Assembly: GCF_964213995.1 (NCBI RefSeq)
Contig: NC_135826.1
Location: 9,114,001 to 9,178,000 of the forward strand
Source: Mustelus asterias
Taxonomy: Eukaryota
Length of the DNA stretch: 64,000 nucleotides
Direction of reading: 5' to 3'
The notes under the pieces are model-generated. The model had not been told where the DNA came from and ran no database searches. It worked only from the letters and a program-made list of their open reading frames with translations. The number at the start of each line of letters is the position of its first letter. Within the stretch, counting starts at the first letter, position 1. Shown here in pieces: positions 1 through 64,000 of the stretch. Position numbers and translations under genes: made by a program.

Positions 1-145
1 GCCAAAATTCAAAGTGCAAAATCTATGATCTAGACTTCATAAAACACCTTGGAGTTTCTGACTTGAATCATAAAAACATTCACATTTCTGTCATCGATCT
101 ACTACAATGTTCCAGTGAAGCCCAACAGGGGATGCAACAGTCTTG

Positions 146-452
146 GGGTATTATCGCTAGACTATTAATCCAGAAACTCAGTTAATGTTCTGGGGTCCCG
201 GTTCTGCCACGATAGATGGTGGAATTTGAATTCAATTTTTAAAATTCTGGAATTAAGAATCTACTGATGAGCGTGACACCATTGTCGATTGTTGGAAAAA
301 CCCATCTGGTTCATTAATGTACTTTCGGGATGGAAATCTGCCATCCTTACCCGGTCTGGCCTACATGTGACTCCAGAGCCACAGCAATGTTACTGATTCT
401 CAACTGCCCTCCAAGGGTAACTAGGGATGGGCAATAAATGCTGGCCAGCCAG
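146..452 (+). mobile_element. tRNA-derived SINE (SacSINE1/DeuSINE-like)
   Basis: Near-identical to the copy at 61567-61910: box-B-like head, AAAAACCCATCTGGTTCA core, GGGATGGGCAATAAATGCTGG tail. Family name from recall. Confidence 0.7.
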
Positions 453-555
453 TTCCATAGAAGTCATATTGGGCTTGAAACAGTAACTCTGTTTCTCTTT
501 CCACAGATGCTGCTAAACCTGCTGGGTTCTTCCAGCACGTGGTGTTTTCATTTTA
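451..555 (+). repeat. Penelope-like 3' terminal repeat remnant
   Basis: TTCTCTTTCCACAGATGCTGC..ACCTGCTG..TTCCAGCA motif, also seen near 11890-11950 (+), 14960-15010 (-) and 42075-42110 (-). Confidence 0.45.
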
Positions 556-574
556 GTACACATGTCACAATCCA

Positions 575-752
575 TTGGAGGGGGAGGGCAGAGGGGGGAG
601 GGGAGGGATGGGGGGGGGGGGAGTGAGGGAGGAGGGAGGAGGGGATTTGGGGAGAGGGGGAGGAGGGAGTGGAGGGGAACGGAGGGGGGGGCGGAGGGGG
701 TGGAGTGGGGGGGGGGCAGGAGAGGGGGGTGCGGAGAGGGGGAGGAGGGGGG
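575..752 (+). repeat. G-rich purine low-complexity tract
   Basis: Almost only G/A with many GGG runs; merges into the 5' edge of a Tx1 fragment. Confidence 0.85.
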
Positions 753-1104
753 TAGAGGACTTCCTTGTGAACCTGCTCCTGGGCCTGTCCAAACTTGCAT
801 TAATAGGTCCAGGCAGCAGGCAACTGAGGGAGTCATCCGACCTGACTGTCTGCCCCTCTACATTTGCGGCTGGGTTCCCCAGGAGAAGAAGTAAGTGGCG
901 TCTGAAGGCACTGTTGTGGCCTTCCATGCCCGCTGGGCACCACAGAGACTGGGGTGCATTATTGACCCCTTTAGTTACATTTTGATTTGATGCTTTGAGT
1001 TTCCTTTCCACTTTGTCCTTTGTTTCGGGTGGTTCCCCTCCGTTTGGGATTTGCCCCTTTTAATTTGTCCCTCAGTTAATTTGATTTTGTTTAATTGGTT
1101 TGTC
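729..1104 (+). mobile_element. Tx1-clade LINE 3' fragment
   Basis: Encodes DFLVNLLLGLSKLA..NRSRQ..RPDCLPLY, matching the other Tx1 copies, followed by a T-rich 3' UTR. Confidence 0.8.
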
Positions 1105-1124
1105 AAAAAAATTGACTCTCAACA

Positions 1125-1443
1125 GGTCCAGGCAGCGGGCGGTCGACGGGGTCGTCCGTCCTGACTATCTGCCCCTCTACCGTGGCTACGTTCGCGGCCA
1201 GGTATCCCTGGAGAGGGAGCATGCGGTGTCCACGGGCGCAGTTGACACCTTCCGCGCCCGTTGGGCACCGCAGGGGCTGGGGTGCATTATAGACCCCGAT
1301 AATCACATTTTGATTTGATGTTTTAAGATTCCTTTGCACTTTGTTTCTGATTGGGTTGTTCCCCCTCTTTTTGGGGAGCTGCCCCGTTTACTTTGTCCCT
1401 GAGTTCAATTGAGTTGCTTTATTTGGTTTGCCCTAAAAGAATA
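1125..1443 (+). mobile_element. Tx1-clade LINE 3' fragment with 20-bp TSD
   Basis: ORF end [29 protein letters not shown]; AAAAAAATTGACTCTCAACA duplicated at 1105-1124 and 1444-1463. Confidence 0.85.
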
Positions 1444-1512
1444 AAAAAAATTGACTCTCAACATTGGTCGATGACAGTAGGTTTGTTCTTTTTCTATTGT
1501 CTCTGGGTTTCT

Positions 1513-1590
1513 ATTGGTTAGTATAAAAACAACTACCACCACCTGATCAGTATATAAATGTATTGCACAAGCTGCTACAAGAGAGGAGGT
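1513..1590 (+). promoter_or_regulatory. Candidate promoter and non-coding exon 1 of perilipin A
   Basis: ATTGG 1513, TATAAAA 1522, TATATAAA 1551, donor G|GTGAGT at 1589; same layout upstream of copy C. Confidence 0.55.
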
Positions 1591-1796
1591 GAGTAAAGAG
1601 TGGGCTGGTAAAGTAGTGTGAGTTAATGAGATGGGTTTTAATTTTTGCTAGACAAATGAGAAGCTTGTAGGTTGTTTTTAATAGAACCATGTTTTGGTTG
1701 TCTGTGACTTGTAGGTTTTTTAAAGTTACAAATTGGTGTGAAGGCAGACATGAAGTTACATATTTTTGTTTGTAGATCTGTTCCTTCTATAAGAAT

Positions 1797-2065
1797 CAGT
1801 ATCATAGAATCCCTACAGTGCAGAAGGAAGCCATTTGGCCCATTGAGCCTGTGCTGACAACAATCCCACCCAGGTCCTATGTATTTACCCTGCTAAACCC
1901 TGACTTGAACAATTTAGCATATGGCCAATCAACCTAAGCTGCACACCTTTGGGCTGAGAAGAAGCTGGAGCAAACCCATGCAGACATGTGGAGACACTCA
2001 CCCAAGGCTGGAATTGAACTTGGGTCCCTGGTGCTGTGAGGCAGCAGTGCTAAGCATTACTGCAT
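1797..2065 (-). mobile_element. HE1/V-SINE-like tRNA SINE (CR1-type tail)
   Basis: Reverse complement of the AGCACTGCTGCCTCACAGC..GGGACCC head and CTGCACTGTAGGGATTCTATG tail. Confidence 0.75.
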
Positions 2066-2131
2066 GATTTTTATTCCCTTTTAAAATGGTGACCCCTTTT
2101 TAACCTCCTCTGCAGATATCATTGGCTCAGC

Positions 2132-5100
2132 ATGGCATCCACAACAGAAGAACAGCTTTCCAAAGTTGCAGAAAGCCAAGAAAGTGGTAACCAGGTAGTT
2201 ACTGCTAGGGGTATGATGGAATGAAATGTTAACATATTTTAAATGTACTTTAGTTGCTTGGATAGGAAAGAGCCAAGTTTTAGTAACATGTCTGTCTTGG
2301 CTAAATAACCAAGCAATCAGCTGTGCAGTGAGTTGGGTCTAACATTTTAATTCTATTGAGTTAACTGCCATGAAGTCTCCTGAAGAAAATAGAATTGTTA
2401 GCAATTAAGGCATTTGGTTCAATTAAATTTCTTAAATATACAATTAAATGTTTTAGCTGTTTGACTTGGAGTACTGAATAATGCCTAAAATTATGGCAGT
2501 TTCCCTGATTCATCCAAATTCCCAAAGAGTGTAATTTAATTTCACTCTAATTAAAACTTTCAAACTCTTGAAGCTGCTAATCTAATATAATGCCCTTATT
2601 TCAAATCAAACCCTGGAGTGAAGACCACTGCATATGTTGGGGTCAAAAATGGTCTCCAGAATTTGGCTAGAATTTTTAAAGGTGCAATATACTTATAGAT
2701 CTGCATGTTACATAACTTGTAATCATCAGATTGAGCTGCCACATCCCAATGTGTTACAGGCCCTTGTTGAAACTGGGAATCTAGTGACCCTGAGTGATGT
2801 ACAAGGTCAACTGGAACAAACTAAAGCTGTTGTGGTTGAGGATGCCAGTATTGTGTGTCGACTTGTGGCGACTGGTGTGGATATTTCTCTCATCAAACCT
2901 GAGGAACTAGTTGATCACTACCTTCCTGTGACCAAGGAAGAACTAGGTATCTAAACTTTGTACTGTCATCTTTTATAAATCAATTTTTAATCATTGCTGA
3001 TCTTCAACCTGAAGACTTGACTTCCTTTCTATTTCAGCTTTGGCTAAAGTGGCCACTCCTATTGATGGTTCTGATACAGCAACAGTAGTGGAACAGAATT
3101 ATGTACGTTTGGGATCTTTATCCTCTAAGGTTCGCAATCGTGCATATGAGTATTCTGTAGCCAAAATACAGAGAGCCAAGGAGATTGGCCAGGAAACACT
3201 CTCTCATCTCCAAAACCTTGTAGATCTGGTAAGACAAGTCTTGATTGTAGATGCCACATTAACTGTGCTTGAGAAACTGCATCTAGTAAAATTCCTGTTT
3301 ATAGTGGCAGGCAAACTCATTAGGAAAGTTGTGCTAATTGAGTCTTGCATGGACTAATTGGGCTGATTTAACCATTCTGTGAAATATGGTTGCAACAGTT
3401 TTTACTTGTTTCCTTCCCCATTACCTGATAAATCTCTTTGCATGCTATGCCTTGATATCCTTTTCCTCTGCATCTGAGATTCATGCTTGATTCTTCAATT
3501 CTCAGTGGTCTCTGTATGAGGATGCTTCTGTTAAGTTAACCCAACAATTTTTGGGATTCTTCAATAACATAACTTGTCATTGTATTTCCAGATTGAAATA
3601 ACCAAGAAAGAGGCTGAATCAGCAAACAAACTACAAGATATTCAAGTCAAACTAAATCGGGTCCTACTCGACTGGAAAAAACACCAGCCAAGTGATCAAG
3701 CTCAAGAGGAACTGTCTGAAAAACCTGAAGTAAGAACTTGATATCCAATAATAGTCTCACACTTCTAACCAAGAGACATGAAAGGGCAGCCATTCTGGTG
3801 AAGGTTTTCTCCTGACTGTCTTCCCCTCTACCGTGGCTACGTTCGCGGCCAGGTGTCCCTGGAGAGGGAGCATGCGGTGTCCACGGGCGAGGTTGACGCT
3901 TTCCGTGCCCGCTGGGCACCACGGGTTGGGGTGCATTATTGACCCTAATAATCACATTTTAATTTGATGTTTTTAAGTTTCCTTTGTACTTTGATTTCTG
4001 TTCGGGCTGTTCCCCCTCCTTTTTGGGGAGCTGCCCCTTTTACTTTGTTCTGATTTAATCTGAGTTTGTTTACTTGGTTTGGTTTGACCTGAAAAGAGGA
4101 CAGCAATTATAAGCAGGCCATTCTTCCCTAATGAAGTTGGTTACTTAGTACTAGCCCTGCCACTAATAAAACAGTGCAGCAAAATCTTATCCTTCCAAAA
4201 GGTCAACCTTGGATGGGGTTGGTTTCCTTCAGTGGAACTAATTTTAAGGTGTCAATACCTTGGGCCTTTAACTCCAAGAAGAGTCGGCTGTTAATGCAAC
4301 ATTTTGTCCTTCAGTCAATACTAAAAACACTAGGGGCTATTCCATTTGCCCAGAACTTGCTTTCAACAAAACATCCATCCAAGATGTATCTTGAGCATTA
4401 GTGATGTGAAGGTGTATGTGCAAAATTGGTGGGAGAATATATGATGGAAGCTTTTGAGGATGAGGTTCAAACTAGGAAGGAATGGATCAGTTGGATTTGG
4501 TGCCAGTTTTGGAATGGCGTGACATCAAATTTTTGGAAGGCTGGTCAGGAAACTGAAAATAATAGGGATTACAGGGAGATGGGTCTTGGTGACATGGGGA
4601 CTTTCAGAAGTTCATCTTCGTTAAATGACAAAAGTTGCAAACTGTCTGGATGTTAGCTGGTGTCTCCTTTGAAGGGGCAGAGGACTTATCATTTCCTCAT
4701 GACTCACCCCAAGTTTCCAAAGTAACAGCTACTAAAAGGGTTATAGGCTTGAAACTAAATTTCATTTTTAATATTGCAGCAACTTGAAACCCAGTCACTG
4801 GCTGTGACTCAGAATTTCTCTGATCAACTCCAAACCATCTGCCGAACACTGGCTTCAAATGTTCGTGGTTTGCCTCAGAATATTGAGGATCAAGTGCAGC
4901 ATGTGTGTAAACTGGCAGAAGAGATCTACAGCACTCTTTCGTCCGCCACCTCTTTCCAAGATCTCTCCACACAATTCCTGACCCAGAGTAAAGAGCAAAT
5001 GCTGAAGATCCATGAGGGACTGGAAGGGGTGATGGATTACCTGCTTCATGCCACACCTCTTAACTGGCTGGTGGAACCCTTCATCCCCCAGGTCACTGAA

Positions 5101-5181
5101 GAACCGAAGCATCTGGGTTCATCAATGAAGCAATCTGCGGTTGTGCCCCAAAAGAGGGAGGAAAAGGAGATTATTTCATAA
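2132..5181 (+). CDS. Perilipin-family paralog A (perilipin-2/3-like) lacking the PAT-domain exons, ~326 aa
   Basis: GT-AG exons 2132-2194, 2760-2946, 3038-3228, 3592-3729, 4780-5181 with compatible phases and no stops. Motifs [31 protein letters not shown] at 5306. Confidence 0.8.
3811..4097 (+). mobile_element. Tx1-clade LINE 3' fragment in last intron of copy A
   Basis: Matches 1160-1440 (CTCTACCGTGGCTACGTTCGCGGCCAGG..CACATTTT). Confidence 0.8.
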
Positions 5182-5822
5182 CTTCAGATTATTTATTGAA
5201 TGCATGATTATAGCTGTGGAATACATTAACTGCCTTGAATAAGAACCATGCTGAAAATTTCTTACTGATAAATTCTACTGTCTCTTGTATATACTTTCTA
5301 GTCATAATAAACAAATGCATACAAATTCCATTAGTCTGCCATTCTAATTTGTGAACAGGAATCTCCAAATTGACAAACCTTGGATATTGACCCTATTCCT
5401 GGTCATGTGCTGCAAGTAACCAACTTGCCTTGCTTTGTTCCATCTCTGCCCTTGTTCAGCAACAGGTAATCCTGGTCCTTTAACAGTGATCTCCAGCACA
5501 AGATACTTAGCCAACTAGCTCCTGTGTTTTAAGTTCATTCGATCAGAACTAATCCTTGCCTGGAAACATTGGTCCCATTTGGGGTATTAAACAAGCTGAG
5601 GCCTAATGCCCTCTATCCCACTCCAGCCAGCTGTTCATTCTCAATTTCCTAGTATAATGCTCCTTTTAATCTGATAATTGTCCTATCATATCTACCTTGG
5701 ATCCACTTATCCCATTGTGCCTGTGCTGGCTTTTTGAGCAATTGTGCTCTTTCAATAAGTTCCTCCTTGTCCAATTCCCTCTTAAAATTAATGGAATCTG
5801 TTTTCCATCAAGCCTTTGGGTA

Positions 5823-6699
5823 GCTTTTTCGGGTACCAACGTAATAAACGAACTCAAATTAACTTAGGGACAAAGTAAAAGGGGTGGCTCCCCAAAAGGA
5901 AGGGGAGAACAGCCCGAATCAAAGTCGAAAGGAAACTTAAAACGTCAAACCAAAAGGTGATTATCAGGGTTGATAATACACCCCAGCCCCTGCGGTGCCC
6001 AGCGGTCGCGGAAGGTGTCAACTGCGCTGGTGGACACCACATGCTCCCTCTCCAGAGACATGTAGCCGCGGTAGAGGGGCAGACAGTCGGGATGGATGGC
6101 CCCGTCAATCACCCGCTGCCTGGACCTATTGATGGCGCGTCTCGCCAGGAGCAGGTTCACGAGGAGGTCAGCAAACTGACCCGCCCCTCTCCGCACCAGG
6201 TGCCTGTAGATCAGGAGCGTGAGACTGAAGTGCAAACAAAACATCAGTAAGAGGTGTTTCAGGAAACCAAAAAGGGTGTGCAGCCTAAAACACAGAACGT
6301 AGACATGGTCCACGGACTCCACAAGGCCACAGAAAGGGCAGTCTTGGGAGCCCGTGAACCGGAAAAAACTACGGTTGTACGGCACTGCTGCGTGCAGCAC
6401 CCTCCACCCCAGGTCCCCAAGATAATTGGGGGCGATCCCTCCATAGAGGGACCTCCGCCACCCGGCGGCAACAAGGCCCGCCAAGGTGTAGCCGGGCGAC
6501 AGGCGAGGACACGGTAGTGAAAGGAGTGCAGCAGCAGCAGCCCGTACAGGAAATGCCTCCGCGCGGTAGAAAAAGGCATGGAGGACATTTCCGCGAGGTG
6601 GCACATGCAGTGGGGCACCTGACCCGGTGGGGGGGGGGGAGGAGGTCTAGGCTTTGGGCCAATGTGCAATTCCGTCCGAGCAGGGGAACGCTCGGGCGG
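5823..6699 (-). mobile_element. Tx1-clade LINE, 5'-truncated, with CCHC C-terminus and TSD
   Basis: ORF 5945-6604: DLGWRVLH..CPFCG..ESVDHVYVLC. GCCTTTGGGTA at 5812-5822 and 6700-6710. Confidence 0.88.
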
Positions 6700-7125
6700 G
6701 CCTTTGGGTACAGCATCTAAATCCTCACAGCTCTGAAAATAAGATTCTCCTCATTCATTCCAATCATCGACGAAGGTGTTAAAGTTCTAACCTGACTGAC
6801 TCATTTGCCACAGGGAATATAATACCTAACCCTTCTAATTCAACCCTCATTTTCTTAAGTCTCATCCCCAGTAAACTTTCCCTTAAGTCGTTACATCTTT
6901 TCTGATGTGTGTTGCATAGAATTGCCCATAATCCTCCATGTGACACCCAACCACTATTCTCACATTTCTACTTTTATAATTCTATCCCTCTTGCTGTGTA
7001 ATCCTTGCCAATTGGCTTCCTTTCTGCACCTTATCGATTGTATAGAACATAGAACATAGAACAGTACAGCACAGAACAGGCCCTTCGGCCCACGATGTTG
7101 TGCCGAGCTTTATCTGAAACCAAGA

Positions 7126-8642
7126 TCAAGCTATCCCACTCCCTATCATCCTGGTGTGCTCCATGTGCCTATCCAATAACCGCTTAAATGTTTCTAAAGT
7201 GTCTGACTCCACTATCACTGCAGGCAGTCCATTCCACACCCCAACCACTCTCTGCGTAAAGAACCTACCTCTGATATCCGTCCTGTATCTCCCACCACGA
7301 ACCCTATAGTTATGCCCCCTTGTAATAGCTCCATCCACCCGAGGAAATAGTCTTTGAACGTTCACTCTATCTATCCCCTTCATCATTTTATACACCTCTA
7401 TTAAGTCTCCCCTCAGCCTCCTCCGCTCCAGAGAGAATAGCCCTAGCTCCCTCAACCTTTCCTCATATGACCTACCCTCCAAACCAGGCAGCATCCTGGT
7501 AAATCTCCTCTGCACTCCTTCCAGCGCTTCCACATCCTTCTTATAGTGAGGTGACCAGAACTGCACACAATATTCCAAATGTGGTCTCACCAAGGTCCTG
7601 TACAGTTGCAGCATAACCCCACGGCTCTTAAACTCCAACCCCCTGTTAATAAAAGCTAACACACTACAGGCCTTCTTCACAGCTCTATCCACTTGAGTGG
7701 CAACCTTTAGAGATCTGTGGATATGGACCCCAAGATCTCTCTGTTCCTCCACAGTCTTCAGAACCCTACCTTTGACCCTGTAATCCACATTTAAATTAGT
7801 CCTACCAAAATGAATCACCTCACATTTATCAGGGTTAAACTCCATTTGCCATTTTTCAGCCCAGCTTTGCATCCTATCTATGTCTCTTTGCAGCCTACAA
7901 CAGCCCTCCACTTCATCCACTACTACACCAATCTTGGTGTCATCAGCAAATTTACTGATCCACCCTTCAGCCCCCTCCTCTAAGTCATTAATAAAAATCA
8001 CAAAGAGCAGAGGACCAAGCACTGATCCCTGCGGCACACCGCTAGCAACCTGCCTCCAATCCGAAAATTTTCCATCGACCACCACCCTCTGTCTTCGGTC
8101 AGACAGCCAGTTGCCTATCCAATCGGCCAACTTTCCCTCTATCCCACACCTCCTCACTTTCATCATAAGCCGACCATGGGGGACCTTATCAAACGCCTTA
8201 CTAAAATCCATGTATATGACATCAACTGCCCTACCTTCATCAACACACTTAGTTACCTCCTCAAAAAATTCTATCAAATTTGTGAGGCACGACTTGCCCT
8301 TCACGAATCCGTGCTGACTATCTCGGATTAATCCGCATCTATCTAAATGGTCGTAAATCCCATCCCTAAGGACCCTTTCCATCAATTTACCAACCACCGA
8401 AGTAAGACTAACCGGTCTATAATTACAAGGGTCATTTCTATTCCCTTTCTTAAACAGAGGAACAACATTCGCCATTCTCCAGTCCTCTGGCACCATCCCC
8501 GTGGACAGCGAGGACCCAAAGATCAACGCCAAAGGCTCTGCAATCTCATCCCTTGCCTCCCAAAGAATCCTAGGATACATTTCATCAGGCCCAGGGGACT
8601 TATCGACCTTCAGTTTATTCAAAACTGCCAAGACATCCTCCC
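7126..8642 (-). CDS. CR1 ORF2, reverse transcriptase half
   Basis: KSPGPD, NYRPVSLTS, DFSKAFDKV, GVPQGSVLGP, FADD, RPHLEYC; uninterrupted ~500 aa. Confidence 0.92.
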
Positions 8643-8806
8643 AGTATACAGCGGGCAGCGTCGGGAGCGGGCAGTGTAGTGTGTGGGAAGCAGAGTGTGA
8701 GCTATAAGACTTTGGCTCACAGGGCTTAGGCAGAAAGGGCGAGTAGGGGTGAGTTTGAATTCATTTTTGCACTTTCTACCTGGTACTGGCAAGGTATCTA
8801 GAGGGG

Positions 8807-9733
8807 ATGGGTGTGCAGGCAGTGCAATGTTCCTCTTGCACTATGTTTGAGGTGAGGGACGACGACAGTGTCCCTACTGATTACACCTGTGGGAAGTGCA
8901 CCCATCTGCAGCTCCTCCAAAACCGTGTTAGGGAACTGGAGCTGGAGTTGGATGAACTTAGGATCATCAGGGACGCAGAGATGGCCATAGACACAAGCTT
9001 TAGGAATACAGTTACTCCGGGGATTGAAAACAGATGGGTGACGGTGAGAGGGGCTGGGAGGAAGCAGTCCGTGCAGGGATCCCCGGTGGTCGTTCCCCTT
9101 AGCAACAAGTATTCCGCTTTGGATACGGTTGAGGGGGATGACATACCAGTGGGGAGCCGCAGTGAGAGGATCTCCAGCACTGTGTCCGTCTCTGTGGCTC
9201 GGGAGGGAAAGGGGGAGAGCGGGAGGGCGATAGTTATTGGGGACTCGTTAGTTAGAGGGATAGATAGGAGGTTCTGTGGCAGCAAAAGAGACTCACGGAT
9301 GGTATGTTGCCTACCGGATGCCAAGGTCCGTGATGTCTCAGACCGTGTTTTCCAGATTCTGAAGGGGGAGGGGAAACAGTCACAAGTCGTGGTGCACATT
9401 GGTACCAATGACATAGGTAAGAGAAGGGACGGGGATTTAAAGCAGGAATTTCTGGAGCTGGGCTGGAAGCTGAGAGCCAAGACGAAACATGTGGTCATCT
9501 CTGGTACGTTGCCGGTACCACGTGATAGCGAGTTGAGGAACAGGGAGAGAGTGCAGTTAAATATGTGGTTGCAGGGATGGTGTAGGAGGGAGGGTTTCAG
9601 ATACGTGGATAATTGGAACACGTTCTGGGGAAGGTGGGACCTGTACAAACAGGACGGGGTGCACCTGAACCAGAGGGGCACCAATATCCTCGGAGGGAAA
9701 TTTGTTACGGCTCTTCAGGGGGGTTTAAACTAA
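8807..9733 (+). CDS. CR1 ORF1 (CxxC zinc finger, coiled coil, SGNH esterase)
   Basis: CSSC..CGKC, leucine heptads, IGDSLVR, HIGTND, DGVHLN; 308 aa intact. Confidence 0.88.
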   Translation: MGVQAVQCSSCTMFEVRDDDSVPTDYTCGKCTHLQLLQNRVRELELELDELRIIRDAEMAIDTSFRNTVTPGIENRWVTVRGAGRKQSVQGSPVVVPLSNKYSALDTVEGDDIPVGSRSERISSTVSVSVAREGKGESGRAIVIGDSLVRGIDRRFCGSKRDSRMVCCLPDAKVRDVSDRVFQILKGEGKQSQVVVHIGTNDIGKRRDGDLKQEFLELGWKLRAKTKHVVISGTLPVPRDSELRNRERVQLNMWLQGWCRREGFRYVDNWNTFWGRWDLYKQDGVHLNQRGTNILGGKFVTALQGGLN

Positions 9734-11134
9734 TTTGTCAGGGGAGTGGGAAAGGGAGTTGTAGTCCAGAAGTCAGTGAGGGTGGTGAGGTATTGGGGAA
9801 GGTATCAGGGTCAAGGGTGGGTACTGGTAGACAGGAAGGTGGGTTGAAGTGTGTCTACTTCAATGCAAGGAGCATCCGGAACAAGGAAGATGAACTTGGG
9901 GCGTGGATTGGTACTTGGGACTACGATGTTGTGGCCATTACGGAGACGTGGGTAGAACAAGGACAGGAATGGTTGTTGGACGTTCCGGGGTATAGATGTT
10001 TCACTAAGTGTAGGGAAGCTGGTAAAAGAGGTGGAGGAGTGGCATTGTTAATCAAGGATAGTTTAACGGCTGCGGAAAGGCACTTCGTGGGGGATCTGCA
10101 CACTGAGGTAATATGGGCTGAAGTTAGAAATAGGAAAGGAGCGGTCACGTTGCTAGGAGTTTACTATAGGCCCCCAAATAGTAATAGAGATGTGGAGGAA
10201 GAAATTGCTAAGCAGATTATGGATATGTGTGGGGGTCACAGGGTAGTTGTCATGGGGGACTTTAACTTTCCAAATATTGATTGGAACCTTTGTAGGTCAA
10301 ATAGTTTGGATGGGGCAGTTTTTGTGCAGTGTGTGCGGGAGGGTTTCCTGACACAATATGTGGATGGGCCGACTAGAGGTGAGGCCACATTGGATTTGGT
10401 ACTGGGAAATGAACCGGGCCAAGTGTTAGATTTGGTTGTGGGAGAGCAATTTGGAGATAGTGACCACAATTCGGTGTCTTTTGTTATTGCAATGGAGAGG
10501 GATAGGGCTGTACGGCAGGGCAAGGTTTACAATTGGGGGAGAGGTAATTATGATGCGATTAGGCAAGAATTAGGGGGCATAAGTTGGGAACAGAAACTGT
10601 CAGAGAAAGGAACTAATGAAAAGTGGAATTTTTTCAAGGAACAAATACTGGATGTCCTTGATAGGTATGTTCCTGTCAGGCAGGGAGGAAATGGCCGAGT
10701 GAGGGAACCATGGTTCACAAAAGAGGTGGAATGTCTTGTGAAAAGGAAGAGGGAAGCTCATGTCGGGATGAGGAAACAAGGTTCAGATGGCTCGATTGAG
10801 GGTTACAAGTTAGCAAGGAATGAGCTGAAAAAGGGGCTTAGGAGAGCTAGGAGGGGACATGAGAAGTCCTTGGCGGGTCGGATCAAGGAAAACCCCAAGG
10901 CTTTTTACTCTTATGTGAGGAATAAAAGAATGACCAGGGTGAGGTTAGGGCCGGTCAAGGACAGTAGTGGGAACTTGTGTATGGAGTCAGTAGAGATAGG
11001 CGAGGTGATGAATGAATACTTTTCTTCAGTGTTCACCAAGGAGAGGGGCCATGTTTTTGAGGAAGAGAAGGTGTTACAGGCTAATAGGCTGGAGGAAATA
11101 GATGTTCGGAGGGAGGATGTCTTGGCAGTTTTGA
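9720..11134 (+). CDS. CR1 ORF2, APE endonuclease half
   Basis: YFNARS, ITETW, YYRPP, GDFNFP, LDLVL, SDHN; ends EDVLAVL, where the RT half begins. Confidence 0.9.
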
Positions 11135-12164
11135 GTATAAACTAGGGTTGATTTGTATAATACTGTTCCTTTGCAGTCTCTTGGTCAAAATCCTGGCATT
11201 CCCTCCCTATTGGCAGTGTGGTTCAACCCACTGTGTGGACTGCAGAGTTTCAAGAAGGACAACTAAGGATGGGCAATAACTGCTGGCCAGCCAGTGACAC
11301 TCATGTCCCACAAACCAATAAAATATTCAAGGCCTCAGATCACCATGAACAGAGGCACATAGTGATGGTGGAAGGGATTTTGCAAGATTGGGGGTCATGG
11401 CTGGGGAGGGGGCAGCAGCAAGGTCAAGGGGTGACTCTCAGCAGGCTGGATCCCTTTGGGTTTCCTGGGTAGAACCTTTCTTTCTCACTGCTGGGTGAAT
11501 ACTAGCAGTGGCAAGATGCTGCCCCTAAGTGGGCATTGCCCATTTAAGCATTGAATTGGCAATAGGGTAGGGAGGCTGTCCAGTGGCCTTGCCACCATGG
11601 TCTTAATTGAGGCCATAGCAGGAAGGCAGCATGGTGCCCTTCTGCCTAATTAAATGCCCCCACCTTCAAACTCCTCATGGTGGAGGGCATTCAATTTTGC
11701 CCGTTGTCTCCTGTATGTCTGCCACCCAACCATCTCCTAATTTGCATTTGCATATTATTTCAATCATTCTATTATTTTTCAAGTATGTCTGTATTCCCCC
11801 CCCCCCCCCTTCCCCGGTCTCTTGTCCTGTTATAAAATGCTATTTCTTTGTAAACTCTCGACACACAATTCACACACTCAAAGCGAGTCTCTTCTCTCTA
11901 GATGCTGTCTGATCTGTTGAGTGTTTCCAGCATTTGGTGTTCTTGTTTTAGATTTCCAACAGCTGCAAGAGTTAGCATTTGGGCAGTTTAAAAAAACACG
12001 AATGGTCAGCACACCAACAGACTTCCATTACAAACACCCTGGAATGTTTTCAGGCCCAACTGGACGGTGCCACGGGGAGATTAGGGCTGAATATGACTGA
12101 ACTGAGTCAAATAGTCTCCCTCGCCTAATAATGAACTTCTAATTTGTCTTGTGACTGTACTAGT

Positions 12165-12485
12165 TCATAGAATCCTACAGTGTAGAAAGAAGCCATTCGG
12201 CCCATCAAGTCAGCACTGACCACAATCCCACCCAAGCCCTATCTGCACAACCCCATCCATTTGCCCTAGCTAGTCCCCCTGACACTAAGGGATAATTTAG
12301 CAAAGCCAATCCACCTAACTCACACAGCTTTGGACTGTGGGAGGAAACCGGAGCACCCGGAGGAAACCCATGCAGACATGGGGAGAATGTGCAAACTCCA
12401 CACAGTCACCCAAGCCAGGGATCGAACCTGAGTCCCTGGAGCTGTGAGGCAGCAGTGCTAACCACCTGTGCCACCGTGCTGCCCC
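12165..12485 (-). mobile_element. HE1/V-SINE-like SINE (CR1-type tail)
   Basis: Complete head (GCACGGTGGCACAG..GGTTCGATCCC), core and tail. Confidence 0.8.
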
Positions 12486-12729
12486 ATTGTTGGCCAGATG
12501 ATAAAGCATTACTGTTTAGTGACACTACAGTCTTTTGTGCACCTACATATTTCATCAATTAAATTCTCCCAGGGTAACATGAGGTAGCCACCCACCCCGC
12601 TTTGCCAAGACTCAACACTTGACTGAAATGAACAAACTCCGCCTCTGCTAGTCTTTGGTTGGCCGGCGCCGCAATCAATTTCACTTGTTCTATGTTGATT
12701 GCTCAGATCATTTGACAAGCATCCAGTGT

Positions 12730-12842
12730 GGCCCCACCCGGGTAATGTCGTAAGGGGTTTAAAACGCAGTGGCCCGCAACCAGGAACTAAATCTGTCCAG
12801 GGTGAAAAGAGTAGTGCGTGTTACTGAGACGAGTTGGTAAGT
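12730..12842 (+). promoter_or_regulatory. Candidate promoter and non-coding exon 1 of perilipin B
   Basis: Locally CpG-enriched, CACCC box, TTTAAAA at 12758, donor TG|GTAAGT at 12837, acceptor at 13179 just before ATG 13188. Confidence 0.5.
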
Positions 12843-13187
12843 TCAGCTGAAACTTTCTACCTATTTCCAAAACTTCAATTACTTTATTTTGCAGCTTTCC
12901 AATGCACTGTGTGTGCGTGTTTTTGCTTCGATTTCGAGCTGCTTCTCTGCTCTTGTACGAATCTCCTCTGGCGCATTTTGTCACAGGCAGACTTTTACAC
13001 TTTTCTTCTGAAGAGATTTTGCCCAACTTTTGTAGTGAGCTGCTCAATAAACTCTAACTGTAAAAGTTGCTCTGAATCTGTCCTTGGTCGCTATTTACTC
13101 TGGCGTTATCTCACTGTCGGACTGGTGAGAGTTAAACTAGTTTTTTTTTAACAATCAATCCCCAATTTATTTCCATTAGATTTCGTA

Positions 13188-16100
13188 ATGGAGTCAGAAG
13201 TGGCAGAAAACATTGAGGTCTCCAAACCTTCCGAGCCCCAGGAGAACGGGGAACAGCAGGTACTGGAAGTGTGGGTTTTTAACTTTCGATTTTGTAGACT
13301 AGTTACTAAATACTGTAATCTAAAGTATAGTCTGAGGAAATCCTCGCCATTGTGTACTGTTGGGATCTGTGTATTTGTAAATTTCTTACTACTGCAATCT
13401 TAAAAAGGTGGCTTGTGAAATCCCCTCCATTGTGTACTGTGTGGATCTGTATTTACTGTCTGACTTGGTGACCTATAGCCCAGTTACTAAATACTGCACT
13501 CTAAAGGGTGGTCTGAGAAATCCTCACCATTATACAGGTTAAGATGATGAATTGCTTTCACTTCTGATGGGAAGTATTACTCACTGATTCAAACACTGTG
13601 GTTGTGTGACCCTTGGCCTAGTTTGCAACAAACTTGAAATACAAAGCTATAAAATTCGTGTGTGTTTGTGGAGGAGCTTATTTTGCCTCGGGAGAAAAAC
13701 TAAGCAGCGAACTTAGAATGTGACATCCATGCTCAGTTGTTATCCTTTTTTTTTTCTCTCCAAATTACCCACAGTCTGAAAGACATGCTAACCAGGGGAT
13801 TTTCACTGACTTCATTGCAGCATTAATGTCTAATTACTTGTGACACAAATGTTTATTCCTTGTGCTTTAATGAGGCCAAAACTGTTTAAAACATAATTTG
13901 TATTCATTTTAACTAATGGGTGGATGAGAAGGTGGTGTTGTCTAGGATTTGAAGTGGGGGAGGACAGATCCAGAGTAGCGCTTAAAATAACAGGAGTTTG
14001 CCACCAACTAAATGAAGGGATGAGGAGGTTGGGATAGAGGAGCTTGTAGAATGAGGTGGGGGAGGGGAGGAGTAAATCTTGTGCAGCTGTGAAAATGAGG
14101 ATATCTTGGGATTTTGTCTTGCTGTTTGGGTGACCTTTACCCTTTTCTTCCCCATTTGGCCTGCTGTATCCATGGTTCCTGTAAGAGCTTCTCGTTCCTT
14201 TTTTCTCTCCTTTGTCCTGGTCTTTCACTTGTAACGAGCAAAATCTCCTTGAAGGGCCTCAATTGAATCTGCTTCCTTTCACCACTGTTTTGGGGAATAC
14301 ATTCCATCTCCCAACCCTGTCATGTGAGACTTTATCCTCCTGTTATTGAGGTGGTTTTTTTTTTGCTAATTGCTATTCTCAGTCCTCCTCCTAAAAAGAT
14401 GCCAATGGGAGCAGTTTTTTCCTGTTTACTCTGTCCAGATCCCTCCCAAAGCCTCTATCAGGTTGCCATTCTTATGAATCTTTTCTGCATCCTCTCTCTG
14501 CCATTCACCACCTTCCTACAGCTGCCTTGCATTGAACACAATACTCTGGTGGAGACTGAACCAACAAATTTATGATAGCCTTTTGTATGGATCCCATGTG
14601 CTTTATTAGCCACTTTCTCAGCCTGCCCTGCCACCTTTTTAATCCTGTGTACATGTGTTAGCTAAGTGTGTTCAAAATGAGACAATACAGTTCTTTTTTT
14701 AAAAAAAAAAACCTTTGTTCATGCTGTCTGGTGTAAGGAAATGCAAAGATTTCATTAAAACAGGGTGAGGGGATAGGACAGGATCAATATCCTGGAGGGG
14801 CTAAATTTAGATATGCAACTAAAGAATTCCTTTTTGGGATGCAGCTTCTGTCTAGTGTTCAAAATTAAATTGGGGAGGAGGGAAATGGGATTGGTATTTG
14901 ACTGGAATGTCTAATTCCTTATAGCTGGCAAATACTGACCCAAAACAAAATTTAAAACTTAATGCTGGAAATAAGGCTCCTGCAGCATGTGGAGAGAGAT
15001 GGAAGAGTTGATATTTTGTGGTTAATAACCCTTTTCTGCCTGCAATAACTCCAAACTGGTTGAGCCTGAGTTAAGGTACAGCATCTAAAGTGGTAGCTAT
15101 AAACTATATGTACTAGGAAGAAATGCATGAAATACTTGCAATAAATGTACAAATTGATGTACTAAAATCCTTGCATAACCATCTTTTTAGGATGGTTGTG
15201 CAATCCATCTTGTATTTCCTTGCACTGTGAATGGGAAGTTGCTACAAGTCCAACTGACCTTCCTAGAATGATGCTGAGAAGCATTGCATCATTGGAATGA
15301 ATTACTGTGATTTGGCAATTCCATGACTTGTGTATTTCAGAATGTGGTGAGCCGAGTGACCAACCTGCCTCTTGTGAGTTCAGCCTATGACATGGTATCA
15401 GCTGTGTACAACAACACCAAGGAGAACCACCCATATGTGAAGACTGTCTGTGATGTTGCTGAGCAGGGAGTGAAGACTATCTCGGCTGCAGCTGTCAGTG
15501 GCGCCAAGCCAATTATAGACAAGCTGGAACCTCAAAGTAAGATTGGAGCTTGCATTACTTCAGTTGGCTGGAATTCAAACCTAAAATTTGCCCCTCAATG
15601 GGGGCTGGGTGTTTAAAAATAAAATAATTGAATATACTGCACCAGGACCCCTGGATACATGGGACCTCTTTCTGAATTATAAGTTTATTCAAACCTGCCT
15701 TTTGGGCAGATGAGCTTAACTTGGTACCCAGTGATATTTAAAAGGAACTAGAACTTCCCAAATAAATGATAAATTATTCTTGAAGCTCTTTATAAACTGG
15801 TATGAAATAAATTATTTACCAAGTATGATTAAGTTACAACTTCTAATTGTCACATGGCTTCACCCAAGTAAAGGAATACACATTCAAGTGTGAGATTTAA
15901 AGTCTATGCCCTGAAGGGGATTTGTTTTCTATTGAACTCTGCCTAACTGTGCATGGTGGAAGATTTTGGGTATGTATCACTGACTTTCTGGGGGCCCCCA
16001 GACCTATTGGGTGGCTGCAATGGATCCTGCTACTGTTTTTTTTCTAAATTAAAAGCAAGATGTCCAATAGTTGACCCTCAACCAGATTTGGCCACATTTG

Positions 16101-19100
16101 GACTTTATGGAGGTTTGTTGCTGTAGTGACTACTTTTGTTGGTCTGCCAAAAAGGCTAGTTGCATGCAGCTGTTGTACACAGCATCTGCTGCTAAACACT
16201 AGGAATTATTGCTTCATGAAGGAAAAGTGGGAAGTTATTTTCTGAGATCCAAGAATGGAAGGTACAGGCTGAAAGATTTGCATATTGAAGATTCAATTTC
16301 ATAAGTGGCAAATAAAAGCTGCAGAGTTCCAGTAGTACTAATCAACTGTGCTTTATTCAAAAGCTCCACTTTTCTGACTACTTAGAATCTGCAGTGCAGA
16401 AGAAGGTCATTTGGCCCATCAAGCCTGCACCGACAACAATCCCACCCAGGTCCTATCCCTGTAACCCTGCTAATCCCCCTGACACTAAGGGGCAATTTAT
16501 CATGGCCAATCAACCTAACCAGCACATCTTTGGACTGTGGGAGGAAACTGGAACACCTGGAGGAAACCCCCCACAGACATGAGGAGAATGTGCAAACTCC
16601 ACACTGTTGCCTAAGGTTGGAATTGAACCTGGGTCCCTGGCACTGAGGCAGCAGTGCTGATCACTGCACCACCGTGCCACCCTTGTTCCTTTCTAGGGAC
16701 TACTGAAAAAATTAATTGTAAAGAATCTTAGACACTTCAAGCTTTGCTTTGTACAACCCTTGGTCTGTCAGTCTAAGCTGGCAACCATGAAGTAGTCATG
16801 CACCACTTGGCTCTGATACACTTTGAAATCCAAATGCAGGCTTTGTTCCCAAGTAAAAATTTGGCTACTAGCATTTGTCGCTATGACATTGCACCAAAGC
16901 AGATGGGGTATTGCTGTATTGTGGGCCAATATAGGACATCCAATTTCCACTGGAATTCAGTGAGGAGTGGCTAGATTGTGGTTTATAAGATGCTGAACGG
17001 TCTGACAGTGGGGAAAGATGTATCCTCTTATGGGCAAGTCCCAGAACTAGGGGGCGCAGTTTTAAAATTGGGGATCACCCTTGGGCAGGGAGGAGAAATG
17101 TTTAGGATTGTCCATCATTGGAACTCTGTCTTAAAAGGTGGGGTCACTGATTTATTTTTAATGTGGAGGTAGATTGATTCTTGTTGGGCAAGGGAATTGC
17201 AGGTTACTGGGGGTAGATGGAAATGTAGCACTTGCAACATTAACAAATCAACCATGATATTGAATGGTGGAGCATTCACAAGGGATCAAATTCTGCTTTT
17301 TTTGTTTGAATCTGGTTTCAAAAGCTAAATGTACAACATTACATAATGTGTAAAATAATGACTGACTTTCAATTTCCCAACCCTTCAATAACTTGTAGCT
17401 AAACTTTTGAAGTAAGCCAACTGGATAATGAGATTTCACACTTTGGTTTGTCTCTAAGCAAAGGTTCTTCTGTGCTTAGTTACAGCTGCCAATGAATTTG
17501 CCTGTAAAGGCTTGGATAAACTGGAAGAGAAGCTTCCAATTCTTCAACAGTCCACACCCCAGGTAAGGAAATTATTGATTTTAAGGTACCTAGCTTTCAA
17601 ATGGATTGTAATGTACCATTGTAGATTACTGGAACAATCCACTTGAATCACTTTACTGTAGTGGCTGGTGAAACCACCAAGTTGTAACTTCTAACTCCAT
17701 CTTTAATTATCTACTTGGGTGGTGTTTCAACTTATCACCTAACTAGTTTTTTAAAAATGTCTATTTTTTGCTGGACCCTCATGTACAAGTTTAAAAAGAA
17801 ATTGAAATGTCAGTCAATATTTCAATGTCTGGATTTGGGTGTATGGAAGGAATCTAATTGCACAAGTCAATCTGGCAGATTCACCAGTTTCATCGGAATG
17901 CATGCATATTTTTTGGAATTGCCTCCTGTCCTGTGTGGATTGAGTTAAACAGTGAGGACCCAAGTGCTCACCCAAAACTGGATGTTTGCCCTCTTGCTAT
18001 GAACTGCATTGTCATCTTTTTTTTATAAATACAGGTTGTTGCTGATACCAAAGAGCTGGTTTCATCTACAATAACTGGAGCCAAAGATGCCGTCTCCAAC
18101 ACAGTGACTGGGGCTAAAAATACAGTGACTGGTGTAGTGGACCTGGCCAAGGGGACAGTGCATGGTGGCATTGAAAAGACCAAGACTATAATGGCTGAAG
18201 GAGTTAACACTGTCATGGCATCCAGAGTAGGGCAGATGGTGGTCACTGGGGTGGACAGTGCACTCAATAAATCTGAAGAGATGGTTGATCATTATCTTCC
18301 TATGACTGAGGAGGAGCTGGGTAAGAGGATTCATTTTGCTACCTCCTGCTTGAATTGGGATGCTTTTCTAATGGCCTTGGTGCCCTTAATCCTACCTAAG
18401 TGGTCAAGTTGGGTTTTGCATGCATTATACTCTATATACTGTCAACCTTGAGCATATATCCACCCCTCTCTGCAGAACACTTGTTTTTTAAACAGGAAGT
18501 GACATCGTTTGTTGGCACTTATTCCACTAACAATTCATTTCCTGCTTTTAAACTTCCCAATAAGGGAAATGGGTCTTGGAAAGTTCACGGTTGCATTCAC
18601 TTCATCACAGGGAATTTTGGAGCTCTTTGACTCTAGTTCTCCACCTTATTCCCAAGGTCCCTAACAGCCAAGAGCAAAATCCTTCTGTAGAGAAGGTTTG
18701 AGACTGCAGACACTTTCCATTAGAAGCCTTAACTGACATTTAAATGCCAGTTTAGCCAAGTATATTCCATTATCCGTCTGAGTTGAGAACATGGGATTGG
18801 GAGGGTGGAAGGAAGTTGAACAGTACTATTGTTCATCAAACTTGGAATGTAAAACCTGTCTTGAATAACAATTGTAAATCCTCTTGTTTCAGCAAAACTG
18901 GCTACCTCTGTTGAAGGCTTTGAAGTGGCCCCAGCACAACCACCAAGTTACTATGTGCGTTTGGGATCTTTATCTTCAAAAATTCGTCATCGAGCATACC
19001 AGCACTCCATTTCCAAGATGCAGCAGGCCAGGCAAAGCAGCCAAGACATTATGACTCAGCTTCACAGCACAATGGATCTGGTAAGAATACATACTGCTGG

Positions 19101-22100
19101 TGATCCTTGTGCTCCTGGGTGGTTTTGATTTGGCCAATAATGATAGCTGGGCTAAGGATCTTTCATCTATCTTGACTATTGGAAGGAATGTGCTCCTCCT
19201 TTTAAAAAGCTGGTGTCAATGTAATATCACTAGACAACTGAAATTTAGTCATATTTCTTTACACAACATCACTTTAACAGTTTGTTTGCATTCCAATTGT
19301 CCAAACTGGTCCCTCTGCCAATTAAGATAAGACAGCCAGGTCCAAAATGACCATTGAATTGAATAGTAAATGCTCCAATTGCCATTTGATGTCTTGAGCT
19401 GCATGTCAAAGCTACCACCCCAGGATTAGACTTCTCCTTTGCTCTATAGCTTGGGAGCATGCCCACACTCCCCAACCAAGGTTCACCAGGCCAAGTAGTC
19501 AAGGAATGTCTGCCTCACAACAATAGATTTGGTAAGATTGCTGTGTGGCATTGATCCACTACACTGCATGATACCACCCCAAGAAAATTCCTCACTTTCA
19601 GTAAACCATTGCTTGTTTTTGGCCACTCTAGATGTCACACTTTATTCCAATGGCTGGGTTCAAACGCAACTAAACAGGACCTGCTGTTGGGGTCAAACAT
19701 TTGGAAAGCCAAACAGTAAACATTGCCTGTCAATGACCCTTCATGTTGTTGTAATGAAAGTCATTGACCTGAACTTGCTGCTTTCTTGCTGTACTCATTG
19801 TAACAAATCTAGACTGAACTTTCTCAGCCCCCTTAGCTCAGTGGAGGGGTGCCTGGTGAAAACATTAAGGATCCATATCGACCAAGCCTGCCCACTACTG
19901 AATGGAGTCAGGCAACCAATTAAAATATTAACCAAAGACTCAGTGGTATTTTGCTGACATCAGAGTCTCTGTTGCTAACCTGTCTCAGCAGTGCCCATCT
20001 CTTCCCTTGGCGGCTGCTGGAGCTGCCATCTCTGAATCTGGCCAGCAAAATCAGAGGCCCATCTGCCATCCTTGAGATAACAGAAGTGACTCATTTGGAG
20101 GTTGTTTACAAGGGGAATAACTCAAATAGCAAACTGGCTCCCAGCAAATGCAGGTTCAGCATACATATTTTCTGGGGTCCTGAAGCCTGTGGAGGGAATC
20201 CTACCCAATATCTTTAACTTGTTGGCCTTCAAGACTGGCTGCTGTTGCACTGAAATGGGGTATGGAGAGATTGTACTTGGCTTTTGTCAAGTCAATTTGT
20301 CAACGTTATGACCAGCATGTTTGTTACTCTTTTGCAGATTGAATTGACAAGGAAAGGAGTAGATTCAGCAAATCAGAAGCTGCATGACGTTCAAGACAAA
20401 CTGCATCAGACCTGGGTTGATTGGCAGAAAAAACAACCAAAAGCTCAAGTGGAAGAAGAGGCTCAGAAACCGGAAGTAAGGATTCGATTTTATTCTTGGG
20501 ATCAGTGGGTGTAGATTGGGGCAGCTATTGTACAGAACCTTGCTATCAAAGGAAGGGCTTTGATTCTGATAGCCACTATACATTTTTTCAATTCCTTTAT
20601 TATATTCAAGAATAAATCCCTTCATTTCAAAGTTATTAAATTTGAAAGAATGCTTGTTTCTACTTGGTTGGTTTGTGATACCTGACATTTGCCATGTTGC
20701 CCGGACAGGTAGAAAGCTTGCCTTTGTGCAAAGTTCCAAGTGGTATTTTCCCCTTCTGGCCATATAATTGGGCAATGCAGCTACTCCAGTATCCCTGATT
20801 TTGAGAATGGGTTATTGACAATCTGCAACTATTGCATTGATACTTTCAATTCCTCTCTTCCTAGAAAAACAGTGACTTTCTGGGGCCAGCACCTCTCCCA
20901 GAAGCCATTTGTGCTTGGCCAAACTGGCCAGTGGGTTCTTTAAGACCTGTAGGGATTTGCATTCTAATCAGTATTCTGCAACTTGATTTTGTCTGTTTGC
21001 ACTGTTTGAGAGCACATTTCCACTCCATCTGACGAAGGAGCAGTGCTCTGAAAGCTTATGGTATTTGCTACCAAATAAACCTGTTGGACTTTAACCTGGT
21101 GTTGTGAGACTTCTTGCTGTGTTCTGTGTTCTTTAAGACCTATCAGGGAGGGCAATGTAGCTATATGGCTTTTTAATTTTTTAAAAAATTGTCTAGTATT
21201 GGCAAGAGTTGTAGAATCTCTTTCTTGCCTTGAGTGGAGCTGCTGCCTCGAAGTGCTGTAATCCTTTGTAGGGATGGTGTGACTTGGAGGTGACAGAACA
21301 TTGCTGCTCTTCCTCTTTCTGGTAGAAATGAAGTTCTCCCAGAGTAAGATTGATCGATTGAAATGCTGCAGTATACTGGGAATGAATATTAGTCCATGAC
21401 AATACATTGTTGCTGCTCCAGCCTGGTTGAGATGCACAATTGGTCATATAGGCTGCTACTTGTAGGTGGCATAGGAGGGCCAATTGCTGCTGCTTATGAC
21501 CAGACTGGTTGCTATTGTCTCCATTTTCAAGATGATTCCATAGGAAAACTCAATATTGGAGGTAGTCTGTCCTGGGTGGTCATTCCCTGCTACTTTGATC
21601 TACCTGCCTTCTGTCAGGCAAGGCTTTGATATTTTCAGCCAGAATGCCTAGATAGTGATTGTGATGGGAACACCAGCTTTTCTTCCAGTTCCCTACATCC
21701 TTCCACTGAGCTGTTTGAGTTCAATTGTTACTGAGGCATCCACTAACAAGGCACGGGTCGTAATCTAAGCAGACAACTTTCTAATGTGACTTTAAACTTG
21801 CAACTGCTCATTAGAACTCCTGTGGTGCAGTCAGGTTTTACTCTAGAAAGCTTGAGACCCTTTTAAAAAATGTGTCTTTTAGCCAGCACCAAAAGGTGAC
21901 CAAATTCTAAGTGTTTCTTTTTGTATTGCAGCAACTTGAGTCCCAGATGCTAACTATGACCCGCAGCCTCACCCAGCAACTACAGACCACCTGCCTGACC
22001 TTGGTTTCAAACATACATGGCCTCCCTCAGCATGTACAAGAGAAAATGCAGCAGATCCGCAACACTGCAGAGACCATCCACACCTCCTTCTCCTCTGCCA

Positions 22101-22297
22101 ATTCCTTCGGTGATCTCTCCGGGCAGCTCCTGGCACAGAGCCGAGAGCAAATGCTGAAGATCCGGGAATCCATGGATGGGGTGATGGACTACGTGCTTCA
22201 CAACACTCCCCTCAACTGGATGGTGGGTCCATTTGCCCCACAGCTAACTGAGCGCCCTCAGTCAGAGGAGATTGAAATGGATAAAGTTAAAGAATAG
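13188..22297 (+). CDS. plin3: Perilipin (perilipin-3/perilipin-2-like), full length, ~442 aa
   Basis: Exons 13188-13259, 15341-15536, 17480-17562, 18035-18320, 18893-19080, 20338-20475, 21932-22297, all GT-AG and in phase. PAT domain [34 protein letters not shown], 11-mer repeats, helix bundle, [10 protein letters not shown]. Symbol inferred from HDGFL2 adjacency; the sequence also has PLIN2 traits. Confidence 0.9.
13469..14143 (-). promoter_or_regulatory. Cluster of three DR1 (PPRE-like) elements in intron 2 of perilipin B
   Basis: AACT-GGGCTA-T-AGGTCA (13469-13485), AACT-AGGCCA-A-GGGTCA (13607-13623), AGGGTA-A-AGGTCA (14131-14143). Confidence 0.65.
16380..16683 (-). mobile_element. HE1/V-SINE-like SINE (CR1-type tail)
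   Basis: Same head, core and tail as 12165-12485. Confidence 0.78.
21016..21115 (+). ncRNA. Penelope-like terminal repeat with minimal type I hammerhead ribozyme motif
   Basis: 21025-21061: CCAT-CTGACGA-A-GGAGC-AGT-GCTCT-GAAA-GC-TT-ATGG, then AATAAA. Confidence 0.65.
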
Positions 22298-23670
22298 ATG
22301 CAACCTGTCTTAGCTATATACTGTGAGGGTCATACTTGTAGTAAGTTTCACATTTTGAGCTTTGAACTCGCCTTGCTGTTTTGACAATTTGTATTTCTGT
22401 CCTACATAACTTTCCTCTGTCAATGCATGTGTGGCCCTAATGGGATTCTGTAATCTAGCTCTACTGACTGGAGATGAATACTAACTCCATGCTCAGCAGA
22501 TCAAGGTGGAATGGGGGGGGTGGGTGTTAGAATGGTGAGAAATCCCAGCACTCATGTACACCGTGAAAGGTGAAATTCCAGTCCATTTCAAGTAAGACTA
22601 AGCTTCTCTCCAGTTGCTCTTTGATCTGTTTCAATGCTGTAAATTCCTAGTGCTGCTGCATTCTAATTTGACAAATTGACCTTTTGTAACATGTGTGAAA
22701 CCTGTGATAAATATTTTGCCCAATAGTATAATCTAGTCCTGAATGGACAATGATCTAGATTAACATTTTGGAATACTGAACTGCCTGCATCTTCAGATAT
22801 ACAAGTTTCAAGCAATTCGTGACAGCACCAGTTGGAGAATTTGACCACTTGAATTGGAGTAGTATTATGTAAGAGTTTGACTTTATCTTGTGCAGTTTTT
22901 TGTCTTGTGATCCATGACTAAAGCGGCTGTTTTGATTGCTCCTTCCTCTTGTTTAGATACAATTCATCTGATTTTTCTTAAATACACTTTCATTTCTAAC
23001 TGTTTAGAAGTTAATACTTCCAGTGTTACCAGAGACAAATACTTCATTGTCAAGAATCTGAAATGGGTCCAGGATTACATAAAATTGGTGAATGGCATTG
23101 TATGCACTTTGTATGTTTTCAGTAAAAGTTAATAGAATGCATTGTTTGCTTGTATGGTTTTTCTTCAGTAAAAGTACATAAACCACAAGTTTACAGAGTA
23201 TAATTCTCCATGTGCTGTGATCCCGCAGTTTAAAGTGGATGGTTAGAATACTAAATTACAAATACATGTGGATAGAATATAAATGCAAACTCCTTCTCCA
23301 GTATTCTATTTTAATCTCCAATATCCCAATGCATTTTGATGTAATCATGAAGGGAATATAGATACTAAGTGACCTGGGGGACCTGCATTTGAATCATACC
23401 ATAGTCCAAAAACCATTTGTCATTTAAAAAACCATCTGGTTCACTGGTGTCCATTTTGGAAGAAAATCTTCTTGCATCAGCAGATCTGGCCTATGACTCC
23501 AGATCCACAGCAATGTGGTTGACTCTTAAGTGGTCTTGGTTCAAGGGCAATTGACATGCACATAAATGCTATAAGTGATACCTGCATTTTTTTTTAAAAA
23601 GTGGCAAGGCTCTTGCATGCACAACCTTCTGACTCCCATGTGAGCATATTACCAACAGTGCTACAGTCTA

Positions 23671-23920
23671 ATATTTATTTTAGTATCACAAGTAGGCTTA
23701 CATTAACACTGCAATGAAGTTGCTGTGAAAATCCCCTAGTCAACACACTCGGGTACACTGATGGAGAAATTCGCATTGCCAATGGACCTAACCAGAATGT
23801 CGTCCGGACTATAGGAGAAAACCCATGCCGGTGGGACAAATTCACAGCCAGTGACCCAAGCTGGGAAACTAACCCAGGTCACTGGTGCTACGAGGCAGCA
23901 GTCCTAGCCACTGTGCTGCC
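23671..23920 (-). mobile_element. V-SINE with alternative tail (degenerate)
   Basis: Reverse complement of the GCAGTGTTAATGTAAGCCTACTTGTG tail and SINE head. Confidence 0.65.
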
Positions 23921-25094
23921 TTTGTTTCAGTATTTTTGGTTTGGATTTCAGACATCCGAGAAAAATAGCTGCATCTGTGTGGTTGAATTGTTAATTGTGA
24001 TCAAATCTGGTTCCCTTTGCTACAGGATGGGTTTTTAATTGGTTAACAAGATCCATATAGTGTTTCATCTCCTGTTAAGGATGTTATATACTTTAAAGAA
24101 TATGGTGAATGTCCAAGTTGGAAAACAAATATTGTACTAGGCGATCTCAATTCTGCCCTTAACTGTCACTTGCTAAGCCCAGAAGCAGATGTATCACAAT
24201 GTCTTCGAGGACATGAAGCCGTTTGTCCAGGAGCTTAAAGTCTTGTAAGACAATGAAAAGGGAGATTAAATCTAGAAAATCTGTCAATGGAAGGTGTAGG
24301 TCACGAACCAGCAGAACTTCTGGAAGTTGAAAGATGTGAAATATTGCATCCTCAACTTCTGGGTATCTCATTTCTTCATTATGACTAACTACTTAATTTG
24401 CCACAGATCAGTTCCTCCATTTGTTATTGGACATCTCCTGTTTACCTTTACACTAAACTTAAAGTTTGAGATGAGACCACAAAATTGTAATTACTTGTTC
24501 TACAATACAATGAATACACTAAACCAGGTAATCAAATTGTTCTGAAATATACAGCCAACAAGGCTTTTAAAGACTTTTTTTAAACCAAGTCAGAGCAGAG
24601 ATTGGAACAATATACTGAAATGCTGCAAGAGCTGTCTCAAGTATTGAGCAGAGTAATCAGCCTGAGAAGAGGAATCTTCTGGGAATTAAACATGGAAATT
24701 TACTCCAGTTGTCCCTCTGTAATTGTATGAACAAAAAGGCCAGGAATCGCAGCACCAAGAGCAGTTAACCGTATATTTGATTATGTTCTCTGCAAAACTG
24801 TGTCTGTCTTTGTATTCTACTACCTGTACGTGTGAGTGTGTGTGTGTCGCAGAATGTGTATTTGTGCATGTGAATAAGAATTGTGATTTACCAATTTAAA
24901 ACTCAGTCAATAAACTTGTTCTTCAATTTAAACTCAAAACCTGTATGATTAATTCTTTAGAATCTGACATTTGCATAATGGTATTCCTGCAGTATTGGCA
25001 AAGCACATCCTCACTAAATTTACTACAAAGCCCTGTTACAGCCAAACCTGGATTGGTAAAGTAGGGGAGTCTAACCCCTCCTCACGTGGTCATA

Positions 25095-25265
25095 GCCACC
25101 TTTTCTGTGGAGCCTTGTTGAATGCCTTCTGGAAGTCCAAGTGAATAATACCCAGTGAAACTTCCTCATCTCGCAGGTTAGTTACCACCTCAAAAACGTA
25201 AACCAATTTTGTTAAGGCATGACTAACCTTTTCACATCCGTGCTGGTTCTGTTTGATCAACTCAT
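25095..25265 (-). mobile_element. Degenerate CR1 RT fragment
   Basis: Translates LDFQKAFNKAPQKR. Confidence 0.6.
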
Positions 25266-26324
25266 ATACTGCCTCCATAACCCACCATACCTGGTCTAGC
25301 CTACACGTGGCTCCAGACCCATGACAAACTGGTTGACTCTTAAATGTCCTCGAGGCCAATTAGGGTTGCCAATAAACGGACACAGCCAGTGATGTTCTCA
25401 TGAATGAATTTAAGAAATGGTATGGAAAATTTCTGTAGGCATTGTGGATGCTATCCCTGACACCTTGGTGCCTTTTATCAACCAAACTATTACAATATTT
25501 TGTATGGCAAAAGCCAGGTTCACAACGCTTTTAGGTGAAAACTTTGCCTCACTCTTCTAATCAGTTGGATCCAATCATAAAACAACTCAAAACTTTACGA
25601 AAAGGAATGAACAAATTAAGAGTAAAGAAAACAGGAAGAAGAACTTCCAACAAGGAGTCGCTAAAGACATGAACATTGATCAAAGGCTAAACTAATGAAC
25701 AAAAAGCTGGATTTATTAAATTGCCCCAGATAATTCCAAAAACCTTTTTGGTTACCTTTTTTAGTTCTTTGTGGCATGAAATAATGTCCGTAGACTAGTA
25801 AAGACATGTAAAATTGTTACATTCATGAGACAATTACTAAATTGATGCATACAATGATATTCCTGTGTTTGAAAATGCCTGGAATTGAAGTTTCTGCAGA
25901 TTCACTGATGGGACTGATACAAGTAGCTAATGTACTTCCCACCGCAGGCAGGTTAAATGTCACCCTAAATGCAATTGGATCACCCCTTAATCTTCTACAG
26001 TTAAGGGAATATAATTCTCATCTCTGTATTCTGTTCTCCTAATTTAACTCTTTTAGCCCTGGCGAAAATGTTCTGGTAAATAATAGCTCCTGCCCCTGTT
26101 TGTGAATCCTGCTACAACTAGTTGAAGGTCACAGAGAACTTAAAACCTCCAAGCAGAGACCACTTTAGGAGAGATTTTAATCTATTTTTTTTGGGAAGGT
26201 AAAGATCCAACATCTACCTTTTCTGAGGTAAACACAAATGTTTAAGCAAACATGATAGCTGAAATCCTGAAAAAATACAGCAAGGACAACATGAAGTGTA
26301 GGTATAGTTGAAAACAGAAGGAAT

Positions 26325-26755
26325 TTTAATTTGATTTATTATTGTCGATGTATTAGTACACAGTGAAAAGTATTATTTCTTGCGCACTATACAAAGCATA
26401 CTGTTCATAGAGAAGGAAAGGGGAGAGTGCAGAATGTAGTGTTACAGTCATAACTAGGATGCAGAGAAAAATCAAAATGCAAGGTAGGTCCATTCAAAAG
26501 TCTGACAGCAGCAGGGAAGAAGCGGTTCTTGGGTCAGTTGGTACGTGGCCTCAGACTTTTGTATCTTTTTCCTGACGGTAGAAGGTGGAAGAGAGAATGT
26601 CTGGGGTGCGTGGGGTCCTTAATTATGCTGGCTGCTTTGCCGAGGCAGCGGGAAGCGTAGACCGAGTCAATGGATGGAAGGCTGGTTTAGCTAGGGTGTA
26701 GAGAAAGATCAACTTAATGCGAGGTAAGTCCATTCAAAGTCTGATAGCAGCAGTA
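26325..26755 (-). mobile_element. LINE 3' fragment (Rex1/Babar-like) with internal duplication
   Basis: ~26455-26512 is repeated at ~26692-26753; family assignment from recall. Confidence 0.45.
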
Positions 26756-27119
26756 ACGTGGTTTGGAGAAGTTTGGACTAGGTAATGCGTTCTAAATTCG
26801 GGTCAGGCTCTAAGGTAGCAGTCTTGCCTGACTTAGAAGGTGACATTTTTAATTTCTAGTCTAGAGACTGGAACACATGTTGGATCAAATCTTCCAATCT
26901 CTGGACCTTCAGGACAGGAACATTGGTAAGCTGATGTAAGCTATCACTTTAACAGCAGTTGTGGGTTCAAATGTTGAGCTGGAGACATGTTTGCCTCTTG
27001 TCTTGGCACTTCAGAAATCTTGCTTTCTGTCTCGCAACTTAAGTTAGTGAGAGAACAGGCGCGATGCTGGCATAGGGACGATGAAAGAAGAGTCAGGCAC
27101 CATATCCGCTAACTGACAC

Positions 27120-28960
27120 CTGCCGGAGTGTATAGGGAAAGGATGTTGTAAAAGGGATGTCGGACGAGGTTGTGTGTCAGGCAACTCAGCAGAGAAGTGA
27201 TCGTCCGCCTCTGTGATAACTTGCAGCGTGACCTGAAGTCAATCATCAGAGATCATCATAGAAACCCTACAGTACAGAAAGAGGCCATTCGGCCCATCGA
27301 GTCTGCACCGACCACAATCCCACCCAGGCCCTATCCCCATATCCCTACATATTTTACCCACTAATCTCTCTAACCCTCAAGGTCAAAAGGCTGTACTAGC
27401 CACCCTATTAGTGGCAATGAAAGTAACCACTGCATGGAATTTTTATTCATGTGGATCATTTCAGTCAGATACCGGTGACATGTACAACATATTCCAGGAT
27501 GCTGTGAAGACCTGCATTCACCAGGTGACTGAAGCAATCTACAGGCATTTTTGGCTTTGCAGGAGGTTACAAAGTGACTCAATGCTTCTTTGCAGGTGCT
27601 GAGAAAGACTTGTCTCTATATTGTGCACACTTTGAACCAAATCAGTCTGCTGCAGTGGGTCAGCACTAGTTAGATGATTCCCACTATCTGCCGCTGGCCA
27701 CGATATAACTGATCAAGAAATGCCAGTTAATTTGCACCACCTGTATTTTCAATGCCATCATCATTGCCCTGGCGGTGCCCGTGTGCTTGTGGAGATTCTG
27801 CTTCCAAAGGTACAGGTTCCTCGCCTCCCAAAATTTCTGACATAACATCACAGGCTTCCCTTTCCTCAGCAATCAAAAGGTTTCATGTAAAGACAGATTC
27901 TAACACCAACTCAAATCTCAGCTTCCTCCTCCAGTGCAGCTAACATACTACCATGGTGTGAAACATTCTCCTCCGCCCTTCCAGATCACCTCTTTCAGGA
28001 AGCTTGAACACTGCCAACAATTCACTTCATCTGATCTCTCCATGGACATCTATGTATCTGCCAGAGGAAAATCAAATCACATTTTTCTTGTCACGCAAAT
28101 TAACTTTCCCCCTACCGATGGTTTAAGCTTTCAGGTAATGACACCTTTGCTCATCCGCACTTCTGATCCATCATTGGTTATTGAGTGGTTGGAAATAGTA
28201 AACAGCAGCCTCGCCAATTCCTCCTTTGTGGATGTCACACCACCCTGGCCACTCCCCCACCCCTGACCCCCTCCCCACACACGCCTCCACCGCCCCCCTG
28301 CCCCTTGCCCACCACCCCGCCGCCCCCTGGTCAGCAAGTGCTCCTGACATTAGAGACCAACTTTGCCTAAAGGAAGAAATACAAATTTTAAAGCACACAT
28401 GCTCCAGACTTTGCTCTGCTGTCTTGTGATGCATTTTACAACTATGGAGACAACTTGTTAACTATACTCAAAGGAGGAGAGAGTGTGATTAGGGATAAAA
28501 CTAATCAAAGTTAGGACAATCTCCAACCCAACCGCATTTTATGACACTTTATAAAATTAGTCAACAAAAACAGCATTTCTGTTTTTTCAACTCAAAAACT
28601 AGGACTTTAAGTTTAACAAAATATCTTCTATACACATTCCCTCGCAAGATGCATTAAATCGTGACATGTTACTATTTGCACTCACTGTCTGGGCTAAGGA
28701 CATCACTTTCCTGGGCGGTTCCACTTTTCCAAGTCCTAGGAAATGTCTCAGTTGCACCTCATGGATAATACACAACTCTTCATCCTGGAAACTCTGACAT
28801 TGTTTCTTCTGGGCTATTATACTCTGCACTGATATCTTCTGCTTGCAAATACAAAAGTAGGCCACACTTAAAATTACTGGCCCCAGCACCAGGGCAAAGT
28901 AACTGGGGGTTATCCCAAAGAAGTGCTGGGAAACTGCCCCACACCCGGAAGCTTCTAGGT
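27120..28960. mobile_element. PIF/Harbinger transposon relic
   Basis: + strand KVTTAWNFYSCGSFQSDTGD..CIHQVTEAIY (HARBI1-like); convergent - strand Myb/SANT-like FQDEEL..HEV near 28760-28800; SINE tail at ~27255-27375. Ends uncertain. Confidence 0.6.
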
Positions 28961-29164
28961 AAAGATTGCACAGCAATTGCCCAATAAGTTCAAACTTCCT
29001 TTAGACAATTACCTTGCCCTGTGAACCATCCGATAATGTGATTTAAATCACAAACTTCAGATGCTGCCAATTGTTATACACCAATAGTTCCCCAGAAAAA
29101 GTTAAAAGAATTAAAACCACTTCTAGCTTCTTGGAACTGTAACACTGACCCATACTGGCTGCGG

Positions 29165-29266
29165 TAAGAAGTCTCACGACACCAGGTTAAAGTCCAACAG
29201 GTTTATTTGGTAGCAAATACCATAAGCTTTCGGAGCACTGCTCCTTCGTCAGATGGAGTGGAAATG
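29165..29266 (-). ncRNA. Penelope-like terminal repeat with minimal type I hammerhead ribozyme motif
   Basis: 29256-29220: CCAT-CTGACGA-A-GGAGC-AGT-GCTCC-GAAA-GC-TT-ATGG with a perfect helix II. Confidence 0.7.
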
Positions 29267-29309
29267 CCCCCCCCCCCCCACTTTATAAAATTCTTACAGG
29301 TTTGGACAA

Positions 29310-32300
29310 TGATGCGCGATAAATCACACACACGAGAGGCTGGATGTACCCGGGAAATAAAAGCTTTTATTACCAACAATAACGGAGCTACTATATACAA
29401 TATACAATCCCAGACTAAAGGGTCACCAGGCAGAGCAGTGACCTTTATACCTCTCCCGGAAGGCGGAGCCAACTGGAGTGTACCATAGGACTATATTACC
29501 AGGTAGAACAGCCCAACCCTAACCCCAACAGTAACATATCTACAGACTCATAGTGCTGGCCAAACCATGGCTCAGCACCCTGGTGGTAACCAACAATGGT
29601 TCACCACATTCACCCCTCCTTTAAAAACAAAGGCCGGCGGGGCACAAAAAAAACAGAACAACTGTTCATCTGTCTATAAGTTCAATTGTTTTGGGGGACC
29701 GCACCGTCTCTGCGACCTCCCCAACAATGGCGATGACGCCGGTTCAGGCAATCGCAGTGACCTTCTCTCCAAGGCGGTGTCCAGTAGCTCCTCCAATTCC
29801 TCACGGGCCGGTAGACCACGAGGTGGTGACAATCCGCTGGACTCGAGCACGCCTCGAGGTGGCGACAATCTCCTGGACTCAGGTAAGCTGTACACGGGAG
29901 TAAGAGGGTTAAGTGGTGGTCCCGATACTGCCCGCACCGTGTCAGGAGGAGAGATAATGGTCGGGGGGTGTGGGAGCGACTGGGGTTTCCAAGCCCCCTG
30001 CAGGCGCCAGATCTCGAATCGAGACCGTGTCCTCTCGCCCGTCAGGATATGCCACATAGGCATATTGAGGGTTGGCGTGAAGGAGATGGACCTGTTCAAC
30101 CAAAGGGTCGGACTTGCGGGTCCTAACATGCTGCCGCAGGAGGACAGGTCCTGAGTACATCAACCAAGACAGTAATGAGGTCCCAGAGGAAGACTTCCTA
30201 GGGAATGAAAACATTCTCTCATGAGGAGTAGCGTTGGTTGCCGTACACAGGAGTGAGCGGATGGAATGGAGCGCATCAGAGAGTACCTCTTGCCAACGGG
30301 AGACTGGAAGACCTTTAGACCTCAACGCCAGTAAGACAGCCTTCCAGACTGTAGCATTCTCTTGTTCAACCTGTCCGTTACCCCTAGGGTTGTAGCTCGT
30401 GGTTCTACTAGAGGCAATCCCATGTGAGAGCAGGTATTGCCTCAAGTCGTCGCTCATGAACGACGAGCCCCTATCGCTGTGGATATAACAGGGGTAACCG
30501 AACAGGGTGAAAAGATCCCGTAATGCTTTGATAACCGTGGCAGCGGTCATATCAGAACAGGGAATGACAAAAGGGAATCGTGAGTACTCGTCAATCACAT
30601 TGAGGAAGTACACGTTCCGATCTGTCGAGGGAAGGGGGCCCTTGAAGTCCACACTCAGTCTTTCGAAAGGACGAGTGGCCTTAATGAGGTGTGCCCTGTC
30701 AGGTCGGTAGAAGTGCGGTTTGCATTCCGCGCATACCTGGCAGCTTCTGGTTATGGACCTGACATCCTCCACCGAGTCGGGTAGATTCCGGGCCTTTATA
30801 AAATGGAAGAGCCGAGTGACCCCCGGATGGCAGAGGTCATTGTGGAGAGCCTGTAATCGATTCTCCTGCACACTAGCACATGTTCCACGCGACAGGGCGT
30901 CCAAGGGCTCATTGAGCTTCCCTGGACGGTACATGATATCATAATTGTAGGAGGAGAGTTCGATTCTCCACCTCAAGATTTTATCATTCTTGATCTTACC
31001 CCGTAACGTGTTGTTGAACATGATCGCCACGGACCGCTGGTCCGTGAGCAGAGTGAACCGTTTTCCTGCCAAGTAATGGCGCCAATGCCGAACGGCCTCC
31101 ACAGTGGCCTGGGCCTCTTTTTCCACCACAGAATGCCGAATTTCAGGGCCTTGGAGGGTGCGAGAGAAAAAGGCGACGGGCCTGCCCACCTGGTTAAGTG
31201 TGGCGGCCAGGGCGAAATCAGATGCATCACTCTCCACCTGGAAGGGGATGGACTCATCAATAGCGTGCATCGTGGCTTTCGCGATGTCGGCTTTTATTCC
31301 TGCAAAGGCTAAGCGAGCCTCTGTTGTTAGGGGAAAGGAGGTAGACTTGATGAGCGGACGGGCTTTGTCCGCGTAATTGGGAACCCACTGTGCATAGTAT
31401 GAGAAGAAGCCTAAACATCTTCTCAGTGCTTTGATGCTAGTGGGCAGGGGGAGTTCGAGGAGGGGACGCATACGGTCTGGATCAGGGCCAAGGACCCCGT
31501 TTTCCACCACGTATCCGAGGATAGCTAGGCAGCGCTTGCGAAATACACACTTCTCCCTGTTGTAGGTCAGATTCAGGCGAGACGCAGTGCATAAGAATCT
31601 AAGAAGGTTGGCATCGTGGTCCTGCTGGTCATGGCCGCAGATGGTGACATTATCCAGGTACGGGAAGGTAGCCCGCAGCCCGTTCTGGTCCACCATTCGG
31701 TCCATAGCACGCTGGAAGACCGAGACCCCATTCGTGACACCAAAGGGAACCCTTAAAAAGTGGTACAGACGACCATCCGCCTCAAAGGCCGTGTATTTTC
31801 GGTCCTCTGGGCGAATGGGGAGCTGGTGGTAAGCAGACTTCAAGTCAATGGTGGAGAACACGGTACTGCACAATCTGATTGACCATGTCAGATATGCGTG
31901 GGAGGGGATACGCATCCAGCTGCGTGTATCTGTTAATGGTCTGACTATAGTCTATGACCATCCGGGGTTTGTTCCCATTCTTAACCACCACGACTTGGGC
32001 TCTCCATGGACTAGCGCTAGGTTGGATGATCCCTTCCTTGAAGAGCCGCTGAACTTCAGATCGAATGAAGATCCGATCCTCAGCGCTGTAACGCCTGCTC
32101 TTTGTTGTGATGGGCTTGCAGCCTGGCACGAGATTCTGGAATAGGGAGGGTGGGGTAATCCTGAGCGTCAAGAGACTACATGTGGAGCGCTTTGTGCAAT
32201 TTAGAGGCTGCAGTGTTCCCACTGAAAGCGGAGGGAGTGGCCCATCGTACTGCAGGGTTACACTCTTCAGGTGGACCATAAAATCTAGTCCGAGGAGTAT

Positions 32301-33999
32301 CGGCGCGCAAAGGTGCGGTAACACAAGGAGCCTGAAGTTCTCGTAAACCGTGCCCTGCACCGTCAGGTTGACCACGCAGCTCCCTAGCATGGTGACAGGC
32401 CGGGACCTTGACGCCATCGAAATTGTCTGCTTGACAGTCCGAATCTGGAGACCGCACCGCTTCACGGTGTCAGGGTGAATGAAGCTCTCCGTGCTCCCGC
32501 TGTCAAACAAACAATAAATCTGGCGTCCGTTTACCTGTATGTCCATCATGGACTTGTCGAGTCTGTGAGGCTTGGCCTGGTCCAGGATGATTGACGCCAC
32601 CGTTGGATCGTGGGTGCAACTGCAGGCAGCTGAGCTGGTTGATGACGGCCCCTGCTGGTCATTTGCGGTCGGTGCCAACCAAAATGGCTGCCCCCATAGG
32701 TCGCACGTGGTCGATGGCGCCAAAAACGGCGGCCCCTGCAGGTCGCACGTGTCTTGCGACTCCGTCGTTAGGAATGGCGACGCTCTGGAATCGCATGTGG
32801 TGAAAGACCTCACAGACGCTGAAGACAGGGAGACCGGCTCCGGGGAATCACACGCCGCACAGCTATGTTTGGAGGGTGGTTTGGTCTGGCATACTTTGGA
32901 ATAATGCCCCTTCTTGCCACAGGCGGAGCACAATACCGCTTTAGCTGGACATCGCTGCCGAGGGTGTTTCACCCCCCCACAGAAGTAACACCTCAGGCCT
33001 CCTGGAGCTGCTGCCGTCGTCAGGTCTGTGGCTGGAAACGCAATCGCGCAGTTTTTCAAAACCGCTGAATAAAGTGGAGTCTGCGGCTGCACCTGCCACA
33101 ATGTCCCCACGCGGTCGTCGGGGTACATCTCCAGACTTTTGGAGGCCGTTTCTAGAGCGTCAGCTAATTCTACGGTTTTAGTGAGGTCGAGGTTACCTTG
33201 CTCTAGCAGCCGAAGGCGAATGTACGACGAGCCGATTCCCGCCACGAACGCATCTCAAACTAGGTCGCTCATATACTGGGCTGCCGACACTGGCTTGCAG
33301 TTGCAGGCTCTGGCTAGCTGCTGAAGTTCACACAGGTACTGTTCTGTCGTTTCGCCAGGCTGCCGCCGTCGAGTGGCTAGAAGGTGTCGAGCATGAATCT
33401 CATTCGGCGGTTTGTTGTATCGCTTATTGAGAAGCTCGATGGCCCCTTTATAGTTTTGGGCCTCACGGATCGCTAAGTATACAGCGTCGCTTACCCTCGC
33501 GTGGAGGACCCGCAGTCTGTCGGCGTCGTTTTGAACCGCTGTGGAGGCGTCGAGGTAATCTTGGAAACACTTCAACCAATGGTCGAAAGTGTTTGATGCT
33601 CCCGCCGCACGTGGATCCAACGTAAGCCGCTCGGGTTTCAGCATTTGCTCCATGGTTTTCTTTTGTTTTTTTTGTCAAAAAAAAATTTTGTTGGTCATAA
33701 AATTGATGCGCGATAAATCACACGGGAGGCTGGATGTACCCGGGAAATAAAGGCTTTTATTACCAACAATAACGGAGCTACTATATACAATATACAATCC
33801 CAGACTAAAGGGTCACCAGGCAGAGCAGTGATCTTTATACCTCTCCCGGAAGGCGGAGCCAACTGGGGTGTACCATAGGACTATATTACCAGGTAGAACA
33901 GCCCAACCCTAACCCCAACAGTAACATATCTACAGACTCATAGTGCTGGCCAGACCATGGCTCAGCACTCCTGGTGGTAACCAACAATGGTTCACCACA
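29310..33999 (-). mobile_element. Complete Ty3/Gypsy LTR retrotransposon (defective)
   Basis: LTRs 29310-29608 and 33704-33999 (TG..CA), TSD GACAA, PPT 29609-29622; inserted into a CR1 3' fragment. Confidence 0.95.
29942..33653 (-). pseudogene. Gypsy gag-pol (CCHC x2, protease, RT, RNase H, integrase)
   Basis: CYFCGGVKHPRQRC, CSACGKKGHYSKVC, LFDSGS, PFGV, YLDN, SDASD, HHCC and DDE integrase; TGA at 33255 and frameshift near 31860. Confidence 0.9.
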
Positions 34000-34360
34000 G
34001 ACAAGGTAGCCTCAGAAAGAATGTTCCCAATGGTGGGGGAGGAGTCCAGAACTAGGTGCCATAGTTTGAGGACAAGGGGTAAGCCTTTTAGAACTGAGGT
34101 AAGGAAAAATTTCTTCACTCAGAGGGTGGTGAATCTGTGGAATTCACAACCACAGAAAGTTGTTCAGGCCAAAACCTTGTCTGATTTCAAAAATAAATTA
34201 GATATAGCTCTTGGGGCTAAAGGGATCAAGAGATATGGGGGGGGGAGGGGGGGCGAAGGGAAGGGGGTATCAGAATGTTGAATTCGATGATCAGCCATGA
34301 TCAAAATGAATGGCGGAGCAAGCTCAAAGAGCCGAATGGACTGTTCCTGTTTCTAAGTGT
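34000..34360 (+). mobile_element. CR1 3' fragment (continues 29283-29309)
   Basis: KFLTGLDK|VASERMFPMV..SRTR.HSL..RKNFFTQRVVNLWNS. Confidence 0.8.
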
Positions 34361-35700
34361 CTCACTAAGAGGTCTGGAGGCTTGTAAGTTTTAACATGAA
34401 GTGTTTATTGACAACTCATCACCATATACATCTCAAGGAGCCGCTCTGCATGGTGATGGCTCCATGCTTGATTTTTCCAGAATTTTCTTCACAAAGTCGA
34501 CTATAACATGATTCTCCACATCAGTATGTGGGCAGTACTGTACCCAGCCCCATGTTAAATCTTGCTACTACATACCCTTATATTTTACTTCCCCTAACTT
34601 TTACCCAACGTAGTTACATTACCATTATGCTACCCCTTCTCCTCCCCTCAAGTCTCTGATTTTATAAAGTCAGACAATCTGGAGGCTTTACGACTCTGTC
34701 AGATCTTGATCTTTTTACATTAAGAGAAGTGGTAGTGTTGGGTGCTTTGAGTTGACTTTGATGGTTCGGAGTTGAAATTGTAGTATACTGTCTCTCCAGT
34801 AATTGGGAGTCTTAAGTACCCAGGTTTCAACATTTGATTCACCTCTTGGACTCTTTAGTGTTACCTTTTTTCTTTTATTAATAATCTGCCTTCTCTGATC
34901 GCATGTCATGGGCTTATCACATACTTTCCAGAGAGAATATCCATTCTGTTCATCCCTAGGGTGGACTTGGGTTTTCTTTTCCTGTGGAGTTCACCATGAT
35001 CTTGCTGGAAGTTGATGTCTCAAAAATGGAACCTTCATTTCCACTTGTTTCACAATTGCACCCAAACATTCCATTACTTTCTTGTTCTTCATTTCTTTCT
35101 CAAGCTTGTTAATCATTACATTCTGCTCAGCAACTGCTCTGAAGAGTTCAGTTGTCTTTGTTTCAGAGTTATCTGTGGCACTCTTACACAAGCTTAGCAA
35201 CTTCATCTGTTCCTTTCAGAGTCTTTCTTCGATGGTCACTGACCGTTCCTAAGACTCTTCCCATTCACTCATTAGATCCTCAAGCTGTTTCTTAGAATGT
35301 TTCTTTTCCACTTTTAAAGCCTGGATTTGCTCTTCCATTTTGCGCATCTCATCTCCTATGTTCTTCAGATTGGATCGAAATTCAAGAATTTCATCAGCTT
35401 TGGTTGTTAATTTTATATTTAAGCAACTGTTTGGATTCATCAGTAATTCTTTGTCCTGCTCCAAGCTCTTTTCACAATGCTTACTAGACATTTTGACACT
35501 TGAATTTCATAATTTAGGTGATTCAAAGCTAGGGCCTTGCTTGCTCCAAAAACCAAATCAAATTCAAATTGAATCCAATTCATAGGCCCTAGACACACAA
35601 ATCCAAACTGACAAGAAAAAGCATTGCACCTGATCTTGGCCTTGATTGATGCTTGATCAATCTTTTGGGCACTTGATCTTAGCGAAAAGGCTGAGAACCA
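34360..35700 (-). mobile_element. LTR-element-like relic with degenerate coiled-coil ORF
   Basis: Coiled-coil frame 35491-34991 with two stops, RSDRVVKPPD-type terminus, purine tract at 34632-34649, AATAAA near 34405. Confidence 0.4.
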
Positions 35701-35722
35701 CCTCACACTTGCAGTATTTCTT

Positions 35723-36477
35723 TTGATACCAATCAAGTAAACGAACTCAAATTAACTTAGGGACAAAGTAAAAGGGGCAGCTCCCCAAAAGGAAGGGGGG
35801 AACAGCCCGAACCAAAAACAAAGTCGAAAGGAAACTTAAAACGTCAAACCAAAAGGTGATTATCGAGGTCGATAATACACCCCAGCCCCTGCGGCGCCCA
35901 GCGGTCGCGGAAGGCGTCAACCGCGCCCGTGGACACCGCATGCTCCCTCTCCAGAGACACCTGGCCGCGAATGTAGCCGCGGTAGAGGGGCAGACAATCG
36001 GGATGGACGGCCCCGTCGATCGCCCGCTGCCTGGACCTATTGATGGCGCGTCTCGCCAGGCCCAGGAGCAGGTTCACGAGGAGGTCGGCATCCCGACCCG
36101 CCCCTCTCCGCACCAGGTGCCCGTAGATCAGGAGCGTGGGACTGAAGTGCAAACAAAACATCAATAAGAGGTGTTTGAGGAAACCAAAAAGGGTGTGCAG
36201 CCTAAAACACAGAACGTAGACATGGTCCACGGACTACACGAGGCCACAGAAAGGGCAGTCTCGGGAGCCCGTGAACCGGAAAAACCTACGGTTGCACGGC
36301 ACTGCTGCGTGCAGCACCCTCCACCCCAGGTCCCGAGATAATTGGGGGAGATCCCTCCGTAGAGGGACCTCCACTGGGGACCTCCGCCGCTCGGCGGCAA
36401 CAAGGCCCGCCAAGGTGTATCCGGGCGACGGGCAAGGACGCGGTAGTGAAAGGTGTGCAGCAGCAGCCCGTACAGGA
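35723..36477 (-). mobile_element. Tx1-clade LINE, 5'-truncated, with 12-bp TSD
   Basis: Near-identical to 5823-6550; GCAGTATTTCTT at 35711-35722 and 36478-36489. Confidence 0.88.
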
Positions 36478-36612
36478 GCAGTATTTCTTATATTTTCACT
36501 TGCTTGAAATGCCTCTTAATAATCCAATGAATTTTATTGGAAAAGTCTGTGTGTGATTAGTATGTGATTAAAAACCCTATTTGTGATACTCACTGCAATT
36601 ATTAACTGCAAG

Positions 36613-36745
36613 ATTGGTTGTTCTATTATGTGAATTTCAATTGGTTAGTTTAACAAAGTGCCTTCGCAAGCTGATCGGATCAGGTGTATAAAAGCATTGC
36701 ATATGCCACTGATTGGAAGGCAGATCAAGTTTGTAGGAAGTAAGG
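36613..36745 (+). promoter_or_regulatory. Candidate promoter and non-coding exon 1 of perilipin C
   Basis: ATTGG at 36613 and 36640, TATAAAA at 36687, donor GTAAGG at 36740. Confidence 0.6.
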
Positions 36746-36981
36746 GTGTTTCAATGGCTTTAATTCAGTGTGGGAAACTGAAGGCGAGCTTTAATATTGT
36801 TAAATTTCTGCTAGATTGAGGCTTAGTTTTTTTAAAGTATGTTGTAGCTATTGTTCTGATAGGTACATTGTAGATCAGTTTGTTTAAATTTCTAGGCTGT
36901 AGTAGTTTTGGGGGATTGGAGTTGCAGTAAATTTGAGAAATGGTTGTCTCTTTCTTTCTAAGTAGATTTTTGCAGCTCATC

Positions 36982-39900
36982 ATGGCATCAACAACAGCAA
37001 ATGTTGCCAACACTACAGAGGGCCAGGAAAATGGAAGCCAACAGGTACAGCCTGTGTAGAGAGTATTAGCTTGTTTAATCAGTCAGTAAAGCTGTTTCTC
37101 TAAGTATAAGCATGTTAGCAAAATTGCAATGCTAGTTTCAGTAATACTCAATTCTTGACCTCCCCGAGGTGTATAAACTGACTGACTTCTGCCAAATTTT
37201 GATTCTATTGGTAGCCCCACAATCTTCTGCCTGATTACCCTCCCTATATTTATTTAAAAGAAATAATAAATGCAGCTGTGTAACTCACTAGCTTGTGCAT
37301 TTGTCTTTGATTGGAGGTAACTTGGGATGATTGCAAGTCAGTTGATTTTTAACTAAGGAGGTGGTGTTGCCAGTGGACTGGTAATCCAAGGAATCTTCTG
37401 GAGACCTGAGTTTGAATCTTTCCATAGTAAAATGTCTGGAGTTAAGTCTTGTCAGTTAGATTCGGAGGTTTACAGCATGGAAACAGGCCCTTCAGCCCAA
37501 CTTGTCCATGCTGTCTTTTCAACTAGGCTAGTCCCAATTGCCTGCATTTGGCCCATATCTCTCTATACCCATGTGACTGTCTAAATGCTTTTTTAAAAGA
37601 CAACTTTACCCACTGCTACTACCTCTGGCAGCTTGTTGCAGACACTCACCACCCTCTGGAAAAAATTGCCCCTCTGGACCCTGTTGTATCTCTCCCCTCG
37701 CCTTAAACCTATGCCCACGAGTTTTGGTCTGCCCCACCTTTGGGGGGGGGGGAGAAGTGAGCCTTATCTATGCCCCTCGTTGTTTTATAGACCTCTAAGT
37801 CTCCTATGCTCCGGGGGGAAAAAAAGTCCCAGCCTCTCCTTGTGGCTCAAACCAAGGCCCAGTAGCATCCTAGTATATCTCGTGCAGTCTTTCTAGTTTT
37901 AATAATATCTTAATTGTTTTTTAAAACCCATCTTGTTCACTAATGTCCTTTTTTTGGGGAAGGAAATCTGCTGTTCTGGTCTACATCTGACTCCAGAGCC
38001 ACAGCAACATAATTGACTCTAAATGCCCCTGGAGATGGGCAATAAATGCTGGCCAAGCCAGTGATGTGCCGTGCCTCCCCTCCCCTCCCCTCTCATTCCA
38101 CAAATGTATTAAAAAGACTTATTTGATGTTTGCCTTGCTGTCAGAATTGAATAGTGGTGGTCCATGTTTTTGTAGAAGCCATTTTTCCAAGCAAAATCAT
38201 CTGTTTTCAAATCCTGGCTAGATTTCTGCTAAATGGTCATCATTAATGGAGGCCAAAGCTAATTTTTTTGAACAACCCTATATTTCAGAATGTGGTTGAT
38301 CGAGTGACGAGTCTGCCACTTGTGAGCTCTGCATGTGAGCAAGTATCTGCTGCATATGTGAGCACCAAGGAGAGCTCTCCTGCTGTGAAGGCCATCTGTG
38401 ATATGGCTGAGCAGGGAGTGAAGACCATCTCTGCTGTGGCTGGTGCTAAACCAATTCTCAACAAGCTGGAACCTCAAAGTAAGATGAGTCGGGGTTTTGG
38501 AAATACTAGGCTTGCTGTCCAAATATTGCAGCACAAAGTGGTACAGTGAGTGTGCAGTTGCTAATGCCTGCATTCTCTTGTAACTATTTTAGGATGTTTC
38601 TAACAAGTAAAGCTACTGGACAGTTTTGAGAAATCTAGTGTTAACTACCTGGTCATGACTGCAACCGAGTAGACTTGATGGGTCAGCTGCCTGTCAATAT
38701 TTTGTATGTTTCTGGGTACACCTTGCTTAAGTAAAGTAGACTGTTTAAAGTCACTAGTTCTTGGCTCTAGATATATCATGTGATTCATGGGCAGCACTCT
38801 TGGCCAAATTGCGAGCTAGCATGGAAGACTATTATTCCTTCCTGATCCAAGAGCAATATAATAACACCATTGATCATGTTCTACGTTCAGTTGCAGTAGC
38901 TAATGAATATGCCTGCAAAGGCTTGGATAAGTTGGAGGAGAAACTTCCAATCCTTCATCAAGCTACCGATCAGGTTAGTGCTATGATTCACCAGAGGGAA
39001 AATACTCCCCATAAGGAGCTGACAATGTTAGTCTCAATTCACTATTTTAGTATCATTCTATATTTAGATACTATTAATGTTAAATCTACCTGTGTTTATT
39101 AGCTTCTAGTCTTTTGAAGGATAGCAAGTGCCCCTGGTCCCAAGCCATCTTGGCTTCTAGTAAAAGATGGCGCCTCTACTGTAAACATAAAGGTTCTGGA
39201 ATTTTGCCTGAGATGACAAATGCTCTTTGTAATCTAAGGGAAAGTAAACTTGTTGACCTCTTGCAGGTCCTTGCTGAAACCAAGGAGCTTGTGACATCTA
39301 AGATGACTGATGTTAAAGAATCGGTGATGGGGGTTGTTGACATGACGACCACTGCAGTGCAAGGCAACCTGGAAAAAACTAAAGCTGCTGTGGGTCAACT
39401 TGTGGCTACTGGTGTGGATACCTCTTTCCTCAAATCTGAGGAGCTGGTTGATTACTACCTTCCTATGACCAAAGAAGAACTAGGTAATATAACGGTTATA
39501 TAAATGTTGTCTATTGGCTTCAGTGAGCCTAATGCCAGATTGAAAACTGATCTAATAAATATACATTTTCCAGAAACCCTTGGGGCAGCCCTTTGGGTTT
39601 TCTGCTGTCCCTTCTATTGGCTTTACAATATCCTACTAGCTGAAATTGCAGGTGGGAGAAAAGTAGTTACTGCAGCCTGAGATGTTCACTTTTCTTTCAG
39701 CTAAAGTGGCTGCTTCCACTGAAGGCTCTGCCTCTGCAGCAGCACAAGAGCAGAGTTATTATGTACGTTTGGGATCTTTATCATCTAAAGTTCGTAATCG
39801 TGCATACCAGTATTCCATCACCAAGATGCATAGAGCTAAGCAGAATGGCCAGGAGACCCTTTCTCATCTCCACAATCTTGTAAACCTGGTAAGGAAACAA

Positions 39901-41526
39901 CAGATTTCTGGATGCTGTATTGGCTGTACTCTTCAGATCAATATTGTGAAGCAATCAATTTCTGTTTCTAGTCTCCAACCCTGGATATGTTTGCTTTTAT
40001 GATTCCTGACAGCTTCCCCCGCACCCCCCCCCCCCCACCCCACTGGAAATGTTCACATCTTCGCAAAATTTACTTAGTCACTAAGCACACTTCACCCCCT
40101 AGAATACTTTTGACATTAATTCACTTTATTCTCTATATAAATTGTGCTGTTTTAGATTGAGATGGCAAAAAGAAGCACTGAATCTGCACACCTAAAACTT
40201 GAGGATGTTCGAGCAACTTTAAATCCGATCCTGTCTGAATGGAGAAAGCAGCAACCTGAGCAAGGCCGAGCAAAAGAGGAACTATCTGAAAAATCTGAAG
40301 TAAGTGCCCCAGTATACAGTCTGCCATAATGTGTCCACTTCCATCCCCCTCCATCACTCAGCATTCACTTTTTTGTGAAGAAATGATATTCCTACCTGCA
40401 ACTGCGTCTGTTGGGCACCACAGGGGTTGGGGTGCGTTATTGACCCTGACAATCACATTTTAATTTGATGTTTTTAAGTTTCCTTTCTACTTTGATTTCT
40501 GTTCGGGCTGTTTTTCTCTTCTTCTCCCCCCCCCCCCCCCCTCCTCCTTTTGGGGAGCTGCCCCTTTTTGCTTTGTCCTGACTTAATCTGAGTTTGTTTA
40601 TTTGGTTTCCTCTAAAGAGGACAATTGCCTACCTATGACCTGTTCATCCTTAACTCTTGCTATGACACTCACCCCTACCTGTGACATTTCACCCCTTGGA
40701 ATCTATCTAACTGATTGGAATTTTCTTTAGAGCACTAGAAGCAAAAAGACATCCTCAGAATTTCCTGTCTTAAATGAATGACCCCTTTGCCAGAGCTCTA
40801 AATTGCCCACAGAACATTCTCCCACATATCCAACGTTTTTTTTCTGATCGATGTTAAGTCAACTGGTCTGTACTTGTTTTGTCTCCTTTCCTGCTCAAAT
40901 TTCCTGAAATGCCTTGGGACCCATTCTGCTCCATCATAAACTAGACAAAATTCAATAGTATACCTTTGCCATCATTGATTTATTGTACCATATATTAGGC
41001 ATTAACTGACTTAAATGATCTCAGACCTTTATACCTGACTTTTCTGACAACTTCAAAATTCCTAAATTATAAATGCAAACAATTTTAGTATTTTCTGTTC
41101 CCTTCTGCTTGCCAATGGACAAATACTGGCTGAAATGGGTCTGGACTAAACTAGTTTTCTTTATTCCAGCAAATTGAATCTGAAACACTGGCTGTGACTC
41201 AGAATTTCTCTGATCAACTCCAAACCATCTGCCGAACGCTGGCTTCAAATGTTCGTGGTTTGCCTCAGAATATTGAGGATCAAGTGCAGCATGTGTGTAA
41301 ACTGGCACAAGAGATCTACAGCACTCTTTCGTCAGCCACCTCTTTCCAAGATCTCTCCACACAATTCCTGACCCAGAGTAAAGAGCAAATGCTGAAGATC
41401 CGTGAGGGACTGGATGGGGTGATGGATTACCTGCTTCACACCATCCCTCTTAACTGGCTGGTGGGACCCTTCATCCCCCAGGTCACTGAAGATCAGGAGC
41501 ATCTGGGTTCAACTGAAATGCAGTAA
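36982..41526 (+). CDS. Perilipin-family paralog C (perilipin-2/3-like), ~413 aa
   Basis: Exons 36982-37044, 38289-38478, 38891-38973, 39267-39483, 39701-39888, 40156-40299, 41170-41526, in phase with no stops. PAT domain [20 protein letters not shown] at 41670. Confidence 0.9.
37355..38070. mobile_element. SacSINE-like element split by an antisense CR1 3' fragment (~37455-37910)
   Basis: SINE head ~37355-37450 and tail ~37920-38070 flank sequence antisense to 45930-46490. Confidence 0.6.
40405..40620 (+). mobile_element. Tx1 3' fragment in last intron of copy C
   Basis: TGGGCACCACAGGGGTTGGGGTGC..AATCACATTTTAATTTGATG. Confidence 0.75.
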
Positions 41527-44500
41527 TCTGCTATTGATGTAACTTAATAGGTTGTGGAGTTTCACTGCTCATCTAAATTATTTGTTACCACTTATTGTAG
41601 AACACACTTGTATCTTGAGCCATAAATGCTGCCTTTAATTAGTGGTGACAACTTGGAATGTATTTTTGTAATAAACAATTGCATATTTAAAACCAATTCA
41701 GCACTGACTGTTATTTGCACTGGTAGCAGCCTATGTTGGCCACAAGATCTTGAAGGTTGCTTGCACTCCCAAATATTCAGTGGGTGGGGGGATTTGTCGT
41801 GTGTGTATATAACTGTTGTCCTATTTTGCTTTAGTACCATCTTTCCTACAGGATAATCAACTAATACAAACCTTGCATAACATTTTAGCTCAGTACACAA
41901 ATTTGAGGTTCACTCCCTAAATTAGTGTAAATGCTTGGCTGAAGACTTGAACATCCACATTGTAGAATTTAGATTGAGCTGGGGAGAGAATACCTTCAGG
42001 CAGTACCACTGAGTTTTGAGACACAAACTGTCATAGCACAACTAACTAGACAATAGAATTGATACAAAAACAATGTTGGAAAATCTCAACAGGTCTGTGG
42101 GGAGAGAATAGCATTCTGGTCCATTAAAGACCAAAAAGTGGACAAGGACAGATGTGGGAATGGTTCATGAATCCAGCCTTCTCCAAGGGGGGGTCAAGTG
42201 TCCTGTGTGTAACTAGCCTCAAGATTATAATTATTGCCTTGTGCATGAGTGCACAAATGTTCCTTTGCCCTCCTTGGGGAGGACTGCGTGTCTAATACTA
42301 AGTCATTAGCTTAGTCTGAGATCACTGAAGGGAGCCAAAGGTTGTCTAATTTAGCGAAGTATATTTGGGTTTTGTCCAGTTTTTTTTTAGTACTATGGGT
42401 TATTTCAGGTGCTGAGAGATGGCACTTCTGCCAGAGAGTAGTGTAGTCCTAGGCCTCATGTGTACATTCAGTGAAGCATAATTAAAAATTTTAGCAACCT
42501 ATATTTGAAGAATTTGACACTGACCCAGTAGAAAGTCTGTTTGGAAATGATCCTGCACCCTGTTCTATTTTTGCACTTAACCACAGGACTGGCACAAGTT
42601 GAGGGGGCGAAACCACATGCCAAAGATTTGTTCAGCTTGTACATGATAGCTACCAGTTGGCAGTTCTGTAAATAGAAACCTGATTCACTTAGAGCTGTAA
42701 AATTCATTTGGTAGCTGTGCTGTATGCAATCTTTGCCTTAACTGTTCATTCAAAGCACAATCTCTTTAAACAGGGATTTAAAAGTAGCAGCTGTTTCCTA
42801 CATTGGTAATTGCAGCTGATAAACATTATCTCTATCAAGAGAAATGGAGAGACAGCCCTGCTCTTGGATCTTTCATGGTTATTTAACAAGCAGGTAGTTT
42901 TGAACAACTGAGGTCAACACGTGTGCACATTACAGCAATGCACTCCCTCCTTATTCAAGTTCTGGAGTAAAGCTTTAACTTAGCTTCCTGTCACAAACAA
43001 CCCTGATGTTACAGGTATGGGTGTCCCAAATTGAAAGTTGTTTGGGGTGGTGCATAATCTTTTTGGAATATTGAGATGTGTAAAAGCCCAGTGAGGAACC
43101 AGTCCAATCATTGCATAAATTATTAAAGAATATTTATTAACTGGGAAACATGCACCACAAAAGGGATTAGATACTCAAGACACAGGTACATGAATAACAA
43201 AACACATAGTTTATGTATGTTCCAAAATATATCTACAATCCTGAACTCACTATGACTTCCCTTTCCTAGATGTCCAAATTAAATCATTCTATAGTTACCA
43301 TACAATACAGGGCCGATGATCCAAGTTGGGAAATGTCTTTTCCTCATTCAACAAAGATATTTAAAACTGCCTTCATTCAGTTTTCTGCAATATCCTGACT
43401 CTAAGATGGGGATACAACACTATAACATCTCAGAAGTAAACAATATCACAGGACCCTTTGGCTGTGAAATGGGTCCTAGTCTCCTGGCTGAGTGCCGGAC
43501 TGGCTTCTGGCTGTGAGGTGTAGACTGGCCTGTCTGCTTCTGAGGTAAGATGGAAGTTTGGTGGTGGGTGGGGGGGCCTTGGGGGGTCTACCTGTTACTG
43601 TTTCCCCTTTCGTTATTTCAAACTCAAGGGTTGGCTGTCTACAGATCTCAAATTGTTCCCTTTTGTGGAGTTAAGCATTTCTATAGCCCTGAGTGATCCA
43701 GTTTTTTAGGTAATCCTGTTTCTGCCTGGGGAACTTAACGTTTCTATAGCAGTCATCTAAGTAATCTGTTTCTACTCCTAGAGCAATTCACAACTGATCA
43801 TCTTTAGATGCTCTCATGCCTTTGGAATGCACTTTCAGAGGCTTGCCTGCCCCTGGAAATGCTGGCTGTTACTGTTGTTAGGCAGATTTATATCTTTCAG
43901 GCCTTTTTAAATTCTTGTTCCTGTTGCTAGGCAGATCCCTGGCATTCCAAACAATAATGTTACCAACTAGATTTGAGAGGAACGGATGCACAACTAAACC
44001 TTGAGACAAAGTTTGTTCAAGTAAAATTTTACACTTGAAGGCAATGAGAGAGAGAAGATTTCCGAACCAAAGAAGTTTGAGTACTGAATTAACCTTTATA
44101 TCATCACATATGTTAATGACATTAAGGCAATGATGGCATTTAGAATCACCCCAGGTCAAATGGCAACAACTCTCGAGCAGTATGGCTCTGAAAGGGTCAA
44201 TATAGTTGTTGAGGACACAAGGATTACAGTTGCCCAATGATGACTATTAAACCAAATATCCAGTGCTAGTTATTTTACAGAACTTCAATTCCCATCAGTA
44301 AATTTTAACTCAACTATAGAGGATTGAGCACATTCATCTGTTTTGTGTATTGGATCCTAATATACTAACTCTTAATCTGCTAAAATCTAAAGATTTCTCT
44401 CCCGCTCGCTCAATGCGCTGCTACCAAACCTTATTTTCAGCTAAACTGTGTGCACAATGCAGGAGTGGAATTTGAGTTTAACATCATTATAAATTTTTAT

Positions 44501-44742
44501 GACAGTATGTGCTTCTATTTGTGGGAACACAAAGATCAAACTTAAAAGCGGGTTTTTTTTAGCTATTATCTCACAATCCTAGCAGTTTTGCAAGGTAGTA
44601 GAATAAGTATTTAACTTTGCTGCCTTGGTCCAAAGTGCTGGGTGGCAGGTGAAGCAACAGTGACTATCAGATGACAACTTTTTCAATCCCTGAAGGATTT
44701 AAAAAAGCATTACGTTAGCTACATTTAAACTGCATTTAAACT

Positions 44743-45052
44743 TGGGTGGCATGGTGGCATAGTGGTTAGCACTGCTACCTCACAGCGCCAGGGACCTGGA
44801 TTCGATTCCCGGCTTAAGTCACTGTCTGTATGGAGTCTGCACGTTCTCACCATGTCTGCGTGGGTTTCCTCCGTGTGCCCCGGTTTCCTCCCACAGTCTG
44901 AAAGATGTGCTGGTTGGGTGCATTGGCCATGGTAAATTCTCCCTCAGTGTGTCCGAACAGGCACCGGAGTGTGGCGAGTTGGGGAATTTCACAGTAACTT
45001 CACTGCAGTGTTAATGTAAGCCTACCTGTGACTAATAAATAAAACTTTAAAT
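44743..45052 (+). mobile_element. V-SINE with alternative tail
   Basis: Full head plus AAATTCTCCCTCAGTG..AATAAATAAA tail. Confidence 0.8.
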
Positions 45053-45207
45053 AAACACACATTATGCGTGAATGTGTATCATCTTTGATTGTACTGTTGG
45101 ACCTGCCCATATTGTATTTTAATTTCATAGAAAACAACTGAGTTGCCTCGCAATTGTTCAGTAATGTATCTTAAAACAAGGAATTCAATGCATCAACAGG
45201 AATGAAT

Positions 45208-45530
45208 TATAGAATCATAGAATTCCTACAGTGCAGAAGGAGGCCATTCAGCCCATTAAGCCTGCACTGACAACAATCCCACCCAGGCCCTATCCCTGTA
45301 ACCCCATGTATTTACAGTGCTCATCCCCCTGACACTAATGGGCAATTTAGCATGGTCAATCAACCTAACCCACACATTTTTGGAGTGTGGAAGGAAACCG
45401 GAGCACCCAGAGGAAACCCACGCAGACATGGAGAGAATGTGCAGATCCACACAGACCCAAACCAGGAATTGAACCTGGGTCCCTGGCACTGTGAGGCAGG
45501 AGTGCTAACCACTGTGCCATCGTGCCACCC
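45208..45530 (-). mobile_element. HE1/V-SINE-like SINE (CR1-type tail)
   Basis: Full head, core and tail. Confidence 0.8.
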
Positions 45531-45532
45531 TA

Positions 45533-45685
45533 AAGTGGAACTGGTCAAGAGCCTCAAGTTTCTAGGTGTCCAGATCACTAACAACCTGTCCTGGTCCCTC
45601 CATGCCGAAGCTACAGTTAAGAAAGCCCACCAATGACTCTACTTTCTCAGGAAGCTTGTGACACTAATAAATAAACTTTAAACTG
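45533..45685 (+). mobile_element. Rex1/Babar-like LINE fragment joined to a SINE-type tail
   Basis: Translates VELVKSLKFLGVQITNNLSW..KKAHQ.LYFLRKL. Confidence 0.55.
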
Positions 45686-45929
45686 TTAACTAGCAATGTA
45701 GACAGGAGATAGGCCAATGTCACTGCTGCTTATTTTTTTATTAAACTGAGGCATACCGATCAGTGTCCTCGACTTTACTAAATACTTTAGCCATATCCTT
45801 TGACTCCCGACCCACAGTATTCAAACCAGCATCCATTAAATGGCTGCTGGTTACACCGCCTACATTTCTGGCAGAAGGGCGAGATTAGAGAACATTCGTG
45901 TAAGAAGTAACGTTGCCTTCATTAGAGCA

Positions 45930-46490
45930 TCATTCAATGTGTACAGTTCTGGTCACCCTAAATAAAGAAAGGATATTATAAACTAGAAAGAATGCACAAA
46001 AGATTTACTAGGATGCTACCTGGATTTGATGGTTTGAGTTATAAGGAGGGGCTGGATAGACTGGGACTTTTTTCTCTGGAGCGTAGAAGGCTGAGGGGTG
46101 ATCTTATAGAGATCTACAAAATAATGAGAGGCACAGATCAGCTTGAGAGTCAATATATTTTCTCAAAGGTAGGGGAGTCTAAAACTAGAGGGCATAGGTT
46201 TAAGGTGAGAGGAGGGGGGGATACAAAAGTGTCCAGAGGGGCAATTTTTTCACACAGCGGGTGGTGAGTGTCTGGAACAAGCTGCCAGAGGTAGTAGTAG
46301 AGGCAGGTACAATTTTGTCTTTTAAAAAGCATTTAGACAGTTACATGGGTAAAATGGGTATAGAGGGATATGGGCCAAATGTGGGCAATTGGGACTAGCT
46401 TAGGGGTTTAAAAAAAAAGGGCAGCATGGACATATTGGGCCGAAGGGCCTGTTTCCATGCTGTAAACCTCTATGATTCTATGACTCTAAT
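45930..46490 (+). mobile_element. CR1 3' fragment
   Basis: RFTRMLPG..LGLFSLERRRLRGDLIE; TCTATGA tail. Confidence 0.85.
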
Positions 46491-47162
46491 GCTTGCTGTG
46501 TAGCGAATAGCTAACCTAACTTTAAGGCCAGGAATCTTTTGGTACAGATTTTGTGCCAGTTCCTGTTTTGCACTTGATGGGCACACTGGGTATCACTTGG
46601 CAGAATGCTTCAAGTAAGCATGTGCCCTCTGCATAATTAAGTACATTGAACAGCTGCGCCTGCATTATTGGCAACAGTTTTAAATTGGCCTTTTACATAG
46701 GAATTTGTTGTTGAGTCCAGAACCCCTGGCCTGTCTCTGGCTTCAGGCCAAATAATTATAGCAACAAGGGCAATCTAAATTTAAACATGTCTCTAGAACT
46801 CTGCTATCAATCCAACCCACTAGATATTTCACACACTGATGCAGCATAGGGAATGGCTGTGCAGGATTCATTGTGCTCTTGCTGCTGCTAATAGTGTAGC
46901 TATCCAATTAACACCAATTTCTGCACATAGCCCTTTCTTTAAAAAATCCCTTCAACTATTAATCCAATGCTACTATTGAATTTGATTCCTCCACCTTTCA
47001 GGTAGTGGATTATCTCACTGTTTATTTTTTTTTAAGCTTGCCTCGTGTTGCCTCTTGTTCAACAATCAAAGTAAATCGGCGTTCTCTGGTTGCTGACTTT
47101 AACTGAAAACAGTTTTGCTTTGTTTACTTCATCAAAACCCTGAGGGTGGAATTTTCCAGACC

Positions 47163-47470
47163 TAAGTTTAAGTTTATTTATTAGTGTCACAAGTAGGCTT
47201 ACATTAACACTGCAATGAAGTTACTGTGAAAACCCCCTACTCACCACACTCCAGCGCCTGTATATTGAGGGAGAATTTACCATGGCCAATGCACCTAGCC
47301 AGCACATCTTTCAGACTGGGAGAAAACCAGAGCATCGGGAGGAAACCCATGCAGACACAGGGAGAACATGCAAACTCCACACAGACAGTGACCCAAGCCA
47401 GGAATCGAACCAAGGTCCCTGGCGCTGTGAGGCAGTGTTGTGAGGCAGCAGTGCTAACCATTGTGCCACA
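47163..47470 (-). mobile_element. V-SINE with alternative tail
   Basis: Antisense match to 44743-45052. Confidence 0.78.
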
Positions 47471-48434
47471 AACCCCCAGTTCTCTGGCAGTTGGGCAGAC
47501 GAGCTGTACAAAATGCCATTGACTTCAGTGAGACTGGAAGATCATGCTGGCAGCTAACGGTGAGCCGTCCCTGTCATTGGAAAACATGCTGCAAGGGCCG
47601 GGGGGGCAGAAAATACCTGGCCTCTGTGATTTTGAGTACCTCTATCAAATCTCTAAACCTCTAAACATGACTTAAGTGAAATGGATGTTTTCCAAGGAGA
47701 ACCACCCACATCCATTTCACTTAAGTCCTTCATCCCTGGTTACATTCCAGTAAATCTTTTCTGCACTCTCTTCATGGCCTCAACACTCTTCCTAATGGGA
47801 CTGGCCCAGAATTGAACCATCTGAGATTTAACCAATTTTTAAAAAATTCTTTCATGGGATGTGGGCATCACTGGCGCAGCCAGCATTTATTAAACGAGTG
47901 TCTCACAGCCATTTCAGAGGGCATTGCTGTGGGTCTGGAGTCACATGTAGGCCTGACCAGGTAAGGACAGCAGATTTCCTTCCCTAAAGGACATTATTTT
48001 AAAAAGGTTTAGCTAAATTGCAATTGTACTCTTTCTAAATTAAAGTCAAAGACTCCATGTGCTTTTTTTGAAATCTTAACTTGTCCTTTCACCTTCAAAG
48101 GTTTGTGTATGTGCATCCCTAGCTGAGTCTGTCCTTTACTGCATCCTCTTTAGAATTATCATCTTAGTTTATGTTGCCTCTCTGCATCTTTCCGCTCAAA
48201 GTGCACCACTTCACACCAATTTTCATATGTTGATGTCCTTCTTGAGTCTTACTGTCTGCTTCATCGCTTATTATACTTAGTGTGTTTTGTATCGTCTGCA
48301 CATATTTTTTAAAGATTCAGAGTTACAGATCATCACAACATGTAGTAAACATCGAAACCAACCTTCATGGAGTCTTTTATGCAGTTGCTGCCACTCCCTT
48401 TAATTAGTTGAATCTCTTTCCCTGGTTGACACTA

Positions 48435-51010
48435 GTGTGTTAGAGCCGGTTACAATGAGTGACTGGGCTACTCCCATCGTACCTGTCAAGAAACCAGATG
48501 TTTCAGTTTGTATTTGTGGTGATTTTAAAACAACCATAAATCCAGTGCTGTGTACAGATCAATATCCGCTTCCTTCAATTGGGGATTTGTTTGCTGGGTT
48601 ATCAGGTGGGCCGAAACTCAGCACGACGGATCTTTTACAAGCATACTTACAGATGAATGTAGCTGCTGAATCTCAATCATTGCTTACCAGCATTACTCAT
48701 AACGGTTTATTTCATTATAAAAGATTGTCTTTTGGAATAACATCTGCACCAGCCCTATTCCAAAGATTGATGGATCAGAATATGGATGATATTCTAACTA
48801 CAGGGTCTAGTGAACAGGAGCACTTGAGTATTAAGTTTTTAAAATTTGCTTATTAGTATCACAAGTAGTCTTACATTAACGCTGCAATGAAGTTACTGTG
48901 AAAATCCCCTAGTCGCCAAACTTTGGCGCCTGTTCGGGTACACTGAGGGATAATGTAGCATGGCCAATGCACCTAACCAGCACGTCTTTCAAACTGTGGG
49001 AGGAAACCAGAGCACCCGGAGGAAACCCACGCAGACATGGGAGAATGTGCAAACTCCTCACAGACAGTGACCCAAGCCGGGAATCAAACCCAGGTCCCTG
49101 GCATTGTAAGGCAGCAGTGCTAAACACTGTGCCACCAAGCTACCCACGGTGAATATAGAATATATAGAATATAGAATAATATTTAATATAGAAGAAACAT
49201 GAGAACATCTTCATGCACATGGTCTGCGTATCAAGAAAAAAAAGATATTTTTCCAGACTTCAGTCCAGTATTTAAGTTACATTATTGATAGTAAAGGCCT
49301 TCATAAAGCACCTAAAAAGACGGACATTATTTGAGAAGCACCACATCTGATGAATGTGGTGCAATTGAGGTCCTTTCTAGCATTAGTAAGTTATTATGGT
49401 AAGTTTGTTCCTAACTTAACTACATTATTGAAGCTCTTACATAATTTACTGTGTGTGAAACAGTCATGGGACTGGACAACAGACTGTGAAAAAGCAAACA
49501 AGGATGTCAAAGATTCTTTGCAGAAGTCTGAAGTATTGGTTCATTTTAATCTGAGGCTACCAAACTGCTTGCTTGTGCTGCTTCATCTTATGGAGTGGGG
49601 CAGTCATTTCACAAATGTGCCTTCAGGAGAAGAACAACCAATAGCTTTTGCTTTTCGTACTCTGACTAGTGCTGAATCTAACTATGCTCAGCTAGAAAAA
49701 GAAGCATTTAGTATAATTTTTGGCTTACAAAGGTTTCATCATTTATATGGTCATCATTTCACAATATTGACTAATCATTGGCCCTTAAGTACTATTTTTG
49801 GGCCATATAAAGGCATACCTTCGTTAACTGCGAGTCGATTACAAAGATGATCACTTACCTGCATATTCCTACCATACAAAGTATCACCAATCAGAGTGTC
49901 ATGCTAATACCGATACGTTATTATGCTTACCTTTACCTATTGAGCACACGCCACCAACTAGTTTTGCTAATATTCTTCATTTTTCGCTAGTAGATCATTT
50001 GCCTGTGACAGCTTCTCACATTTAGACACATTCCAGCAATGATTCCATGATGGAGAAGGTGATGGATATGGTATTGAAAGGAACGATAGCTGGAACACAT
50101 CATCTGCACCCTGATTTGAAACCATGTGTGTAAGAAAGTTTGAGTTGACCATCCAAGGTGGGTGTCTATTGTGGGGAAACCGAGTGATCGTTCTTCCTAG
50201 TCTACATGGAAGAGTTCTTGAACAACTACATGAAGGACATCCTGGTATAGTCTGGATGAAGGAATTAGCACACAGTTATTTTTGGTGGCCAGGTCTGGAT
50301 GCTCAGATTGAATAGTGGGAGAGTGTCAATCCTTTCCATGTATAAGAAATACACCATCATTTCCTCCTTTACACCCTTGGAAGTGGCCTGAAATGCCATG
50401 GCAACAATTCAAGGGTTGCATATTTTTAGTCATAATTGATGCACAATCAAAGTGGCCAGGAGTTGTCATCATGAGATTTGGTAAACCAGAATAGATTGTT
50501 AGGGATATTGGTTCACAGTTTAAGTCAAAAGAGTTTGAGGATTATTTCAAAATAAATGATATGCAGCATATAAAATCTGCACCTTCTTCTCCATCAACCA
50601 ACACATTAGCTGATTCCTACAATGCTTGAAACATTATTTTAAAATGTCAAAAGAGCAAGGTCCGTGATCACACTGTGTGAATAGCTTTTTGGAATCTTGT
50701 AGAAACACTACTCATGTGACTACCCAAAGTTCACCTGCATTACTACTCTTAAAGAGAGAATTGTGAACTATGTTTCATTTGTTATTACCTCCATAAACTT
50801 CACAGATAAGTGGAGAGACAACAACAATCTCAAGTTGCTAGACGAGAAGTGAGGGCAAAGCAACATTTCAACAAAGAGATTATGTGTTGGTGGGTAATTA
50901 TGCCATGTGTGAGAAATGGGTACCAGCCATAGTTTTAGCAAAAACAGTCCAATTTCTTACACGGTTCAAACCGAAGGTAAACTAGTTTAGTGACGCTGTG
51001 CTGTCCAATT
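48435..51010 (+). mobile_element. Degenerate Gypsy pol relic (RT, RNase H, integrase) interrupted by a SINE at ~48830-49145
   Basis: WATPIVPV.K, ICGDFK, YPLP, FGITSAPALFQR, PIAFA.RTL, YAQLEKEA, LHEGHPGI, FWWPGLD; many stops. Confidence 0.8.
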
Positions 51011-51139
51011 GTTGTCCTCTTGAAATGATTTCTCAGAATCATTTCCAGGAGTGCCGACATCTTAGTCCCTAGTGTTGTGAATGCTATTCAGAAGACTCAG
51101 CTGAATCTGAGTTGCCTGATGATTGAGTCATTGAGAATT

Positions 51140-51990
51140 ATAAAATCATAGAATCCTACAGTACAGAAGGAAGCTATCCAGCCGATTGAGTCTGCACCGA
51201 CCACAATCCCATCCAGGCCTTATCCACATAACCCCATGCATTTACCATAGCTAGTCCCCTGATACTAAGGGCAATTTAGAATGGCCAATCTACCTAACCC
51301 GCACATCTTTGGACTGTGGAGGAAGCTGGAGCACTTGGAGGAAACCCCGCAGTCACGGGGAAAATGTGCAAACTCCACACAGACAGTGGCCCAAGCCAGG
51401 AATTGAACCCGGGTCCCTGACGCTTTGAGGCAGCAGCGCTAACTACTGTGCCACCGTGCCGCCCTTGCCTTAGTTACTATACCAATTGAGAATCTGTTCC
51501 AAGAGAAGTGTGTACTGATATTACAAATCATACCTCTAGGGCCAAGAACAGCCAGATTCTAGAACATTGTATACAACCAAAGAGGAAGAGATGTCCTCCA
51601 GATTAACTTTCTTATTGACTGTGTATAATGATTAATGATGCATGGTACTGTGTCTACAATATTAGTGATTCTTTGTATAATATTGTATAGAACCCCTACA
51701 GTGCAGAAGGAGGTCATTCGGTCTATCGAGTTTGCACCGTCTCTCCAAAAGAGCACCTTACCCAAGCCCTATCCCTGCAACCCCATGTATTTATCCCACT
51801 AATCCCCCTCACCTACACATCTTGGGGCACTAAGGGGCAATTTAGCATGGCCAATCTTGCACATCTTTGGACCAAGAGGAAACCCACACGAACACGGGGA
51901 GAATGCAAACTCCACAGACAGTTACCCAAGGCTGGAATCAAAAGCAGGGTCCCTGGCACTGTGAGACAACAGTGCTAACCACTGTGTCAA
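51140..51990 (-). mobile_element. Two HE1/V-SINE-like copies (~51140-51465, ~51685-51990)
   Basis: Head, core and tail match 12165-12485. Confidence 0.75.
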
Positions 51991-53849
51991 GGCCACAGAA
52001 GTAAAGGAGGGATCTTATATATTTAAAGGCATTGCATGATTGCTTTAAGTGCTGATCACATGGTTTGATGGTGATGTCATTAGAGTGTTGCAGAGGCTGC
52101 TCTTTTACTTTCAATTTGTAATCTGCAGTTCAGAGAATATCTCTTTCAATAAATCTGTTGTTAGTTTCAATCTACGTGTGCAATCCAAATCTTTTCTTTT
52201 TGCCAGGGACCTGGGTTCGGTTTTTCTGGCACCAACTTGATCCACATGGATCTATCCAGCCAATTGAGCCAGCCGACCTTCAAGGAGTCATAGTTGCTGT
52301 GGGAATGTACACGTTTAGATCAGACCACATCTGGAGTACTGTGAAGTTTTTTGCCCCCTCATTTAAAAAAGGGTACAATTACATCAGAAGCAGTTCACAG
52401 AAGGTTCACTTGACTCATTCCTGGGATGAAGATCTTATTTTATGAAGAAAGGGTGACCAGGTTGGGCCTATACCTGTTGGAGTTGAGAACCGGCCTCTCC
52501 AAGGGCTGGCCTGAAGATGAGAATTGGCCTGTGAGGTGGAATGATACAGCCTACCAGACATTGGACTTAGCACTGAAGATTTAATTGATCCCGATTTGAA
52601 AAATGCTATGCAGAGCAATGTGTGGTGATTGCAGGGACTGGAGCAGCTGCAGCGGGATGGAGGCAAGTTGGGCCTTGGAGTAACTTTGAGTGGGGGATAA
52701 TCTCAAAATTTGGGCAGGGCCCTGATACAGCATGTGGGGTGGATGGGGATGGGTTGGGATGTGCAGGGCAAGGGCTGCAAGGGAGGGGGGGGAGGGTCAC
52801 AAGACCCCTAATCAGGCACTGCCATTGCTATAAGGGAGGTTGATAGAATACTATATACTGAGAATGTTACCCATGTCTACAATGTGTACATTTTCTTACT
52901 CCTTGAAGAGCTCATTTCACTTGCACTTACTCGTTTCAGTCCATGTATTTGTCTAGTAACAACCAGATCCAGAATTAATAAAGGGAATTATGGGATGTAA
53001 TCCACTGAGCAACTGGGGAAAAAATGCTTGACAATAGCAGTAGCCCCCATTCAAAGGGGCTGATGAGATGCATTCTTTTTCCAGTAACAAGGTTAGCAGA
53101 CACCTTGGTAAAATCAGATATAAATAGCCCTATCATCAGCGAGTTTACCAAAATGGTTGTGAGATCAGAAGAGGCATACAGATATTAATTTTCAAGAATA
53201 AAGAAATGTAGTCAAGACAAATGGCCCAAAATACAGTGAGCAGAATCAAGCGAGCCAGCGGGATAATTTGTAACTCCTGCGGAATCAGGGAGGCTAGTTT
53301 AGCATCTCATTGAAAGACCAGGGTACCTTGTTTAAAGTGGATGTTGTTTGGGGAAAGGGATATTCTTACTGAGTTCAGGTATCGTAGATATAGTTTAGAA
53401 CAAGGGGTATTTTGAGATAAAACTGTGTGTATTTGCATTATTCCACTGTTCGTGCTTTATAGAATTATAGTCCTGTTCATGTCTTTTCTTTCAATTACTA
53501 AATAGCTTTTAGTAATTGGTACACTACAACTGGGCTGCTTATTTTCACGAGTGGTTTCACGTGGCTCCTCACACCATTTCAAAAACAATAATATACACAA
53601 CAAACCGGTGTCTTAATGTTGAGATGTCCTTGCAGATTATACTTGCATGTCACAAGAGTGATCTTGAGAAGTAAGATTTATACTCCAGGCCTGGAAATTA
53701 TCTCCATTAACCACCCAGAATACTTATCAATTGATAATGGTGAGCCCCTCAGGACCCCTGAGCAAGAAGAGGTGGATTGAATTGGAAGGCCGAGTCTTTG
53801 AAGGTTCCTGGACTGGTAACCTCTTCATTATTGAGCACCATGGGGGTGA

Positions 53850-55270
53850 GAAGAAGATAGCTGTTTACAAGGAGTGCAATACCAAGCGTCATTATTTTGT
53901 ACAAAACATGTTGGCAGATTTGACAGCTTCAGAGGTCAGGTGAGAATCACCAATTGAACTTGTTGAAGCAAAGCATCATCAGGCAGCAATCTCTCTTGAA
54001 GGCTGCAAACCTTCAATCTCTCTTGAAGGCTGCATAAACCAGAGTTTATCTCTCATAACCAGAGTTATGAGATAGTATCCAAGGTCACTTGCTTGGTAGT
54101 TGATGCAATAGCCAAGTGAGGGGAGTAATTGGTCAATGGGGAATTTATGAAAGACTGCTTGGACCTGTTTGTATCTGTGGTATTCTCTGATAAACAGTCA
54201 GTGGTGGAGGGAACCAGCCTTTCACACCAGAGCATTGACAACCCTAGCAGCCAATATTTAGAATTCTCTAATCAAATGACTGAATGTCTTTGAGTTTTAC
54301 AATCTATGACTCGATGACAGCAGATGATACAGCTGAACTCTCAATCTCTGCAACAGGAGTCACAAAAATCTTTGGAGTTTTTAAGGACGACCTCTGCCCA
54401 ATGAAAGGCATGACAACAGAGCAAGACATCTTCACTGAAGTGCCTGACAACTGATGGAGTTCCTTTGATGCCAGGCAAACACAATAGTTTTGTCAGTCTG
54501 ATGCTCAAATCAGTGCCTCAGGGAGTCATCACACATCATTCACCAAGATAAGCTATGTGCAAAGACCCTGAAGAGGAGACATATGAGGGACAAGGTTCGC
54601 TCAACTGACAATTTTATACAGTGCAAAGGGCTTAATCAGACAGTTATGAACCTTCCTTGCAGATGCAGGCTCACAGCATAAGAGGCTTCATTTACTTCAG
54701 CCAGGTGCACCAGCTAAGGAAGGCGGCCACACAATTTGAAGGTGAAACTCCAAGGATCAGTTTGTCAACAGACTGCACGAGCATGTCCATGTGTTCACTG
54801 AGAAGTTAGAACCACACCAGAAACAATTGGCCAGGAAGAGAGCTGTCCATCTCGCAACATTGTCATCAGAGCATGCTGAGCTAGTGAACCATGAGAAATA
54901 TGCTGCACTGATTGGTGGCTTGAGAGTTAAATTCAAGCACAGGTTTGTGCATTTCAGGAAGCACTTTGGAACTGATGCTACTGATGTGTTTCAGATGGAA
55001 CTAACACAGATGGAGATGACAGTGATCTGAAGGGTGCTTTTGCAGACCATAACCATCTTGACATTTTACAGGCATTATGTTCCCACTGAATCACCCAAAC
55101 CTGTTAAGATATGCTGGTTGCTTCATTGCAAGCAGCCTTTTTCATGAATAGAGTATCAAGTCAAAATCAAGATCACTGTTGACAGACAGACATCGACCTG
55201 GAATACTCTGCATCGTCTAAAGTGTGCAGGTAGACATTGACTCCTTGCGCAAGCAATAGCATTGCCAGAT
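53850..55270 (+). mobile_element. hAT transposase relic (GTF2IRD2/Charlie/SPIN-like)
   Basis: IAVYKECNTKRHY and KYAALI..LRVKFKHRF..F..QMEL; heavily disrupted. Confidence 0.6.
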
Positions 55271-57414
55271 GGGATGGGGTTACTGTGCTGTGGATAAAGT
55301 GATAAATTAGTCCCCTCATGTCGACCTTACACGTGAAGATACAGATTTTTGTTGCGCGAGATAAATTTCAAATCATGTGGTTGTTTCCCTTTCCTCCCAG
55401 ACCTTGTACATGGGGCCTCCTGCAAGCGAGGAAAGAATGGGAATGTGGTCCCTCACAAGAAGAGGATGGACAAGAATAGTGAATTAGGATCGTTCCTGAC
55501 AGATGGGAATCTGGTCTGGGATATGTCATGGTGTTACATCAAGGACATGTGAAGACATTAACATCTTGTAGCAGGGAAAAACAAGGTCAGATGTCTCACT
55601 GAATCAGTACTCAATGGACAGAAGTTGAGGCAATAAATTAGTGTTCTCATCTGCAGTTTGTTTATAGAGATGCAAATTGGTATTGCTTGGAGTAACAAGA
55701 TAAATTTCCATTCCTCTGAGCCAGCTTCCTTTTCTTCCCAAGCATTGTTTCATCTCCCCACCAAAAAAAGTTAGACAAGCCTGTTTTAGAAGAATGAGGG
55801 GCGATCTTATTGAAACATAGAAGATCCTGAGGGTACACGAGAGGGTGGATACTGAGAGGATGTTTCCTCTTGTGGGGAGACTATAACTAGGGACACGTTA
55901 TGATCCTAGGCCAGGTATAAATTGGTAAGATTAGGTCTGCTTTGAATCTTAATTCTTAGGGTGTATGTATGTTCATTTGTATCTCTGTTATCAATGTCAC
56001 AATGCTTGTTTGCATAACTCAATTGATTTCAAGTGCTTGGACTTTGTGAAACTTCAAAGGGCCTGGATGATTGACATTTTATTATCTTTCAGTCCTAACC
56101 TTTCATGGAGAAATCTATCAATGGAGTATATTTTTTCAAAGCTTTTGTTTAAAAAACACATCTAATTTTAGACAGTGATGTTAATTGGTTCTAGAAAATA
56201 ACAATGGGTCAGTTAGCACGGAGCTTGGTATAGGGGGCATGGGTGGAATATCAGACTGGCATTGGTGACATGAGGGGATCTTTTGAACTTGCCTTGTAAA
56301 AGATCCCCTCAGGCACAGTACGATTCACAGTTCCCCTAAGGAGCCATGAGCCAGGAGTCTTTAAAAACCTGACCCACCTCAATGAAAATTGCAGGAGGAG
56401 ATATCTATCTCTGCAGTAGCTGGCCAGGTTGGGAGTGCCAGGTGCGGGCTCCTGGCAGGAAGCAGCCCACATCCTTTAAAGGCACACCCAAAAACCAAGC
56501 TGCCCAAGAATGGGGTCAGGAACCTCGGGAATCAGGATCCACACGCTATTATTAAAGGGCTCCCGAGTCAACCCGACTCTGAAAATCCAGGCCATTGTTC
56601 CAGAACAAACGGTTTTCCATTTAAGACTGAGAAGGAGAAATTTTCTTTTCTCAGAAGTTTGTGAATCTTTGGAATTCTCTAGCACAGAAAGTTGTGGAGC
56701 CGGAGTCATTGACTATATTCAAGGCTGAATTGCAACAGAGTCAAGGGTTATAGATACAAGCAGGAAACTGAGGCCAACACACTGTACATTTTCAAGAAGT
56801 AGTTAGATGTAGCTCTTGGGGCTAAAGGGATCAAAAGGTATGTGGGGGAAAGCAGGAACAGGTTACTGAGTTTGATAATCAGCCATGATCATAATGAATA
56901 GCAGAGCAGGCTCGAATGGCCAACTCCTGCTCCTATTTTCTATGTTTCTATGATGTTGAGACCAATATCAGAGCAGCCTGGATCTTGAAGGATGCAGAAG
57001 TTTAATGGGACCGAATGGCATACTCCTGCTCCTATTTCTTATGTTTGCGTCCACAGCCTCATTGACCAAAAACCTAAATTTTTTTTAAAAATCGATGTTC
57101 TGTAATGTTTCAACAACTCCATCAACAATTTAAAGCAAATAATATATAAAAATATAGAGAACCTCCAACATACCAAAACTATATACATGTCCTTTTCTTT
57201 CTTCCTCCCTCGCAATCATATTTCCCGAGTGGAAGGGTGTGACTATTTCACTTTTTCTGTGCATCGTCATCTATTCAGAGCTTTCTGGTCCATACAGACC
57301 AATTACAAATTACCCTTTGTTACTGAGCCCTCAGAGGGGCATGGGCATTGTTGGCATCCTTGAAAAACTGGCGCCGCTATTGTGTCCAAAGTGATTGCGG
57401 GTTTCTTACAATTG

Positions 57415-57716
57415 CCACAGCAGTTAGCACTGCTGCCTCACAGCACCAGGGACCTGGGCTCGATTCCTGGCTTGGGTAACTGTATGTGCGGAGTCTGCAT
57501 GTTCGCCCCACATCTGTGTGGGTTTCCTCTGGGTGCTCCAGTTTCCTCCCACAGTCCGAAAGACGTGCTGATTAGGTACATTGGCCATGCTAAATTCTCC
57601 CTCAGTGTACCCGAACAGGCGCCGGAGTGTGGCGACTAGGACATTTTCACAGTAACTTCATTGTAGTGTTAATGCAAGCCTACTTGAGATGCTAATATAA
57701 TAAACTTTAAACTTTA
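57415..57716 (+). mobile_element. V-SINE with alternative tail
   Basis: Matches 44743-45052. Confidence 0.78.
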
Positions 57717-57952
57717 GGGAGCTAGCACTTTGATACAGTAACCTCTCAGCTGAAGCAAATTTGAGATACAGATAGGGAATTATCGGACCCTGAACAATCA
57801 GTTTTTCCTAGTACTTCAAATGTCTATACATGATTTATGTAGTGAGGAGTTTCCATTATGGACAATAGCTTTTTAAAAGATTTTAAAAATATATACTGTG
57901 ATCTGTTTTCTGGTCCATATCTCAACTGCAGCAAAATACATTCATTTGAAAT

Positions 57953-57958
57953 TTTATT
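57953..57958 (-). terminator. Candidate polyadenylation signal of the HDGFL2-like gene
   Basis: AATAAA on - strand after ~1.5 kb of repeat-free putative 3' UTR. Confidence 0.45.
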
Positions 57959-59446
57959 TGTTGTTTGAGCTCAGGTAGTAAGCTGAAATGGTCACAAAGT
58001 ATGTGTTTCAGAGCACTACTATAACATTTCTAAGATGGGCAAAAGCAGTCACCAAGACAAATAGTCAAGTTAAGAGTCTTCAAATTTCCACAGAGGTCAG
58101 ATTGATGTTATTCATTAATCTTTGATAACTAGTAGGAAACAAACTCAAAAGAATACTCCACACAAAATGTTTTTTTTAATATATAAAAGTTTGCATTTTA
58201 AAACTTTCTAGATTAACCTGCTAAAGGCCATTTTTCCTTGGTGGTCTTTTACAACAGATTTGATTTTTCTCTCCTTTAAATTATTAACAAACAAAAGCCA
58301 GAGGTCAAGGCTCACAGTGCAGACCACCACAGTTAAGACGAAAAGCAACGATGAGGTCGATCAAGACGTAGAAGTTAGGCAATGTCAAAATGGAGATTTA
58401 CAAGTATCTGGATTAACTGAGGAACGGAAGACAAAGAATGATAAGGAGTCCCACAGTTTTGAGGTCATGTGGAAGAATTAGAGTCGGAGATGATGTGACA
58501 AGTGTTGATTTCAATATAGCAAGGACGAAGAGTACACAGAATGGCATATTTGGAATTTAGAAGGAATGAGAGGGGAAGACATTCAGAGGATCAACATCCG
58601 TAAGGAGTTGCTGCTCTTCCCTGCAGTGCTACTCTCTCGCGCCCTATTCTTAACAAAGTAACTTGAGAAGGAAGCTCACTACATCTGTATCAACATCACA
58701 TTAAAAACTCCCACAAGGTCAAACTTTAATAACTGGTACTGATAACAAAGTTGCACTTTACAATGACAAAACTGCAATCTCTACATAGTCATTCTTCCCG
58801 TAAAAAAAAAATTAGGTTAAATGCTGAGAAATTAGCTATTTGGGGAAATCATGTAATGTAACATTGCAGCTGGAAGAGGTTAAAGAAGAAAATGAAAGAA
58901 AACGCACTTTCTTTGTCTAATTCTGTGAGCCAACCCATCATGGAGAACATACTTCAGACTGACAGAAACTTTAAACAAATAACTTCATGAGAAGTGAAAG
59001 AAAATATACGCTCTGAAGTAAAGCATCCGCCATTAATTTCCTCGAGTGCTCTCCCAATTGGCCACTGCAGCAAAAACCTGCGTACATGTCTATCCAGGAT
59101 TTCCGCTAGTCAGGAGAACCCGGAGGAAATTCCTGGTGATAAATTTAATCCACCAAAAAGCAGCCATTTCTGCACTTTGCGCCTCATTCACTTCCTCTCT
59201 CTGCTCAAGGTCAGAAAAAAAGATACATTTAATGTGCAGATCTATATTTTTGTTTTTCTTTTTTTTCAAAAAAAATGAAGAAATACAGAGTTCTGCAAAG
59301 TAAGTGACCTCATTCAGCTTCTTCACGTGGGCAGACAACAAAACCAGTCTTTACTAGGTTCTAGGACGATTCAAGTGACAAGTGTTCTTCTTTGAAAGCA
59401 ACCCAGATTTTAAAACGTGTCCCATAGTTGATTATGGCTCAAAGCC

Positions 59447-62400
59447 TTAGCTCTCATTAGCTGATTCCATCTCCATTGGAACGGTCTCTGTATTGGTGGT
59501 GTGTTGATCATCTGATTGAAGCACTGCAGATATGTATGGAGCACTGCAAGAGTAAAACACACAACCTCATGATTTCAATTCTACGCAATGTTAAACTCAT
59601 TGGAACATGCCTGAATCTTCCAAACTTAATCGCTTCATAAATCTAGCATCTTGTAGCAATAAGCACTTCTGCTTATTTATTTTCAATGACTTGTAATTTC
59701 AAAAACTGATTACCAAAACATTATCAATGCTAAAATGGGTGGCTTTATCAGTGATGGGCTGCTGATCTATACAAAATAGGGATGTTCATGATTTGATCTT
59801 CAGTATGTTAGTTATTCTCAACCTAGAAGGCAGCAACAGGGCACGACAATTAGTTTCCTTTGGGTCACATGAGGTGGAGGAAAGGAAATCAGTTAGACTG
59901 CCCAAATATTAATTACTATTGACTGACTGACCTTAATTCTAACAGGGTTAGACTGGGTAGATTCAGAAAGAATGTGCCTGATGGTGGCGGACTCCAGAAC
60001 TTAGGGGTCATAGTTTGAGGATGAGGGGTAAACCTTTTGGAACTGAGGTGAGGAGAAATTTCTTTACCCAGAGATGGTGAATGTGTGGAATTCACTAACA
60101 CAGAATATAGTTGAGGCCAAAACATTGTGTGATTTCAAGAAGAAAATAGATACAGCTCTTGGGGCTAAAGGGATCAAGGGATATGGGGGGAAGGGGGGAA
60201 ATCAGGATATTGAATTCGATGATCAGCCATGATTATAATGAATTGGCGGAGCAGGCTTGAAGGGCTGAACAGCCTACTCTTGCTTCTAGTTTCTATGACT
60301 TGTGCTGACCAGTATCTCAAACAGTTGAGAGAGCTACCAACATCAACTTTGGGTCTCTTCCCCTGCAAACATTTTCCTCGGCAGATAGGTTTGTAGCAGA
60401 TACCTGTCTCTAGTTTGAGAGGGCATTATCTCTACTGTACGATTCACATAATTCCCTTTGCATGAGTAGGTTTAGAGGAAACTTGAGGAATGGGAAAAAA
60501 GTGACAAGACGTAAATGAAAGTTACAGGTAAAAAGTCAAGGCTGAAAACGAAACAAAAGATTGGCCCATTTAAAGTCCAATATAATCCAAACTAACAATT
60601 TATTAAAAGGTTGGCAACCCATGAATTGCTTAACAATTAGAGAAACTGGTGATATAGTTTGATGCAAATCAACTAGTGATGCTCTTGTGCCTTTTCACAC
60701 ACAAAAGAGAATTGGGAAGTGAAATGCAATAAGAGACAAACTGGAAGAAACAGATTACTGACAAAAAGTAAATACAAATGATTTAAACCCAGAATCTGCC
60801 AAAAATAACCAGAGAAAGTGTAGAAAAAAGTACAATCACTTGTCGAATAAATTAATTGTTTACTACATTTGATCAAGTGAGTTTACCTACCTAAATGGGG
60901 TTACTGCATTCTGGAAATAATTCACCTGAAGCATCATGAAACATCTCAACCACATAAAAAGGCAGTTAATACAATTAAAGACATTTCCGGCTTAATCAGA
61001 TGGAATCCAGTCATGTAACCAATCAGCTCCAGTGAAGGGAGGCAAATGTACCGGTTCAATCAGAAACACCCTTCTGAAGTTCAGCACCCACCCCTTAGTT
61101 CCAGTGGCCTTCGGACCTCCCTCCCGAGACCCTGATCGTGCTACATTCAGGCCTTCCCAACCTTCCCTACCCTGGGACTCCATGAACTTCCCTGGGCCTC
61201 CGGTGTCCTCGAGCAATTCTTTTTCTATCCACTGAACCCCTGTTGCTGCAGGGACTGGAGAGCTGCTGCCCAATCAGACTGGCCCGCAGCTCTCGAAGAT
61301 GGGACTTCCTCCTGAATGAGCTGCGGGAGGCCCGTCTGCAGGCACTTAATGTGCTTTTGAGTGTGAAACGGCTGCGCAACATTCTGAATCGGCGGGGATG
61401 TGTTCCCAATCAACTCCTTGGATAGTGGAAAGCGAGATCCTGCCATCTGAAAAATTCAGGCCACGGTGGCATGGAACATTATTTCAGTTACACAAATACC
61501 AACACTGAAGACATGTTTAATGCATTTTTAATTAGGGAGGGAAATCATGTAGATTTAATTAATTAGGGGGAAGCAATGGCCGATCGGTATTATCGCTAGA
61601 TTATTAATCCAGAAACTCAGCTAATGCTCTGGGGGCCCGGGTTGAAATCACGCCACGGCAGATGGTGGAATTTGGATTCAATAAAAATAATGTCTGGAAT
61701 TAAGAATCTACTGGTGACAATGAAACACATTGTCGATTGTCGGAAAAACCCATCTGGTTCGCTAATGTCCTTTAGGGAAGGAAATCTGCCGTCCTTACCT
61801 GGTCTGGCCTACATGTGACTCCAGAGCCACAGCAATGTGGTTGACTCTCAACTGCCCTCAGGCAACTAGGGATGGGCAATAAATGCTGGCCAGATAGTGA
61901 TGCCCATGCCTGAAGAATTGTTGCTCAGCACCAGTAACAAGTTTCACATTATGTAAAACAAAAATAGTAAATACATGTTCAATTGTATAACTAATTTTCA
62001 CAAAGAAAAAATAATTGTGTTTTGGGGATCAGTGAAATTTCATTTTTGATCGTGGGACCTTGCTCATTTCCCCACAACTATGACTATAATTTAAAACCAC
62101 TCCATTGGCTGTAAAGCACTTTGGATCTCCTGAGATGTTATCGAAATTCAGTAAAAGGCTCCTTCAGTTACACTTTCTACATTGTTTTGACACCTAAATC
62201 CCTAACCTAACTCTAGCAATATCTCAAAAGGTCTTCTGCCCAACAAGGCTTATTTTGAACACTTTCTGATGCATGTTCTACATTAGGCTCATACCTCAAC
62301 TGGTATGGATTTTGCCTTTCAGGGTCCCCTGCAAAAGCTGAAATTGATATAGATCTTTGGTCTCCAGTGGAATGGTCTATATTCCGTACTGACTTGAACA

Positions 62401-63057
62401 AAAGAATGAAAAAACACAGTATTTATTTGCATCAGTGCCACATCTTCAAAAAAGATGTCCCAACAAATTTTGTAACTGATTAACTACCTTTGAAGTGCAG
62501 TCATTGCTATGCAGGGAAATGCACCAGACCATTTCGTGCACAAGGACCCAGATAGCAAATGAAATGAACAACGAGTTAATTTGTTTTTGACGGTGGTGAT
62601 GTTTTTTGCGTGGGGATCATTGGCCAAAACACGGTGAGAACTCTTCAAGTAATGCTACAGGATGGTTTGTGTCGTCAAACAGGACAGTTTCAAAAGCACA
62701 ATACTCCCTCACTATTGTAATGGTTAGCCTAGGTTGTGGGCTCAAGTCCACAATGAGACTTGGTTCTACATACACCTGGCACAAAGTTTGATATTTACCA
62801 ACTAAGCTGAGCTGATTGGAACTGCTCATGGTTCACGTGCAATGCAGTGTCAAGTGTGTGGATGAATCACTTGCTGTTGCTTATTCAGAACACTCACCTA
62901 TTCGGTTTGCCAACCAATATTTCCTCAGCATTCTTCTCCTTCTCTGTCTGTGACTGATCCTGTTCTTGGTTTTCTGGAAGTATTTCATTCTTCTGGTTCT
63001 CTGGAAGTATTTCATCCTTCTGAGATGCTGTCTCTCCATTTACTGCGGTAGAGGAAT
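59447..63057 (-). CDS. hdgfl2: HDGF-like 2 (HDGFRP2), last two coding exons; gene continues beyond the window
   Basis: Exon 63057-62898 (phase 1 to 2) DSSTAVNGETASQKDE resembles human HDGFL2 DLSAPVNGEATSQKGE (recalled). Terminal exon 59543-59447 (phase 2) S-APYISAV..MEMESANES*. Good splice sites. Confidence 0.7.
59935..60300 (+). mobile_element. CR1 3' fragment
   Basis: Same family as 34000-34360. Confidence 0.8.
61567..61910 (+). mobile_element. SacSINE-like tRNA SINE
   Basis: Matches 146-452. Confidence 0.72.
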
Positions 63058-63324
63058 CTGCAGATCGTTTATCAGGGAAAACAGAACAGATTAACTGTAG
63101 ATCTTTTTTCCCCCAAATGAACCTAGCTCAGGGATAAACTATCAATAATCTAATAGATATCATCTTGGGTGTCCACATATTCAGATATTCTCTTTTAGAA
63201 CAAACAGCTAGCAGGTTAGTTAACCACAGTCGGCAACAAAGTAAGGTCTGATCTGTCCTTGAAATAAACACAAACAGTGACTTTCCAGTATGGGCTGTTG
63301 GCGGGGGGCGGGGGGGGGAGAGAA

Positions 63325-64000
63325 GAGGTGAGCTGTGAGGAGGATGCAGAGATACTTCACGTGATTTGGATAGGCTGAGTGTTATTCACTTTGGTATCAA
63401 TAATAGGAAGACAGATTATTATTTAAATGGGTGTAAACTGAGAGAGGTGGATACTCAGCAAGTCCTTGGTATCCTCATGCATCAGTTGCTGAAACTAATA
63501 TGCAAGTAGAGCAGGCAGTAAAGAAGGCAAATGGTATGTTGGCCTTCATAGTGAGAGGATTTGAGTGTAGGAATAGGAATGTTTTACTGCAATTGAATAG
63601 GGTGTTGCTGAGGCCACACCTGGAATATTGTGTGCAGTTTTGGTGTCCTTATCTGAGGAAGGATGTCCTTGCTATAGAGGGAGTACAGCAAAGGTTTACC
63701 AGGCTAATTCCTGAGATGGCAGGTCTGTTATATGAAGAGAGACTAAGTCATTTGGGGTTATTTTCATTGGCGTTTAGAAGAGTGAGAGAGGATCTCATAG
63801 AAACTCATAAATTTCTAACAGGGTTAGACAGGGTAGATTCAGAAAGAATGTTCGCGATGGTGGTGAGTCCAGAACTAGGGGTCACAGTTTGAGGATAAGG
63901 GCTAAACCTATTAGAACTGCAGTGAGGAGAATTCTTTTCACCCAGAGAGTGGTGAATGTGTGGAATTCACTACCACAGAAAGTAGTTGAGGCCAAAACAT
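63325..64000 (+). mobile_element. CR1 ORF2 3' fragment (runs off the window)
   Basis: KKANGMLAFI, RPHLEYCVQFW, QRFTRLIP. Confidence 0.85.

Follow-up and report, generated by a model that had tools for sequence, protein, structure and literature searches.

A cluster of five perilipin genes

The window analysed here is a stretch of 64,000 nucleotides of Mustelus asterias (contig NC_135826.1, positions 9,114,001 to 9,178,000 of the forward strand), and it forms part of a region in which five tandem perilipin genes, in the order B2-A2-A-B-C, occur within 214 kb. The four genes surrounding gene A, with positions in the window unless the contig (C26) is named, are as follows.

C26, about 9,069,769-9,085,516: B2, full length, upstream of the window
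C26, 9,104,382-9,107,209: A2 (locus L018), PAT-less, 339 aa, open frame, 12 kb upstream of the window
13188..22297, + strand: B, full-length perilipin assigned to the PLIN3 lineage, 442 aa, 7 coding exons
36982..41526, + strand: C, full-length perilipin of 413 aa with 7 coding exons, the sister paralog to A

Gene A has five coding exons, all with GT/AG ends, which join to 981 nt and encode 326 aa followed by a stop, a product that agrees letter for letter with P0002, the Mustelus asterias protein that the database calls perilipin-2-like. This is exactly the model drawn in an earlier note made from the letters of this DNA, in which the start exon joins the 11-mer exon in frame and the rest is free of stops; the promoter-like and poly(A) signals that it named are present as candidate words in the sequence. 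The features of A are these.

ATTGG at 1513, TATAAAA at 1522 and TATATAA at 1551, + strand: candidate promoter-like words, from sequence
1513..1588, + strand: likely end of a non-coding first exon, with a GT donor at 1589, inferred from sequence
2117..2194, + strand: start exon, with ATG at 2132, 63 coding nt and a phase-0 donor; RNA-type contigs of a relative begin at 2114/2116
2195..2759, + strand: first coding intron, 565 nt, at the site of both PAT exons in B and C
2760..2946, + strand: shortened 11-mer (amphipathic helix) exon with the N-terminal part of the alpha/beta subdomain, 187 nt, phase 0
3038..3228, + strand: exon with cleft residue Y105 and the first bundle helix, 191 nt
3592..3729, + strand: exon with the helix between bundle helices 1 and 2, 138 nt
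4780..5181, + strand: last coding exon, with three bundle helices, the closing beta strand and the stop, 402 nt
5306..5311, + strand: AATAAA poly(A)-like signal, from sequence

A and A2 are tandem twins whose introns are about 6% diverged and differ by 28 indels. The promoter-like region of A (1513..1588) is near-identical in A2, and the 11-mer exon of A carries a 36-nt in-frame deletion relative to A2; the NCBI model of A2 (P0003) has a first exon different from that of the model made here. The two full-length genes B2 and B are 95-98% identical in their first four coding exons and 86-93% in the last three, which suggests gene conversion of the PAT half between them. In the intergenic DNA between A and B (7040-11142), long frames that resemble reverse transcriptase lie on opposite strands, and between B and C (29500-33750) there is a GC-richer segment with many overlapping long frames that is probably an LTR retrotransposon.

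Loss of the PAT exons from gene A

Both full-length genes of the window carry a pair of PAT exons (15341-15536, 196 nt, and 17480-17562, 83 nt, in B; 38289-38478, 190 nt, and 38891-38973, 83 nt, in C) placed after the start exon and before the 11-mer exon, each of which is in phase 0. Because 196 plus 83 and 190 plus 83 are both multiples of three, the loss of these exons preserves the reading frame. The claim that A lacks both exons was borne out in the genome: comparison by tblastn of the PAT segments with the 41.5 kb between the end of B2 and the start of B gave a best E of 0.41 and no remnant, and comparison by blastn of the 565-nt intron of A with the PAT regions of B and C gave as its best hit a 13-nt match (E 0.14). 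We do not count this 13-nt word, which the intron of A has in common with the PAT exons of both full-length genes, as a remnant, since its neighbours are not colinear.

Of the 403 positions of the profile PF03036 only 110-402 align to A, and C is matched from profile position 3; the score for A of 238 bits (curated cut-off 33) places it in the perilipin family by profile. The canonical architecture of PLIN1/2/3/5 is nonetheless missing from A, in which the PAT domain and its LEPQI motif are absent. The earlier note had treated the PAT and 11-mer parts as one targeting region; the PAT domain is indeed gone, but a shortened 11-mer exon is retained.

That the missing exons are an artefact of assembly or annotation, or that A is a pseudogene or a haplotype duplicate, we regard as hardly credible. 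The own-species DNA-type runs (X9 and X10) are probably the assembly's own sample, and their contigs cover parts of 2195..2759 with none spanning the entire intron, which counts in favour of this explanation. Against it, the 214 kb of the cluster are free of N, the equivalent first coding introns of the two copies measure 565 nt in A and 562 nt in A2 and differ by the divergence and indels given above, the spliced joint occurs in a relative, and an identical gap is found in four other genera. The absence of the exons is seen in genomic DNA for A and A2, the short forms of the relatives being predicted models.

Splicing of the PAT-less gene

Four runs of relatives, RNA-type by guess, were compared with A at 80% likeness. 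In two of them, X1 and X6, which represent one organism in two samples of one study (tissue not given), a single contig each passes successively through 2116/2114-2193 (start exon), 2756-2945 (11-mer exon) and 3038-3215 (next exon) without any PAT sequence in the gaps, and more than 70 letters lie on either side of the joint between start exon and 11-mer exon. The junction from 2194 to 2760 that had been predicted was thus found in RNA-type contigs of a relative, not in Mustelus asterias itself. A four-base shift at the joint in these contigs corresponds to one extra codon, also present in A2; as they lack the 36-nt insert of A2 they are A-type, and a second contig in each run, with the same joint and carrying the insert, is A2-type. 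In both runs the bins inside unique introns are at depth 0, and the depths in X1 were 9.5 for the A-type and 10.1 for the A2-type contig, depth being a poor measure here. The key joint is therefore bridged in two of the four relative runs; X1 and X6 also hold the joint 3228/3592, X2 bridges 3729-4780 only, and X4 covers the 11-mer exon without bridging the start-exon joint. The relative's contig stops at 5350, about 40 nt past the AATAAA of A. The runs X9 and X10 are patchy over exons and introns alike, without splice joints, and are mute on expression.

A further search for signs of a pseudogene found no stops, no frameshifts and no broken splice sites in A, and the relative supplies a spliced RNA-type contig. 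We have very high confidence in the gene lineage as a genuine, ancient and spliced one.

Lineage and origin of the loss

The main tree was built from the three middle exons of 44 rows and rooted on PLIN2, with PLIN1, PLIN5 and PLIN6 left out; the last-exon tree used 24 of these rows, and the topology tests with their ray-free tree used 16, the constrained trees coming from fast searches. Before tree building, three models were trimmed of N-terminal extensions and one fused model of its first half. The shark cluster grouped not with PLIN2 but with the PLIN3-like genes of coelacanth, bichir, caecilian and turtle (UFBoot 100). A separate PLIN2-like gene (L004/L027 on C2471), with 68-71% identity to coelacanth PLIN2, was found as a further perilipin locus, and this together with the PLIN3-like grouping makes the database name perilipin-2-like misleading. 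A UHRF-type SRA domain, the sole synteny marker family, lies on the same contig as the cluster at a distance of 5.7 Mb, which, set against the human gene order, may or may not reflect conserved synteny with the PLIN3/4/5 region. Judged by these sequences, the cluster belongs to the PLIN3/4/5 lineage and not to PLIN2. Distant PAT exons were also seen at L005 (C24) and L006 (C1732), with 37-42% identity to coelacanth PLIN2, and these loci may be PLIN1- and PLIN6-like.

Of 166 candidate proteins, 21 were matched in a last-exon search, six of them PAT-less models.

Mustelus asterias: P0002 (A) and P0003 (A2)
Scyliorhinus torazame: XP_072338049.1
Heterodontus: XP_067872003.1
Cetorhinus: XP_078410866.1
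Heptranchias: XP_067824775.1

A seventh short form makes up the second half of a fused model of S. canicula (XP_038632488.1), where it follows immediately on a B2-like gene, an order that matches that of Mustelus; model P0001 of this species (785 aa) fuses a B2-type gene with the PAT-less gene behind it, likely by an annotation merge. In all short forms the PAT gap aligns at the identical exon boundary, and each short-form species also has a distinct full-length C-type protein among the listed matches. Among the best 120 of 1396 matches listed, the short form was absent for Rhincodon, Hemiscyllium, Chiloscyllium, Carcharodon and Pristiophorus, which may reflect loss or absent annotation.

The rays Hypanus, Hemitrygon and Mobula (P0019-P0021, P0125-P0127) share a conserved relative whose PAT region is alignable but eroded, acidic and proline-rich, with 16% hydrophobic residues as against 32-33% and with PGPQP or PGPQF at the position of the LEPQI motif; their isoforms also skip the helix exon that precedes the last exon. 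These forms stand on a long branch and their placement in the tree is uncertain, and no ray C-type with an intact PAT domain occurred among the best 120 of 1396 matches listed. Two further observations concern the PAT region elsewhere. The C-type proteins of Carcharodon and Cetorhinus (P0015, P0017) read LELQF at the DAG motif and miss three residues behind it, so that the PAT domain may be altered in the C genes of lamniforms too; and a PLIN3-like coelacanth model of 331 aa (P0052) begins at the end of the PAT region and may represent a tandem copy that was modelled incompletely, or else a further gene without PAT.

In the main tree the full-length Callorhinchus gene is sister to the A-type and C-type genes together (UFBoot 100). 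The short forms group together with a support of 88 when the rays are included and 65 when they are not, the galeomorph short forms reaching 98. In topology tests, grouping the middle exons by species was rejected (AU p 2.5e-54), as was an independent origin of the short form in Heptranchias (AU p 0.018), whose placement has modest support. These trees favour a single loss of the PAT domain, in an early shark before Heptranchias parted from the other sampled sharks. On the simplest history, an early elasmobranch would have duplicated a pair of genes B and C, both full length as they are in the chimaera Callorhinchus, and the C gene of the new pair would have lost two exons (190 and 83 nt, between phase-0 ends) once. 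The history of modern sharks extends over more than 200 million years.

Predicted fold of the PAT-less protein

The claim that A encodes a protein of about 326 aa that is mostly helix bundle agrees with the alignment of residues 59-301 with the C-terminal crystal structure of PLIN3, 1SZI (E 1.4e-48), the only solved structure matched by sequence. The same structure was the sole match at E<=0.001 to the AlphaFold model of A (E 8.5e-9), in which the mean pLDDT is 57.8, the bundle is confident and residues 1-75 are under 50. Helices are modelled at 113-154, 192-220, 226-248 and 257-283 and strands at 75-79 and 294-299, and A is accordingly predicted to keep the C-terminal four-helix bundle with its alpha/beta subdomain. 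The cleft residues reported for human PLIN3, F236, S343, S346, S347 and W416 (PMC13382019), correspond to Y105, T216, S219, N220 and W289 of A in the 1SZI alignment, with the offset inferred; A has at these five positions the same residues as B, C and the PLIN2 relatives.

Probable gene conversion in the last exon

The last exon of A has a history of its own.

4772..5138, + strand: tract 93% identical to C 41162-41531, likely gene conversion

Identity between A and C in the other exons is 73-84%, and dS between them is 0.115 in the last exon as against 0.76-0.98 in the two preceding ones. In the last-exon tree A, A2 and C of Mustelus fall together (97), as do the short and C forms of Scyliorhinus (82), and a grouping of this exon by paralog was 55 log units worse (AU p 0.058, KH 0.037, SH 0.04). 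Given the AU value, the case for conversion leans on dS and identity too. Taken together, repeated gene conversion between the A lineage and C in the last exon is likely. Within this exon (5069-5095) A and A2 share a change from G to E in the closing beta strand (WLVEPF), the other 42 of the 44 rows having G.

Selective constraints after duplication

Values of dN/dS were used for the pair A/A2 and for the last three exons only, the five-gene alignment having misplaced the start exon of A against B and C. The earlier note had set a dN/dS near 1 as refuting its reading, and the outcome was divided: the lineage is constrained, with values of 0.20 and 0.32 between A and C in the two unconverted exons, whereas copy A is weakly constrained, the A/A2 value being 0.62 (p 0.095) with 34 amino-acid differences where 38.5 are expected under neutrality (p 0.23). 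Of the indels between A and A2, none of the four in exons breaks the frame, against 22 of the 28 in introns (Fisher p 0.006). No exon frameshift was observed where 9.7 would be expected from the intron rates, all three indels placed on A by outgroups are in frame, and there is no stop, an outcome with a chance of 0.09. The frame of the A lineage is thus kept under selection.

The two copies have not changed equally. Polarising the changes against five outgroups assigns 23 to A and 8 to A2 and leaves 3 ambiguous (p 0.011); with C as outgroup the ratio of nonsynonymous to synonymous changes is 15:4 on A and 4:4 on A2, and the branch lengths are 0.114 and 0.033. Eight of the changes on A lie within residues 37-78, adjoining its 12-residue deletion, and near-invariant sites are hit by G49D, G54C, S68P and M78V. 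The 11-mer segment measures 45 aa in A, 57 aa in A2 and 78 in B, and the best helix moment of A (0.26) is the lowest of the 12 shark and chimaera rows scored, the other short forms reaching 0.31-0.42; the other six short forms keep a helix segment of 50-62 residues with moments like those of C. Sequence divergence of this kind marks A as a fast, relaxed or re-specialising twin of A2.

One explanation of these figures keeps the lineage functional but takes copy A to be redundant, a young duplicate in decay while A2 does the work. We consider this unlikely. The A/A2 ratio that is not significantly below 1, the excess of nonsynonymous changes on the longer branch of A and the hits at conserved sites speak for decay, while the frame intact in every exon, the in-frame indels set against the introns, and the spliced A-type contig of a relative at a depth like that of the A2 type speak against it.

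Function of the PAT-less perilipin

What the protein does without its PAT domain can be approached from mammalian work, in which PAT is credited with DAG sensing and the 11-mer helix with binding to packing defects. The PAT domain is reported to bind DAG through the LEPQI motif and to draw PLIN3 to ER budding sites, and PLIN3 losing E86 gave no DAG response but still reached droplets in wild-type yeast (PMC10694602). The isolated bundle bound PE-containing artificial droplets at about 50-70 nM (PMC13382019), and PLIN3 helix plus bundle bound droplets very stably in yeast, which required the alpha/beta subdomain, the bundle alone being divided between droplets and cytosol in HeLa (10.64898/2026.08.15.745046). 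By analogy, DAG-rich ER budding sites would not attract an A-type protein, and a bundle with an intact PE cleft and a short helix would bind existing droplets. A DAG-blind droplet coat, holding mainly by the alpha/beta and four-helix-bundle domain, is the reading of the PAT-less shark perilipin that we prefer, and we regard the case for it as about evenly poised. A targeting of A different from that of the full-length perilipins, as had been proposed, is plausible. Two reports count against a bundle-anchored coat: Plin3-C was cytosolic only in Huh7 and HeLa (PMC6589688), and PAT and 11-mer were both required in cells, the 11-mer alone remaining cytoplasmic (PMC10238389).

The same cytosolic behaviour of Plin3-C is what a soluble lipid carrier or buffer would show, in which the closed bundle stays in the cytosol with a fatty acid or phospholipid in its cleft. 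Conservation is strongest in the bundle with its cleft while the helix of A erodes, the ray relatives eroded PAT and helix further, and fatty acids are said to be bound within the clefts of the PLIN2 and PLIN5 bundles (second-hand, from the introduction of 10.64898/2026.08.15.745046). The helix segments of the other six short forms, with their C-like moments, tell against such a carrier and suggest that surface binding is still selected, and we judge it improbable. Copy A may depart from its lineage in this respect: since it changed faster and its helix eroded further after the recent A/A2 duplication, it is likely a more cytosolic, bundle-only or fading copy.

A decoy role, suggested earlier, would make A a competitor on the droplet surface or for partners that blunts B and C. 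Perilipins compete for the droplet surface (PMC6589688), N-truncated Plin2 gave smaller droplets (PMC12921128), and a last exon kept C-like could preserve a shared partner surface. The weak binders are nevertheless those displaced in competition assays (PMC6589688), and conversion with a neighbouring gene's exon requires no functional cause, so that we see very little likelihood in this proposal.

Returning to the droplet coat, the setting in which it would act is particular, for sharks are reported to have no adipose tissue and to store fat in the liver (PMC4037211), and a special coat protein could therefore bear on their physiology. The contributions of PAT, 11-mer helix and bundle to droplet targeting are disputed (PMC6589688 against 10.64898/2026.08.15.745046 and PMC13382019) by studies that use cut fragments, and the shark gene encodes a natural PAT-less protein that selection has maintained beside its full-length sister throughout the history of modern sharks. 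Sharks and rays offer a natural graded series: C (full), A2 (no PAT), A (no PAT and half the helix) and the rays (eroded PAT).

Comparison with known perilipins

The nearest known system is PLIN3 (TIP47), or the ancestral plin3/4/5 gene, which shares with A the lineage, the bundle with alpha/beta fold and the cleft positions; unlike PLIN3, A is without PAT domain and LEPQI DAG motif and its 11-mer segment is shorter. The engineered PLIN3-AH-4HB has nearly the same domain content as A and was very stable on droplets in yeast (10.64898/2026.08.15.745046), but it has the full-length human helix region, whereas the helix of A reaches roughly half that length and has a lower moment. Truncated forms of PLIN2 (the macrophage Plin2-S without 1-44 and an engineered loss of 1-89) resemble A in that PAT sequence is gone and the rest kept; they are described, second-hand through PMC12921128, as giving smaller droplets, the 1-89 form escaping degradation. 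These are, however, cleavage products or constructs, and shark A is a separate, genomically fixed gene that we place in the PLIN3 lineage. No description of shark perilipins or of a PAT-less shark gene was found in the open full-text literature, and the words 'shark' and 'cartilaginous' do not occur in the main text of PMC5342826.

PLIN4 (S3-12) is a PAT-less perilipin too (PMC13753571), born by tandem duplication in the plin3/4/5 cluster of tetrapods (PMC5342826), and because the shark cluster is placed in the PLIN3/4/5 lineage the shark PAT loss parallels that of mammalian PLIN4. The origins are nevertheless independent, the shark form nesting with shark C and the full-length chimaera gene (UFBoot 100). 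PLIN4 has 29 repeats of 33 residues and a bundle that is without the alpha/beta subdomain and does not bind droplets, whereas A, with a shortened helix and the subdomain present, does not fall within PLIN4. A wider reading, which we offer tentatively and with more doubt than belief, is that elasmobranchs hold a new class of perilipin, a mirror image of PLIN4 that gave up DAG sensing and serves with bundle and cleft as a coat or carrier for liver oil stores, DAG sensing having been lost, as part of that same tentative whole, by exon deletion in sharks and by erosion of PAT and LEPQI in stingrays and devil rays. If true, the class would be a dedicated coat or carrier for very large stores of liver oil. 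The shark PAT loss itself is a second, independent one in the cluster that gave PLIN4, and one of opposite design, in which the folded bundle rather than the long helix was kept.

Follow-up and report, generated by a model that had tools for sequence, protein, structure and literature searches.

Two perilipin genes of sharks, here called A and C, share a tract of their last coding exon in a region-limited and lineage-specific manner, and we infer that gene conversion is the route by which this sharing arose. Recurrent non-allelic conversion that is limited by the remaining homology is the best reading of the tract, and we consider it probable. The process is textbook gene conversion and involves no new mechanism, and the shark instance is apparently unreported.

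Perilipins are fat-droplet proteins. The stretch of Mustelus asterias DNA that was analysed (64 kb, hereafter the window) contains three tandem perilipin genes on the + strand, A, B and C, with GT-AG introns and open frames. The predicted proteins of A and C are letter-for-letter identical to the NCBI Mustelus asterias models P0003 and P0002, respectively, and the B gene that follows A is of the B1 type. The curated cut-off of Pfam PF03036 was passed by five of the six exon translations tested; the sixth, E5 of A, matched PF03036 at E 4e-7, below the whole-protein cut-off. No further perilipin exons were found in the window, where the nine matches outside the known exons had E values of 0.41-0.85, and no non-perilipin neighbour gene was identified within it. 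Retroelements with reverse-transcriptase domains are also present in the cluster. The features are as follows.

2132..5181, + strand: perilipin gene A, PAT-less, 326 aa, GT-AG introns and open frame, Pfam PF03036
2132-2194, 2760-2946, 3038-3228, 3592-3729 and 4780-5181, + strand: the five coding exons of gene A
2195..2759, + strand: intron of A where the PAT-domain exons (E3 and E4 in B and C) are absent, an in-frame skip
3810..4102, + strand: repeat fragment in intron 7 of A, the sister of 40404-40623 in intron 7 of C
4780..4795, + strand: copy-specific head of the last exon of A (C counterpart 41170-41185), outside the tract in 6/6 species
4796..5121, + strand: homogenised tract of gene A, last-exon codons 7-114, A residues 200-307
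13188..22297, + strand: perilipin gene B, B1 type, full-length, 442 aa, Pfam PF03036
13188-13259, 15341-15536, 17480-17562, 18035-18320, 18893-19080, 20338-20475 and 21932-22297, + strand: the seven exons of gene B
36982..41526, + strand: perilipin gene C, full-length, 413 aa, Pfam PF03036
36982-37044, 38289-38478, 38891-38973, 39267-39483, 39701-39888, 40156-40299 and 41170-41526, + strand: the seven exons of gene C
41186..41511, + strand: homogenised tract of gene C, offset 36390 from the A tract

High identity between A and C spans 4796 to 5121 (41186-41511 in C). The initial annotation had reported about 10 differences in 300 nt between 4801-5100 and 41191-41490, three of them in the first 210, and an ungapped comparison at an offset of 36390 returned exactly these counts (positions 4848, 4918, 4944, 5012, 5025, 5049, 5050, 5054, 5055 and 5075). 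Across codons 4798-5121 (324 nt) the two genes differ at 13 positions, four synonymous and nine non-synonymous, and in the 3′ third of the tract 8 non-synonymous stand against 2 synonymous differences. The near-identity includes silent sites, as had been stated: the NG86 dS of the tract is 0.055 (4 synonymous differences / 75.8 sites), compared to 0.54 in E2, 0.33 in E5, 0.69 in E6 and 0.98 in E7, so that tract dS is ~6-17% of the dS in the other A-C exons. The dS between A and C of Mustelus is not uniform, and the tract alone is low. The greater divergence of the preceding exons (dS 0.33-0.98) and of the first codons of the exon was likewise confirmed, the first 6 codons differing at 6/18 nt.

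A self-BLAST of the window aligned the A-C last-exon pair at 93% over 370 nt but the same exon to the third copy, B (21918-22251), at only 69%, and in the last exon B differs from A and C at ~65% of synonymous sites. Because dS for A-B and B-C is far higher (0.8 to saturated in all exons), A and C are taken as sister copies, with B distant from both. When the 143 differences were shuffled over the 900 aligned A-C coding nt in 20000 runs, a 300-nt window with 10 or fewer differences arose in 0/20000 permutations and an identical run of at least 69 nt in 14/20000; at synonymous sites, the comparison of the tract with the rest gave a Fisher p of 6e-9.

The claim that introns and 3′ UTRs are divergent held for most non-coding DNA. 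In eight non-coding A-C comparisons with 60 shuffles each, five scores lay within the shuffle range, the 3′ UTR tied the shuffle maximum, and the stretch directly past the tract exceeded it slightly (29 vs 25); there, the stop codon of C aligns with a Gln codon in the longer tail of A. The exception is intron 7, whose alignment scored far above shuffles, the sole cause being the repeat fragment in both copies. The intron 7 repeats of A and C are sisters (89.5% identity, 6 exclusive columns, support 87/94), but an even closer pair of repeats (92.9%, 9 exclusive columns) lies at non-homologous places, and because of this, repeat subfamily structure fits intron 7 as well as conversion does. This repeat is the only alignable A-C intron DNA, and the two explanations of it are equally good.

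The data used are assembly-level, with the reads outside them, which gives some room to a collapse or mis-polishing of the assembly as the source of the near-identity. Because 13 differences are left in 324 nt, both tract ends lie inside the exon and the pattern recurs in records of five other species, all of them with lineage-private residues of their own, we excluded an assembly collapse at this level and give it next to no weight.

For the comparison across species, a last-exon search yielded 35 proteins among 156 candidates, and a profile search contributed the best 120 of 1615 matches; this comparison is of protein records (clustered at 90%), and dS, introns and tract ends refer to Mustelus. 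Pairs of A and C were present in six species (Mustelus, Scyliorhinus canicula, S. torazame, Cetorhinus, Heterodontus and Heptranchias), and among the matches listed no A-type protein was found for 5/11 shark species with a C record. Within the tract, A and C of the same species are 92% identical in Mustelus, 94% in S. canicula, 92% in S. torazame, 81% in Cetorhinus, 84% in Heterodontus and 92% in Heptranchias; the corresponding identity in E7 is 47-77%. Mustelus has an extra, third PAT-less copy on the same contig outside the window (P0004, hereafter A2).

The tract groups by lineage and the remaining protein by copy, clearly so in Mustelus and Scyliorhinus. In the protein tree of the tract, A, A2 and C of Mustelus formed one group (99/95) and A and C of Scyliorhinus another (99/99), with weaker groups of Heptranchias A and C (90/76) and of Cetorhinus A with lamniform C (80/92). 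A clade of all A copies was rejected (p-AU 5e-6), also under a mixture model (3e-7), in whose tree the Heptranchias pair and Heterodontus were not resolved; Heterodontus A and C were ungrouped in both tract trees. In the tree of E5 to the E8 head, all 7 A copies fell in one clade (94/92) and a Mustelus clade was rejected (p-AU 3e-34).

We also counted quartet sites over 14 non-independent species pairs, with S. canicula-S. torazame kept out of the totals. The tract has 3 copy-type, 144 species-type and 2 other sites, compared to 170, 35 and 13 in E5-E7 and 34, 0 and 2 in the exon head (first six codons). By exon, species-type sites number 21/105 in E5, 12/59 in E6 and 2/54 in E7, and the species-type share for A/C tracks exon length (97% in E8, 20% in E5 and E6, 4% in E7). 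The initial annotation had confined the homogenisation to the C-terminal helices; this stood as far as the exon for helices 2-4 is concerned, but there is a gradient, with a species-type minority in E5/E6. In the tract, the S. canicula-S. torazame quartet has three sites of the copy type and two of the species type, and much of the Scyliorhinus homogenisation therefore predates the split of these two species.

Because a species-type site needs conversion in just one lineage, lineage-private residues common to A and C were counted too, giving 9 in Heptranchias, 4 in Scyliorhinus, 3 in Mustelus, 2 in Cetorhinus and 0 in Heterodontus. These protein comparisons support the view that the tract was homogenised independently in four of the five lineages, namely Mustelus, Scyliorhinus, Heptranchias and, at an older date, Lamniformes. 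A single "recent" event, as had been proposed, does not fit a tract homogenised independently in several lineages; the Mustelus exchange belongs to a long-running process as its latest round and is recent in relative terms only.

Near-identity of this kind could also stem from strong purifying selection on protein and nucleotide sequence with no exchange at all, a reading for which exon 2 of elephant shark vasotocin/oxytocin offers a cartilaginous-fish precedent (PMC2656470, as far as its accessible text goes), and the region does encode a folded bundle. Over five lineages, however, the amino-acid distance of the tract is 0.11 between A and C of the same species, 0.23 between A and C of different species, 0.24 between C orthologs and 0.21 between A orthologs, with 0.16 for E5/E6 of C; in E5-E7 the same-species A-C distance equals the cross-species one. 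Because the tract shows no extra conservation among orthologs, which differ there at 21-24% of residues, twice as much as same-species paralogs, purifying selection alone fails. Moreover, the paralogs have lineage-private changes in common, and the AU tests reject grouping by copy. Trees, quartets and distances thus refute selection without exchange at the protein level, and we regard it as highly improbable. The tract instead appears to act like one locus per species.

The B genes provide a second pair. Among the matches listed, 10 shark species each yielded two B-type records, and the chimaera Callorhinchus one B-type plus one C-type record; the S. canicula model P0001 is a B2-type gene fused to the downstream A. 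In 21 quartets from seven species (7/10 pairs; left out were the B genes of Heptranchias and Cetorhinus and two pairs from Orectolobiformes), copy-type and species-type sites of B1/B2 numbered 0:46 in E2, 3:88 in E3, 2:39 in E4, 1:130 in E5, 29:10 in E6, 7:45 in E7, 0:154 in the E8 body and 28:18 in its tail. In this pair, the short E2 (72 nt) and E4 are homogenised and E6 (188 nt) mostly is not. We therefore rejected a pure exon-length rule, which fits A/C but is contradicted by B1/B2, and because length alone fails for the B pair, selection on E6 is indicated.

The simplest history would start from an ancestral two-gene block B-C, of which the chimaera records found still show just one, and whose tandem duplication in early elasmobranchs gave B2-A-B1-C. 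Being counterparts of the duplicated block, A and C would be non-adjacent by construction, and because they are sisters, the absence of B from their exchange is expected. That the exchange "skipped B", as the initial annotation put it, thus calls for no mechanism of its own: B converts with its own twin B2, which lies outside the window, and is distant from the sister copies A and C.

The A2 tract is 94% identical to A and to C alike, and A and A2 group in the tract tree (96/90), so that A2 most simply arose after A or converts with it. Because A2 exists outside the window, a direct exchange between A and C across 36 kb is unproven and, with A2 equally close to both, not supported as originally worded. 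A relay via A2, a double unequal crossover or repeated exon replacement would agree with the variable copy number of the cluster (the extra A2 in Mustelus) and, in the case of the relay, with the equal identity of A2 to both genes; the reciprocity of a crossover is not visible from one genome, and with the tract affected in each lineage sampled, none of them can act as an unconverted outgroup that would identify a donor. Yet the flanks and the exon head are copy-specific on both sides in six species, and a single crossover would leave chimeric genes; each of the four other A/C lineages has one A record, among the matches listed, and A groups with A2 in the tract. These routes are accordingly improbable.

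We propose that, after the block duplication, A lost its PAT-domain exons, a loss that its gene structure shows, and thereby would have become a bundle-only perilipin. Ectopic DNA-DNA conversion between counterparts would then have continued in separate lineages, with the observed pattern of B1-B2 conversion over most exons and A-C conversion almost exclusively in the last exon. Conversion of A and C presumably persists there because this exon holds the sole ~330-nt unbroken homology that remains; with the other A-C exons at 60-220 nt and the introns unalignable, too little unbroken homology would be left elsewhere. Ordinary purifying selection would keep the exon recombinable and every conversion would reset its divergence, and the diverged first 17 nt of the exon may no longer anchor the tract end and so stay copy-specific. 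Selection for identity would not be required. Gene conversion, as put forward in the initial annotation, is thus supported by the AU tests, quartets and distances, its molecular route being the conditional part.

Base composition may point the same way: human non-allelic conversion tracts are described in the accessible part of 10.1101/135152 as having a mean of ~250 bp, being GC-biased and fading with the divergence of the duplicates, and the raised GC3 of E8 lies in the direction reported there. GC3 in E8 is 0.51 vs 0.33 in A (p=0.001) and 0.51 vs 0.38 in C (p=0.03), a comparison with no unconverted single-copy control; under the same limit, E8 GC3 is raised in A, B and C, but at the four-fold sites of A the rise falls short of significance (p=0.07).

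The exonic, 3′-terminal position of the tract is also what cDNA-templated conversion would favour, in which reverse-transcribed mRNA of one copy recombines into the other, and the cluster does contain the retroelements mentioned above. Against this route, zero introns have been lost in A, B and C, the tract ends 17 nt inside the exon and falls short of the 3′ UTR, and in the B pair the 5′ exons are homogenised like the 3′ exons. Because the introns are unalignable, DNA-DNA conversion suffices to explain the exon limit, and we consider a cDNA template a poor candidate.

Residues 59-301 of A match the structure of the mouse PLIN3 bundle, 1SZI (E 1e-48). An AlphaFold2 model of A predicts helices at 113-154, 192-220, 226-248 and 257-284, with pLDDT mostly 80-93 in the bundle helices and a whole-model mean of 58. 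According to this model, the last exon (A residues 194-326) would hold three of the four long helices, with helix 1 and an extra helix in E6-E7, and the tract is predicted to encode bundle helices 2-4 plus the C-terminal part of the alpha/beta subdomain.

This placement raises a different reading, in which conversion is sustained by selection for identity of helices 2-4 and the cleft surface in A and C, for example through a common lipid ligand, a partner or co-assembly on the droplet, with helix 1, helix 5 and the tail copy-specific and protected. The 5′ boundary of the tract is constant in 6/6 species, and A/C and B1/B2 are alike in that the body of the last exon is homogenised and E6 mostly copy-specific. 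Two of the three cleft segments named for human PLIN3 (337-349 and 412-429; PMC13382019, accessible text) would map into the tract by an ungapped 1SZI alignment. A selection argument has also been made for TLR1/TLR6 (PMC2077338) and, speculatively, for BMP8A/B and TUBG1/2 (PMC2720389), in the accessible text of both sources. However, between species the tract has changed faster (0.21-0.24) than E5/E6 of C (0.16), and divergence is tolerated in Cetorhinus (81%) and Heterodontus (84%). Both A and A2 of Mustelus carry Glu at a glycine of the C-terminal motif that is at least 90% conserved, an alteration of a near-invariant residue, and because of the excess of non-synonymous differences in the 3′ third, identity is not enforced at present. 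We therefore regard selection for identity as a rather unlikely driver; that it has kept helices 2-4 of a bundle-only perilipin matched to those of its full-length sister for >200 My, by way of a common cleft or partner surface, is a conjecture that we hold to be only slightly less doubtful.

The A/C pair is old. A and C are both present in Heptranchias, and the pair, judged by its sequences, appears to predate the Heptranchias split, in the Triassic or earlier; the accessible text of 10.64898/2026.02.13.705779 places the split of the Hexanchiformes at ~280 Ma (95% HPD 233-344) and notes that earlier studies had arrived at a Triassic age. A also groups with a protein from a ray, long-branched and degenerate at its N-terminus (92/92), so that the duplication would precede the shark-ray split, which is put near 300 Mya in the accessible part of PMC12318234.

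Gene A lacks counterparts of E3 and E4, the PAT-domain exons, the skip being in frame. The PAT domain occurs in B and C and is absent from all 7 A-type shark proteins (six species); in the perilipin family, human PLIN4 is the known exception that lacks it. No decayed PAT exon was detected in the 565-nt intron of A by tblastn at E<=1 with eight shark and chimaera perilipins; a single 13-nt match to E3 of C in 2195-2759 (E 1.3) is not claimed as such. With a short repeat region and the subdomain sequence kept, A appears close to a bundle-only perilipin. In a midpoint-rooted family tree of 28 proteins, a set with PLIN1, PLIN5 and plin6 outside it, A, B and C fell with PLIN3-like proteins, outside a PLIN2 clade (100/100) in which Mustelus has a separate PLIN2. 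We therefore rejected A and C as PLIN2 orthologs, for which the NCBI name perilipin-2-like would speak. The copies of sharks and chimaeras make up a clade by themselves (100/99), whose sister is a Latimeria PLIN3-like protein (93/91, subject to the midpoint root and the same three absent families).

The homogenisation of A and C makes an unusually clean and old case, with one exon, a fixed 5′ boundary and at least four shark lineages in which it arose independently, and B1/B2 serves as an internal comparison in the same cluster, so that the case could be used to test whether long-lived conversion needs selection or just an exon of sufficient length. For these shark genes, trees of whole proteins and the assigned names mislead: A and C carry a perilipin-2-like label outside the PLIN2 clade, and one third of each protein follows the species and not the gene. 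Gene A, a conserved perilipin that lacks PAT and has short repeats, is a natural construct for the function of the bundle alone; together with the paired comparison of A/C and B1/B2 it is most worth following. If the selection reading were true, helix 1, helix 5 and the tail would determine the specificity of the perilipin bundle; nature would in effect have run, in this cluster, a domain swap that bears on the bundle's role in droplet targeting, and the case would be among the longest-running of regional gene conversion in vertebrates. The role of the four-helix bundle in droplet targeting is disputed (10.64898/2026.08.15.745046, accessible text).

Among the papers listed, a set short of subscription journals, none was on shark perilipin genes, perilipin conversion or a PAT-less shark perilipin, and the word "shark" is absent from the main text of the main perilipin phylogeny paper (PMC5342826). 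Conversion as such is known from several systems, the sources for which are again described from their accessible text. Protocadherin variable exons have been cited as conversion-prone (PMC1885805), and the duplicate exons of newt Nav1.4 are a further case (10.1101/2021.03.25.437018). The spared E6 of the B pair resembles the selected divergence peak in opsin exon 5 (PMC3924837).

Among the closest systems is mammalian TLR1/TLR6 (PMC2077338), tandem paralogs <55 kb apart with a C-terminal region in which each gene resembles its paralog more than its ortholog, conversions that took place independently in many lineages and whose boundaries are conserved, and a copy-specific N-terminal part and extreme C-terminus. 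The TLR1/TLR6 tract, however, comprises ~300 aa with known binding partners, whereas the shark tract has 108 aa between unalignable introns; one partner gene of the shark pair is minus a whole domain, and the pair is probably about twice as old. In the oxytocin/vasopressin (vasotocin) genes, one exon, exon 2, is near-identical in neighbouring paralogs, in a cartilaginous fish too (97.1% nt; PMC2656470). There, identity enters the flanking introns and GC3 is described as not raised, whereas in the shark perilipins the tract ends inside the exon and GC3 is raised; the authors of the elephant shark study argued against conversion, whereas our cross-species test favours it. BMP8A/B, DDX19A/B and TUBG1/2 are likewise pairs of >100 My with segments that evolve in concert lineage by lineage, and the cause of their long persistence is given as not known (PMC2720389). 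They were picked for homogenised introns, in contrast to the shark genes with unalignable introns and one converting exon.

Finally, the mammalian PLIN3/PLIN4/PLIN5 genes are also tandem perilipins, PLIN4 being PAT-less as well (PMC5342826; 10.64898/2026.08.15.745046), and the C-terminal four-helix bundle of A matches that of mouse PLIN3. The shark expansion, with its own shark and chimaera clade, is nevertheless independent, and PLIN4 is described as carrying repeats over close to 1000 aa and lacking a structured alpha/beta subdomain (10.64898/2026.08.15.745046), whereas shark A has short repeats and has kept the sequence of the subdomain.

Gene A, the tandem perilipin gene that has no PAT domain, lacks both of the exons that encode this domain (E3 and E4) in the exon annotation of the window, and its reading frame is kept.

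2132-5181, + strand: gene A; its intron 2195-2759 sits where the PAT-domain exons would be

The PAT-domain exons are also missing in all seven of the A-type shark proteins found, which come from six species, and in a protein tree the ray proteins P0019-P0021, whose N-terminus is degenerate, are placed with A. Protein comparison showed Glu (window 5074-5076) at a position of the C-terminal motif where glycine is almost invariant, both in Mustelus A and in A2, the additional PAT-less copy, which shares the contig with A but lies beyond the window. Compared with A2, A carries an additional deletion in E5 (exon 2760-2946). Judged from the sequence, selection on A may be relaxed.

The stop codon of gene C, a full-length copy, lines up with a Gln codon of A (41524-41540 versus 5131-5147), so that the start of the C 3′ UTR is homologous to the coding tail of A. 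Lamniform C proteins have the same end point as Mustelus C. An identical 7-residue deletion is found in Mustelus C (at approximately 39385, exon 39267-39483) and in the A portion of the Scyliorhinus canicula record P0001, and it is not present in the sister copies of either gene. This deletion could be the result of recurrent slippage or of an old transfer. P0001 itself (785 aa) consists of two neighbouring genes, B2 followed by A, whose fusion is probably a gene-model error; the order of the genes can still be read from it.

Comparison with the protein record P0063 placed B2, the twin of the full-length gene B (a B1-type gene), on the same contig beyond the window.

13188-22297, + strand: gene B

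Across sharks, most exons of the B1/B2 pairs are homogenised; E6 and the tail remain copy-specific.

Repeats occur within and beside A and C.

3810-4102 (A) and 40404-40623 (C): intron 7 fragments, sister copies of one repeat
5834-6551 and 35727-36477, − strand: two copies of one repeat family, 88.7% identity over 755 nt

The intron 7 fragments are identically oriented and both lie close to the donor site, their 5′ ends differ, and a few bases are shared past the 3′ end. They could reflect old intronic conversion or independent insertion in A and C. The two copies of the other family lie directly downstream of A (5834-6551) and directly upstream of C (35727-36477).

Two larger retroelements were identified by their encoded domains.

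29310-33999, − strand: LTR retrotransposon with protease, reverse transcriptase, RNase H and integrase; LTRs 96.7% identical
7040-11150: almost full-length LINE, from domain matches; 5′ part 8646-11145, + strand; 3′ part 8645-7040, − strand

The LTR retrotransposon, with a Gypsy-like domain order, sits between B and C. The LINE, which we take to be CR1-like, encodes a GDSL-esterase ORF1, an endonuclease and a reverse transcriptase. Its 5′ part is inverted relative to its 3′ part, with approximately 24 nt repeated at the break, a geometry that resembles a twin-priming inversion, a process known mainly from L1.

Follow-up and report, generated by a model that had tools for sequence, protein, structure and literature searches.

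The front ~2.5 kb of a ~4-kb CR1 element in Mustelus asterias is inverted relative to a non-inverted part of 1.6 kb, and this arrangement probably arose by twin priming during insertion, with the GTATA at the internal junction acting as filler templated by the target. The copy lies in a window of 64,000 nt (assembly GCF_964213995.1, contig NC_135826.1, positions 9,114,001 to 9,178,000 of the forward strand), to whose numbering all coordinates refer (Table 1). The demonstrated parts of this reading are the geometry of the copy, its internal duplication, the complementarity between flank and RNA, and the colinearity of the family. In a model from the literature, 5' inversion belongs to L1, with its overhang of 10-20 bp, and 5 nt would probably not suffice for priming (PMC4245944). 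The present CR1 offers a concrete counter-example to that model, since it combines a 5-bp duplication with the inversion anatomy of L1 and with pairing that extends past the overhang. The case comprises one dead copy.

Layout and junctions of the copy

The 3' half of the element occupies 7045-8642 on the minus strand and the 5' half 8650-11134 on the plus strand, as the first-pass annotation had described, and its further claims of a segment common to both halves, of GTATA at all three junctions and of an internal breakpoint abutting the flank are borne out by the letters. The shared segment is an exact reverse complement (24/24 between 8619-8642 and 11111-11134), GTATA starts at 7040, 8644 and 11135, and the last of these directly adjoins 11134, which corresponds to position 2485 of the 4059-nt element. 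The edge of the 5-bp direct repeat is exactly where the outer breakpoint lies, and within the element the ends of the two halves are at most 24 nt apart. The element's 5' end, previously placed at 8643, does sit at the internal junction, but seven extra nucleotides stand there (8643-8649), and 8643 is not established as its first base. Every sequence statement concerning GTATA and the CR1 halves was rechecked against the letters of the window and holds.

The filler AGTATAC contains the palindrome GTATAC, and its first 6 nt are identical to 11134-11139. In the window, GTATA or TATAC has a frequency of 0.00145 per position, which corresponds to a chance of ~0.4% for three placements in the filler. 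At the inversion junction the two cDNA ends are separated by this 7-nt filler rather than joined by microhomology, which lowers the fit to twin priming without excluding it; L1 inversion junctions lacking microhomology also occur. Two further ideas were discarded, namely that the 5' end begins with a base derived from the cap, as C and not G stands there, and that the filler was carried over from the donor's own flank, which has a low prior.

Table 1. Features of the inverted CR1 copy and its target (window coordinates)
Feature	Position	Strand	Evidence or remark
Target: old, decayed CR1 reverse-transcriptase fragment hosting the young copy	6892..7039	-	tblastn E 6e-6, left part
Left TSD copy, GTATA; last 3 nt (ATA) in register with tail repeat	7040..7044	+	Sequence
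3' UTR and 7-nt microsatellite tail (three ATAGAAC units, as read on +, 7042-7062), with predicted stem-loop ahead of tail	7042..7125	-	Sequence
Non-inverted ORF2 3' half, coding for reverse transcriptase and C-terminus; putative first-strand cDNA	7126..8642	-	Pfam RVT_1 E 1.4e-32
24-nt duplicated segment, first copy; 5' end of non-inverted half	8619..8642	-	Exact reverse complement of 11111-11134
7-nt filler AGTATAC at inversion junction	8643..8649	.	Sequence; putative origin
5' UTR of inverted half	8650..8806	+	Sequence; joint 8727>8678 in X1, X2, X3
ORF1, 308 aa from ATG (8807)	8807..9733	+	Encodes a CxxC..CxxC zinc finger, a leucine-zipper-like stretch and an SGNH esterase
Inverted ORF2 5' half, coding for AP endonuclease and linker	9724..11134	+	Pfam Exo_endo_phos E 7.1e-23
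24-nt duplicated segment, second copy	11111..11134	+	11134 is the internal breakpoint
Right TSD copy, GTATA, adjoining breakpoint directly	11135..11139	+	Sequence
Target DNA resembling element just past breakpoint; putative second primer	11135..11152	+	ATAAACT at 11137-11143 matches exactly (7 nt), with a weaker match as far as 11152

Open reading frames and colinearity of the family

A colinear, re-inverted model generated by script for ORF reading contains ORF1 (324 aa) and ORF2 (1004 aa), measured stop to stop and both open. ORF2 lies in the -1 frame relative to ORF1; no ATG precedes the endonuclease, the open frame reaching its first Met at aa 203, and the end of ORF1 carries TTTAAAC plus a stop. 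The product is a dead copy because ORF2 is split between the strands, and it has since drifted, carrying private amino-acid changes (9 of the 15 tested sites are non-synonymous). The earlier description of the element as ORF-intact applies to the re-inverted model but not to the copy as it lies.

Re-inversion had also been said to restore a continuous peptide. The halves are indeed colinear in a public relative, P0002 (936 aa), whose residues 1-440 match the 5' half at 92.5% and residues 433-936 the 3' half at 95.6%, the two ranges overlapping by the 8 duplicated codons. Judged from these protein comparisons, it is P0002 that proves colinearity and not the peptide quoted before, which is encoded by the 3' half alone.

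Contigs from 4 of the 23 sequencing runs listed were compared with the window, the listings covering 15 of the 234 joints, 40 of the 602 substitution rows and 32 of the ~249,000 pieces; among the runs listed as holding the element there was no RNA run. Other copies of the family are colinear across the break, 11 contigs of X2 running colinearly past 11134. The family's depth is strongly biased to the 3' end. Joints 7089>9299 and 7192>9142, each in one contig in X1 and X2 from one sample, have a polarity that fits inversion, but they were not retained as support, as they may reflect short stubs of the tail that inserted antisense into other copies. Contig depth at the left junction (21 in X1) is lower than total depth at right-flank sites (69-73), as heterozygosity would give, but this was likewise set aside, summed contig depth not being copy number.

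Complementarity between flank and element

Just beyond the breakpoint, the element can pair with the right flank, as expected of an internally annealed primer, through a 7-nt exact run that is matched by 124 of 59,560 31-mers of the window (~0.2%). When the flank plus the 24-mer is compared with the element by blastn, identity reaches 88% over 43 nt, and in an anchored letter score the observed value is attained by 5 of 4,034 element positions, all at 2481-2485, and by 12 of 11,914 25-mers of the window. This complementarity is new here and supplies support for twin priming beyond the first-pass annotation.

In terms of duplex energy, the breakpoint site ranks first of 234 for a 9-nt primer with Watson-Crick pairs only. 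When G-U pairs are allowed, it is not the best site, ranking 5/199 at 9 nt and 18-42 of 117-168 at 12-20 nt; without them it ranks 2/190 at 12 nt and 5-7 of 132-140 at 18-20 nt, the version without G-U having been picked after the first (G-U) result. By free energy, the breakpoint is a good priming site, not clearly the best one. A second, perfect 7-nt match to the flank, at element position 3711, was not used, and in the best register the penultimate base of the primer is mismatched and two extra nucleotides (GA) are present.

A probable twin-priming route to the copy

The twin-priming model is reportedly that of Ostertag and Kazazian from 2001. Applied to this copy, the endonuclease would nick the plus strand after GTATA, freeing a 3' end (ATA in the register of the tail repeat) that would prime cDNA 1 from the RNA tail, and the other strand would be cut 5 nt away. 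The second 3' end, including about 4 or more nucleotides of frayed or resected flank, would pair with the RNA just past 2485 and prime cDNA 2, which would run 2.5 kb, to or near the RNA 5' end. cDNA 1 would run 1.6 kb and overshoot the second priming site by 24 nt, generating the duplication. A short filler, for which the primer junction (AGTATA, 11134-11139) is the most likely template, would then link the two cDNA ends, and fill-in would restore the 5-bp duplication. The order of events, the resection or fraying and the origin of the filler are proposed from the junction sequence.

Several properties of mammalian L1 insertions bear on this route. At 24 nt, the overlap has a length usual for the duplications of twin-primed L1: in humans, 283 of 1,703 twin-primed L1 copies (17%) carry an internal duplication, with a median of 22 bp (bioRxiv 2024.08.27.596794), and the two ends lie within 20 bp in 46% (PMC12016303). 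Microhomology at the outer junction of 5'-inverted L1 is near-universal, with only 28 of 605 lacking it (PMC2912911), and L1 insertions with templated inserts whose source lies no more than 15 bp from the site have been recorded in 22 cases (bioRxiv 2024.08.27.596794). For L2 and CR1, the target-site duplication is stated to peak at 3-5 bp (PMC4245944).

Against twin priming, the third GTATA adjoins the apparent 5' end as TATAC, exactly as in a finished colinear insertion, so that an extra templated step is needed. The inverted part is also longer than the non-inverted one, the reverse of the L1 average, in which the non-inverted part exceeds the inverted one 2.6-fold (bioRxiv 2024.08.27.596794), and a short-TSD LINE of the L2 clade gave no inversion in culture (PMC4245944). 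The twin-priming interpretation put forward earlier was right about geometry, and flank complementarity and an L1-like overlap length can be added to it, but it is not proven, the third GTATA fitting the post-insertion inversion, which the same annotation had named as its alternative, at least as simply.

Alternative explanations

The third GTATA is explained more simply if the element first inserted normally, in colinear and near-full-length form and with a 5-bp TSD, and was inverted later, either through staggered breaks or through a template switch between the flank and a chance inverted match in the element; TATAC next to the 5' end then needs no extra step, and a 2-nt filler is left. Inverted duplications at both ends are the signature of staggered-break inversion, and here the break at the TSD would have duplicated 5 nt and the other break 24 nt. 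The flank homology could also guide a template switch. Against the scheme, the break would have to hit the TSD edge exactly, even though chance matches this strong should arise at many positions of the flank (0.1-0.2% for each, over ~4,000 element positions). A single event would also have to stagger its breaks by 5 nt at one end and by 24 nt or more at the other, and plain exchange between the homologous stretches would leave no 24-nt duplication. No joint of an empty or an uninverted, colinear allele occurs among the 15 of 234 joints listed, too few to count as evidence. A later inversion, the main rival to twin priming, is judged unlikely.

Three target copies are the expected leftover if two insertions hit one site, first a 5'-truncated minus-strand copy with its own TSD and then an internally primed, 3'-truncated plus-strand copy from a second RNA. 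The second copy would enter the regenerated site, AGTATA borders the 5' half on both sides, and the GTATAC palindrome gives each half its own direct repeat; opposed chimeras of two different RNAs provide a precedent, being known for snRNA and L1 (PMC4476161). This double event is nonetheless a poor prospect, given that the ends would meet within 24 nt of a 4,059-nt element in an estimated ~1% of cases by chance and that both halves match the single relative P0002 about equally (92.5% and 95.6%).

An assembly artefact, in which a piece of a collapsed repeat was mis-oriented, is highly improbable: the family is present in great numbers (79,509 contigs matched in X1) and none of the 32 of ~249,000 pieces listed bridges the internal or the right junction, but the window contains no N, a mis-join would yield neither a 5-bp repeat at both outer edges nor a 7-nt off-family filler nor flank complementarity, and contigs of X1, X2 and X3 (three of the four runs, from two samples, one possibly the assembly's source) start in the left flank and reach 7059-7067 without a single difference, passing the left junction by only 15-23 nt.

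Comparison with known systems

Twin priming has been described for mammalian L1 (PMC2912911, PMC12016303, bioRxiv 2024.08.27.596794), and the present copy shares with twin-primed L1 a tail-primed, non-inverted 3' part, an inverted 5' part whose internal end adjoins the TSD, ends within ~25 nt, a short duplication and target-RNA complementarity at the outer junction. It differs in its assignment to the CR1 clade, in its 5-bp TSD as opposed to 10-20 bp (PMC4245944), in a microsatellite tail instead of poly(A), in an inverted part that exceeds the non-inverted one and reaches the 5' UTR, and in a probably target-derived filler instead of microhomology at the inversion junction. Vertebrate CR1 of subgroup 7 (PMC4120745) likewise has two ORFs, in which ORF1 pairs a zinc finger/leucine zipper with an esterase and ORF2 carries APE and RT, and vertebrate CR1 shares the short 3' UTR with a microsatellite tail, the 5-bp TSD and the strong 3' depth bias; the tail unit is 7 nt here but an octamer in amniotes (PMC4316615), and the present copy is rearranged.

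ZfL2-1, an L2-clade element equivalent to CR1-1_DR, also has a TSD of ~5 bp, and its 5' junctions often carry extra nucleotides or microhomology, but none of its insertions in HeLa-RC or DT40 cells showed a 5' inversion, its authors judging a 5-nt overhang too short to prime (PMC4245944). Staggered-break inversions have inverted duplications at both breakpoints, as here; the present case differs in that one breakpoint is the edge of a retrotransposon TSD and the duplications measure just 5 and 24 nt.

The first-pass annotation had considered this geometry not well described for CR1, and in agreement with it the literature searched yielded no twin-primed (5'-inverted) CR1. A survey of CR1 junctions, reportedly by Ichiyanagi and Okada in 2008, may report or exclude inversions.

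The inversion despite a 5-nt overhang suggests a working primer longer than the TSD. More speculatively, and with considerable doubt, CR1 may twin-prime recurrently in spite of its 5-nt stagger, with fraying or resection lengthening the second primer and the cDNA ends joining via a copy of the target overhang. If that were true, three target copies would be a diagnostic signature, twin priming would be general to target-primed reverse transcription, and TSD length would be no measure of primer length.

Target site, family identity and 5' end

The old CR1 fragment at 6892..7039 may continue at 11140-11169. In tblastn of the modelled empty site, 14 of 295 matches cross the insertion point, and crossing it gave no higher best score (28.5 against 30.4 bits); a DNA-level test of both flanks as one old CR1 fragment gave a gain that was not significant (37/500). 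From these comparisons, the empty site reads only weakly as one such fragment.

ORF2 contains an AP endonuclease and a reverse transcriptase, as in LINEs of the CR1 clade (Pfam). The ORF1 esterase matches Pfam Lipase_GDSL_2 (E 6.3e-12) and PDB 4c1b (E 1.2e-26), and together with a putative zinc finger and leucine zipper, recognised by eye, it gives the type IVB architecture, which is assigned to CR1 subgroup 7, esterase alone being assigned to L2 subgroup 9 (PMC4120745). Among the 120 reverse-transcriptase matches listed, those with a name come mainly from birds and turtles, with 43-55% identity, and none is labelled CR1; CR1 is the dominant repeat of birds. Matches to L1 and R2 are far weaker, the RT half reaching only E about 1e-18 against L1 ORF2p. 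The predicted 3' hairpin is not significant by energy, since 36 of 200 shuffles fold as well (z = -0.91). No related loci emerged from an ORF1 search of metagenome and viral contigs or from a 20-mer search with the 3' UTR of metagenome, viral and genome contigs, and in the 64-kb window the 5' half occurs just once, the other fragments being older and from the 3' part.

The copy, which the first-pass annotation had called full-length, retains both ORFs and 157 nt ahead of the ORF1 ATG (8807). It may reach the true 5' terminus of the family, but no pile-up of starts at the 5' end is listed among the family contigs of the compared runs. Within the 5' UTR, the unit 8678-8727 appears to be tandemly repeated in other copies, as the joint 8727>8678 is found in X1, X2 and X3.

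Structure of the inverted element

The layout described in the first-pass annotation, in which opposed halves of a LINE share a 24-mer and GTATA recurs at the junctions, was reproduced in the window sequence, which contains no N bases; the final 24 nt of one half are the exact reverse complement of the other half's final 24 nt. A scripted colinear model of the element spans 4,059 nt, with the break at position 2485, and keeps both frames open, ORF1 over 324 aa from stop to stop and ORF2 over 1004 aa. The earlier description of the copy as ORF-intact holds for this model, but not for the copy as it stands, which is dead.

Coordinates of the features in window positions
Feature	Position	Strand	Remarks
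Left GTATA	7040-7044		left edge; sequence
Tail	right of 7040-7044 GTATA		three 7-nt units; sequence
LINE 3' half	up to 8642	-	sequence
Filler AGTATAC	8643-8649		seven extra bases; sequence
LINE 5' half	8650-11134	+	sequence
5' UTR unit	8678-8727	+	50 nt; apparently tandem in other family copies, like a promoter monomer
End of ORF1	9716-9745	+	TTTAAAC and TAA; ORF2 goes on in the -1 frame
Right GTATA	11135-11139		right edge; sequence
LTR retrotransposon	29310-33999	-	~300-nt direct repeats 29310-29608 / 33704-33999, 96.7% alike
3' ends of another LINE family	5834-6551	-	
	35727-36477, 728-1463, 3810-4081		

The copy is only putatively full-length: it has 157 nt ahead of the ORF1 ATG, and no pile-up of 5' starts for the family was present among the public-contig rows listed. 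Within the 5' UTR unit, the contig joint 8727>8678 occurs in the public sequencing runs X1, X2, and X3, and the joint 8727>8683 in X2 and X13, the last from another organism. ORF2 lacks an ATG before the endonuclease, its first Met being aa 203 of the open frame. Judged by its sequence, the ORF1/ORF2 junction looks like a -1 frameshift site, with TTTAAAC presumably resembling the slippery motif.

Identity of the element

ORF1 carries a CxxC..CxxC finger and a leucine-rich run, read from the sequence, together with an esterase (Pfam E 6.3e-12; PDB 4c1b E 1.2e-26), a combination given for vertebrate CR1 subgroup 7 in PMC4120745. ORF2 comprises an AP endonuclease on the + strand and a reverse transcriptase (RT) on the - strand. 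The named proteins among the 120 homologues listed are mostly from birds and turtles, at 43-55% identity, while L1 and R2 proteins match the element much more weakly. None of these 120 bears the label CR1, and the putative CR1 assignment is based on architecture and on neighbours among the homologues. By resemblance, the host is presumably a cartilaginous fish. One homologue (P0030), 72% identical to the RT half, comes from a 3,047-nt contig assigned to the bacterium Carnobacterium maltaromaticum and is probably host DNA inside a bacterial assembly.

Colinear relatives and age of the copy

Residues 1-440 of a public relative, the 936-aa protein P0002, match the 5' half and residues 433-936 the 3' half. 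Eleven contig records of X2 run on beyond 11134 into sequence found from 8618 downward, and eight of X3 run on beyond 8642 into sequence like that from 11110 downward. Because the protein and these contigs are colinear over the break, the rearrangement is specific to the locus. Among 40 listed rows of difference from the public contigs (602 in total), 36 fall inside the element. Private changes, defined as sites among the listed rows at which a different base makes up 88% or more of the X1 depth, number 15, nine of them amino-acid changing and six not; all seven in ORF2 also differ from P0002. This pattern fits neutral drift following insertion, and the copy is not brand new.

Other joints in X1 and X2 include 8290>10811 (depth 132-159), a colinear family variant without ~650 nt over the linker and RT start, and 7089>9299 and 7192>9142 (depth 22-33), which have the polarity of the inversion type and represent either other inverted copies or short antisense tail stubs nested in another copy's ORF1.

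Target site and junctions

Left of the insertion lies an old piece of CR1 reverse transcriptase (tblastn E 6e-6). When the empty site is modelled with a single GTATA, 14 of 295 tblastn matches cross it, the best score not being raised by crossing, and treating both flanks as one old fragment gave a DNA-level gain that was not significant (37/500); the model lends weak support to a 5-bp target-site duplication (TSD). At the left junction, contigs of X1, X2, and X3 coming from the flank reach into the tail by 15-23 nt and show 0 differences, short of the 31-letter bridging threshold, and X1 and X2 are one sample that may be the source of the assembly. No bridging record for the internal and right junctions appears among the contig rows listed, and no empty-allele joint among the 15 of 234 joints listed. 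Both flanks are present in X13 (6849-7032 and 11343-12100, roughly 94-97% identity), and therefore an orthologous site exists in that organism; no X13 record among those listed crosses the insertion point.

Complementarity at the right junction

In self-comparison the match runs beyond the 24-mer into the right flank, at 88% over 43 nt, and target DNA right of the breakpoint resembles element sequence just beyond it. The observed anchored letter score is reached at 5 of 4,034 element positions, all at 2481-2485, and by 12 of 11,914 window 25-mers. The longest exact run is 7 nt, for which 10 of 4,025 element positions qualify at two sites, the breakpoint and position 3711 (window null, 124/59,560 31-mers). 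By duplex energy, calculated with RNA-RNA parameters in place of DNA-RNA, the breakpoint ranks 5 of 199 for a 9-nt primer and 18-42 of 117-168 for 12-20 nt when G-U pairs are allowed; the Watson-Crick-only version, picked after the G-U result, ranks it 1/234 (9 nt), 2/190 (12 nt), 7/140 (18 nt), and 5/132 (20 nt). A fair reading is that the complementarity appears real but moderate, at ~9 nt, exceeding the 5-nt overhang.

Origin of the inversion

Twin priming during insertion probably produced the flipped copy, since the outer break on the TSD edge, the ends 24 nt apart, and the flank-RNA pairing then need no coincidence. The mode of working resembles that of the duplication class of twin-primed L1, although the element itself is not an L1, and L1-like TSD length and inversion-junction microhomology are absent. 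For L1, internal duplication is found in 283 of 1,703 5'-inverted copies from human tumours (median 22 bp) and ascribed to the first cDNA overrunning the second primer (bioRxiv 2024.08.27.596794), the median overlap is 12 bp (PMC12016303), and 5' junction microhomology is absent in only 28 of 605 5'-inverted copies (PMC2912911).

The filler is the hardest feature for twin priming to account for. It includes the palindrome GTATAC and can be read in two ways because of it; a GTATA or TATAC would fall in the filler by chance at ~0.4%. AGTATA, identical to 11134-11139, may have been copied from the primer junction, the next C perhaps being the element's own; templated inserts whose source lies within 15 bp are described for L1 but are rare, at 22 cases (bioRxiv 2024.08.27.596794). 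Alternatively, the filler reads as TATAC next to the 5' end of the element, the arrangement that a completed colinear insertion leaves, with the inversion coming later, an unlikely history that requires a break exactly on the TSD edge and two staggers of very different size. Two insertions at the same site, whose ends would have to meet within 24 of 4,059 nt, are very unlikely, and an assembly artefact is barely credible.

The locus is a real, clean, single case of a known mechanism, with twin priming itself the probable one, and it lies in a clade and TSD class for which twin priming was argued against. PMC4245944 limits 5' inversions in human cells to L1, except for one Nimb-2 insert, and gives zero for ZfL2-1 (5-bp TSD), ~5 nt being proposed as too short for priming; PMC4476161 describes snRNA/L1 chimeras in opposed orientation. 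No report of a twin-primed CR1 was found in the literature searched, a weak absence given that most subscription papers lie outside its coverage. The term twin priming occurs in PMC5389967 in the reference list only, inversion is unmentioned in the available part of PMC4316615, and the word 'twin' is absent from that of bioRxiv 2026.06.26.733778. That CR1 twin priming is recurrent, with flank-extended priming and target-derived filler, is possible but doubtful.

Other elements in the window

In the LTR retrotransposon, which we take to be of gypsy type, the coding frames (gag/protease/RT-like and RT/RNase H/integrase-like) are discontinuous. In the other LINE family, the two longest 3' ends are 88.7% alike, and the frame 5945-6646, for which no Pfam match was obtained, has a Cys/His-rich end, presumably like that of Tx1/L1 elements.
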